This document shows positions 1-34,964 of a stretch of DNA of 34,964 bases, one piece after another; positions within the stretch are counted from its first letter, which is position 1, and each line of letters begins with the position of its first letter. Source of the DNA: Betaproteobacteria bacterium (lineage in GTDB: Bacteria > Pseudomonadota > Gammaproteobacteria > Burkholderiales > Usitatibacteraceae). The translations under genes were made by a program, and so were the position numbers. The notes below the pieces were generated by a model. The model ran no database searches. It was not told the DNA's origin and saw only the letters and a list, made by a program, of their open reading frames with translations. The stretch spans positions 1 to 34,964 of the forward strand of contig JANMPY010000106.1 of the NCBI GenBank assembly GCA_031370095.1, given 5' to 3'.

Positions 1-662
1 AATATCCGTCGGCGGAGGATAGGTTCCATATCGACGCCGAGCGCATCCGCAAGCGACTGTGTGAGAATCCAACGGTCATATCTTGACATAGCGCTTTCGT
101 TGGCGAAGTTGAGTAGCTGGACAAGGATTTGGCGTCGCAATAGCGAAAGCTCGATTGTGGCTGCGCGGCGGATGCCTGCGGCGGGCCACTCAAAGGAGTG
201 CAGCCGATTCCCGGCCTTCCAAAGCAAGTAGTTCAGGATGGGAGGCGTCACCGGCCATTGTTTTTCCGCATAGTAAGTCGTTACATATACGGTCGCAGGA
301 AAGCCGAATTCCGCGAGCATTGGCGCAACCACTTGCGCGAAATCGCTTAGCCCATCATCAAAAGTCAGTACGACACTGCGCCTTGGGAGAGTGCCATTCG
401 TGCAGCGTGTGAGAGCTTCATCCAGCGGCAGCACCACGTATCCCTCGTCACGCAGGATCTCGAATCGGCGCCGTAAAAAAGCGGGCGTCACAAAAAGTTC
501 CGGATCCCATTCGTGCTCGTCATGCAACGACACACCGTGGTAGCAGAGGATGAGTAAACGCCGCTGGCGCCATGCCGATGCTGCGATCAATTTAAGTCCG
601 CCCACGGCCCGCAGACTAAAAAGCCCTACATGGCGAACACGCCTCGCTATCTTGAGCAGCAT
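1..662 (-). CDS. Polysaccharide deacetylase (NodB/CE4 homology), XrtA-locus type; 3' end runs off the window
   Basis: Absent from the supplied ORF track because it is open to the window edge. My reverse-strand translation from the ATG at 660-662 reads MLLKIARRVRHVGLFSLRAVGGLKLIAASAWRQRRLLILCYHGVSLHDEHEWDPELFVTPAFLRRRFEILRDEGYVVLPLDEALTRCTNGTLPRRSVVLTFDDGLSDFAQVVAPMLAEFGFPATVYV..., with no stop through base 1. TFDDG is the NodB signature. The start lies 1 nt after the stop of the upstream GT gene. Confidence 0.8.
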   Translation of the reverse strand, partial: MLLKIARRVRHVGLFSLRAVGGLKLIAASAWRQRRLLILCYHGVSLHDEHEWDPELFVTPAFLRRRFEILRDEGYVVLPLDEALTRCTNGTLPRRSVVLTFDDGLSDFAQVVAPMLAEFGFPATVYVTTYYAEKQWPVTPPILNYLLWKAGNRLHSFEWPAAGIRRAATIELSLLRRQILVQLLNFANESAMSRYDRWILTQSLADALGVDMEPILRRRI

Positions 663-663
663 T

Positions 664-1866
664 TCACGCACTGCGCAGCGCCGATCGTACTAATTGATGA
701 CGACCTGAGAGGGTTTCGTAGAGTGACGAAAGTTTTTCGATCACGAATTCCTGACTAAATTTTGCTTGTACTTCCTCACGCCCCGCATTTCCAAGGCGCG
801 CGCGCAATGACGAGTCCGCCTCAAGCGACCGCAGGGCATCCGCAAGCGGTGCTGGATCATCAACAGGCACAAGTAACCCAGTAACGCCGTTGGTGACGGC
901 GTCAACAACTCCTCCAACCGGCGTTGCGACAACGGCTCTACCTGCCGCCATCCCCTCAATGACGGCGTTCGGAAATCCCTCGCTCAACGAGCAAAGCACA
1001 CTAACGTCAAGAAACTGGTGCAAATTTCGATCAGAGAGCACCTCGCCTGCGAAATGAACACGAAATTCAAGCTGAAGTTTTCGCACGAGTGCTTCAAGTT
1101 CGGCTCTGGAAGGTCCATCGCCAATGATCAAAAGATGAAATCGCTCGTCAAGTTTTGCCATTGCGGCAATTAGCAGTACGTGGTTTTTTACAGGCGATAG
1201 GCGAGCCACGATTCCAACGGCGAATGCTCCGTCAGGGAGGCCCCAAGCTCGCCGTTGCTCGAGACGCTCAAATGCATCGACCGTGTCGAACGCGCTTGCC
1301 GCAAGAAAATTGGGAATTTCCACGATTTTCTCCAGCGGCACCCGCTCATCGCAGGCCAGGAGTCCGGCGACGCCGCTACTGTTGGCCAACACGCGGTGCG
1401 CCAGCACGGAGCTCATACGATTGATGCGCACAAGCCCGGGCCGCGGTGCCTCATACCACCAGCGACGACTGGCAATAATCGAGCATTGCGTAAAAATACG
1501 CGCCCATGGAACGACGAAAATATTGCAATAGATGTCATGTGAGTGCACGACATCCATATTTCGATGCCGAAGCATTTTCGCGAGACGCATGCCCTGAACC
1601 GCCGTGCGCGGTGAGTAAAGATTTGGAATCGGGACATGTGTCATCGGTACGCCGAGACGTTCATAGCGCGCACGGAGTGGTCCGTGGGCCTGCAAGTGAA
1701 AAACAGATAACTCAATCCGCTCAGGATCGAGTGCTTCTGCAGTGCGCACTGCATTCAGCTCGGTTCCGCCAATGGCGAATGAATCAAGGCAAAATGCCAC
1801 CCTGATGGGACGCGCGGATCGCATATCAGCCGCAGACCAAGGTGCCGCGCCCTGAAGTGGAATCAT
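664..1866 (-). CDS. Glycosyltransferase family 4 (GT-B fold), PEP-CTERM/EPS locus associated
   Basis: 400-aa ORF. N-terminus IRVAFCLDSFAIGGTELNAV and C-terminal EGFPNAVIEGMAAGRAVVATPVGGVVD are typical GT4 (E-x7-E region). An internal start at M15 (1824) is possible. Confidence 0.85.
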   Translation of the reverse strand: MIPLQGAAPWSAADMRSARPIRVAFCLDSFAIGGTELNAVRTAEALDPERIELSVFHLQAHGPLRARYERLGVPMTHVPIPNLYSPRTAVQGMRLAKMLRHRNMDVVHSHDIYCNIFVVPWARIFTQCSIIASRRWWYEAPRPGLVRINRMSSVLAHRVLANSSGVAGLLACDERVPLEKIVEIPNFLAASAFDTVDAFERLEQRRAWGLPDGAFAVGIVARLSPVKNHVLLIAAMAKLDERFHLLIIGDGPSRAELEALVRKLQLEFRVHFAGEVLSDRNLHQFLDVSVLCSLSEGFPNAVIEGMAAGRAVVATPVGGVVDAVTNGVTGLLVPVDDPAPLADALRSLEADSSLRARLGNAGREEVQAKFSQEFVIEKLSSLYETLSGRHQLVRSALRSA

Positions 1867-2056
1867 TGTTATGGAAACTGCTTTCTGGTCGCTTGATTTG
1901 CTTCGCGTCGTGCAGATTCAATAAATCTATCGAAAGCGTTTTTACGTTGTTCATTTGCGCTGTTTACAAACCTTTATTTTTTAGTTCGCAAGCCAATCGT
2001 TGTGTCTAACGGTAATGCGTAGATCTCACCGGATTGCAAACGCAGGTTGAGCCGTA

Positions 2057-4837
2057 TCAGAGTGACCGAAGCAATTGCTCGATTTCCACTTTCAGGGCAG
2101 ATTTTTCGCCGTGCTTCGCGGCCGCCTCAAGCTCTTTTTTTGCGCCTGCTTTATCCCCGGACTTGATTAGTGCTTTCGCCAGATGCAATCGTATCTCGAC
2201 AGCCTGTGGCGCACGCGTTGCCGCCTGAGACAATAGCTCGATGCCCCGTGTCCCGCTATCGCTGTTAACTAGCAACCACCCGTAAGTATCCAGAACCCCG
2301 GCGTTCGTCGGCGCAAGTGCATACGCTTTTTCGGCATAACTTAATGCAGCAGGGTCTTTCAATTCGCCAAGAATCCAAGCCAGGTTATTTAAAGTTTCGA
2401 AGTGATTGGGGTTCTTCTTGAGAATATCCTTGTAACGTTGCGCGGCGTCTTTGTAATCTCTGTTCTGCATGGACGTTGTCGCCAAAAAAAACCGCAGCGT
2501 CGTGTCATCAGGATTCTCCTTCAGCCACTTGGCCGCGGTCGCGCTGGCCTCAGCCGAAAGGCCTGCGGCCTCGAAAAGCTGTATTTGCCTCACCACGAGC
2601 TCCGCGCCAGGCTGGCGTTTCGATGCTTCTGCGTACGCCTTCGCTGCATCGGCAGGTTTTTTCTGGCTCTCAAGTACATCACCTTCCATCGCGAATCCGA
2701 TCGCCTCCTTCGGCCTCGCTTGTTGTATCGCTTTGGCTTCCTTGAGCGCTGCTTCGGGCTTCCCGGCGGCAAGCTGCAATGCAATGATTCCACGTTGTGC
2801 CTCGAGCAGATCTGGTTTGATCGCAAGCGCTTTTCGCAATGCCTGAATAGGAGCGTCAACCTGCTTGGCGGCGTAGCTCGCGGCGGCTAAACGTAATTGC
2901 GGCAAGGGTGAATCTGGTTGTGCACTTGCAAGCTTGTTAAAGGTCTCAATCGCCTGGCTGGTTTCGCCAGCCGCCAATTGCGCAAGCCCAAGTGCATCGA
3001 GAATTCTGGGCTCGTTTTGAATCGCAGCGTTTGCGGCCTGTGCCGCAGCGAGCGTCGCTGTCGTGTCTCTGGTTTGGTTAAGGAAGCTGATTTGCGCCAC
3101 GCGGGAAGCGACAGACGTAGGGTTGGCTTTAATCGCGCGGTCAAAGGTGGCAATAATCTCTTTGCGAGATGCCTTGGCAGAAGCTTGTACTTGTGCGAGC
3201 GCGAGAAGCGCCCCTTCATTGTTTGGCTCTTTCGCCAAGATAGATTCGAATCGATTTGTCGCTGCCGCGAAATTTTTATCAGTGATATCGAGGCCGGCAA
3301 GCACACGCGCTGCGGGCAGGTAATTTGCCTGAATGGACAACGCCTTTTCAAGATGCACCCGCGCACTCTTGGCGTCATTTTTGGCGAGGTACACGGCACC
3401 CTTGATGCTGTAGGTAGTCGGGTGGTTCGGCAGTTTTTGTTCAAGCGTAGCAACTGCAGCGAGGGCTTTGTCGTACTCTTTACGCGTCACGTACGTTGAA
3501 ATCAGGGCAAGATCCGACTGATACTGGGTCTTGTCGAGTCCGGAGGTTGATTCCAAATCAGCAAGCGCGCGGTCGGTTTCGCCGCTGGCGAGGCGAATCT
3601 GGGCCAACCTCGTTTTTAAAGCAGAGTTGTCTTTTTCGAGAGCAAGCGCCTGATCGTAATACCTGGCCGCATCCTTGAGTTTGTTGTTTGCAACTGCCAC
3701 CTCACCCGCCGCCCGCAGAACGGTGGGGTCGTTCGGCGCGAGCGAAATTGCAGGGGCAAGTGCATCTTCCGCTTTGCCTGGCTGGCCTTGTCGCAAATAG
3801 GTTGCCACCAATAAATTTCGCGCGTACAAATTATTCGGGAATTTTGCAATTACCTTGCGCAAATAGTCTGCGGCGGTCGATAGCGAACCAAGCTGATATT
3901 CCGCCGCCCCTGCGAGCAACAGAGAAGGACCCTGATCCGGAATCGCGTTGAGCACCTGCAAAACCGCGTCTCGCGCCTTCGCAGGTTCGTTTTGCCTGAA
4001 CGCCAGCAGTGCCTCCAAATATTTTCCGCGTATATCACGCGGAAGGTTTTTTTTCATGTCCGTGATGGCACCGTTGGCCAGATCAAACTTTCCCCCCGCG
4101 ATTAAAAGAGACACCAGTGCAAATCGCGCCTGACCGTTGTAGGGCATTACTTTAACCAGCGTGGTCAGGATCGTTATCGCCTCTTCATTCTTTCCTTGTG
4201 AAGCCAGCAAATCAGCCTTAAGCGCAAGCGCATGCGGAAAGTCCGGATTTTTTGCCAGGATGTCGTTGGCTATCGCCGTCGCCCCCGCGACGTCGCCTGC
4301 GGCGGCAATGTTGCGACCTTCGCCAGCGCGTGCTCGTGGGTACCCGGGGACGCTTGCCAGCGCGACCGAAAAAGCTTCCCGCGCCTGCTTTGGCTGTCCC
4401 AAGGCGAGATACGCTTCGCCAACGTCGGTCTTAATTGACGCTTGACGCTCGCCATCGCTGATGCGTACATTCTCGAATTCCGAGACTAATTTCTTATGCT
4501 CCCCTAAAGCCAGCATAACTTTCGAAAGTTCGGGATAAATGGCATCTACGGGATATTTTGATTCCAACGCTTGCCGTAGTTGAACCTGCGCGACCGTATA
4601 GTCACCCATTCCAATCGACGTTGTTCCCAAAAGATAGCGGATTTCGCCACTGTCCTTCTGCTTTAGCGCATTCTTCAGTTGAATTGAGGCTGCTGGATAA
4701 TCTTTTTTCGCGAGGTATTCTTTCGCAGAAGCAACGAGCGCGTCTGGTCTCTCGTCGCTACAAGCGCTCAGCAGAGCCGCACTAACCACCAGTACCGCTG
4801 CACCCTTCAAAATCATACGAAGCCCGTTGACATTCAT
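2057..4837 (-). CDS. prsT: PEP-CTERM system TPR-repeat lipoprotein PrsT
   Basis: Long, Ala/Leu-rich, TPR-like repeat protein directly downstream of prsK-prsR. Lipoprotein signal MNVNGLRMILKGAAVLVVSAALLSAC (lipobox LSAC). The ORF is open to 4903, but that start would overlap prsR. I prefer the ATG at 4837 (or 4849). Confidence 0.85.
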   Translation of the reverse strand: MNVNGLRMILKGAAVLVVSAALLSACSDERPDALVASAKEYLAKKDYPAASIQLKNALKQKDSGEIRYLLGTTSIGMGDYTVAQVQLRQALESKYPVDAIYPELSKVMLALGEHKKLVSEFENVRISDGERQASIKTDVGEAYLALGQPKQAREAFSVALASVPGYPRARAGEGRNIAAAGDVAGATAIANDILAKNPDFPHALALKADLLASQGKNEEAITILTTLVKVMPYNGQARFALVSLLIAGGKFDLANGAITDMKKNLPRDIRGKYLEALLAFRQNEPAKARDAVLQVLNAIPDQGPSLLLAGAAEYQLGSLSTAADYLRKVIAKFPNNLYARNLLVATYLRQGQPGKAEDALAPAISLAPNDPTVLRAAGEVAVANNKLKDAARYYDQALALEKDNSALKTRLAQIRLASGETDRALADLESTSGLDKTQYQSDLALISTYVTRKEYDKALAAVATLEQKLPNHPTTYSIKGAVYLAKNDAKSARVHLEKALSIQANYLPAARVLAGLDITDKNFAAATNRFESILAKEPNNEGALLALAQVQASAKASRKEIIATFDRAIKANPTSVASRVAQISFLNQTRDTTATLAAAQAANAAIQNEPRILDALGLAQLAAGETSQAIETFNKLASAQPDSPLPQLRLAAASYAAKQVDAPIQALRKALAIKPDLLEAQRGIIALQLAAGKPEAALKEAKAIQQARPKEAIGFAMEGDVLESQKKPADAAKAYAEASKRQPGAELVVRQIQLFEAAGLSAEASATAAKWLKENPDDTTLRFFLATTSMQNRDYKDAAQRYKDILKKNPNHFETLNNLAWILGELKDPAALSYAEKAYALAPTNAGVLDTYGWLLVNSDSGTRGIELLSQAATRAPQAVEIRLHLAKALIKSGDKAGAKKELEAAAKHGEKSALKVEIEQLLRSL

Positions 4838-4880
4838 GCTCAACCCCATATTAAAAACAGCTGACATCGCGTGTCGTTCA

Positions 4881-6233
4881 TCAACGCAGGCCAAAACGAT
4901 CAAGAAGTTCGTAGAGTGTTGGGCGACTGATGCCCAGCATGTCGGCGGCCTTGCTCAGATTACCGTCCGCTCGTCCGAGCACGCGTACCACGGCCTGCTT
5001 CTCTGCCACGTCGCGCACTTGGCGAAGGTTTAGTGTTGGGCTTTCATGCTCGACATTCAAGCCAAGATCAGAACTGCGAATCACACTGCCCTCGGCCATG
5101 ATTACTGCACGCTTGATGCAATTTTCGAGCTCACGCACATTGCCTGTCCATGGATGCGCTTCGATCGCATTGATCGCGTCCGGTAATAATGTCAAAGAGC
5201 CGCGACGCTGTTCCTCAGCAAACCGCCGCACAAACGCATGCGCGAGCAAGCCTGGATCACCGGGCCTTTCTCTCAGCGGAGGGATTTCAAGCACGATCTC
5301 TGCGAGTCGAAAATACAGATCTTCCCGAAAATTTCCCTGCCCGATCATTTCTTTTAGATTTCGGTGGGTCGCACAGACGATGCGAACATCGACAGGAATT
5401 TCTTCGCGCCCGCCTACCCGTTCTATCACCCGCTCCTGTAGAAAACGCAACAGCTTGCCTTGCAGCGCCAGCGGAAGGTCGCCGATTTCGTCGAGGAAAA
5501 GTGTGCCTTTGTTCGCCGTCTCGATCTTTCCCAATGTTTGCTTTGTGGCACCGGTGAAGGCACCTTTCTCGTAGCCGAAAAGTTCGCTTTCAAGCAGCGT
5601 CTCGGGGATCGCCGCGCAGTTAATTGCCACGCACCGCTCCTTGCGGCGTGGGGAAAGATCGTGCAATGCTCGCGCGACCAGTTCTTTGCCGGTGCCAGAT
5701 TCACCCAGCAACAAAATTGTTGCTGTTGTCGGCGCAACTTTTTCCGCCATGTGGCAAACACGCAGCATCTCTGCATCACGGGTAATGATGCCGGCAAAAC
5801 CGGCGGGCTTTGCAGAAGACTGCAGACGTCGATTTTCCTCTTGTAGCTCATAAAGACAAAACGCGCGCTCAATGGTGAGCGACAGCAATTCCGGCTCGAA
5901 GGGTTTTGCGTAAAAATCGTAGGCGCCCAAGCGAATAGCTTTCAGCGCATTCGAGTGGTCGTCTTGGCCGGTAAGCACGATTACTTTGGTGTGCGGTGCC
6001 AGCGCCAGAATGTTCTGAAGTAGCGCGAAGCCTTCGGTGGCGTCTTCTGGATGTGGTGGCAAACCCAGATCCATCGTGATCACAGCCGGTTCATGACGAC
6101 GAACTTGTGCAATTGCGCTTTCAGGATCGCCCGCAACCAATGTTTCGTTTCGATCAAATGCCCACCGCATTTGCTTTTGTAGCGCCGGATCGTCCTCAAC
6201 GATAAGCAAGGGTTTTCGCTTTGTGTCGTTCAT
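4881..6233 (-). CDS. prsR: Sigma-54-dependent response regulator PrsR (PEP-CTERM-box transcription factor)
   Basis: 450 aa. REC domain (LLIVEDDP...), AAA+ Walker A GESGTGKE, sigma-54 contact motif GAFTGA (EKGAFTGA) and a C-terminal Fis-type HTH (AADMLGISRPTLYELL). Start overlaps the prsK stop (ATGA at 6230-6233). Confidence 0.92.
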   Translation of the reverse strand: MNDTKRKPLLIVEDDPALQKQMRWAFDRNETLVAGDPESAIAQVRRHEPAVITMDLGLPPHPEDATEGFALLQNILALAPHTKVIVLTGQDDHSNALKAIRLGAYDFYAKPFEPELLSLTIERAFCLYELQEENRRLQSSAKPAGFAGIITRDAEMLRVCHMAEKVAPTTATILLLGESGTGKELVARALHDLSPRRKERCVAINCAAIPETLLESELFGYEKGAFTGATKQTLGKIETANKGTLFLDEIGDLPLALQGKLLRFLQERVIERVGGREEIPVDVRIVCATHRNLKEMIGQGNFREDLYFRLAEIVLEIPPLRERPGDPGLLAHAFVRRFAEEQRRGSLTLLPDAINAIEAHPWTGNVRELENCIKRAVIMAEGSVIRSSDLGLNVEHESPTLNLRQVRDVAEKQAVVRVLGRADGNLSKAADMLGISRPTLYELLDRFGLR

Positions 6234-8338
6234 GCTTTTTCTTGAGGCTCTTCGATATTTATAGTATTTTCAGCAAGCAGCAGCAGTACGCGTACGCACG
6301 TGCCTGAGTTCAGCTCGCTTTCCACCACGATTTGACCGCCAATTCCGCTGATGTACTGAAAGCTTTCATTCATGCCGATGCCCATTCCTTGCGGTTTCGT
6401 TGTTTGGAACGGTCGAAACAGGCGTTCTTGCACGAACTCCTTTGTCATGCCTATGCCCCGGTCGACTATTTCTATCACTGCATATTTATCGTCGGAGTAT
6501 GCACGCAACATTACCCGGCTACCGGTCTCACCCGTTGCTTCGATGGCATTTTGAACGACGTGACCAATCACACGCTCCAAGTGTTCATCATGTGCGAGCG
6601 CAAGTAGAACTGGACCTGATTTTACGTCAATTGAGGTTGAGGATTCCCGCTTTGCCGCGACAACGCTATTGATGATTTCACGAACGTCAATGGGGCGAGG
6701 GTTGGCAGTTGGCGTTGCACCGGTTCTGAGCTGAAGCATCAATAGGTTCATGCGCGTAACGACGTGCTTGATCGTTTCGAGCATGTCTGCTTGAAATTCC
6801 GGCTTGTCGCGATGTCGGGTAGCGTTTTTCAGCAGCAAGACGAGTTGGGCAATGAGGTTTTTCAAATCATGAACGACAAAAGCGGACATGCGATTGAAGG
6901 CGTCGAATTTCTCCGCCTCCAACAAAGCTTCATTTGCTCGAAACTGCGCAAGATAACTTGCCGCTTGTCGGCTCGCCGTCTTCAGTAAATCCCTAATCTC
7001 CCAGTTAATATCGACAGGTGTCCGTGGTCGGGTCAGTATGACGAATCCAATCATGTCTGGCCCATTTGGCAGTGGAATCACCAACCAAGCGTCCTTGAGC
7101 GTTAATAGCCAATCTGGTAGGCTTAACGCCGGATAACGGTTGGGTGCGCCAACAAATTCGTCGATGCGAATGATCCATCCTGTGCGGACAAGAAACGTGG
7201 ACAGTGAACTTGAAACCAACTCGACCGCACCGATTGCAGACATATTCACACTGGCCACTTGGCAAAAAGCACCGCCGCGCTCCATCCACACAGCACCGCC
7301 GTGACTTTCCACCAGATCAGCAAGGGCACGTACAACTTTTTCATGCAGATTTTTTCCGGTCTCTGACGTTCCCAATACCTGGGTAAATTGCAACCATTCC
7401 TTTCTATAGTCGTACCGGTAGGAAAAAAGATGTTTGTTAATGAAAACCCTCAGCGTCGCACGTAAGCGACCTGATACCCCGAGAGTGGTGAGGCAGAGCA
7501 GCGCGGCAAAAACAAACGCGATTTGTAGTGTTTCGCCCCAGCCCCCCCCGAAGGCTCGCACCCAATAACCCGCGCCAGCAACTAGTAACAGGCAAATTCC
7601 CGCGATGCTGACAGCGGTCGAGTGGAATACGATTCCGCGTGAGACATGCAAATCAATCGTCCAGGTCGTATTGCGCGCAGTCGCCACGGCTACAAAGAAA
7701 ACGACGAACGCATGGGCAACACCGCGTGCCGCCCACATGCCAGGGTCAAGATGCTTGAATAATACAGCCTCGGCATACATAAAAAGATCAAAGGCAAACA
7801 TGCCCGCAAGCCCGATCACGAGCGGTTTTATTGCCCACCGACGGCTTTCCGGCGTACGTCGATATAGTTGTTCGGTCAATGCAAGCCCGAGGACTGAGAT
7901 ACCGAGCAGCACCAGAAATACGCCCATCGCCCCCTGTTCCCCGGTGGCGCGATGCCATGGCAGATCCTCCGGCAAAATCATCGCTGCAGTCAATAGTGCT
8001 GCGGTGCCAATAAGACGCCACGGTCGCGATTTTAATTCGTTCGGCGTGGCGCGCTTATCTGGCCACTCGCCGAGCAACAGCAACAAAAACGCGAGCCATG
8101 CACCGATGCGCAGAACATCGAAAACCCGCGCCAGCCACCAAAACTCCGGGATTGAAAACGCGAGCGCTACGCAGACAAAACTTGCCCACAGGGCGCTACC
8201 GACGGCGGCACCGAGCACCACTTGAGCCCGCCGTCCGCCGCGCCAGCTAAGCGTGAGCCGAGCTGCAAACGCGACGAAGATCAAAGCCGCGAAACCATAG
8301 CTCCATATTGTTGGATCGTAAAGTAAAGAGTTAGGCAA
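6230..8338 (-). CDS. prsK: PEP-CTERM system sensor histidine kinase PrsK
   Basis: 702 aa. About 300 aa multi-TM N-terminus, central GAF-like region, H-box FVVHDLKNL and an HATPase_c region (GIGMTKEF...GMGIGMNE). Translationally coupled to prsR. The first codon at 8338 is TTG, so the exact start is uncertain. Confidence 0.88.
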   Translation of the reverse strand: MPNSLLYDPTIWSYGFAALIFVAFAARLTLSWRGGRRAQVVLGAAVGSALWASFVCVALAFSIPEFWWLARVFDVLRIGAWLAFLLLLLGEWPDKRATPNELKSRPWRLIGTAALLTAAMILPEDLPWHRATGEQGAMGVFLVLLGISVLGLALTEQLYRRTPESRRWAIKPLVIGLAGMFAFDLFMYAEAVLFKHLDPGMWAARGVAHAFVVFFVAVATARNTTWTIDLHVSRGIVFHSTAVSIAGICLLLVAGAGYWVRAFGGGWGETLQIAFVFAALLCLTTLGVSGRLRATLRVFINKHLFSYRYDYRKEWLQFTQVLGTSETGKNLHEKVVRALADLVESHGGAVWMERGGAFCQVASVNMSAIGAVELVSSSLSTFLVRTGWIIRIDEFVGAPNRYPALSLPDWLLTLKDAWLVIPLPNGPDMIGFVILTRPRTPVDINWEIRDLLKTASRQAASYLAQFRANEALLEAEKFDAFNRMSAFVVHDLKNLIAQLVLLLKNATRHRDKPEFQADMLETIKHVVTRMNLLMLQLRTGATPTANPRPIDVREIINSVVAAKRESSTSIDVKSGPVLLALAHDEHLERVIGHVVQNAIEATGETGSRVMLRAYSDDKYAVIEIVDRGIGMTKEFVQERLFRPFQTTKPQGMGIGMNESFQYISGIGGQIVVESELNSGTCVRVLLLLAENTINIEEPQEKA

Positions 8339-8575
8339 GGTTATGGGCTTGTCGTTTAATTCGATATAGCTTCAGGACTGTCGGACTGTACGCTATTCGT
8401 ACTCCATTAATCACGGCGAAAACTTCAAGCCGAATTGTATGCGGTTACATAAATTTTTCCTCTGGCTATTTCGCGCGAATCCTTCTCGAGGCTAACAATA
8501 ATTAGCACGTCGACTTCGAAGCCAAGAGTTCTTAGCGGGATGCTGATTAATTTTTCGTCCGCCCCCTGTTAGATA

Positions 8576-10111
8576 TCATGGTTTAGACGTGCGAAGCAGC
8601 GCGTTTTCCAAAGCTCCACCCATGTCGCGAGTGAATTCTTGCAGCGACTTTGAAGATATGTCCGAGGATTCATTTGCACTCGTGTAAATTGCAACCCAGG
8701 CTGACGCGCCGGGTCCGCCAGATAAGCGCGTGCGAAGCTGCCGAAACTTCGCGGCAACGTCATTTGCAGTAGATACCCCATTAATCCAATACCAATGCCA
8801 TGCAAGTACTCTACCCGTGCGGCCAAGTATTACGCCAGTTTTTGCTTCGAGAGGCTGGCCTGATATTTCAGTCTGTACGACGCCTCGATCCGCCAGGTTC
8901 CAGCTCGATTTATCCCCGCCAGCAAGTTGGTTGGTCACGGTTACCAGCTTGGACTCCCACGTTTCGTTGCGAAAGATGCCGACAAAAACACTGACGCGAC
9001 GGCTCGCTTTTTCAAAAACCTGGATGCGGAGCAATGAAGGGTTAGTGAGTTCCGGGGCCCATTCCAGTGCCGACGTTTCAACCGGCGACCAGCCAGCCTG
9101 CGGTAGGATATTTGCTACTTCCATTGGGCTTGATATCAGCTGAACCTGCAACCGAGATTCATACAACGGCCAAACTGCCAATGCGACCGCAATCAGAGCG
9201 GAAACGGTTAGGAGCCGATGTACAGACGGCCCGCGCAAGGGGGACGAACTTGTGGCCACTCCATTGAGATCAAGTCGACTGTTGTCGCCTGCCGACGGCT
9301 CCGCGTCGCGATAGCGCAGCCCAAACCAACAAAAAAAGAATAGAAATACGGCGAATAGCAGCCAGCCAAAAGTATAGTGATCCTCGCGAAGAAAACGGTT
9401 ATCGCTATAGTGTGCGACCATCATCGTCAGGTAAACGCGGACCCAGTTACCAACTACGCCAATAACGGCCGCGCCAGCGATGAAAACAACACGTTTCATG
9501 GGCGAAACATAAATCGTCCATGCATACAATACGCCAAGTAACAAGCAAGTACTTAGGAACGCTACCCCGCTACAGGTGTCGGCGACGGACCACGTACCGC
9601 TGGGAAGGACAAAATACGCTCCCTCGCGGTATATCGGAACACCTGATGCTCGTATGCCCAACTCGGCGAACTTCGCAGTCCATTTCACCAAGGTTGGAAC
9701 CAGTGGGCTCCACATCGGAACCGCAAACATCAACACGAAAAATGGAAAGGCCATTGCGGCCAACCAGCGAAATCCAAGCAAGGTCAGCACGGCCATTGGA
9801 ACCATCGCGAGCACGGCAAGCTGCGTGAAGACGCGGGTGAAGACAAGCTGTCCCGACAGCCAAATAAATCCCAATCCAATCAGCCCGATGAATCCAAACA
9901 AGAAGGGATGAATCGGCAACATGGCAAGTTTGGCGCGCAGATTCCAAATGAGCACCAAAACGACGAAGACGACGAGCGCACTGTGAGAAGAATAATCTGT
10001 GTCCCTCCCAAACCCCAGTAAATTAGCGGTAGTCGGCCAGTATATGCACGCGACTGAAATGAAGATTGCGGCTAAGATAAGAGGCCCGGCGACAAGCACG
10101 CGACCAATCAT
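8576..10111 (-). CDS. xrtA: Exosortase A (XrtA) fused to an EpsI-family domain
   Basis: 511 aa. The polytopic N-terminal ~270 aa carries the exosortase signature residues: Cys in ADTCSGV (Cys180), Arg in GNWVRVY and His in DHYTFGWLLF. After a linker and one TM (LLTVSALIAVALAVWPL), a ~190-aa soluble domain follows of EpsI size and position. ATG start at 10109-10111. Confidence 0.88.
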   Translation of the reverse strand: MIGRVLVAGPLILAAIFISVACIYWPTTANLLGFGRDTDYSSHSALVVFVVLVLIWNLRAKLAMLPIHPFLFGFIGLIGLGFIWLSGQLVFTRVFTQLAVLAMVPMAVLTLLGFRWLAAMAFPFFVLMFAVPMWSPLVPTLVKWTAKFAELGIRASGVPIYREGAYFVLPSGTWSVADTCSGVAFLSTCLLLGVLYAWTIYVSPMKRVVFIAGAAVIGVVGNWVRVYLTMMVAHYSDNRFLREDHYTFGWLLFAVFLFFFCWFGLRYRDAEPSAGDNSRLDLNGVATSSSPLRGPSVHRLLTVSALIAVALAVWPLYESRLQVQLISSPMEVANILPQAGWSPVETSALEWAPELTNPSLLRIQVFEKASRRVSVFVGIFRNETWESKLVTVTNQLAGGDKSSWNLADRGVVQTEISGQPLEAKTGVILGRTGRVLAWHWYWINGVSTANDVAAKFRQLRTRLSGGPGASAWVAIYTSANESSDISSKSLQEFTRDMGGALENALLRTSKP

Positions 10112-10597
10112 TCAGCACCGTCAAGCAGTAACTGCGTATCGCCTTGCCACCCATAAGCAAAAGTGCCGTTGCATGCGATCCAGAACGATATTTTCGCTCC
10201 AATTCGCATGCTATTTCCCCAGTCCTAAACCACCGTCGGTCAACAGCAAATCCTGCGTCATAGTCCCCACTTCTTCCGTTTTTCGGCTTCCGACGCCACT
10301 TAGCGTTACGTTTCTGGCCAATTGTACATGGCTGTACACGGTGAATTAAGCGTCCATTGCTCATGGGGCTAACAAAACTTCGGGATTAGCCATGTCCGTT
10401 CGAGTCGCTCCAAGAGACCCTGAGTCTTCAAATTCCTAAAGGGAATCCATGTACGCTCCAATGGACCGTTGTAGGATCCGCTTCAACTAAGACGCGCACA
10501 TTTGGAGCGGGCAAGCAGAGAAGAAATACGAACAATTCTTAGGCAGCCGTGTCCGTCGCATTATGGGGAATCTTCGTAGTGAACACCAAATGTCATC

Positions 10598-10631
10598 TTA
10601 CAAAACAAATACCCCGCCAAGGGCAGGGTAT
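10598..10631 (-). terminator. Rho-independent terminator downstream of the first PEP-CTERM gene
   Basis: Minus-strand reading: ATACCCTGCCCTTGGCGGGGTAT hairpin followed by TTGTTTTGT, about 35 nt after the stop at 10667. Confidence 0.7.
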
Positions 10632-10666
10632 TAGAAAAGCGCTACGAAAAAATCAAATGTGAATTG

Positions 10667-11344
10667 TTAGGCTCGTGCAGATTTACGTCGCACTAATCCA
10701 AGACCAAGAAGACCCAGGCCCAGTAGTCCCAGCATTGTAGGTTCTGGCACGTTAGAAGGCGGATCCACCATCGTTACTACGCCGACAGTCGTGAAGCCGC
10801 CCCATTCGCCGTGTGTGATGGTGGTCACGTTAGCCAAGCTGAAACCATTGGTCGTATCGACAATGCTGCTGCCATTGGCAGAAAATGCTCCACCGGTAAA
10901 TGCACCGAGGCTGTTCAAAGGCGCGCCGTTAAGTAGCGACCCGACAGTAACCGTGCCACTGGAGATCCCGCCTGTCCAAGTACGCGCTGCAAGGTTGGAG
11001 CCAAGAGGGTTGATGAGGTTCGGATCAGACAAAATGATTGTTAGAGTCCCGGCTCCGCGCGAGCTGAAATCACTGGAGAGCAAACTGAGGAACGCAGGTT
11101 GGCCGTCGGGTGCAGGAGAGTTTGATATCCCGGTGGTCACATTGGCAAACCACAAACCCAAGCCCCCGGAAAAGTGAACAATGCCAACAGTAGAATCAGT
11201 GTCCCCAATTCCGTTGTCTTCAATGCTTACGGAGTTTTCGCCGGAACTCATAGTCAGAATCATAGTTGCATTGGCGAAAGTGGCACCTACTGCTAACCAT
11301 CCGGCCGCGAGAATTGTCGTAGCTATTTTTTTGATATTTTTCAT
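10667..11344 (-). CDS. PEP-CTERM sorting-domain protein (exosortase substrate), function unknown
   Basis: 225 aa. N-terminal signal peptide (MKNIKKIATTILAAGWLAVGATFANA), a Gly/Ser/Thr/Asn-rich Cys-free body, and the C-terminal VPEPTMLGLLGLGLLGLGLVRRKSARA (PEP motif + TM + basic tail). Confidence 0.93.
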   Translation of the reverse strand: MKNIKKIATTILAAGWLAVGATFANATMILTMSSGENSVSIEDNGIGDTDSTVGIVHFSGGLGLWFANVTTGISNSPAPDGQPAFLSLLSSDFSSRGAGTLTIILSDPNLINPLGSNLAARTWTGGISSGTVTVGSLLNGAPLNSLGAFTGGAFSANGSSIVDTTNGFSLANVTTITHGEWGGFTTVGVVTMVDPPSNVPEPTMLGLLGLGLLGLGLVRRKSARA

Positions 11345-11397
11345 GGTGACTTTAGAAAAGGCTGTTATTGAACAATACTACTTACGTAGTATGATAA

Positions 11398-11413
11398 AGC
11401 AAACACTATGCCA
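11398..11413 (-). promoter_or_regulatory. Sigma-54 (-24/-12) promoter for the PEP-CTERM gene at 10667-11344
   Basis: Minus-strand sequence TGGCATagtgtTTGCT matches TGGCAC-N5-TTGC(A/T) with correct spacing. It lies about 55 nt upstream of the ATG at 11344, in an AT-rich leader. Confidence 0.75.
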
Positions 11414-11649
11414 TTAAAAAAAACATCAATAAAACATAACGTTGAACGCAGTAATAATGTAACACTCGTTTTGGAAGAGCAATGTGTAAAGTTTTTTGAT
11501 CTGGATTTGCCGTCGTTGGTGAGAACAACTTTCAAAAATTAATCATGTAAACCCAGCGACAATGTTCGTTGGTCATATATCATAAGTGTATTCGCTGCCG
11601 TTGATTCCCATGTGTCGCCAAATCAGTAGCTTTCAGGCACAAATGGTTG

Positions 11650-11673
11650 GCCTCACCGATTTATCGGCGAGGC
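11650..11673 (-). terminator. Candidate hairpin downstream of the second PEP-CTERM gene
   Basis: GCCTCaCCGATttATCGGcGAGGC imperfect palindrome about 95 nt after the stop at 11766. No clean U-tract on the minus strand, so this is weak. Confidence 0.3.
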
Positions 11674-11765
11674 GCGGGACGCTTGAAAAAAACTGCAAGT
11701 GGTGGGATTCAGGGTTTGGCGGTTTGCGGTTCTAACCAGCGTGCCTCGACAATCCCAAGCAAGCG

Positions 11766-12458
11766 CTAGGCTGCGCGGCGGCGTGCCCACCCGATTCCGA
11801 TGAGACCAATTCCTAACAATCCCAAAGTTGTAGGTTCCGGTACATTTTGGAATGTAATCTGATCCTGAAAGCCTTGGCTCGTGTAAACGTTAAGCGAATA
11901 CGTGTTGGCGGAATTACTGGGGTTGTTCACTTGATTCAGCCAGCCTTGAGCGATCGTGTGCGGTGCCGAAAGCGCGGCGTTGGAAAAAAAACTGCCCGAT
12001 GCAAGATTGTAGGAAGGCGTGTTGCGCTCGTACAAAATTTCCCAAATGGCTAACTGAAATGCTGCCGCATTGTTTCCGCTGCCCGCACCAGGAGTCGTTG
12101 CTGCCGACAGGAACATCGTCGCCAAACGACCAAGGTCGTTTCGCGACGCAGAATTTAAGGTGAGACCACCTGCATCAAGGGAGTATTCGCCAGGCGTGCT
12201 GCCAGGGATGTACTGAAATATATCCACGCACCACGAAACAAACGAATCCACACTACCTGGCGTTGTATTTGTCATCACAAAACCACCGCCAGACCCGTTG
12301 TAATCCCGGGTAGGCGCGTCCGTCTTTGAAATACTCACCCCTGCACCACCAGCAGGTGCCCAAGCAGTTACCGTAAAGGGAATTGCCGCCGTCGGCAGCG
12401 CGACAAACACACTGCTTACCAAAAAACCGAGAATTGTTGCGCGCGTCATTGAGTTCAT
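11766..12458 (-). CDS. PEP-CTERM sorting-domain protein (exosortase substrate) with a thioester-domain-like Cys/Gln motif pair
   Basis: 230 aa. Signal peptide, then C-terminal VPEPTTLGLLGIGLIGIGWARRRAA. Single Cys in SWCVDIF (Cys77) and AAAFQLAIWEI (Gln135). An alternative start is the ATG at 12449. Confidence 0.93.
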   Translation of the reverse strand: MNSMTRATILGFLVSSVFVALPTAAIPFTVTAWAPAGGAGVSISKTDAPTRDYNGSGGGFVMTNTTPGSVDSFVSWCVDIFQYIPGSTPGEYSLDAGGLTLNSASRNDLGRLATMFLSAATTPGAGSGNNAAAFQLAIWEILYERNTPSYNLASGSFFSNAALSAPHTIAQGWLNQVNNPSNSANTYSLNVYTSQGFQDQITFQNVPEPTTLGLLGIGLIGIGWARRRAA

Positions 12459-12493
12459 TTTTTTATCCGCAAAAGATTTATTGACTAGCTTAG

Positions 12494-12509
12494 AGCAAAT
12501 GTTGAGCCA
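12494..12509 (-). promoter_or_regulatory. Sigma-54 (-24/-12) promoter for the PEP-CTERM gene at 11766-12458
   Basis: Minus-strand sequence TGGCTCaacatTTGCT has GG and GC at canonical spacing. It lies about 37 nt upstream of the ATG at 12458. Confidence 0.65.
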
Positions 12510-13152
12510 CTTACAATAAGAGGCTATTAAACAATGAGTTGCAGACTTGCTGAAGCTGGAATTCGTTCCAATAATGCCCTACTGTAATTTTTTTCGACAC
12601 TCATAATGATTCATGCTTTGAGAGGTTAGTGCCTTGTTCGTGCCGAGAGGACGTAGGGCGGTGGCACATTCCCTGAAATTTGTGCGCTGCGTAAAGTTTG
12701 CCGATGGATGACAAACATGCACAGTTTCGAAGGGGCGGCCCGCAAGAATTACAGCTTTTAGATCAGCAAATTCGTTCCTTCCGCGAATGTTGGAGCGGCT
12801 GTCTTAGCAGCCACGCGCATTGTTGACGTATGGTAGCCCGCGTGGATCGTTCAAAAATCGAATTGCCATTTGGTGACAAAACATTGCGGGCGCGTCCATA
12901 AGCCAAAAAAATTTATTGCGCAAACTTGCGTTCGTCGGCCTGTTTGCGGCAAGCCGTCTGCATACGAAAAAATCCCATGTTGGCATGCGCGAAAGATCAG
13001 GACTGTTATCGCATTTGTGCAGTGACCTGATGCCGTGGAAAGCGCAAACAGCAAGTTAAAATGAAAGCCGGTTGACGCGATGTGTCGTCTTTAAAACCAA
13101 AATTCCTTGGTTTTTTACGAAAGCGCCATTCATTTATGAGAGTTTGTCCAAA

Positions 13153-15138
13153 ATGTGCGGCATCGCAGGGATTCTTTCCAACTCTTCCAATAAACCGCCA
13201 GAGCGAGCCGAACTTACCGCGATGATCGCCCGCCTGCATCATCGTGGTCCGGACGGAACCGGCATATTGGTTGATGGTGCGATCGGGCTCGCACATGCGC
13301 GCTTGAGCATCATTGATCTTGTCGGCGGCGATCAGCCGATTCACAACGAGGATCGCACCGTCCAAATAGTGTTCAACGGCGAGATTTTTAACTACGTTGA
13401 ATTGCGCCACGAATTGATCGAGCAAGGCCATAAGTTCTACACGCAGTCAGACACGGAAGTTATCGTTCACCTTTACGAAGAACACGGCGAGCGATTCGTT
13501 GATCACCTGAATGGGCAATTCGCGATTGCGCTCTGGGATGCACGCAAGCAGACCTTGTTGCTGGCCCGTGATCGCACGGGAATCAGGCCGCTGTTTTATA
13601 CCGAGGCGGCGGGCCGATTTATTTTTGCGTCAGAAATAAAAGCGCTGTTCGCGTTGCCCGATGTGCGGCGCTGCATTGATGCCCAGGCACTGGCTGAAAC
13701 CTGCACGTATTGGTCGCCACTGGCGCCACGCACTGCATTCGAGGGCGTGTTGTCGCTGCCGCCCGGTCACGTGATGGTGGTCGCAAATGGTGTGCGGCGC
13801 ATTCAACGCTATTGGGACTGGACTTTCCCCAACGATCAATCCGGTGAGAATCGCCATCAGAATCGCAGCGAGGCCGACTACGCAGCTCAACTGCGCGAAC
13901 TACTGATCGACGCCGTGCGCCTGCAACTGCGCGCGGATGTACCGGTTGGCGCGTACTTAAGCGGCGGGCTGGATTCATCCATCATCACCTCGATCATTCG
14001 CAATTTTTCTGACACGCCGCTGCGGACATTTTCGCTGACGTTCGAAGACGCCGAATTCGACGAAAGCGCATATCAAAAAGAGTTGGTTGACTATCTCGGC
14101 ACCGAACACACGTCGATACGTTGCACGCGAGCCGACATTGCGGCCGCTTTTCCACGCACCGTATTGCACACTGAATCGACGATTGTTCGCACCGCACCCG
14201 CGCCACTTATGCTGCTTTCTGCCCACGTTCGTGAAGCAGGCTACAAGGTGGTGCTCACGGGCGAGGGAGCCGATGAAGTTTTTGGTGGCTACGATTTATT
14301 CAAAGAAGCAAAGATACGTCGCTTCTGGGCGCGATCACCGGAGTCAACCACGCGGCCACGAATACTCGAGCGTTTGTATCCGTATCTAAAAAATTCTCCA
14401 ACCGCCGGTCGCGCGTTCACGCAGGCATTCTTCCGCGACGGCATGGAGCATGTCGAGCAACCCTACTTCGCACACATTCCACGCTGGACAACGACCCGTC
14501 GCATCCACCAATTTTTTTCCCGCGAGGTGCGTGACGCTATTGGCGATTGGGATCCATACGGTGCAATTTTGGCGACGCTGCCGAGTGGCATAAATCGCTG
14601 GAAACCGATGGCGCGGGATCAGTATGTGGAGGCGCATACGCTGATGACTGGCTATTTACTTTGCTCGCAAGGTGACCGCGTGGCAATGGCAAATTCCATC
14701 GAAGGGCGTTTCCCGTTTCTCGACCATCGCTTGATCGAATTCGCCAACCAGCTTCCGCCACAACTTAAACTGCACGGCCTCACCGAAAAATACCTGCTCA
14801 AGAAATCAATCAAAGGACTACTGCCTGAAACGGTGCGCACGCGTACCAAGCAGCCTTATCGTGCACCCGACAGCCAAAGCTTTTTCAATGCTGGGGTTCC
14901 GGTGGATTACGTCGCTGAGTTATTCAGCGCGTCGAAAATTTCATCCGCAGGATATTTTGACGCGTCTGCCACGAGCAAATTATTTGAGAAGTGTCGCGCC
15001 GGTCGTGCCATTGGCTTCGCCGACAATATGGCATTCGTCTCGATTTTATCGACGATGTTGTTGCACGAACAATTCATCCTCGGGCACGACATGAGCGCAG
15101 TGGGGCTTGCATCTCGGTCGCGCTCGTTCGCAATTTGA
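13153..15138 (+). CDS. Asparagine synthase-family (class II glutamine) amidotransferase, XrtA/PEP-CTERM system type
   Basis: Ntn-amidotransferase N-terminus MCGIAGIL (catalytic Cys2), so the start is reset from 13072 to the ATG at 13153. PP-loop AYLSGGLDSS. 661 aa. Confidence 0.9.
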   Translation: MCGIAGILSNSSNKPPERAELTAMIARLHHRGPDGTGILVDGAIGLAHARLSIIDLVGGDQPIHNEDRTVQIVFNGEIFNYVELRHELIEQGHKFYTQSDTEVIVHLYEEHGERFVDHLNGQFAIALWDARKQTLLLARDRTGIRPLFYTEAAGRFIFASEIKALFALPDVRRCIDAQALAETCTYWSPLAPRTAFEGVLSLPPGHVMVVANGVRRIQRYWDWTFPNDQSGENRHQNRSEADYAAQLRELLIDAVRLQLRADVPVGAYLSGGLDSSIITSIIRNFSDTPLRTFSLTFEDAEFDESAYQKELVDYLGTEHTSIRCTRADIAAAFPRTVLHTESTIVRTAPAPLMLLSAHVREAGYKVVLTGEGADEVFGGYDLFKEAKIRRFWARSPESTTRPRILERLYPYLKNSPTAGRAFTQAFFRDGMEHVEQPYFAHIPRWTTTRRIHQFFSREVRDAIGDWDPYGAILATLPSGINRWKPMARDQYVEAHTLMTGYLLCSQGDRVAMANSIEGRFPFLDHRLIEFANQLPPQLKLHGLTEKYLLKKSIKGLLPETVRTRTKQPYRAPDSQSFFNAGVPVDYVAELFSASKISSAGYFDASATSKLFEKCRAGRAIGFADNMAFVSILSTMLLHEQFILGHDMSAVGLASRSRSFAI

Positions 15139-15160
15139 GCATACGAAGTTAGGAACCTGC

Positions 15161-16705
15161 ATGCTGCTCCACCATTTTTTTGACCGGACCACCGAACGCT
15201 TAGCCGACAAAGTTGCGTTGATTTGCGATGGCAAGCAATACACCTACGCGGAGCTCGACTCACGTATTGCGCAACTGGCGACGATGCTGCGCCAGCGCGG
15301 CGTTAAACATGGTGACCGCGCAGCACTTTTTCTGGACAACAGTCTTGAAATGGTCGTGGGTGTCTTTGCTGCGCTGCGGATTGGTGCGGTGTTCATGCCC
15401 GTGAACTCATTGACCAAGCATGACAAACTCGCCTTCATGCTTAACGACGCGCGCGCCAGTGCGCTGGTTACGCATGAAGCTTTGCGTGGAATATGGCAAC
15501 ACGCGCTCGGCGCCAATGCATCGATTCATACCTGTATTGTCGTTGGCGATGCCGCCGTTGAAATAGCCACCAGCACAAAGGCTGAGCGATGCGTGCCCTA
15601 CCCGCTGCCATCTGCGCCGCTGCAAAACGCGGATCGCGCCACGCAACTGATCGATCAGGATCTCGCCGCCATCATCTACACCTCCGGCTCGACCGGCCAT
15701 CCCAAGGGCGTGATGTTGACGCATCTCAATATGGTTTCGGCGGCGCGTTCGGTGAGTGGCTATCTTGGCCTCACACAAACCGACGTGATTCTGTGTGCGC
15801 TGCCGCTGGCATTTGACTATGGGCTTTATCAGATGCTGATGGCGTTCAAGGTTGGTGCCACGCTGGTACTTGAGCGCTCGTTTACGTTTCCAATCAAAGT
15901 GCTCGAGGTAATGGCGCAGCGGCGCGTGACCGTGTTCCTTGGTGTGTCGACGATATTCTCATTGCTGATGAATTTGAGGGGGCTGGAAAAATTTGATCTG
16001 GCGTCATTGCGCATGATCACTAATACCGCAGCCGCATTATCGGAGGAACAAATCCGCGGCTTGCGGGCGCTTTTTCCGCAGGCAACATTGTTTTCGATGT
16101 ACGGGCTGACCGAGTGTAAGCGCGTCACTTACCTGCCGCCCGAGCAGTTGGACATTCGACCCACCAGCGTCGGTCGCGGCATGCCAAACGAAGAGGTTTG
16201 GTTGGTTGACGATGTGGGTCAGCGGTTGCCCAACGGCAACACCGGTGAGCTCGTCATTCGCGGCTCAAACGTCATGCGCGGCTACTGGGAAAATCCATCA
16301 GAGACCGCGAAGCGACTTAAAGCTGGCCCAAACCCGGGTGAAATGGTGCTTTACTCTGGCGATCTTTTTCGCACCGATGACGAGGGCTGGCTATACTTCG
16401 TGGCGCGTCGCGATGACATCATCAAGAGCCGCGGCGAGAAGGTCAGTCCGCGCGAAGTGGAGAACGCAATTTACAGCCTGGAGGGCGTATTGGAGGCGGT
16501 GGTGATTGGCGTTGCCGATGAATTATTGGGTGAGGCAATCAAGGCGTATGTCGTGCAGAAAGAAGGTTTCGCGCTCACCGAACGCGAGGTAATTCGACAC
16601 TGCCTCGGACGACTGGAAAATTTTATGGCACCGAAATACGTGGAGTTTGTGTTGGAATTGCCGAAGACGGATACAGGTAAAATTAAACGGACGGGGCTCG
16701 GTTAA
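15161..16705 (+). CDS. AMP-forming acyl-CoA/acyl-ACP ligase (adenylate-forming superfamily), exosortase A-associated type
   Basis: AMP-binding signature IIYTSGSTGHPKGV, plus later GELVIRG...GY and GWLYFVARRDDIIKSRGEKV motifs. Start reset to the ATG at 15161, preceded by AGGAA at 15151. Confidence 0.88.
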   Translation: MLLHHFFDRTTERLADKVALICDGKQYTYAELDSRIAQLATMLRQRGVKHGDRAALFLDNSLEMVVGVFAALRIGAVFMPVNSLTKHDKLAFMLNDARASALVTHEALRGIWQHALGANASIHTCIVVGDAAVEIATSTKAERCVPYPLPSAPLQNADRATQLIDQDLAAIIYTSGSTGHPKGVMLTHLNMVSAARSVSGYLGLTQTDVILCALPLAFDYGLYQMLMAFKVGATLVLERSFTFPIKVLEVMAQRRVTVFLGVSTIFSLLMNLRGLEKFDLASLRMITNTAAALSEEQIRGLRALFPQATLFSMYGLTECKRVTYLPPEQLDIRPTSVGRGMPNEEVWLVDDVGQRLPNGNTGELVIRGSNVMRGYWENPSETAKRLKAGPNPGEMVLYSGDLFRTDDEGWLYFVARRDDIIKSRGEKVSPREVENAIYSLEGVLEAVVIGVADELLGEAIKAYVVQKEGFALTEREVIRHCLGRLENFMAPKYVEFVLELPKTDTGKIKRTGLG

Positions 16706-16840
16706 CCGTGGTCAGCAAGCCCGTTTTACAAGATGTAGATACAGCATTAGAGCGGCTTTCAGGGCATAAGTGCCATGAAGTGCCCGCTAATGCTAGTGTT
16801 TACTAATTAACAATCTCCTTTATTTTCGGCCTGGGAAATT

Positions 16841-17101
16841 ATGCAAGACATCAAGAATTTGGTTCGCAAGTTTCTTCTGGATAATTTTGTGATGGGCGGA
16901 AACATTGTCATCAATGACGATACTTCGTTTATGGCCGCCCACATACTCGACTCCACCGGATTCATTGAATTGATCCTTTTCATCGAAGAAACTTTCGACG
17001 TAAAAGTAGATGATGCCGAAATGCTGCCGGAAAATTTTGACAGTCTTATCAATATTGACGGCTATGTTGAACACAAGCGCGTCGCTGTTGCAAGCAGCTA
17101 G
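16841..17101 (+). CDS. Acyl carrier protein
   Basis: 86 aa, acidic, with the phosphopantetheine-attachment motif LDSTGFIELILFIEETF (Ser in DS-T/L context). Confidence 0.8.
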   Translation: MQDIKNLVRKFLLDNFVMGGNIVINDDTSFMAAHILDSTGFIELILFIEETFDVKVDDAEMLPENFDSLINIDGYVEHKRVAVASS

Positions 17102-17129
17102 CCGACACAACGCCAACGCAACCGACGCA

Positions 17130-18119
17130 ATGAGCACGCCAACGCTGCACCCGGATATTCTCGCGTTGGACTGCGAAGCCGAAGCGAATCGCATCGCACA
17201 GCGAATGCTTGAGATTGTCGGCAGCCAATTGCGTCGACGCGGCGTGATCATCGCGATCTCCGGCGGCGTCGATAGCGCGGTCTGCGCCGCGCTTGCTGTT
17301 CGCGCGTTCGGCTCCTCGAAGGTGTATGGATTGATGCTGCCCGAAACAGACTCTTCGTCCAACAGCTTGCGGCGCGGCAAATTGGTTGCTGAACAATTCG
17401 GCATTCCGTTCAGCGTCGAGAATATCGCGCCGACCCTTGAGGCACTCGGCTGCTACCGCTGGCGCGATGATGCGATGCGCGCGGTGTTTCCCGATTTCGG
17501 GCCGGACTGGAAAAGCAAAATTGCGATTGCAGGCGGTCGCGACGGCGCGTTCAATTATTTTAAATTGGTCGTGCAAACACCAACCGGTGAGCTGCATGAA
17601 AAACGCCTGCCCCCGCGCGAATATCTGCAAATAGTTGCCGCCACCAGTTTCAAACAACGGGTGCGAAAGATGCTGGAATATTTCCACGCTGATCGACTCA
17701 ATTACGCCGTCATCGGCACGCCCAACCGCCTGGAATACGATCAGGGATTCTTCGTCAAGAACGGCGACGGTGCGGCCGACCTGAAACCCATTGCGCATTT
17801 ATACAAGACTCAAGTGTATGCCTTGGCAAGGCATCTCGGCATTGCCGACGAGATCTGCAACGCTGCACCGACCACCGACACCTACAGTTTGCAACAAGGT
17901 CAGGACGAATTTTATTTCGCGCTGGCCTACGACAAAATGGATATTGCGCTCTGGTCTTTCAACCACAGCGTGCCCGAGGAAGAGCTGGCATCCTTTCTGG
18001 GCATGCCGCCAAGCCACGCCGCTTTTATTTACAAAGATATCATCGCCAAACGCCACGCCACCCGCTACCTGCACGCCAAGCCGGTGTTGGTCGAGCCGGT
18101 GGCAGAGCTTCCTGTTTGA
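17130..18119 (+). CDS. NAD+ synthetase-like (NadE family) PP-loop ATP pyrophosphatase
   Basis: PP-loop ISGGVDSAV near the N-terminus and NadE-like overall length (329 aa). The start is set at the ATG at 17130 (MSTPTLHPDIL...), because the upstream extension to 17010 overlaps the ACP gene. Confidence 0.75.
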   Translation: MSTPTLHPDILALDCEAEANRIAQRMLEIVGSQLRRRGVIIAISGGVDSAVCAALAVRAFGSSKVYGLMLPETDSSSNSLRRGKLVAEQFGIPFSVENIAPTLEALGCYRWRDDAMRAVFPDFGPDWKSKIAIAGGRDGAFNYFKLVVQTPTGELHEKRLPPREYLQIVAATSFKQRVRKMLEYFHADRLNYAVIGTPNRLEYDQGFFVKNGDGAADLKPIAHLYKTQVYALARHLGIADEICNAAPTTDTYSLQQGQDEFYFALAYDKMDIALWSFNHSVPEEELASFLGMPPSHAAFIYKDIIAKRHATRYLHAKPVLVEPVAELPV

Positions 18120-18153
18120 TTTCATCAGCCGCTTGTCAAGGCTCCGACCAGAA

Positions 18154-20178
18154 ATGACCTCTGTTGCGGGCGAGGAAAATATTCATGAAAATCTGACGCC
18201 AACAGCGTTGACACTTTTTCATCAATGCTTGAACGAGCTCTCGTCGGCGCTCAATGCCCTGCCTGATAAACCGGACGAAACACCGATCAGTACGCTTGCA
18301 GCACTTTGGCATACCGCAGCAGGTCGACCAATCTCGGCCAAGCGCGCGGTTGCAGACGCATTGCCCGAGTTGGATCAAGCTGCGACAACGAAATTGGCTG
18401 CGCTATTAAGGGACCGCATCGCGGGCATCCCGCTGGCCTACCTCACCGGTCGGCAGAATTTCATGGGCGTGGAGCTTTTTGCCAGCGATGCGGCGCTTAT
18501 ACCGCGTGCGGAGACCGAGTTGCTAGGCATTGCTGCGCTCACGCAATTGCGCGCGGTGGTGCGCGAGCAAGCCCATGCCACGGTGATCGACGTCTGTACC
18601 GGGTCTGGCAACCTTGCGCTGGCGCTTGCGTGGCACGAGCCGCACGCGCGCGTCTGGGCAGCCGATCTTTCCGAGGACGCCATCGCGCTGGCGCGTCGAA
18701 ATCTTACCCACCTCGGTCTGGCTGGTCGCGTTGAGTTCCGTGCTGGCGACCTATTGGCACCGTTTGATTTGCCAGAGTTTCATGGCGGAGTCGACTTGCT
18801 TATTTGCAATCCGCCGTACATATCAAGCGGAAAAGTCGATGGAATGCCCGGGGAAATTATTGAGCATGAGCCGCGTCTGGCGTTTGATGGCGGCCCGCTG
18901 GGAATTAGAATTTTATTGCGATTGATTTCTGAAGCGCCACGTTTTTTGCGGCCCGGCGGCTGGCTTGCCTTTGAGATCGGGCTTGGACAGGGCCCGGGCA
19001 TTCGCAAGCGGCTTGAACAGGGCGGTGGTTACGTTGATATTAATGAAGTCTTCGACAGGAACGGTCAGATACGTGCTTTGATTGCGCGCCTGCCTCAGCC
19101 GAAAGGGCAAGTGCCAGTCGAGCGCAATAACGACAGCGGCAACACCTATTCAGTCGCTGTCGCCAACGTAATGGCAGATGGGGAAAAAATTCGTTCGCTT
19201 TGGCGCACGGGTCTAAACGCTGCCACGTTGTGCGAGGCTAAATTCGATTGGTACTATCAGCGCAACCCGGACGGTGCGCCCGATATATTGTTTTTGCTCC
19301 ACAGCGGCAATGCAGGTGCAGTAGGCGTCGCCGCTGTGGGGCACCGCCGTATGCGATTTAACAACGTGATGTTGCTAACCGCCGTAACCGTGGATTTTGT
19401 TGTACATCCGGAACATCGAACCCTGTTTCCCGCATTGGTATTGCAAAAGGAAGTGTGCAGGCGCGCGCTACAAATGCACCATGTGGTCTGGGGATTGCCA
19501 AACCTCAATGCCACTGCGGTTTTTAGCCGCGCTGGCTATCAATTGGTTGGCCAGATGGTGCGTTACGCCCGTGTTTTGCGTTCCGCAGAGTATTTGGCAC
19601 GCCACCTTTCCCCATGGACGAGCCGCGTGGCGGGCGCAATTGTTGATTGGATACTGTTGGGGATTCTCGCCTGGCGCAAACCAAGGGCACGCAGTTATCT
19701 CACCAAATGGCAGCAGCGCCCGGACGCCCGCTTCGACGATCTCTGGCAGCGAAGTGCTGCGCCCGACCAATTGATGGGTGTGCGCGATGAGCAGTATTTG
19801 ACCTGGCGATTCGGCGACTACCTGCTTCGAGCCTATTCGTTTTTCACCCTTGCGTCCGCCGTGGATCAACGTCTTATCGGTTACGCGGTGTGCGAAATTG
19901 ACCAGCAGTCGTTGCACGTCCGCGATTTTCTGATCGATCCCAATATAGCCGGGGCGGCGGCATACCTATGGCACAGCTTGGTTAAGGAAGCGTATCGGAA
20001 GGGCCTTACGAGTCTTTCCGTTGAGTTTCATGGCGGTGAGCTTCTAAAGGAAGAATTAACCGACGCCGGCTTGAGCGCACGCGATCAAAGGCCCCTGTAT
20101 GCTGCACTCGCGGATGAGTCGCTGCCGCTGTTGCAAGCGCGACACTGGTATCTTACCTGTGCGGACGTAGACGGCTAA
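18154..20178 (+). CDS. Fusion protein: HemK/PrmC-family N5-glutamine-type SAM methyltransferase + FemAB-like double GNAT region
   Basis: The N-terminal ~315 aa carry PrmC hallmarks: IPLAYLTGRQNFMGVELFASDAALIPRAETE, SAM motif VIDVCTGSGNLALA, NPPY in LLICNPPYISS, and EHEPRLAFDGGPLG. The C-terminal ~340 aa look like two GNAT-like halves (FLLHSGNAGAVGVAAV...VDFVVHPEHR; LIGYAVCEI...VRDFLIDP). The frame is continuous with no stop. Start taken at the ATG at 18154 (TTG at 18133 is also possible). The 17791-18153 extension is rejected. Confidence 0.75.
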   Translation: MTSVAGEENIHENLTPTALTLFHQCLNELSSALNALPDKPDETPISTLAALWHTAAGRPISAKRAVADALPELDQAATTKLAALLRDRIAGIPLAYLTGRQNFMGVELFASDAALIPRAETELLGIAALTQLRAVVREQAHATVIDVCTGSGNLALALAWHEPHARVWAADLSEDAIALARRNLTHLGLAGRVEFRAGDLLAPFDLPEFHGGVDLLICNPPYISSGKVDGMPGEIIEHEPRLAFDGGPLGIRILLRLISEAPRFLRPGGWLAFEIGLGQGPGIRKRLEQGGGYVDINEVFDRNGQIRALIARLPQPKGQVPVERNNDSGNTYSVAVANVMADGEKIRSLWRTGLNAATLCEAKFDWYYQRNPDGAPDILFLLHSGNAGAVGVAAVGHRRMRFNNVMLLTAVTVDFVVHPEHRTLFPALVLQKEVCRRALQMHHVVWGLPNLNATAVFSRAGYQLVGQMVRYARVLRSAEYLARHLSPWTSRVAGAIVDWILLGILAWRKPRARSYLTKWQQRPDARFDDLWQRSAAPDQLMGVRDEQYLTWRFGDYLLRAYSFFTLASAVDQRLIGYAVCEIDQQSLHVRDFLIDPNIAGAAAYLWHSLVKEAYRKGLTSLSVEFHGGELLKEELTDAGLSARDQRPLYAALADESLPLLQARHWYLTCADVDG

Positions 20179-20276
20179 TGCGGCGTTATCAAATTGTCAC
20201 AACATAAAACCGGCTGAATGGCTCGACGAGTGGCGGGTTCGGCAGAACACCGCCCAAGCGCTCATCTGGAGGCGCT

Positions 20277-21401
20277 TCATTCAGGCTTGTTTTCGTCCGT
20301 ATTGCGCGGCGGCAAACGATCAATCAGTCGCGCCAGAAGATCCAATGATGCAGAGTGACTGCGTTCGAGCCGCACCATGGTGCGTTCGAGCCGCAGCATG
20401 CTTTCCTCCACCCGAAGCCACCGCGCTGCCAAATCCTCACGACCCAGACTGAACGCGATTTGATGTGCGTCCTGAGCATCGTCATAACCGTTGCCGGCAT
20501 TGGACGAGTAATGATCTCCGGCAAGTAGGCTATCCGCATTTGACGTCGCGCCTATATGAGCACCATGATGTGTCGACGACCTCGGCGCAAGCGTTTCACT
20601 ACTCATTTCTCCCGCGACTTCATGCACGTCCTCAAGCGTAAACACGCGTTTTTCCGCCAGAAACCCTGACAGCAGCAAGCGATCACAAACGGAATTGATG
20701 CGTCGCGGCACGCCGCCGCTGGCCGCAAAAATCGCGCGGTACGCATCGGGCTCGAATTGAGGCGAGTCTTTCCATCCAACGCACGTCAGACGATGCTCAA
20801 TGTAGCCGCGGGTTTCATCTTCGTCCATTGGGCCAATATGGCATGCCGCGATGACCCGCTGACGTAACTGCTGCATTTGCGGGCTCTGCAAAATATGACG
20901 AAACTCCGGTTGGCCAATCAGGAAGCTTTGTAACAATGCGTGCGTCTCAAGCTGAAAATTTGACAGCATGCGCAATTCTTCAACCGCGCGCGGCGTGAGG
21001 TTTTGCGCCTCGTCGACCACCAGCAGGCATCGCTTGCCCTGCTTTGCAACTGACACCAGAAAAGCCTCAAGCGAGAGCAGTAAATTCGCTTTGTCGGTCT
21101 GCTTGGTTGGAATGCCGAACGCCGCCGCGACCATGCGAAGCGTATCGTCGGCGTCCAATTGTGTACTCACCAGATTCGCTGCGACGACCCGCTCCGGATC
21201 CAGCTTGGCGAAAATATTTCGTACCAGCGTGGTCTTGCCGGCACCGACTTCACCAGTGATCACGATGAATCCCTCGTTCTGATGCAAGCCATACTCAAGG
21301 TATGACATCGCGCGCCGATGCTGGCGGCTACCAAAATAAAATGATGGATCAGGATTGAGTTGGAATGGCTTCTTGGTCAGCCCATAAAACGATGCATACA
21401 T
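20277..21401 (-). CDS. XrtA/PEP-CTERM system-associated AAA ATPase (ExeA/GspA-like)
   Basis: MYASFYGLTKKPFQLNPDPSFYF..., Walker A GEVGAGKTT and Walker B LLVVDEAQNL. It has a ~100-aa low-complexity/coiled C-terminal extension. Confidence 0.85.
   Translation of the reverse strand: MYASFYGLTKKPFQLNPDPSFYFGSRQHRRAMSYLEYGLHQNEGFIVITGEVGAGKTTLVRNIFAKLDPERVVAANLVSTQLDADDTLRMVAAAFGIPTKQTDKANLLLSLEAFLVSVAKQGKRCLLVVDEAQNLTPRAVEELRMLSNFQLETHALLQSFLIGQPEFRHILQSPQMQQLRQRVIAACHIGPMDEDETRGYIEHRLTCVGWKDSPQFEPDAYRAIFAASGGVPRRINSVCDRLLLSGFLAEKRVFTLEDVHEVAGEMSSETLAPRSSTHHGAHIGATSNADSLLAGDHYSSNAGNGYDDAQDAHQIAFSLGREDLAARWLRVEESMLRLERTMVRLERSHSASLDLLARLIDRLPPRNTDENKPE
20361..20402 (-). repeat. In-frame 21-bp tandem duplication inside the ATPase C-terminal extension
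   Basis: gcgttcgagccgcaccatggt / gcgttcgagccgcagcatgct (18 of 21 identical), encoding SMLRLER-TMVRLER. Confidence 0.8.
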
Positions 21402-21415
21402 TTGCGTGCTGCCTG

Positions 21416-23140
21416 TTAGTATCGAAGTGAAACGGACGCGAGAACGGCATTTTCCCGGTAACTTGTGTTCTGGGAATTGTCGAGATGCACGCGCCGGGCA
21501 CCGAAAGTGACATAGGTATTTTGTCCAACACGGGTTGAAAAAAGCAGATTCAGATTACGCTGCCGGGTATCCAGCCCAGCAACGGACAGCCCTTCGCTTC
21601 GCAATGAAGTCGCGATCAATGATATCGATGACAGCGGAGACAATCTTAGTGCCCAGTTCAAATTGAAGCCCTGCTGCAGAATGTCGTTGCTCAATGAAAA
21701 ACTATCCGTTGCACCAATAGTTGGGCCGAATGCTCGCTGATTCCTTCTGGAAAATATCAGGGTAACGGTGTTTTTTACCCCGACGAGTGCGACAGACGCC
21801 TCATCGCTTCGAATCACATACGGCCGGCCCGTAGCAAATCCCCCACTCAATGCCGAGCCCGCAGGAATACCGGACTCTTCCAGTCGTTTGCGCACTGCCG
21901 CCTCACGCGCAATCGGATCCGGTATCGCGGCGACCAGCAGATCTGACAACAAGCCAGCGGTAGAACCCGAGCCGGTTGCGGTCAGTTGACCGGACGACGC
22001 AGTGACGTCCCGGTTACTGGAGAAGCTCCAGGCGCTAAGCGCGGTGCGATGTTTGAAAATAACGCTATGACTATCGCCGAAAAAACGTTTTTCCTTCACC
22101 GCTGCGAATTGTGTACGAGTGCTCGGCGACCACTCCAAGCCAAAACCGGATGTATTTGCACTGGTTTTTTGTAAGCCCGCAAAATTAGTAGCCTCGCGAC
22201 CAACGATTGCCGACACATGGATCTGCGGGTCAACTTCGTAAGATAGTGAGCCGCGGACGCGTTCATCGAACGCCTTGCCTACAACTTTATTGCGAAAGCT
22301 CAACGCACTCCCGTCAACCGACCAGCCCAGGCCGGATATCGCACGCTCATTTTTGATGAAACCAGTCCATTGCCTGCCTATAGTATCCGGCAGTGCCGGA
22401 TCCTTTGAACGAATGTCGGCCGCAACAAGCCTGAGTTGATATGCCGCGAGGTCGATGAGCTTACCGCTAATACGTGGCGAAATCTGGGTGGTCGCCGTTT
22501 CAACCCTGTTGCCATTGGGACCACTGGTGTCTGTCGCCCCGGCAATGCTGAAGGCAGAACGATTTTGTTGCGTAATGTTTGCGCTCGCGTCAACAAACAG
22601 CCAATTGTCGACCACTTCAACCACGGCATTAGACGCCAACAGGTGCTGGCTATTGTTAAGCCGCGAATCGCCTGAATAGCGAAAGTCACGCAAACGATAG
22701 TCCAGGTAGACTCTTGACCGGACACCCCTCTTTTCAATGCGGATTCCTGGAGTAGATTCCGTTATCCAGCTTTTTTTTGCGATTGCAGACGGTACCAACG
22801 CGGCATTGTCAGTGTAGCTCTCGGCCAGACTGATTTCAGGCGTGATGCGCCAGGCCGTGGCACCCACTACGGGCGCGGTACGGGATGGTTCGTCGGGCAC
22901 TGATTGGGCGACACTTCTCGTCGACATACATGCGGCCCCTAACGCCATCGCCAGTGCCGCTACAACCCAAACCGGCTTTGTCGACGCAGTTCGCAGGTCG
23001 CACGCGTCCCCGCCGATCCGGCAGACAACTCCTGGCGTCAAAGCCCGCCACTTTGCTCCTCCGCCAACGCTGTTGTGTGAACATCGTTTAATCAACACGC
23101 TAACTGTAACCGTAGCCATATCCGTAAGCACCTTGCGCAA
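21416..23140 (-). CDS. PEP-CTERM system-associated outer-membrane beta-barrel protein
   Basis: Alternating beta-strand-like sequence throughout, ending in ...VLASVSLRY (terminal aromatic typical of OMPs). Signal-like KPVWVVAALAMALGAACMSTRSVAQS. The codon at 23140 is TTG and overlaps the upstream gene by 41 nt. An in-frame TTG at 23041 downstream of GGAGGAG is an alternative start. Confidence 0.75.
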   Translation of the reverse strand: MRKVLTDMATVTVSVLIKRCSHNSVGGGAKWRALTPGVVCRIGGDACDLRTASTKPVWVVAALAMALGAACMSTRSVAQSVPDEPSRTAPVVGATAWRITPEISLAESYTDNAALVPSAIAKKSWITESTPGIRIEKRGVRSRVYLDYRLRDFRYSGDSRLNNSQHLLASNAVVEVVDNWLFVDASANITQQNRSAFSIAGATDTSGPNGNRVETATTQISPRISGKLIDLAAYQLRLVAADIRSKDPALPDTIGRQWTGFIKNERAISGLGWSVDGSALSFRNKVVGKAFDERVRGSLSYEVDPQIHVSAIVGREATNFAGLQKTSANTSGFGLEWSPSTRTQFAAVKEKRFFGDSHSVIFKHRTALSAWSFSSNRDVTASSGQLTATGSGSTAGLLSDLLVAAIPDPIAREAAVRKRLEESGIPAGSALSGGFATGRPYVIRSDEASVALVGVKNTVTLIFSRRNQRAFGPTIGATDSFSLSNDILQQGFNLNWALRLSPLSSISLIATSLRSEGLSVAGLDTRQRNLNLLFSTRVGQNTYVTFGARRVHLDNSQNTSYRENAVLASVSLRY

Positions 23141-24029
23141 CGGTGCGCGCTTGATTAAGCAAAATCAACTTGACCGGGCACGCCTTGATCGTCGCCAACG
23201 CTCGTTTTACGTCGCCCTGAAGCGTCGCTTCGGCCTGCACGACAAATACAATCTGGCCCATGTGCGTGGCTAATACACGTGATTCCGTGGTGACCAAAAG
23301 CGGCGGCGAATCGAACACCACGATTCGATTTGGATAGCGCGTAGCCATCTCGTCCAGCAACCGATCCATCGCATCACTAGCCAATAATTCAGTCGCGCGT
23401 GCGTGCTGCGTGCCGCTCGTAAGGATGGACAGCCTTTCAACGTTCGTCCTGATTAACGATTGGTCAAGATCAAATGATTTGTCATGTAGCGCGTCGAGCA
23501 GGCCTTTGCCAGACGGCAATCCAAGTACGCGAGGCAGTGAGGGGCGAGCCACGTCAGCATCCACGAGCAAAACTGTCTGATCCAGCTCCATGGCAATGCT
23601 CATCGCCAAATTGATCGCAGAAAAAGTCTTGCCCTCGCCAGGAACGGCGCTCGTCACCATAATCAAATTACCATTTTTGATCGGCACCATCCCTTTGCCT
23701 GAAGCGTTGGCAATCAATGGGCGTTTTACAATACGGAATTCGTCTGCGATGCGTGATCGGGGTATATCCGGCGTGACGAAACCGAGCTTCGCCAGCATCA
23801 CAAGATCCAGTTCAACGCTGGCCGACACAGAACTCCGTGCCTCTGGAAATTCGGTAGCACTGACTGCCGCCATCGCCGCTTCAACGTGTGAAGTCGATGG
23901 AAAAACGGTAGCACCATTGCTATTTTGGGGGCGACTGCGGATGCTATTTTGGCCGGCGTCGCCTGGAATATCGATTCCCGCGCGACGTAGTTCTTCCAGT
24001 CGCTTCGCCGCTTGCTCAATGACACTCAT
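23100..24029 (-). CDS. XrtA-associated tyrosine autokinase-like P-loop ATPase (BY-kinase catalytic subunit)
   Basis: Walker A VTSAVPGEGKTFS, Walker A' LLVDADVARPS, Walker B IVVFDSPP and the C-terminal Tyr cluster GAYGYGYGYS. Confidence 0.85.
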   Translation of the reverse strand: MSVIEQAAKRLEELRRAGIDIPGDAGQNSIRSRPQNSNGATVFPSTSHVEAAMAAVSATEFPEARSSVSASVELDLVMLAKLGFVTPDIPRSRIADEFRIVKRPLIANASGKGMVPIKNGNLIMVTSAVPGEGKTFSAINLAMSIAMELDQTVLLVDADVARPSLPRVLGLPSGKGLLDALHDKSFDLDQSLIRTNVERLSILTSGTQHARATELLASDAMDRLLDEMATRYPNRIVVFDSPPLLVTTESRVLATHMGQIVFVVQAEATLQGDVKRALATIKACPVKLILLNQARTVAQGAYGYGYGYS

Positions 24030-24038
24030 TGGGGATCC

Positions 24039-25592
24039 TTACACACTTCGCGAGGCTAAAAATATCAGCGCCAGGAATCCCGCCACGTATGCGCCAAGCA
24101 GCGCGCCAACCCCGCCGAGAAATCGAAACACGCTGCGTCTCGCGGCACGCTTTTTTGGCTCGCTCAAGACCATGGAAATGGTACCAAGAACTGGCAGCCC
24201 GGTGGCGTCTCCCAGCGATCTGTCGTCGTAGAACGCAGGGCGCAGCTCTCGCGCTGCGAATGCGATTAAAAAACCGGACGCCAATGCAATCAATAGCGTC
24301 AGTGGAAACAGCAGGCTGCGATTGGGCGAAACCGGTTGCGGCGACACGCGGGGAGGATCAATAAGCCGAAAATCCGCAACCCCGGAAACTGATTGCATAT
24401 CGCCGGACATACTCGCTTTTTCACGCGCCGAAATCAGATTCTCGTAGTTTTTCTTGTTGACATCGTAATCACGATTGAGTTGGACAAATTCGGCTTCAAG
24501 TTGCGGCACGCGCGACGCAGAAGATTTGAATTCGCTGTAGCGCGATGAATATTCGCTTACCCGTGCGCGCAACGAGGCAACCATTGCCTCCGCCTGCGCG
24601 AGCGAAACTTTCAATTGTTCGGACGCAAGGGGGCCGCTGGCGAACGACTGAACGGGCAGCGCGCGATCATTCTTGCGCGACAGCACCAATTGTCGCTTCT
24701 GCTCTTCCAGCTCTTTGATCGCTCTTTGGGTGCCAATGACATCCGGGTGGCTTTCGGTAAATTTCAGCAGCATGGCGTCGAGACTACGTTTCAGGAAATC
24801 AATTCTTCCATCAATTTCGGCAGTACTTCCCCCCGCAACTGCAACCCCGGATGACGCGCTGGTCTCTTCACTCGCCAAGCCGCGTTTAAACGCGTCGCGC
24901 GAATTTTCCGCTTCGCGCAGCAAGAGCTGGGCTTGATTGAGTTGCGCACTTGCCTCCGACATTCGCGCAAAAAAGCCGGCACCTTCACCAGGCGTCATGC
25001 CCAAATTACGAATCTTGAATTCTTTCAAGCGGCTCTCGGCATCCTGGAGTTTTTTTTCGTAGATGACGATTTGTTCGTCGACAAACTTTTTTGCCGTATC
25101 CGTGTCGTTGCTTTTGCCGCCTTGCCCTGACTCGATAAACATCGAACTAAAACTCTGCACCGCCCGTTTTGCGCGCTCTGGCTGCACATCACGAAAGCTC
25201 AGGGTGTACAAATTGTCTTTTACACTTCCGCTAATCGTGAGCAGTTTGGACACGCGATCCACCACTCCTTCGTACTCGGCCTTGGACTTGCTCCCCGCAT
25301 CCAAGCCAACGGTTTGTACAAGTTTCTCGACGTTTGGTCGGCTGATCACCAGGCGACTTAACGCCGCGATTTGATCCGCATCGTTCTGTAGTACGGTCAT
25401 CCCTGTCATGAGCGGTTTCAGGATCGACGCCGTATTGACATAAATACGCGCAGATGCCTCGTACTTGTCCGGGATCTGTAACACCACCGCGACGCCAATC
25501 GCGCCGACAACCCACGCGACACCAAGTCCGAGCCACCGGTAATGCCACATTCCCCTGAGGGTAATTATCGCTTGGCGAAGTATTTCATCCAT
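24039..25592 (-). CDS. Polysaccharide chain-length determinant (PCP/Wzz-GumC-like), XrtA system
   Basis: 517 aa. N-terminal TM (WLGLGVAWVVGAIGVAVVLQI), a long coiled-coil periplasmic region, and C-terminal TMs (LLFPLTLLIALASGFLIAF...GALLGAYVAGFLALIFLA). The stop is 9 nt upstream of the kinase gene. Confidence 0.85.
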   Translation of the reverse strand: MDEILRQAIITLRGMWHYRWLGLGVAWVVGAIGVAVVLQIPDKYEASARIYVNTASILKPLMTGMTVLQNDADQIAALSRLVISRPNVEKLVQTVGLDAGSKSKAEYEGVVDRVSKLLTISGSVKDNLYTLSFRDVQPERAKRAVQSFSSMFIESGQGGKSNDTDTAKKFVDEQIVIYEKKLQDAESRLKEFKIRNLGMTPGEGAGFFARMSEASAQLNQAQLLLREAENSRDAFKRGLASEETSASSGVAVAGGSTAEIDGRIDFLKRSLDAMLLKFTESHPDVIGTQRAIKELEEQKRQLVLSRKNDRALPVQSFASGPLASEQLKVSLAQAEAMVASLRARVSEYSSRYSEFKSSASRVPQLEAEFVQLNRDYDVNKKNYENLISAREKASMSGDMQSVSGVADFRLIDPPRVSPQPVSPNRSLLFPLTLLIALASGFLIAFAARELRPAFYDDRSLGDATGLPVLGTISMVLSEPKKRAARRSVFRFLGGVGALLGAYVAGFLALIFLASRSV

Positions 25593-25664
25593 CTCGCACC
25601 CGTTTGAAAACCGAAGGCGGCGCTGGCCGCAACTTCGATGACGCTATGACCACGTGAATGGATG

Positions 25665-26282
25665 CTAAAACCAGCTCTGCGGAATGATCAAGACATCGCC
25701 TGGCTTCATCTCGACGTTCGCCGAAACATCGCCACGTTTGATCAAGTCTTTGATTCGGACGCGGTACTGCTTGTTCCCGTCACCAGTTCTAAGCAGGCTG
25801 GCACCATTGCCATCAGCAAAATCAGTGATGCCGCCAACGGCAATCATCACATCAAGCAGCGTCATTTTCTGCTTGTAGGAAAGAACTTGCGGTCTGGTTG
25901 CCTCACCAACCACCCGAATCTGCTCACTGTATGGCCCGACAAAATTTGTCACCACCACCGTCACCACCGGATCACGAATGACCTTCGACAGCGCTTTTTC
26001 AATATCGCGCGCCAGAGTGGTGGCGTCTTTTCCCAGAGCGGGCAGATCCTCGACCAATGGCGCGGCAATTCTCCCGTCAGGCCGCACCGGTACTACCATC
26101 GACAATTCGGGGTTTCGCCATACAACGATGCTGACCGTATCCCCCGGGCCGATGAGGTATTTGTAATCCGGCGAAGCTGCCAAGGTCGGCGCTTGCGGGA
26201 TTGAACTACAGCCGCCGACGAATACCGCGGCAAGAACCGCGATCATCAAACCAGTCGTGTGAGCCAATAGACGTGCGTGCAT
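25665..26282 (-). CDS. Polysaccharide export protein (Wza/periplasmic export family), lipoprotein
   Basis: Lipobox AVFVGGCSS, then the Poly_export-like motif YLIGPGDTVSIVVWRNPELS and a SLBB-like C-terminus (PGDVLIIPQSWF). Strong SD GGGAGGAAAC before the ATG at 26282. Confidence 0.88.
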   Translation of the reverse strand: MHARLLAHTTGLMIAVLAAVFVGGCSSIPQAPTLAASPDYKYLIGPGDTVSIVVWRNPELSMVVPVRPDGRIAAPLVEDLPALGKDATTLARDIEKALSKVIRDPVVTVVVTNFVGPYSEQIRVVGEATRPQVLSYKQKMTLLDVMIAVGGITDFADGNGASLLRTGDGNKQYRVRIKDLIKRGDVSANVEMKPGDVLIIPQSWF

Positions 26283-26615
26283 GTTTCCTCCCTGTTGATT
26301 TGATCTGAGTGCTAGCGAGGATAAATTACCGAAAATATGGTCAATGGCGAGTCCCGCGAAACTTCCACATGTGCCATATGTTACTATCTTTTCAATATCT
26401 TATTGCTCGTTTGGTAAGTGATTTAGGTGCTCTCTGCCGACAGCCTTGAGACGTCAGCCCGCTGGCAAAGATCATCAATTCTCAAAAATAATGTACAAAA
26501 ATATAGCGCATTGCCGCATCTCGACTCGCGCGTGGTGCTCCGCGCGAGTGGCGATGAGACGAATGTTGGCGGGGTACGTCCGACCAAATCTGCCACAGCA
26601 AATCTTAGCCCATTA

Positions 26616-27638
26616 ATGAAACAAACTATTCTCATTACCGGCGGAGCCGGCTACATCGGTTCCCACACCCTGATTGAGTTTCTGCGCGCAGGGCATGAAT
26701 TGGTGGTCATCGACAACTTAAGCAATAGCAAGCAGGAAGCGTTGCGGCGGGTGGAGCGCATCAGTGGCAGGCAGGTGAAATTCTATCCAATGGATGTGCG
26801 GGATCGTGAGGGCTTGCAGGGGATTTTCCGCGACCGTGCCATTACGGCGGTGATTCATTTCGCGGGGCTCAAGGCCGTTGGCGAATCGGTGGAAAAGCCG
26901 CTCGAGTACTACGACAACAACGTCACCGGTAGTCTGGTGTTGCTCGACGTGATGGCCGCCGCAAAGGTCAGGACGATTGTATTTAGTTCATCAGCCACCG
27001 TGTACGGCGATCCTAAGTCGGTGCCGATTCGCGAGGATTTTCCGCTTTCAGCGACCAATCCCTACGGGCGCAGCAAGCTCATGGTTGAGGACATGCTGCG
27101 CGATCTATATCGCGCCGATGGTAGCTGGCGCATCGCGTTGCTGCGCTATTTCAACCCCGTGGGTGCCCACGCCAGCGGCCTGATCGGCGAAGATCCAAAT
27201 GGCATCCCCAACAATCTCATGCCGGTTGTCGCGCGTGTCGCCGTCGGCAGAATTCAGTCGCTCGCCGTTTACGGCAACGATTATCCGACGCCAGACGGCA
27301 CCGGTGTGCGCGACTATATTCACGTGGTCGATCTGGCGCTTGGTCACCTCAAAGCGCTCGACGCGTTGCAGCGGCGCGGCGGTTTGATGACGGTGAATCT
27401 TGGCACCGGCAACGGCTATTCGGTGCTTGACGTGGTGCGCGCTTTTGAATCCGCCAGTGGTCGTGCGGTGGCGTATCAGTTCGCGCCGCGCCGCAGTGGC
27501 GACATCGCCGCGTGCTACGCGGATCCGGCGCTGGCTCTCGAGTTGCTCGGCTGGCGCGCAGAACGCGGGCTCGACGAAATGTGCATTGATGCATGGCGCT
27601 GGCAAAGCGATAATCCGAAAGGCTTTGAGCCCGCGTGA
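26616..27638 (+). CDS. galE: UDP-glucose 4-epimerase
   Basis: [17 protein letters not shown] Rossmann start and a YGRSK catalytic motif ([11 protein letters not shown]). 340 aa. The ORF-track extension from 26427 is rejected. Confidence 0.92.
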
Positions 27639-27783
27639 AGAGCAGAGTTGAGCAACCGTAGTCAGTGCGTTGTTGCCGTGATCGAAGACTTCACCACCCG
27701 CTTTGTTTATAATTCACGCCTGATTTCACGGCGCGTCGAAACTCAGGAAGCATTTCCTTAACCCCATTTTTTCAGGATCTACC

Positions 27784-28998
27784 ATGGCCAAAATCAAAGT
27801 CAAAAACCCAGTTGTTGAAATGGATGGCGACGAGATGACACGCATCATCTGGCAGATGATTCGTGAAAAACTTATTCTTCCTTACCTCGACATCGATCTC
27901 AAATACTTTGATTTGGGGATGGAGCATCGTGACGCCACCGACGACAAGGTGACTGTCGATTCCGCGATGGCAACGCTCAAATATGGTGTCGCCGTGAAAT
28001 GCGCGACCATCACGCCGGACGAAGCGCGGGTCAAGGAATTCAACCTGAAGCAAATGTGGAAAAGTCCGAACGGCACCATCCGCAATATTCTCGATGGCAC
28101 GATTTTCCGTGAGCCGATCATCTGTAAAAACGTGCCGCGTTTGGTGAGCCACTGGGATAAGCCGGTAGTGGTTGCCCGCCACGGTTTCGGCGATCAATAC
28201 CGCGCCACCGATTTTCAATTTCCGGGTGCGGGCACATTGACGATGAAATTCGTACCGGTCGATGGCAGTGCGGCGATTGAAAAGGAAGTCTTCAAGGCGC
28301 CCGCCGCCGGTATTGCGCTGGCCATGTATAACCTCGACGAATCCATCCGTGGTTTTGCCCGTGCGTGTTTTAACTACGGTCTGGATCGCAAGTACGCGGT
28401 GTATCTCTCGACCAAAAACACCATCCTGAAAGTGTACGACGGTCGTTTCAAAAATCTCTTCCAGGAAATTTACGACGCCGAATTTGCGACCAAGTACGAT
28501 GCTGCCAAGTTGACGTACGAGCACCGCCTCATCGACGACATGGTCGCCTCGAATCTGAAATGGAGTGGCGGCTATTTGTGGGCCTGCAAAAATTACGATG
28601 GCGACGTGCAGTCCGACACCGTCGCGCAAGGCTACGGCTCGCTGGGCCTGATGACGTCGGTCTTGATGTCGCCGGACGGCAAAACTGTCGAGGCCGAGGC
28701 CGCGCACGGCACAGTGACGCGCCACTATCGCATGCACCAGCAGGGCAAGCCGACTTCAACCAATCCGATCGCATCGATCTACGCCTGGACACGCGGCCTG
28801 ATTTTTCGCGGCAAGATGGACGGCACGCCCGAGGTTGTCAAGTTTGCCGAGACGCTCGAAAAAATATGCGTCGATGTGGTTGAGTCCGGCAAGATGACCA
28901 AGGACTTGGCGATTTTGATTCGACCGGATCACCCGTACCTCACCACCGAAGAGTTTTTGGGCGCGGTAGATGCGGAACTGAAGCGTCAGATGCAATAG
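27784..28998 (+). CDS. icd: NADP-dependent isocitrate dehydrogenase (subfamily II, eukaryote-like homodimeric type)
   Basis: [24 protein letters not shown]...[16 protein letters not shown]...NYDGDVQSD...HGTVTRHY are hallmark IDH1/IDP-type motifs. 404 aa. Confidence 0.93.
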
Positions 28999-29013
28999 CC
29001 GCATATGGTGATC

Positions 29014-29080
29014 AAACTCTAGCATTGGCGCGGCTTCTGGCACGAAAGTTCCCCAAGAGCCGCGCCAGTGCTAGAGTTTT
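29014..29080. terminator. Long inverted repeat / bidirectional terminator between convergent icd and crp-family genes
   Basis: AAACTCTAGCAtTGGCGCGGCT ... AGCCGCGCCAgTGCTAGAGTTT. The arms are about 22 nt with one mismatch and the loop is about 22 nt. It is flanked by a T-run (TTTTTCT) on the plus strand. Confidence 0.7.
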
Positions 29081-29085
29081 TCTGA

Positions 29086-29730
29086 CTAGTAGTGTATCGG
29101 CAGGTTGTCGTTAAGGATCGTGATCGACTTCCGCTGGATGTCGATGTAGCCTTGTTCCATCAGATCGTGAAGTGTGCGGTTCACCATCTCCCTTGATGCA
29201 CCCACCATGCCGGCCAGATCTTTCTGGGTGAACGGTTCGCCGAAAACTTTTTTGCCGTTGGACATGATGGCGAGTTCCAGCAGGGTTCGCGACACGCGCG
29301 ACGAAATATCCATCAGCGCAAGCGCGCTGATTTTTCGATCCGCATCGCGCAGGCGTTTGGCCAGGGTTTCCAGCACCCGCTTGGCGATATCGGCCGAGCC
29401 CTCGATAGCGCGCTGAAACGACGCGTACGAAAGCGCCTGTAATTGGCAGCGCTCAATTGCGGCGACGCTCGCGCTGCGCGGCTCCTGATCGAACATCGGT
29501 AACTCGCCAAAAAAATCGCCAGCAACGAGCGTCTTGAGAATGGTTTCACGGCCACCCTCGGTCATGTACACCTTTACCTTGCCGGACACGATGACGAAAA
29601 ATGAATCCGCCAACTCGCCCTGTCGCAGAATCACCTCACCCTTCTCGCACACCCGCTCGACCGCATGAGCGCTGATGCTGGCGAGCTGTTTTTTCGACAG
29701 GGAGCTGAACAGCGGGATTGCGTCAAGCAT
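29086..29730 (-). CDS. Crp/Fnr-family transcriptional regulator (cNMP-binding + HTH)
   Basis: 214 aa. cNMP-binding-like FFGELPMFDQEPRSASVAA and the C-terminal HTH FTQKDLAGMVGASREMVNRTLHDL. Confidence 0.88.
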   Translation of the reverse strand: MLDAIPLFSSLSKKQLASISAHAVERVCEKGEVILRQGELADSFFVIVSGKVKVYMTEGGRETILKTLVAGDFFGELPMFDQEPRSASVAAIERCQLQALSYASFQRAIEGSADIAKRVLETLAKRLRDADRKISALALMDISSRVSRTLLELAIMSNGKKVFGEPFTQKDLAGMVGASREMVNRTLHDLMEQGYIDIQRKSITILNDNLPIHY

Positions 29731-30367
29731 GCTGCGCCATCCATCGCCCGATGATGCGTTTCAGGATATGCAGGCGCTGATGAAAAAAATGATCGGCTTC
29801 CGGCACCACCACCACAGCAATGTCGCGTGACCTTGCCCAATTGAGTGAATCGATCAGCGGCACCGTCTCGTCTTTTTCGCCGTGAATCAGCAGCGTTGAT
29901 TCTGGTGCCACGCCGCCGCTCTTGACGTTTTGCCAATGCGACATGCGCGAGAATCCGGGTGCGACCAAAATCATTTCCTCGCAGCGTAACTGCTCGCTCG
30001 CGGCCAGCGTTACCGCCGCGCCGAACGAGAACCCTGATAGCCACAACGGCAAGCCCGGATGCGCGGCGCTGGCATGCGCGACCACCGTCAGCAAATCGAC
30101 CGTTTCGCCGCGCCCGTCGTCGTGGTCACCTTGGCTTTTTCCCACGCCGCGAAAATTGAACCGGTAGCTTGCAGCACCTGCATCGAACATTGCGCGCGCC
30201 AGCGTTGTTGCGACCTTGTTGTCCATGCTGCCGCCAAATAGTGGATGCGGGTGTGCAACGACGGCGATGGCAATGGGCGCTTCTGCGTCGCTGACGTGCG
30301 CCGCAACCTCGATTGCGCCTGCGGCACCTTCAATCAAACTTCTGGCGACGGGGAATGGACTCGCCAT
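29723..30367 (-). CDS. Alpha/beta hydrolase (small COG2945-like family)
   Basis: 214 aa. HPHPLFGGSMDNKV, nucleophile elbow LSGFSFGA (G-x-S-x-G), and later LIHGEKDETVP and ADHFF (Asp/His). Overlaps the crp-family start by 8 nt. Confidence 0.8.
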   Translation of the reverse strand: MASPFPVARSLIEGAAGAIEVAAHVSDAEAPIAIAVVAHPHPLFGGSMDNKVATTLARAMFDAGAASYRFNFRGVGKSQGDHDDGRGETVDLLTVVAHASAAHPGLPLWLSGFSFGAAVTLAASEQLRCEEMILVAPGFSRMSHWQNVKSGGVAPESTLLIHGEKDETVPLIDSLNWARSRDIAVVVVPEADHFFHQRLHILKRIIGRWMAQHA

Positions 30368-30371
30368 GAAA

Positions 30372-30680
30372 TTAAATTTTCAGCCGCTCAACCACGCGGC
30401 CATGCTGAATGTGTTCGGAAATGATCTCATCGATGTCGTTTTTATCAATATAGGTGTACCAGACATTGTCGGGATAGACGACCATCACCGGGCCCTCCGA
30501 GCAGCGGTCCAAGCAGCCGGCGAGGTTGATACGCACCTTACCCTCGCCGTTCAGGTTAAGTTTTTTGATGCGCGCTTTCGCGTAGTCACGAATGCCTTCC
30601 GCGTCATGCTGGTTGCAGCACTCGCGGCCATCGTCACGCTGATTGACACAGAAAAAAACGTGATGTTTGTAGTAGCTCAT
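30372..30680 (-). CDS. Thioredoxin-like [2Fe-2S] ferredoxin
   Basis: MSYYKHHVFFCVNQRDDGRECC...LAGCLDRCSEGPVMVVYP, a Cys pattern typical of this family. 102 aa. Start reset from 30839 to the ATG at 30680. Confidence 0.8.
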   Translation of the reverse strand: MSYYKHHVFFCVNQRDDGRECCNQHDAEGIRDYAKARIKKLNLNGEGKVRINLAGCLDRCSEGPVMVVYPDNVWYTYIDKNDIDEIISEHIQHGRVVERLKI

Positions 30681-30718
30681 GGTGATATTTTTGAAGGAAG
30701 GTAAAAGTTTAGTGCGGT

Positions 30719-31831
30719 TCAATGCGGCTCGCGATGGGTCACGAACAGCCACGCAAGAAAAATAACGGTGACCAGCGGCCACGTCTCGTGCATCCACCGC
30801 GTCAAGCTCGCAAAATTGACGAGCTGACCGTGCGGCCAATTGAACAAGCGCAGCGTTTCATCAAAAGCGCCGTAGATGCTGGTGATTTTCGCCATCAGGC
30901 CGCCCGCAAAAACAAATAGCGTGGCACAGAATGCGCGCCAACGGAAACTAAAGCGTGAGAAATATGCCGCCAGAATCAATCCCGAGGTTAGCCCGATCAC
31001 GGTCGCGGGGGCCATCCAGTCGATCATTTGTGGCGCTTTCAACATCAGTGCCGCCATCGCCACCTTGATCACGAAACCGGCCGCGAGCAGCAACATCACG
31101 TTGAGCATCACTCCACGGTTCGGTCGCATCAACAACGCCACAAACAGCGCGAATCCGCACACGTTGAGCGTGATACCGATCGCCTGCGGCAGTAACACCA
31201 ATGGGTTGTAAGGATGCGCATTCGCCGTGTCGAACGGATTCGCGATGTGGCCGGCCTCGAAAAACGGAATCGCCGGATTGATCTGCGCAAATATCCAGCA
31301 GCCAAGCAAAATTAGGCCCCAGCCGGTCTCAAAGGAGGATGAAAAATATCGATGCCGCCAATTCCGCCACGCGCCGATGAGGAGGCGGCCCGGTGTCGCC
31401 AGAACCAGTGCTGCGCCTACCGCCGCGCCGACCGTGTTCGCCGACAAATCTACAAACGAAGACACCCGCCCCGGCAGAAATGACTGTAAAAATTCAAAGC
31501 CAAACGAAAGCGCAGCACTTGCCGCGACCGCGAGTGCGCAGATTTGCGCGCGGTGCGTAATCCTTACCGTCGCGATGTGCCGGCGATCCCGCAACAAAGC
31601 GGCGAGCATCGCGCCCAGCGGCGCGTATGCGGCAATATTGAGCATGACATCGAACGCAATCACGTACTTCGGCCAAACGAAGAACGTAAACACCTCCGGC
31701 CAGCGCCAGCCAAAAAAAGGATTCAGGCTTGCGTAAGCGAGCATCAGCGAGTACGCCAGCAGCGCGCCACGGTCGGCGCGAATGATGCGCGTGCGCGTGG
31801 CGCTTAACGACGGGTCCGGGCTTGTAGGCAC
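30719..31831 (-). CDS. VanZ-like family integral membrane protein with extended C-terminal TM region
   Basis: VanZ-type motif FGFEFLQSFLPGRVSSFVDLSANTVGAAVGA, polytopic throughout. The first codon is GTG, so the start is uncertain (ATG alternative at 31744). Confidence 0.7.
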   Translation of the reverse strand: MPTSPDPSLSATRTRIIRADRGALLAYSLMLAYASLNPFFGWRWPEVFTFFVWPKYVIAFDVMLNIAAYAPLGAMLAALLRDRRHIATVRITHRAQICALAVAASAALSFGFEFLQSFLPGRVSSFVDLSANTVGAAVGAALVLATPGRLLIGAWRNWRHRYFSSSFETGWGLILLGCWIFAQINPAIPFFEAGHIANPFDTANAHPYNPLVLLPQAIGITLNVCGFALFVALLMRPNRGVMLNVMLLLAAGFVIKVAMAALMLKAPQMIDWMAPATVIGLTSGLILAAYFSRFSFRWRAFCATLFVFAGGLMAKITSIYGAFDETLRLFNWPHGQLVNFASLTRWMHETWPLVTVIFLAWLFVTHREPH

Positions 31832-31869
31832 AATGACGACATGCAGAAATAATTGCAGGAAAATGTGGG

Positions 31870-32391
31870 TCAGGTAATCTGCACGAGTTCACTCGCATAG
31901 CGCGCCGCGTTGTCCACGTAGTGCTGCGCGATCCAGCGCACGTGGATGACTTCATCAAAGCTTAGCTGCCGCACCACGCGCCCCGGTGAGCCTACCACCA
32001 GCGAACGATCCGGAATCACTTTGCCTTCCGGGATCAGCGCGTTGGCTCCGATCAGGCAATCACGACCGATCACAGCGCGATTTAGTACCACCGCCTTGAT
32101 GCCGATGAGTGAGCCCTCCTTGACGGTGCAGCCGTGCAACATCACCATATGGCCCACACTCACGCCCTTTTCCAGCGTGAGCGCAACGCCTTCATCTGTG
32201 TGCAGCACCGAGCCATCCTGTATGTTGACGTTTTCGCCGATGGTGATGGTGTCGTTGTCACCGCGAATCACCACGTTGAACCACACGTTGGCATTTTTGC
32301 CAAGTACCACATCGCCGATGACGGAGGCGTTGGGAGCGATGTAGTTGTTGCCGTGAAGGATTGGTTTTTTGTCGCCGAGGGCATAGATCAT
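31870..32391 (-). CDS. Gamma-carbonic-anhydrase-like / hexapeptide-repeat protein (YrdA/PaaY family)
   Basis: MIYALGDKKPILHGNNYIAPNASVIGDVVLGKNANVWFNVVIRGD... left-handed beta-helix repeats, with His residues in LHTD/HMVMLHGC. Start reset to the ATG at 32391. Confidence 0.85.
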   Translation of the reverse strand: MIYALGDKKPILHGNNYIAPNASVIGDVVLGKNANVWFNVVIRGDNDTITIGENVNIQDGSVLHTDEGVALTLEKGVSVGHMVMLHGCTVKEGSLIGIKAVVLNRAVIGRDCLIGANALIPEGKVIPDRSLVVGSPGRVVRQLSFDEVIHVRWIAQHYVDNAARYASELVQIT

Positions 32392-32700
32392 TTTTTGCTC
32401 ACTTGATTTTGCGTTTGAGGCATATCGATTTTTTCGCGGTGCAGGGCGGGCGCGCTCCACTTCACCAGCTTAAGCGGTCCAATGGAATGATTGTAGCCAA
32501 TTCATGCGCGACGGCGAATGCACGAGAGTCGCGTGCAGGTGCAGGCAAAACGAAACACCGCTACCAGCTTGCCGCCTGGCGTGAAAATGGCTGGAAAGCC
32601 CCGCCGATGCTGGACTTTGACATAACCCGTATTGGCGCAGCGTAGTTCGCGATCGGTGATTCAGCATCGCGCGATGCCGAGAGCTACAGGCGCCCGTTGC

Positions 32701-33474
32701 TTACATCTGCTTAAACAAATGCGAAAACGGTCGACTCACGGTGAGATTTTCCTTCCGACCTTTAACTTTCACGGTCGCCTGCCCGCGAAAGTCGCGCGAC
32801 ACTGCTTCAATGGCCGTCGCATTGACGATGGTTGAGCGGTGAATTTGCCAGAATTTTTCGGTGTCGATACCGTCGAGAATTTCCTTGATCGGCGTTTTGA
32901 TCAAGGCATCGAATTCCCTGGTGGCGACCAGTGTATATTTTTCATCAGACTGAAAAAACAGCACGTCCTCAATCGGAATCAAGCGCAGGTTCGAGCCGAT
33001 GTTGGCTTTGATCCATTTCAGTTTTTCATTCTGCGGATTCAGCTTGGCCGAAAGATGAGCGAGCAGCGCTTCCAAATTTTGCGGCGGCGGCGCGGGCACG
33101 ATGGATAAGCGTTCTTTGAGCCGGTCGACCGCCGCTTTGAGGCGTTCGTCGCTATAGGGTTTCAACACATAGTCGATGGCACCGGTTTCGAATGCTTCGA
33201 CTGCGTATTGGTCAAAAGCGGTGACGAACACCACGTGGCATCGCAGTGCGCGATTGGCGCTAAGACTTTTCGCCACTTCCACGCCGGTCATTTCCGGCAT
33301 CTGGATATCGAGAAATGCCAGCTGCGGTTGATGTTCGCCAATCGCTTCCAGCGCAGCTTCACCGTCACCTACATCAGCGACAACGTTGAGTTCCGGCCAC
33401 AGTTTGGCGAGCTTGGATTTTAGTTGCGCGCGGAGGATGGGTTCATCCTCGGCGATGATCGCGGTAATCGTCAT
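32701..33474 (-). CDS. LytR/AlgR-family response regulator (REC + LytTR DNA-binding domain)
   Basis: MTITAIIAEDEP...LAFLDIQMPEMTG (REC) and a C-terminal LytTR-like region (LIPIEDVLFFQSDEKYTLV...IHRSTIVN). The track start at 33510 is a GTG; the ATG at 33474 is preferred. Confidence 0.88.
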   Translation of the reverse strand: MTITAIIAEDEPILRAQLKSKLAKLWPELNVVADVGDGEAALEAIGEHQPQLAFLDIQMPEMTGVEVAKSLSANRALRCHVVFVTAFDQYAVEAFETGAIDYVLKPYSDERLKAAVDRLKERLSIVPAPPPQNLEALLAHLSAKLNPQNEKLKWIKANIGSNLRLIPIEDVLFFQSDEKYTLVATREFDALIKTPIKEILDGIDTEKFWQIHRSTIVNATAIEAVSRDFRGQATVKVKGRKENLTVSRPFSHLFKQM

Positions 33475-33628
33475 GGTTGTTTTTTCTGCATCGTTAGCTT
33501 CGTTAGTCACTCCCGCGCCGCCTGCATGCGGCTTGGGCGCTCACCGGCGCGTCCCACGGGACGCGAATTCCCGGTTCACGTATCCTCGGCGATGATCGCG
33601 GTAATCGTCATGATTGTTTTTTCTGCAT
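33445..33628 (-). repeat. 47-bp direct repeat (33445-33491 and 33582-33628, 1 mismatch) flanking a 90-nt GC-rich hairpin-rich insert
   Basis: atcctcggcgatgatcgcggtaatcgtcatgGttgttttttctgcat versus the same with A at the variable position. Both copies are preceded by ggttca. The repeat contains the regulator's RBS region, ATG and first 10 codons. Confidence 0.9.
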
Positions 33629-33653
33629 GGATAGATTCATTATTATGCCGTCA

Positions 33654-34910
33654 CTATTTTCCCGTCACATCGGTGACGCCAGTCTTTGCGCGTTTGCGCC
33701 ACCAGAACCAGTAGAACGCAAACCCGACCACCGCAAACGGTGCCAGCGCCGGCACCAACGAAATCAAAATGACAACCGGAATAAAAATCAGTAAACCTGC
33801 AAACAGGAAACCCAAACCATAGATCACCGCGACAACAATCGCTATCGCCAGTGCGGCCACGCCAAAGCCGATCAACAAGCCCACCGAGCCCAGCGCCATG
33901 CCTTCCAAACTGCCGAGCTGCGATTTCCCCATATGCACCGGGAGCCAGCCCGTATAGAGCGCGATCAGGCCGACCACCAGCAATACCGCGAGCACGGCAA
34001 TCAAGCTGACAAAGATGGTCGAGAGAATTCTGGTCCACACGCTATGCGTTTTGGTCGCAGCACCCCAGGCACGACGCCAGCCGGTCTTCGGCGGCTGCGC
34101 CATGAAATTGGCGCGCGTGCCCACGCTGGGCGACGCAGCTTGTTGTGCTGCCAGCGTGGCCGGAAGCTCGATCATCGCGACCACACCTTTTGGCACATTG
34201 GATTCGATGGTGAACTTCGCTTTCTCTCCATACAGCGCATTCAGGCGCTCACGCAAATTGGTCAGGCCCACGCCACCGCCCGCCTGAATCGGCGCGTCGG
34301 TCAGGCCTTTGCCGGTGTCCTTCACTTGCAAACGGATTCGATCACCGTCGGCCGTGAATATACGCGTGACAACGACATCAATGCGGCCACCTTCGCGTTG
34401 CGGTTCCAGCCCGTGCTTGATGGCGTTTTCGACCAGCGAGGGCAACATCATCGGCGGGAAGGGCGCTATCAGTAAATCGTCAGGCACGTCGATGCCAAAT
34501 TCCAGCCGCGCGCCCATGCGCATTTTCAAAATATTCAGATACGCGCGGACGCGCTCGATTTCCTGGCCGACCGTGGACGAGGTCTCGCGCATTTTCGGCA
34601 GCGATGCACGCAAATACTGAATAAGGTGGCCAACCATTTGATTGGCAGCCGGCGGATCGACTTCGGTCAGCGCTTGCACATTGGCGAGGGTGTTGTACAA
34701 AAAATGCGGCTCCACTTGGGCTTGCAACGCTTGCAGGCGTGCCTCGGTCACCTGCCGGTTCACGTTGCTGATTTCGGCTTCCTGAGTCTTCTTGTCGGCA
34801 AACGCCAGCGCGCGACGTGAACGACCGATGTAGACCTTGGCGATGATCAACATGATGAATAGCGGGATGAAGGCAAGGATGAGTGCCGAGCCGACACCAA
34901 TACGCCACAT
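33654..34910 (-). CDS. LytS/YehU-type sensor histidine kinase with an unusual C-terminal multi-TM region; 5' end may extend beyond the window
   Basis: His_kinase-type H-box QVEPHFLYNTLANV and HATPase_c motifs (LVENAIKHG, DTGKG, GGVGLTNLRERL), followed by a ~140-aa C-terminal hydrophobic region. The frame stays open from the ATG at 34910 to the window end at 34964. Confidence 0.8.
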   Translation of the reverse strand: MWRIGVGSALILAFIPLFIMLIIAKVYIGRSRRALAFADKKTQEAEISNVNRQVTEARLQALQAQVEPHFLYNTLANVQALTEVDPPAANQMVGHLIQYLRASLPKMRETSSTVGQEIERVRAYLNILKMRMGARLEFGIDVPDDLLIAPFPPMMLPSLVENAIKHGLEPQREGGRIDVVVTRIFTADGDRIRLQVKDTGKGLTDAPIQAGGGVGLTNLRERLNALYGEKAKFTIESNVPKGVVAMIELPATLAAQQAASPSVGTRANFMAQPPKTGWRRAWGAATKTHSVWTRILSTIFVSLIAVLAVLLVVGLIALYTGWLPVHMGKSQLGSLEGMALGSVGLLIGFGVAALAIAIVVAVIYGLGFLFAGLLIFIPVVILISLVPALAPFAVVGFAFYWFWWRKRAKTGVTDVTGK

Positions 34911-34964
34911 GTCGCCCGCTACTTTCGCGTGAATGTCGGCGCGGGTTTCGGGTGCGAGCGGCGC

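Follow-up and report, generated by a model that had tools for sequence, protein, structure and literature searches.

Between a pair of PEP-CTERM protein genes and an exopolysaccharide (EPS) export operon, a contig from a Betaproteobacteria bacterium (JANMPY010000106.1) carries five co-oriented genes that raise two questions: what they make, and whether they belong to the exosortase locus in which they lie. The window, by which we mean the whole 34,964-nucleotide stretch analysed, places the five open reading frames on the plus strand, separated by 22, 135, 28 and 34 nt. The PEP-CTERM genes are upstream and divergently oriented, with VPEP-hydrophobic-RR C-terminal tails visible in their translations; beyond them lie XrtA+EpsI, PrsK, PrsR and PrsT.

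8576..10111, minus strand: exosortase A fused to an EpsI domain (TIGR03109, 219.5 against a cut-off of 208; TIGR02914, 81.7)
10667..12458, minus strand: two PEP-CTERM protein genes (10667-11344 and 11766-12458; TIGR02595 and PEP-CTERM subfamily matches)
13153..15138, plus strand: AsnB-like glutamine-dependent amidotransferase, 661 aa, with an N-terminal Cys glutaminase and a PP-loop synthetase domain
15161..16705, plus strand: stand-alone adenylate-forming ligase, 514 aa, predicted loader of the adjacent carrier protein
16841..17101, plus strand: dedicated acyl carrier protein (ACP), 86 aa, with its serine in LDSTGF
17130..18119, plus strand: NadE-like PP-loop amidating enzyme of the ammonia type, 329 aa
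18154..20178, plus strand: fifth open reading frame, a HemK::GNAT fusion of 674 aa
18154..19110, plus strand: its HemK/PrmC-like SAM-dependent N-methyltransferase domain, with CTGSG and NPPY
19111..20178, plus strand: its predicted tandem-GNAT acyltransferase domain, fused to the methyltransferase (AlphaFold2 model and Foldseek)
20277..26282, minus strand: XrtA-type EPS export operon, convergent with the cassette (TIGR03015 ATPase, TIGR03016 outer-membrane protein, TIGR03018 tyrosine kinase, TIGR03007 chain-length determinant and TIGR03027 exporter, all above their cut-offs)

Much of an earlier, sequence-only reading of this DNA stands. The genes, orientation and gaps that it listed agree with the coordinates, the motifs that it quoted occur in the proteins to which it assigned them, and profile searches returned its enzyme classes for all five proteins, its adjoining PEP-CTERM genes and its converging export operon. 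The same searches found in the window no PLP-dependent decarboxylase and no hydrolase of TIGR03100/03101 grade, both of which it had reported as missing. That reading went further, taking the AsnB-like protein and the ligase as members of the recurring companion families of exosortase A, and the NadE-like enzyme and HemK::GNAT fusion as replacements for the decarboxylase and hydrolases; here it has to be revised. The canonical exosortase-A set consists of a TIGR03098 ligase, a TIGR03099 PLP decarboxylase, TIGR03100/03101 hydrolases and a TIGR03108 amidotransferase, and the window resembles it in that its XrtA locus likewise encodes an AsnB-type amidotransferase and a ligase, with a ligase/ACP logic that is VinN/VinL-like in both. 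However, the AsnB-like protein (MCGIAG at aa 1, SGGLDSS at aa 270; Pfam GATase_7 and Asn_synthase) passes the generic TIGR01536 model with 525 bits and falls below TIGR03108, second among its curated families, at 464.7 against a cut-off of 816.9; the ligase (YTSGSTGHPKG; Pfam AMP-binding and AMP-binding_C) has TIGR03098 as its top curated family, yet scores 474 against 592. The window cassette further differs from the canonical set in having an invariant NadE-like partner and in belonging to a type found outside XrtA loci too. It is a separate, autonomous cassette with an invariant core of its own, AsnB–ACP–ligase–NadE.

The genes of this core co-occur in many bacterial phyla. Among NadE-anchored metagenome loci of at least 9 kb, 31 held three or more of the four, and of 80 HemK-anchored genome loci, 33 had all five window genes side by side and 47 at least four of them. 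The arrangement is far beyond chance: a genome 93% identical to this one (L010) shows the same genes in synteny, and dozens of loci across many phyla carry them together as a unit. Nor is the core new, a fact of which the sequence-only reading was unaware: the operon asnB–SMb20651–SMb20650–nadE on the Sinorhizobium meliloti megaplasmid pSymB was described earlier (Ramos-Vega et al. 2009, Microbiology 155:257, as cited in PMC7232532). By sequence comparison the four-gene core of the window is orthologous to it, with four adjacent, co-oriented proteins 50%, 40%, 51% and 56% identical to the window AsnB, ACP (SMb20651), ligase (SMb20650) and NadE, and with a dedicated ACP acylated via the adjacent ligase. 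The gene order differs (AsnB–ACP–ligase–NadE, against AsnB–ligase–ACP–NadE in the window), the S. meliloti operon has neither the HemK-like methyltransferase nor the tandem GNAT, and it lies outside polysaccharide and exosortase loci.

How closely, then, is the cassette tied to exosortase? Scored within 10 kb flanks, XrtA-type neighbours were present in 7 to 14 of 78 informative loci, most of which carry no such gene there; this window and Desulfurivibrio alkaliphilus (L092), where about 4 kb separate the cassette from an EpsH+EpsI gene, are additional. The XrtA-type or exosortase loci that hold the cassette are these two together with L010, L003, L016, L073, L122, L127, L145 and L153. In L003, L016, L127, L131 and L145 it directly follows XrtA-type export genes; PEP-CTERM genes are immediate neighbours of asnB in the window, L010, L012, L023 and L028, and lie nearby in L027, L031, L100, L103 and L122. 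The linkage of the block to xrtA that had been proposed is thus recurrent in unrelated lineages, in a minority of genomes, and not universal: the block is found again in EPS loci of XrtA type, but the core lies mostly outside detected XrtA context, including on pSymB and further rhizobial plasmids, where its surroundings contain no exosortase genes. Priming glycosyltransferases, GT2/GT4 enzymes, Wzx flippases and deacetylases flank many cassettes, which are often embedded among polysaccharide genes and co-directional with the export or glycosyltransferase genes. The cassette is a widely conserved biosynthetic block that sits in an exosortase polysaccharide locus only in a recurrent minority of genomes.

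One might suppose that these are ordinary housekeeping asnB, nadE and prmC genes brought together by chance. Public annotation names them so (NAD(+) synthase, release-factor methyltransferase), TIGR01536 is passed, and the NadE-like protein (SGGVDS) passes NF002048 with 485 bits against 313 and has NadE 2e18 as its closest PDB match (E 9e-37). It is also the most conserved cassette protein, its 120 best homologue clusters being 73-97% identical. The HemK-like domain passes TIGR03534 marginally (201.7 against 199.1; TIGR00536, 175) and shares with PrmC/HemK, the release-factor glutamine N5-methyltransferase, the class I SAM fold and NPPY; however, a Pfam search detected no PrmC_N, and alignment A1 shows an invariant LPDKPEET motif in its N-terminal region instead. 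In the window prfA is not near this gene, and the domain is fused to or encoded beside biosynthetic enzymes. Coincidence is further contradicted by the synteny across phyla, by the sporadic distribution and plasmid carriage of the cassette, and by the characterised housekeeping NadE enzymes of the betaproteobacteria Herbaspirillum and Burkholderia, which depend on glutamine and carry an additional glutaminase domain (PMC7196632). pSymB itself is dispensable in S. meliloti once engA and a tRNA-Arg gene have been relocated (PMC4207669). Since the NadE-like and HemK-like genes are cassette-linked and are found fused, and the S. meliloti orthologue lies on a removable replicon, it is very unlikely that they are housekeeping copies, and chance assembly of the whole set we consider scarcely credible.

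The fusions are informative in another respect. Homologues of the HemK-like domain are joined to NAD_synthase (NadE-like), AMP-binding (ligase), PP-binding/PCP, GNAT or Hexapep domains, and these Rosetta-stone arrangements link the methyltransferase to the NadE-like enzyme, the ligase, the carrier and the GNAT. The C-terminal part of the fifth protein (residues 320-674) matches Pfam only weakly (Acetyltransf_1), has no NCBIfam family, and is not FemAB/TIGR03019 by sequence. Its AlphaFold2 model (pLDDT 90.8) nevertheless resembles tandem-GNAT proteins in Foldseek (Eis-like, CBG and N-myristoyltransferase; TM about 0.6), so that the "GNAT-like halves" seen in the bare sequence are borne out, by predicted structure, as a tandem-GNAT fold. 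The family is large (1475 representatives at E<=1e-30) and has no curated model; stand-alone homologues of about 350-370 aa adjoin the cassette in other genomes, and the HemK::GNAT fusion is rare. With the HemK-like gene in only 7 of 31 NadE-anchored cassettes, the methyltransferase and the tandem GNAT are optional accessory modules and not constant members of the cassette, and their fusion is lineage-specific.

What the core loads onto its carrier is suggested by the ligase. Its closest single-domain PDB match is VinN (3wvn, 225 bits), followed by MatB (216 bits), and its pocket code is DYYLTTMRVK. Y236, M322, R330 and K517 are invariant across the family, and D235 is retained in the main clade. 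This D235, a bulky aromatic at position 236 and a basic residue in the beta13-beta14 loop recall VinN, in which D230 binds the amino group and K330/R331 (GrsA numbering), in the same loop, are key to substrate binding, and which loads a stand-alone ACP (PMC11253843). Such a pocket suggests that a carboxylate-bearing (amino) acid is loaded on the ACP; an amino-acid substrate would not be general, because S, G, A or T replaces D235 in some clades. The ACP matches PP-binding weakly (18.1 bits), its best NCBIfam matches being AmcB and OlsHI-type ACPs. In S. meliloti the genes for ligase and ACP are cotranscribed, SMb20651 is converted to holo and acylated forms, and SMb20650 expressed in E. coli promotes that acylation while showing no FadD function (PMC7232532).

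We suggest, tentatively and at slightly less than even chances, that the cassette is a carrier-protein-dependent tailoring system in which a unit held on the ACP undergoes amidation and N-methylation before the GNAT hands it to an amine, probably one on the polysaccharide. The VinN/MatB-like ligase would adenylate a small acid, probably a dicarboxylate or an acidic amino acid, whose second anionic group is retained, and transfer this acid as a thioester to the dedicated ACP. The free carboxylate or carboxylates of the tethered unit, or of its acceptor, would then become amides through the AsnB-like enzyme, which uses glutamine, and the NadE-like enzyme of the ammonia type. In the vicenistatin starter module VinN–VinL–VinO, which likewise pairs a stand-alone adenylation enzyme and a stand-alone ACP for an acidic amino acid, a PLP-dependent decarboxylase removes the free carboxylate; the amidating enzymes may take its place here. 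In the source lineage the HemK-like domain could N-methylate an amide or amine nitrogen, and the fused tandem GNAT could then move the completed unit off the carrier onto an amine, in the window most likely on a sugar of the XrtA-type exopolysaccharide. What the cassette assembles on its small carrier protein is probably an acyl or aminoacyl unit that becomes amidated and N-methylated, and the chemistry first read from the sequence (carboxylate activation, amide formation, N-methylation and acyl transfer) is reasonable. The tailoring proposal is supported by the conserved gene identities, contiguity, fusions, tandem-GNAT fold, invariant ligase pocket and polysaccharide flanks. Against it stand two amidating enzymes without evident need for both, the D235 substitutions, ligase-less variants in Xanthomonadales, and 30 of 47 HemK-anchored loci in which a crude test recognised no polysaccharide gene within 10 kb.

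Other difficulties point to a lipid or a small diffusible product, for instance an N-acyl amino-acid amide or an acyl starter unit in amidated form, unrelated to polysaccharide and only incidentally placed beside XrtA. The S. meliloti and Nitratireductor operon is stand-alone, with no adjoining polysaccharide genes; Aquabacterium and Methylibium variants carry an extra KASIII and a second ACP, which is more lipid- or polyketide-like; and HemK-like homologues occur in an NRPS cluster. OxyD, an AsnB homologue, supplies a precedent in the amide starter unit of oxytetracycline biosynthesis, and Ramos-Vega and colleagues are said to have seen C12:0 and C18:0 acyl forms of SMb20651 in E. coli. The acylation of SMb20651 upon SMb20650 co-expression fits as well, but SMb20650 activates no long-chain fatty acids in vivo (PMC7232532), the invariant pocket Arg favours a small polar acid over a fatty acid, and the cassette is repeatedly embedded among polysaccharide genes in their reading direction. 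We think such a product unlikely, if well worth keeping in view.

The tailoring proposal must also be set against two readings that begin from the PEP-CTERM genes. By analogy with T9SS, the cassette might build the acceptor or linker for cleaved PEP-CTERM proteins, an aminoacyl, amide-bearing sugar decoration. In the Wbp/Vim pathway an AsnB-type amidotransferase (WbpS) and a GNAT-type transferase (VimA) are needed for 2-N-seryl-3-N-acetylglucuronamide, the decorated sugar to which sortase-like C-terminal transfer attaches proteins, and an exosortase-locus equivalent has been proposed (PMC7468200). The exosortase loci of several unrelated lineages and the PEP-CTERM genes beside asnB are in keeping with this; yet ACP, ligase, NadE-like enzyme and methyltransferase are all missing from the Wbp/Vim pathway, its WbpS is a member of TIGR03108, for which the AsnB-like window protein scores too low, and the tandem GNAT falls outside FemAB/TIGR03019. 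An N-methylated acceptor amine would be a poorer nucleophile for transpeptidation. Most XrtA loci lack the cassette, which therefore cannot be the general acceptor pathway, and with XrtA-type neighbours so infrequent and the core on rhizobial plasmids, the acceptor role that the sequence-only reading had entertained is possible but weakened by distribution; we rate it as less likely and, taken alone, improbable. Direct, RiPP-like amidation or N-methylation of Asp, Glu or Gln in the neighbouring PEP-CTERM proteins seems more doubtful still, and we give it very little weight. All sequence-matching characterised HemK/PrmC relatives are protein glutamine methyltransferases, and AsnB homologues include lasso-peptide cyclases, but NF033535 reaches 288 bits on the window protein, far below its cut-off of 525, HemK is missing from most cassettes, the adjacent PEP-CTERM proteins are not conserved across loci, and an ACP and a ligase that never vary speak for chemistry on a small molecule bound to a carrier.

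The five cassette genes lie on the forward strand where the sequence-only reading had put them, with gaps of 22, 135, 28 and 34 nt. All motifs quoted in that reading were found in the translations, and profile searches bore out each gene assignment.

13153-15138, forward strand, AsnB-like amidotransferase
15161-16705, forward strand, adenylate-forming ligase
16841-17101, forward strand, predicted acyl carrier protein (ACP)
17130-18119, forward strand, NadE-like enzyme
18154-20178, forward strand, HemK-like methyltransferase fused to a tandem GNAT (the C-domain)

Family searches of the window's ORFs identify the surroundings as a textbook locus for exosortase A (XrtA) and its PEP-CTERM substrates.

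One flank of the cassette: GT4, PrsT, PrsR, PrsK, an XrtA+EpsI fusion, two PEP-CTERM genes
Other flank, a convergent operon: TIGR03015 ATPase, TIGR03016 outer-membrane protein, TIGR03018 kinase, TIGR03007 chain-length determinant, TIGR03027 exporter

The exosortase gene (8576-10111, reverse strand) encodes 511 aa, an XrtA domain followed by a C-terminal EpsI domain (TIGR03109 and TIGR02914); this type of fusion is likewise present in Desulfurivibrio alkaliphilus (L092). The listed GTG start of the galE ORF (26427-27638, forward strand) is 67 codons ahead of the first GalE homology, and the true start is probably further downstream. The sequence-only reading had described the cassette as a non-canonical XrtA module. 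Its feature and gene calls and the placement in an XrtA locus stand, but the cassette itself is already known and is not bound to XrtA. The window is a new architectural variant of that cassette, set apart by the HemK::tandem-GNAT fusion and the XrtA-locus placement.

The AsnB-like protein is an AsnB-type glutamine amidotransferase (TIGR01536, 525 bits) encoded within the XrtA/PEP-CTERM locus, with XrtA, PrsK, PrsR, PrsT and the export operon on its flanks. The supposition that it and the ligase are the recurring companions of XrtA did not hold: the AsnB-like protein scores 464.7 bits against TIGR03108, for which the curated cut-off is 816.9, and the ligase 474 bits against TIGR03098, for which it is 592.35. 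Because both scores fall under these cut-offs, we place the two proteins outside the canonical families; by profile score they are relatives, not members. Ligases of the TIGR03098 type are described with an adjacent PLP-dependent decarboxylase (TIGR03099). No such partner for the ligase turned up when the window's main ORFs were searched against protein families, and the absence from these ORFs of any PLP decarboxylase or TIGR03100/03101-grade hydrolase agrees with what had been read from the sequence.

The closest described system is a four-gene operon on pSymB of Sinorhizobium meliloti, annotated asnB, acyl carrier protein, class I adenylate-forming enzyme and nadE. Compared with the window proteins over near-full length (tblastn), its AsnB, ACP, ligase and NadE show identities of 50, 40, 51 and 56%, and the genes are adjacent and co-oriented in pSymB. 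Judged by these alignments, the core of the window's cassette matches, at orthologue level, the known operon type asnB–SMb20651–SMb20650–nadE, which Ramos-Vega reportedly described in 2009 as asnB–SMb20651–SMb20650–nadE1. The genes for SMb20651 (the ACP) and SMb20650 (the ligase) are cotranscribed; the ACP is converted to its holo form with AcpS, SMb20650 promotes acylation of holo-SMb20651 in E. coli, and FadD cannot be replaced by SMb20650 (PMC7232532). In 2017 the function of the operon was still said to need investigation (PMC5686131). Our literature searches for exosortase in combination with NAD synthase, ACP, methyltransferase and asparagine synthase returned nothing, and the published Rubrivivax EPS locus is a standard XrtA cluster without the cassette.

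In unrelated contigs, homologues of the last protein again have all five activities encoded together. An alignment of the HemK-like domain, run against GTDB genomes with each species represented once, detected relatives in 329 species-level stretches. We searched for the window proteins in the best 80 of these HemK-anchored loci: all five genes are contiguous in 33, and at least four are present in 47. Carriers belong to the Beta-, Gamma- and Deltaproteobacteria, Chloroflexi, Acidobacteriota, Gemmatimonadota, Verrucomicrobia, Ignavibacteria, Calditrichota, Fibrobacteria and Planctomycetota. Independently of that scan, metagenome contigs were scanned with the NadE-like protein as anchor. This gave more than 570 stretches, among them 31 loci of at least 9 kb with three or all four of AsnB, ligase, ACP and NadE. 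Since HemK occurs in only 7 of these 31 loci and the C-domain in only 3, AsnB, ACP, ligase and NadE are, on gene content, the invariant core, and the methyltransferase and C-domain are accessory. On plasmids, tblastn matches to the NadE-like protein occur in 117 records, 76 of them from Sinorhizobium, the others including Azospirillum, Ensifer, Mesorhizobium and Shinella.

Several variants were seen. The Xanthomonadales (Pseudoxanthomonas, Luteimonas, Dokdonella; L037, L045, L053, L061, L082) have the order AsnB–ACP–HemK–NadE–tandem GNAT with no adjacent ligase; in L082 a ligase lies about 5 kb upstream. Aquabacterium, Methylibium and related Burkholderiales (L023, L027, L028, L031, L048, L054, L056, L064) carry one or more of three extra genes after the cassette (a FabH-like KASIII, another small ACP and a protein of roughly 360 aa without a family match); all three are present in L027, L028, L048, L054 and L064, and the Aquabacterium version of the last is marginally similar to the tandem-GNAT domain (E 0.003). 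The ligase and HemK are fused in one locus. An aaRS-like amino acid--[acyl-carrier-protein] ligase adjoins the cassette in L015, L020, L034, L080 and L081, the scored example being:

L015, 10887-11837, reverse strand, aaRS-like ligase (NF005479, 460 bits)

In the syntenic locus of a metagenome sibling whose last protein is 91% identical (L009, 2852-8158), asnB and nadE are reduced to fragments of 109 and 98 aa and an rve transposase fragment lies upstream; either the cassette has decayed here or the assembly is at fault.

Linkage to exosortase loci proved real and recurrent but confined to a minority of loci. XrtA-type EPS markers were counted within 10 kb flanks, which underestimate linkage: at least two markers accompany 3 of 47 HemK-anchored and 4 of 31 NadE-anchored loci, and at least one accompanies 5 and 9, respectively. 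Shared gene order and PEP-CTERM neighbours, together with these counts, are why we accept the linkage. TIGR03007 and TIGR03027 score above the NCBIfam cut-offs in L127, L138, L145 and L153, with TIGR03015-like ATPases just below theirs. L003, L016, L127 and L145 share one gene order (exporter, chain-length determinant, kinase, sometimes outer-membrane protein, ATPase, AsnB); in L131, where the upstream flank is short, the ATPase–AsnB junction alone is seen. PEP-CTERM-like ORFs lie directly beside asnB in the window, in L010 (a 93%-identical genome), L012, L023 and L028, and nearby in L027 (Pfam-confirmed, about 1 kb downstream), L031, L100, L103 and L122. In the complete D. alkaliphilus genome the core cassette, here without HemK, has GT2, Wzx flippase and Hexapep genes around it; an EpsH+EpsI exosortase and a PEP-CTERM gene are some 4 kb away. 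Other loci have mixed neighbours, with polysaccharide genes the commonest theme, and many have no recognisable ones.

The last protein joins a HemK/PrmC-like methyltransferase (NPPY at aa 219) to a 355-residue C-terminal extension. The methyltransferase passes TIGR03534 marginally (201.7 versus 199.1 bits); PrmC_N (PF17827) was not reported in it by a Pfam search at E<=0.01 and is missing from the precomputed domains of close homologues. By itself the HemK-like domain is common, at about 60% identity, and its homologues are found fused to NAD_synthase, AMP-binding, PP-binding, GNAT or Hexapep domains; full-length fusions to the C-domain are rare, about 17 clusters at 45-92% identity. Context and fusions argue against methylation of the release-factor GGQ glutamine as the predicted role. 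In L006 (10001-11731) a distant HemK-like domain (47% identity) follows AMP-binding_C and PP-binding domains inside an NRPS cluster, an arrangement that suggests that members of this methyltransferase clade can act on carrier-bound substrates. The C-domain has no NCBIfam match at E<=0.01 and a single weak Pfam match (Acetyltransf_1, E 0.0036), and the FemAB relationship once considered for it (TIGR03019/Acetyltransf_6) found no sequence match to the family model. Its proposed GNAT-like halves were confirmed by structure: an AlphaFold2 model of residues 320-674 (pLDDT 90.8, 37-sequence alignment) gave Foldseek probability 1.00 and TM 0.5-0.64 to 2hv2, 2i00, 3n7z, 2wpx and NMTs, the neighbours being Eis-like proteins, the clavulanate CBG protein and N-myristoyltransferases. 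A profile search of 1.84 billion representatives returned 1475 C-domain representatives at E<=1e-30, of which 3 of the best 150 are fused to HemK. Stand-alone homologues (350-370 aa) are annotated 'hypothetical protein', and many loci have such a copy adjoining the cassette.

The ligase is an ANL-family adenylate-forming enzyme by profile search. Among single-domain structures it is closest to VinN (3wvn, 225 bits), followed by malonyl-CoA synthetase (216 bits). The ligase's top PDB match, linear gramicidin synthase, is an artefact in which two A domains of about 140-150 bits each are summed, and thus gives no signal of glycine specificity. We located the Stachelhaus positions manually, with sequence motifs as landmarks. 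Of 60 sequences (the window and orthologues in HemK-anchored loci), 53 have the code DYYPTTMRVK, and Y236, M322, R330 and K517 are invariant across all cassette ligases. Position 235 is D in the main clade, which includes S. meliloti, and S, G, A or T in other cassette clades, which weakens the inference from D235 to an amino-acid substrate. In VinN, D230 binds the amino group and K330/R331, in the same loop (GrsA numbering), are key to binding 3-methylaspartate, which the enzyme loads onto a stand-alone ACP (PMC11253843). We infer from these residues that the substrate is a small acid that keeps an anionic group once loaded, in the main clade probably an acidic amino acid. The small carrier protein has the DS motif and weak ACP matches (PF00550, 18.1 versus a cut-off of 20.8).

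The NadE-like PP-loop enzyme passes NF002048 (PRK00876) with 485.5 bits against 313 and has SGGVDS at aa 44. The reaction named for that subfamily, NaAD + NH3 + ATP -> NAD+, is putative for the window protein; among solved or assayed NadE enzymes we found no member of the subfamily, and the best PDB relative, 2e18, aligns in two separate stretches (E 9e-37). Its conservation far exceeds that of its partners: 73-80% identity between Betaproteobacteria and Desulfurivibrio, compared with 51-66% for the HemK-like domain and its genome-scan relatives and about 50% for AsnB and ligase and their S. meliloti orthologues. One of the two amidating enzymes may act on the acceptor, for example a nucleotide-sugar uronic acid, which would resemble NaAD in outline.

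The fusions of the methyltransferase with ligase, carrier domain, NadE-like enzyme and GNATs argue for placing all of these activities around one carrier-bound intermediate, and the rare HemK::tandem-GNAT fusion suggests that methylation and transfer share it. We tentatively favor, with confidence just short of an even chance, a tailoring scheme in which the ligase would load an acid onto the ACP, the AsnB-like and NadE-like enzymes would amidate its free carboxylate(s), the HemK-like domain would N-methylate an amide or amine, and the tandem GNAT would release the unit onto an amine, here most plausibly on an XrtA-type EPS sugar. A lipid or small-molecule product is a less probable but serious alternative, favored by three observations: the rhizobial operon stands on its own, its ACP becomes acylated, and some variants of the cassette add a KASIII. 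We consider it improbable that the cassette makes an ACP-derived amidated (here N-methylated) aminoacyl group for PEP-CTERM attachment. In such a system the tandem GNAT would put the aminoacyl group on EPS or a lipid-linked sugar and exosortase would join the new PEP-CTERM C-terminus to it, giving the T9SS Wbp/Vim linking sugar a counterpart built on a carrier protein; the authors who published that analogue proposed an equivalent for exosortase loci (PMC7468200). The cassette is found outside exosortase loci, however, and most exosortase loci lack it. To direct protein modification we give very little weight.

That the NadE-like and HemK-like genes are housekeeping copies adjacent by chance we find hardly credible, on evidence that is indirect. 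Both accompany the cassette from phylum to phylum and on plasmids and occur fused to pathway enzymes, and the HemK-like domain barely passes TIGR03534 with PrmC_N undetected. S. meliloti is viable without pSymB after relocation of engA and tRNA-Arg (PMC4207669), and in the betaproteobacteria Herbaspirillum and Burkholderia the NAD synthetases that have been characterised carry a glutaminase domain and depend on glutamine (PMC7196632). The names 'NAD(+) synthase' and 'release factor glutamine methyltransferase', routinely given to the two cassette proteins, are likely misannotations that probably mislead metabolic reconstructions, and the cassette is widespread, as the 329 genomes, more than 570 metagenome stretches and 117 plasmid records attest. 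Its embedding beside PEP-CTERM genes in a minority of XrtA loci makes it a candidate lineage-specific EPS decoration system and, less probably, a source of the exosortase acceptor; if true, the latter would supply the missing acceptor chemistry of the PEP-CTERM system in exosortase-bearing lineages. Tractable systems include S. meliloti, through the SMb20651 operon, Aquabacterium commune, Pseudoxanthomonas mexicana, Luteimonas species and D. alkaliphilus.

Scans of 12300-20500 for sigma-70 promoters and intrinsic terminators gave chance-level results, and an Rfam scan of the whole window found no family at gathering score; the 694 intergenic nt (12459-13152) that separate asnB from the second PEP-CTERM gene hold no recognised promoter, terminator or Rfam element. 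No convincing sigma-54 box lies upstream of asnB. Each of the two PEP-CTERM genes is preceded by a box of the sigma-54 -24/-12 type with one mismatch, 36-54 nt upstream of the gene start; across the window such boxes are no more frequent than expected by chance:

11398-11413, reverse strand, sigma-54-type box, TGGCATAGTGTTTGCT
12494-12509, reverse strand, sigma-54-type box, TGGCTCAACATTTGCT

Their positions would fit control of the PEP-CTERM genes by the PrsK/PrsR sigma-54 system (4881-8338).

Follow-up and report, generated by a model that had tools for sequence, protein, structure and literature searches.

We describe a single gene that joins a PrmC/HemK-type N-methyltransferase to a predicted tandem-GNAT acyltransferase, and whose product probably completes a small acyl group and passes it on, instead of methylating a release factor. 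The gene lies on the plus strand (18154..20178; 674 aa plus stop codon) of the window, the 34,964-nt stretch of DNA analysed here, and is the last member of a biosynthetic cassette. With moderate confidence, we read the protein as a bifunctional tailoring enzyme, which would N-methylate a carrier-bound acyl intermediate and then transfer the product. The fusion itself is a genuine, conserved single gene and no artefact of assembly or frameshift.

The fusion gene is the last gene of a biosynthetic cassette

The cassette is transcribed from the plus strand in the order AsnB-like enzyme, ligase, carrier protein, NadE-like enzyme and then methyltransferase plus GNAT. Its first gene encodes an AsnB-like glutamine-dependent amidotransferase (13153..15138; TIGR01536, 525 bits). 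The reading frame is open from 13072, and the likely start, MCGIAG at 13153, supplies the nucleophile Cys2. With TIGR03108, the model of the XrtA amidotransferase, the protein scores 464.5, under the cutoff of 816.9; its best PDB matches are 7ylz and 1ct9, and the gene is syntenic in nearly all related loci.

The second gene encodes an adenylating ligase that resembles an NRPS A domain (15161..16705; TIGR01733, 278), with a frame open from 15107 and a likely start, MLLHHFF, at 15161. Its best NCBIfam match is TIGR03098, at 473.8 below the cutoff of 592. This model belongs to an XrtA-associated ligase set whose partners are a decarboxylase and hydrolases, whereas the partners in the window are the AsnB-like and NadE-like enzymes, the methyltransferase and the GNAT. 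A second set of the former kind (TIGR03098 ligase with decarboxylase, hydrolases 1/2 and ACP) is located near the cassette in three related loci (L003, L026 and L108). The best PDB matches of the window ligase are the LgrA adenylation domains. A glycine specificity drawn from a 302-bit match between the ligase and LgrA was rejected, as that score is a sum over two different A domains. In its A4 motif, LAFDYGLYQ, the ligase retains an Asp at the position of GrsA Asp235, mapped on what we take to be the GrsA reference sequence. In A domains that activate amino acids, Asp235 binds the substrate amino group, which is a rule of thumb rather than proof.

The third gene (16841..17101) encodes a free-standing acyl/peptidyl carrier protein of 86 aa with the phosphopantetheine-attachment motif LDSTG. 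Its NCBIfam carrier matches are weak (AmcB, OlsHI ACP), and its orthologues are called as PF00550 PP-binding. The fourth gene encodes a NadE-like, NH3-dependent PP-loop amidating enzyme (17130..18119; NF002048 PRK00876, 485 bits, cutoff 313), which matches PF02540 and, in the PDB, NH3-dependent NAD synthetases. Its ORF is listed from 17010, overlapping the ACP gene, and MSTPTL at 17130 is the likely start. This is the most conserved component of the cassette, with 57-82% identity across phyla. Promoter and terminator scans over 12400-20400 gave counts no higher than the shuffled expectation and are thus uninformative on the operon boundaries. The preliminary description of this DNA had overlooked the operon context of AsnB-like, ligase, ACP and NadE-like genes, which explains the gene.

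The window also holds an XrtA/PEP-CTERM EPS locus, comprising XrtA, PEP-CTERM proteins, the system ATPase, a TIGR03016 outer-membrane protein, a tyrosine kinase, a chain-length determinant and an export protein. These components exceed their NCBIfam cutoffs, the exceptions being the two PEP-CTERM proteins. Of these, PEP2 exceeds the cutoff of TIGR02595 alone, a generic model of the PEP-CTERM domain, and PEP1 passes no cutoff.

The cassette is widespread and the methyltransferase is an optional component

Synteny of the cassette extends across phyla (Betaproteobacteria, Xanthomonadales, Polyangiaceae and further lineages), and metagenomes contain at least 544 relatives of its NadE-like core. 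It is frequently found inside XrtA-type EPS loci, but also outside EPS/XrtA genes. Within the HemK family, the methyltransferase is divergent and of paralogue type, and it always accompanies the cassette. It is optional there, being missing from L004, the Luteimonas loci, L108 and others; in one of the Luteimonas cassettes (L015) the flanks gave no Pfam matches, in high-GC DNA where ORF calls are unreliable. In the metagenome set, the methyltransferase gene adjoins NadE in about 20 of 22 loci.

The same methyltransferase is fused elsewhere to NadE (P0058, P0060, P0064), to the cassette ligase (P0068, P0188), to a carrier domain within an NRPS module (P0069, P0210), to a single GNAT (P0063) and to a hexapeptide acyltransferase (P0066). 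Such a range of partners, from NadE through adenylation and carrier domains to acyltransferases, points to a small acyl substrate tethered to a carrier. The A domain beside the PCP-methyltransferase fusion (L023/P0210) is degenerate or frameshifted, and its specificity code is unreadable. The acyltransferase slot is occupied by different folds in different loci. Many cassettes carry no adjacent acyltransferase at all, so offloading may differ there.

Homologues of the cassette proteins are automatically named 'release factor glutamine methyltransferase', 'NAD(+) synthase' or 'hypothetical'. Literature searches on the gene combination (exosortase, ACP, AsnB and NAD synthase; HemK in biosynthetic clusters) found nothing relevant. 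The nearest papers concern AerE, an Asn N-methyltransferase that is a distant structural relative of PrmC yet unrelated to this family, and the N-methyl carboxamide of fischerazole, which is formed differently and is likewise unrelated.

The fusion combines a PrmC-type core with a predicted tandem-GNAT domain

HMMs, structural matches and motifs assign the N-terminal domain (aa 1-312; 18154..19089) to the PrmC/HemK-type NPPY N-methyltransferases. With TIGR00536, the HemK family model, it scores 175.3 bits over aa 26-313, against a cutoff of 115.5. The domain contains AYLTGRQNFMGVELF...ALIPRAETE (aa 114-122), the SAM motif VIDVCTGSGN (aa 144-153, nt 18583-18612), NPPY (aa 219-222, nt 18808-18819) followed by a flexible loop (aa 223-246), and HEPRLAFDGGPLG (aa 238-250). 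NPPY and VIDVCTGSGN are kept in all aligned homologues, barring conservative changes, and LIPRxETE is likewise conserved. Foldseek recovered the PrmC two-subdomain fold, an N-terminal helical bundle plus a Rossmann domain, with TM values of 0.79-0.81 over about 292 columns, normalised to the PrmC/HemK chains. The nearest known proteins, E. coli PrmC (2b3t/1t43) and T. maritima HemK (1nv8/1vq1), show a TM of 0.80 (for 1vq1 and 2b3t) at 25-30% identity, and share with the window domain the SAM motifs, the LIPRxETE hairpin, NPPY and TIGR00536 membership. Judged by its sequence, the domain is a methyltransferase with a complete HemK/PrmC core, and its SAM pocket appears intact.

The C-terminal domain (aa 332-674; 19147..20175) was delimited from AF2, Foldseek and the family alignment. 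AF2 modelled the C-terminal 354 aa as two GNAT domains (pLDDT 92.9, pTM 0.90), with an N-lobe at about aa 332-474, a long linker helix and a C-lobe at about aa 515-668. A Foldseek search with this model gave 368 PDB matches at E <= 0.001, of which the best 50 are tandem-GNAT, NMT or Eis-type enzymes; the nearest structures among these 50, with E ~1e-15 to tandem GNATs, are Eis-like enzymes, NMT (N-myristoyltransferase) and the clavulanate tandem GNATs. In the N-lobe, the family-invariant PEHRTLFPAL (nt 19408-19437) lies where the cofactor-binding loop is expected, and the family also has many invariant arginines, which could form a docking surface for an acidic carrier. The query of our genome scan was an 11-sequence alignment of this GNAT family. 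The models let us assign the C-terminal half, with confidence in the predicted fold, to an unannotated tandem-GNAT family and not to FemAB.

These results agree with the preliminary description in its reading of a PrmC/HemK-type N-terminal part with NPPY, in all the methyltransferase motifs it had quoted and in the C-terminal double-GNAT fold. It had also proposed a structure prediction, which returns two GNAT folds and an intact SAM pocket, and a search for HemK-GNAT fusions with their neighbourhoods, which recovered fused orthologues in a conserved cassette context. As it had stated, no characterised member of this architecture was found.

A proposed route from carrier-bound acid to acylated acceptor

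We hypothesize that the fusion arose through the joining of two adjacent genes of a five- or six-gene cassette. In our model, the ligase would adenylate an amino-bearing carboxylic acid and form a thioester on the carrier protein, and the AsnB-like and/or NadE-like enzymes would convert a free carboxylate into a carboxamide. The PrmC-like domain would then N-methylate this carboxamide by means of SAM and the NPPY pocket, with the chemistry that PrmC applies to glutamine. Finally, the tandem GNAT would move the finished acyl group from the carrier to a cytoplasmic amine acceptor, which here would most plausibly be a precursor of the XrtA-locus exopolysaccharide. The preliminary description had already suggested that both activities work one after the other on a common substrate, an idea consistent with the gene-fusion evidence. 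In this scheme, the acid that is loaded and the acceptors of the methyl and acyl groups are all inferred.

Among the cassette components, the tandem GNAT is the sole candidate for offloading the carrier, since the operon has neither a thioesterase nor a condensation domain. The usual donor of GNATs is an acyl-CoA and not an acyl-carrier protein. With regard to the aminoacyl-tRNA donor of FemAB enzymes, the operon supplies a ligase and a carrier protein itself, which speaks for a donor bound to the carrier. As regards the cassette as a whole, we tentatively suggest that it represents an undescribed, widespread NRPS-like route, in which an amidated amino-acyl group is built on a carrier, N-methylated in some variants (for example, as an N5-methylglutaminyl-type group) and grafted onto an exopolysaccharide or envelope precursor.

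Part of this scheme has precedents. In D-alanylation by DltA/DltC and in the addition of glycine to lipid A by AlmE/AlmF/AlmG of Vibrio, a free-standing adenylating enzyme charges a small carrier protein with a small amino acid, and a separate transferase then passes it to a glycan or lipid of the cell envelope. Unlike the cassette, these systems are not known to include AsnB-like or NadE-like enzymes or a methyltransferase, and their transferases are membrane-bound (MBOAT/LPLAT type), whereas that of the cassette is a soluble tandem GNAT.

Amine methylation and acyl-CoA capping as alternatives

The methyl acceptor might be an amine: in the same pathway, the PrmC-like domain could methylate the alpha- or side-chain amine of a carrier-bound amino acid instead of a carboxamide. 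The ligase with FDYGLYQ (Asp235) is present in 20/20 cassettes with the methyltransferase, compared with 8/33 of those without it (Fisher p = 1.6e-8, uncorrected for shared ancestry), and this correlation between methyltransferase and ligase type, which we count in favor of the preferred model, would also fit methylation of an amino group. The AsnB-like and NadE-like genes also remain in methyltransferase-free cassettes, so amide formation per se does not require the methyltransferase. Moreover, HemK2-type NPPY enzymes methylate lysine too (PMC10804810). Against these observations stand two others: the catalytic core most resembles that of bacterial PrmC, which methylates a primary amide, and the methyltransferase is most consistently found beside, or fused to, the amide-forming NadE. 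We regard amine methylation as unlikely.

With regard to the C-terminal half, the tandem GNAT could instead use acetyl-CoA or another acyl-CoA to cap an amino group, either on the intermediate or on the final acceptor, with transfer left to another enzyme. Its nearest structures, among the best 50 of 368, are acetyl-CoA-dependent Eis-like enzymes, and its matches to GNAT acetyltransferase HMMs, although present, are weak (PF00583, 20.5 bits against a gathering score of 20.7). Most cassettes also do without this GNAT family, which is present in 6/80 metagenome loci. Like the Eis-like acetyltransferases (2hv2, 2i00, 3n7z, 2ozg; M. tuberculosis Eis; TM ~0.6), the window domain has two GNAT lobes, but identity is 10-16%. 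PF13527 has no match in the window protein, being carried by two distant members of the GNAT family (P0150 and P0151). Eis has a third, SCP2-like C-terminal domain, and its three-domain architecture is absent from the window model, which has the two GNAT lobes alone. In addition, the canonical CoA pyrophosphate-binding loop, Q/RxxGxG/A, is replaced in the family by the invariant HRTLFPA. The operon encodes no alternative offloading enzyme, and the varied folds in the acyltransferase slot fit a transfer step with varying acceptors. We consider such capping unlikely, and retain transfer from the carrier as the preferred role of the tandem GNAT.

PEP-CTERM proteins and release factors are improbable substrates

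The preliminary description had called the C-terminal half FemAB-like, placed it where XrtA loci usually carry a stand-alone FemAB gene, and proposed a Gln/Asn-rich PEP-CTERM protein as substrate. Several observations seem to favor an aminoacyl transferase and glutamine methyltransferase acting on such proteins, or a substitute for the FemAB of the XrtA locus. The gene lies in an XrtA/PEP-CTERM locus and adjoins two PEP-CTERM genes, one orthologue is likewise beside a PEP-CTERM gene, and PrmC/HemK enzymes are protein glutamine methyltransferases, acting on release factor and L3. FemAB/FemX proteins and the XrtA-associated FemAB-like proteins share the tandem-GNAT-type architecture as well. However, the FemAB assignment did not survive: PF02388, PF13480 and TIGR03019 were all unmatched in Pfam/NCBIfam searches at E up to 0.1-1, a profile of 63 GNAT-family sequences aligned to the PF13480 FemAB-like protein of a related locus with an hhalign probability of 0.85%, and no Fem structure was among the best 50 of the 368 Foldseek matches. 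The proposed position fails too, as the related EPS locus L025 carries a PF13480 gene of its own in addition to the fusion, and the fusion and cassette also occur away from EPS/XrtA genes. The PEP-CTERM neighbours, with about 7% Asn, are not Gln/Asn-rich, and the proteins in which the methyltransferase is joined to NadE, the ligase or a carrier domain indicate a small tethered substrate. A role on PEP-CTERM proteins, or in place of FemAB, is thus very unlikely.

The N-terminal domain could also be the housekeeping PrmC, accidentally joined to a downstream gene. It keeps the entire PrmC fold, helical subdomain included, and lies just at the threshold of the release-factor equivalog TIGR03534 (201.7 bits against a cutoff of 199.1; model positions 15-252). 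The scores of its orthologues, 185-226 bits, lie on both sides of this cutoff, and their matches leave out the first 15-30 model positions, whereas a PrmC representative of canonical appearance reaches 266 bits over positions 2-252. Over the first ~70 residues there is no alignment with E. coli PrmC; the N-terminal helical subdomain, unrelated in sequence, carries instead the subfamily motif LPDKPDET..ALWH.AAG (nt 18259-18282 onward), which reads DKP[DE]ET..LW..AAG across homologues. The N-terminal subdomain of PrmC acts in RF binding, as stated in PMC9060474 with reference to Graille 2005, and the fusion protein does not match the sequence that contacts RF1/RF2. No prfA is present in the 35-kb window; unlike PrmC, the domain is not prfA-linked but belongs to a biosynthetic operon, to a product of which it is fused. 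Close relatives of the cassette do without the methyltransferase, and in other proteins it is joined to cassette enzymes. A housekeeping role in release-factor methylation is very unlikely.

The fusion is a conserved gene with possibly more than one origin

As the preliminary description had read it, the frame is uninterrupted from the ATG at 18154 to the stop at 20176-20178 and encodes 674 aa. Upstream of this ATG, the same frame is open to 17791, overlapping the NadE-like gene in another frame, and the MTS... start is common to all fusion orthologues in the alignment. The possibility that a sequencing or assembly error merged two distinct genes, which other organisms do carry in split form, is negligible, because 25/25 members of the 90%-identity cluster, from independent assemblies, are 674 aa long and fused orthologues are known at 59-92% and down to 45-49% identity, with the same frame and synteny in a related genome at 89% nucleotide identity.

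The fusion is rare (3 of 1.84 billion representatives). Two loci (L008 and L010) have separate genes for methyltransferase and GNAT, side by side and in unchanged order, with a 46-bp gap or an 8-bp overlap at the junction. In the GNAT-domain tree the fused forms fall in three separate clades, so more than one fusion event may have occurred. The interdomain linker (aa 313-331; 19090..19146) is poorly conserved, matches the stop/start junction of the split genes and is predicted to be disordered, with pLDDT < 50 at aa 317-330 and variable alignment columns. The full-length AF2 model has no confident interface between the domains (pTM 0.52) and hence provides no geometric argument for channelling. 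We hypothesize that the linker merely holds the last two activities together.

Implications

A PrmC-like subfamily working in a carrier-protein pathway would extend glutamine-type methylation to the tailoring of small molecules or glycans. If the tentatively suggested NRPS-like route is real, the PrmC-like enzymes of the cassette would be the first release-factor-type glutamine methyltransferases recruited to a carrier-tethered small molecule. Recognition of the cassette subfamily would also fix the routine mis-annotation of these proteins, and the fusions that link the methyltransferase with NadE, the ligase, a carrier domain or any of three acyltransferase folds hint at coupled steps and at the order of the reactions. 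Environmental bacteria very commonly carry the core cassette, often inside XrtA/PEP-CTERM exopolysaccharide loci. It offers a concrete, testable candidate for a modification of the polymer that would bear on the formation of flocs and biofilms.

The fusion gene closes a five-gene operon in an exopolysaccharide locus

The window carries a typical XrtA/PEP-CTERM exopolysaccharide locus, encoding an XrtA-EpsI fusion, two PEP-CTERM proteins, the system ATPase, a TIGR03016 outer-membrane protein, a tyrosine kinase, a chain-length determinant, an export protein and a TPR protein, together with a sigma-54 activator (4881-6233) and a histidine kinase (6230-8338). The fusion gene (18154-20178) is the final gene of a five-gene plus-strand operon. 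Ahead of it lie, in order, genes for an AsnB-like amidotransferase (13153-15138), an NRPS A-domain-like ligase (15161-16705), a carrier protein of 86 aa bearing an LDSTG site (16841-17101) and a NadE-like amidating enzyme of the PP-loop type (17130-18119). The amidotransferase keeps its Cys2 nucleophile intact and falls short of the cutoff set for the AsnB model specific to XrtA systems. Translation probably begins at 13153 (MCGIAG) in the AsnB-like gene and at 15161 in the ligase gene. The mechanical NadE-like ORF begins at 17010, overlapping the carrier-protein gene; since homologues align only from about residue 41, the ATG at 17130 is probably the start. At its 3' end, the cassette abuts a convergent ATPase gene.

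Candidate sigma-54-type -24/-12 elements (TGGCA..N..TTGC, one mismatch each) were observed on the minus strand at two sites: 11399-11413, ~55 nt upstream of the PEP-CTERM gene 10667-11344, and 12495-12509, ~37 nt upstream of the PEP-CTERM gene 11766-12458; both genes are also on the minus strand. Window-wide, such matches are not above chance (8 vs 4 +/- 2 expected). The positions of the candidate elements fit the RpoN dependence of PEP-CTERM expression that is reported in PMC9850573. The second PEP-CTERM gene (11766-12458) gives weak PepA/EDSAP-like matches, is missing from the otherwise syntenic MAG contig L006 (89% nucleotide identity), and has a homologue adjoining the cassette in locus L026. 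Elsewhere in the window, 30719-31831 (minus strand) encodes a 370-aa protein with a VanZ-like domain confined to its first ~145 residues and no NCBIfam match.

The fusion is a genuine single reading frame

The preliminary description had proposed one uninterrupted ORF, and translation of the window bears this out, with 674 codons plus a stop in one frame. All the motifs it quoted are present in the protein: ALIPRAETE (aa 114-122), VIDVCTGSGN (aa 144-153), NPPY (aa 219-222) and HEPRLAFDGGPLG (aa 238-250). The frame is open upstream to 17791, and we place the start at ATG 18154 because this region is shared with the preceding gene, which uses a different frame, and because all orthologues share a Met-Thr-Ser start. 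That two separate genes were merged by sequencing or assembly error, as had been considered, is unlikely: the 90%-identity cluster holds 25 proteins, each of 674 aa, drawn from independent assemblies at NCBI, ENA and Logan, full-length fused homologues form 17 clusters with identity falling from 92% to 45%, and L006 has the fused gene too, among the same neighbours. Thus, the fusion is no artefact.

The N-terminal half is a HemK-family methyltransferase tied to a carrier-protein pathway

As originally suggested, the N-terminal half belongs to the HemK family and retains its catalytic machinery intact: TIGR00536 matches aa 26-313 with 175 bits (cutoff 115.5), the NPPY and SAM motifs are present, and the protein superposes on PrmC. 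Among sequences with solved structures, PrmC/HemK of E. coli and of Thermotoga come closest (E ~3e-25), the alignment covering query residues 72-311 only. The AF2 model of the full-length protein matches entire PrmC chains at a TM of 0.80, and therefore the two-subdomain PrmC architecture is retained in the fusion protein. In the alignment, the N-terminal helical subdomain, which according to a passage in PMC9060474 citing Graille 2005 makes much of the RF1 contact in PrmC, has a subfamily-specific sequence with the conserved motif LPDKP(D/E)ET..TL.ALW..AAG.P.S.

Many stand-alone cassette methyltransferases (P0019-P0049; for example, 8001-9179 in locus L024) are about 400 aa long and have at the N terminus a further conserved stretch of ~100 aa (MSQANLYA.L.GVLAVE...) that the fused form lacks.

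Against the release-factor equivalog TIGR03534, the fusion protein clears the cutoff only narrowly (201.7 vs 199.1 bits). Ten further subfamily members score 185-226 bits, on both sides of the cutoff, with first model positions of 13-30; a canonical-looking 291-aa PrmC representative scores 266 bits over model positions 2-252. Identity with the release-factor enzyme is not demonstrable from these sequences. Recognised by its N-terminal motif, the same subfamily is also fused to NadE (P0058, P0060, P0064), to the cassette ligase (P0068, P0188), to a carrier domain at an NRPS module end (P0069, P0210), to a single GNAT (P0063) and to a hexapeptide acyltransferase (P0066). Through these fusions to cassette parts, the methyltransferase is linked in function with the carrier-protein pathway and not with translation, and a housekeeping release-factor PrmC, which the marginal TIGR03534 score would allow, is unlikely.

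P0069 (8001-9731 in locus L023) and P0210 are actinobacterial-looking NRPSs of C-A-PCP-MT order, with the methyltransferase as terminal domain and a neighbouring A domain that appears degenerate or frameshifted. This terminal domain may be unrecognised in NRPS annotation.

The C-terminal half is a tandem GNAT, with FemAB likeness unsupported beyond fold class

No Pfam or NCBIfam model exists for the tandem-GNAT family, and PF00583 reaches 20.5 bits on the C-terminal half, below its threshold of 20.7. A profile search recovered 88 relatives, mostly stand-alone 'hypothetical' proteins of 345-390 aa. The AF2 model of this half (63-sequence alignment; pLDDT 92.9, pTM 0.90) confirms two GNAT lobes, linked by a long helix. 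By Foldseek against the PDB, its nearest structures are the Eis-like tandem GNATs 2hv2, 2i00, 3n7z and 2ozg (E ~1e-15, TM ~0.6), followed by the clavulanate tandem GNAT 2wpx and then by N-myristoyltransferases and Eis. At the N-lobe CoA-pyrophosphate loop, usually Q/RxxGxG/A, the family has an invariant PEHRTLFPAL, and its alignment contains eight invariant arginines. Both domains belong to known superfamilies, HemK by HMM and GNAT by fold.

The double GNAT of the preliminary description stands, but its FemAB-like character is unsupported beyond fold class, because the C-terminal half has no HMM match to FemAB, Acetyltransf_6 or TIGR03019, the family profile aligns to a FemAB-like protein (PF13480) of a related locus with an hhalign probability of 0.85%, and no Fem structure is among the best 50 Foldseek PDB matches. 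A FemAB-type role on PEP-CTERM proteins is unlikely; the exopolysaccharide locus L025 carries the fusion gene and a separate, genuine FemAB-like gene (PF13480; 13863-15038, minus strand). L025 also encodes a UDP-glucose dehydrogenase, a priming transferase, deacetylases and a flippase.

In the full-length AF2 model the interdomain linker is flexible (pLDDT <50 for aa 317-330), and no confident interdomain interface is predicted (pTM 0.52).

The cassette is widespread and the fused form rare

When metagenomes were scanned with the NadE-like protein, which is very conserved, at least 544 relatives emerged, and 80 loci were mapped. Their cassette core comprises the AsnB-like enzyme, ligase, carrier and NadE-like enzyme. 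By the names on MAG and genome records, the same gene order occurs in further Betaproteobacteria, Xanthomonadales (Luteimonas, Dokdonella, Rhodanobacteraceae) and Polyangiaceae, and Verrucomicrobiae have at least the NadE-methyltransferase fusion. The methyltransferase is optional, present in about a quarter of the metagenome loci and directly adjoining NadE in ~20 of 22; L004 and L108 have cassettes without it, the L108 GNAT domain being among the closest to that of the window. The tandem-GNAT family occurs in 6 of the 80 loci; in other loci a hexapeptide acyltransferase or a single GNAT is found, or there is no adjacent acyltransferase. The cassette often, though not always, lies within XrtA-type or other polysaccharide loci (the window, L003, L005, L006, L024, L025, L058, L063, L067, L074, L081, L089 and L093; not obviously so in L001 and L004).

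Methyltransferase and GNAT are separate neighbours in L008 (46-bp gap) and L010 (8-bp overlap), and fused in the window, L001, L006, L007, L025 and L026. In an exhaustive search, 3 of 1.84 billion 50%-identity representatives span both domains, and none of the 80 mapped metagenome loci has the fusion. In a neighbour-joining tree built on GNAT-domain sequences, without support values, the fused forms fall in three separate clades, and so the genes probably fused or split on more than one occasion.

L099 (3-1455) shows the variant order methyltransferase, NadE, tandem GNAT; the adjacency that permitted fusion is therefore not universal. Directly 3' of the cassette, the close relatives L026 (8691-11241) and L108 (5197-7707) encode a second carrier protein and then an acyl-CoA-dehydrogenase-like and a DUF1839 protein, a set absent from the window and followed, in L108 only, by a fused double Hydrolase_4 protein.

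The methyltransferase tracks one ligase type

Across the window and L001-L108, cassette ligases have three A4 motif types: FDYGLYQ, (F/Y)(S/A)YGNSV and NFGYGLFQ. All 20 methyltransferase-bearing cassettes have FDYGLYQ, and the methyltransferase was found with no other type; at the same ligase position, cassettes without it have Asp (n = 8) or Ser, Ala or Gly (n = 25). The association with Asp is significant (Fisher p = 1.6e-8), with the caveat that the loci are phylogenetically related. In amino-acid-activating A domains, the A4 pocket Asp binds the substrate amino group; the cassette position, mapped onto GrsA, probably corresponds to it. Because its occurrence tracks the FDYGLYQ ligase, the methyltransferase seems to act as a tailoring step specific to one substrate class, probably an amino acid.

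A proposed pathway

We hypothesize that the ligase would load an amino-group-bearing acid onto the carrier protein, that the AsnB-like and/or NadE-like enzymes would generate a carboxamide, and that the PrmC-like domain would methylate the carboxamide nitrogen through its NPPY pocket, the same amide-nitrogen methylation that PrmC performs on glutamine. The tandem GNAT, seemingly the sole plausible offloading catalyst in the operon, would then pass the acyl group on to an acceptor amine, here probably that of an exopolysaccharide precursor. The main alternative keeps this pathway but places methylation on the amino group rather than the amide. Second, the GNAT may merely N-acylate from acyl-CoA, with no part in offloading.

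The methyltransferase subfamily, the tandem-GNAT family, the cassette and the fusion appear undescribed in the literature searched, which includes only a minority of subscription journals. The gene joins two probable tailoring enzymes in a form that is rare, within a carrier-protein cassette that is common but uncharacterised. With their predicted product, fusion and cassette are relevant to research on exopolysaccharide, exosortase and natural-product biosynthesis.
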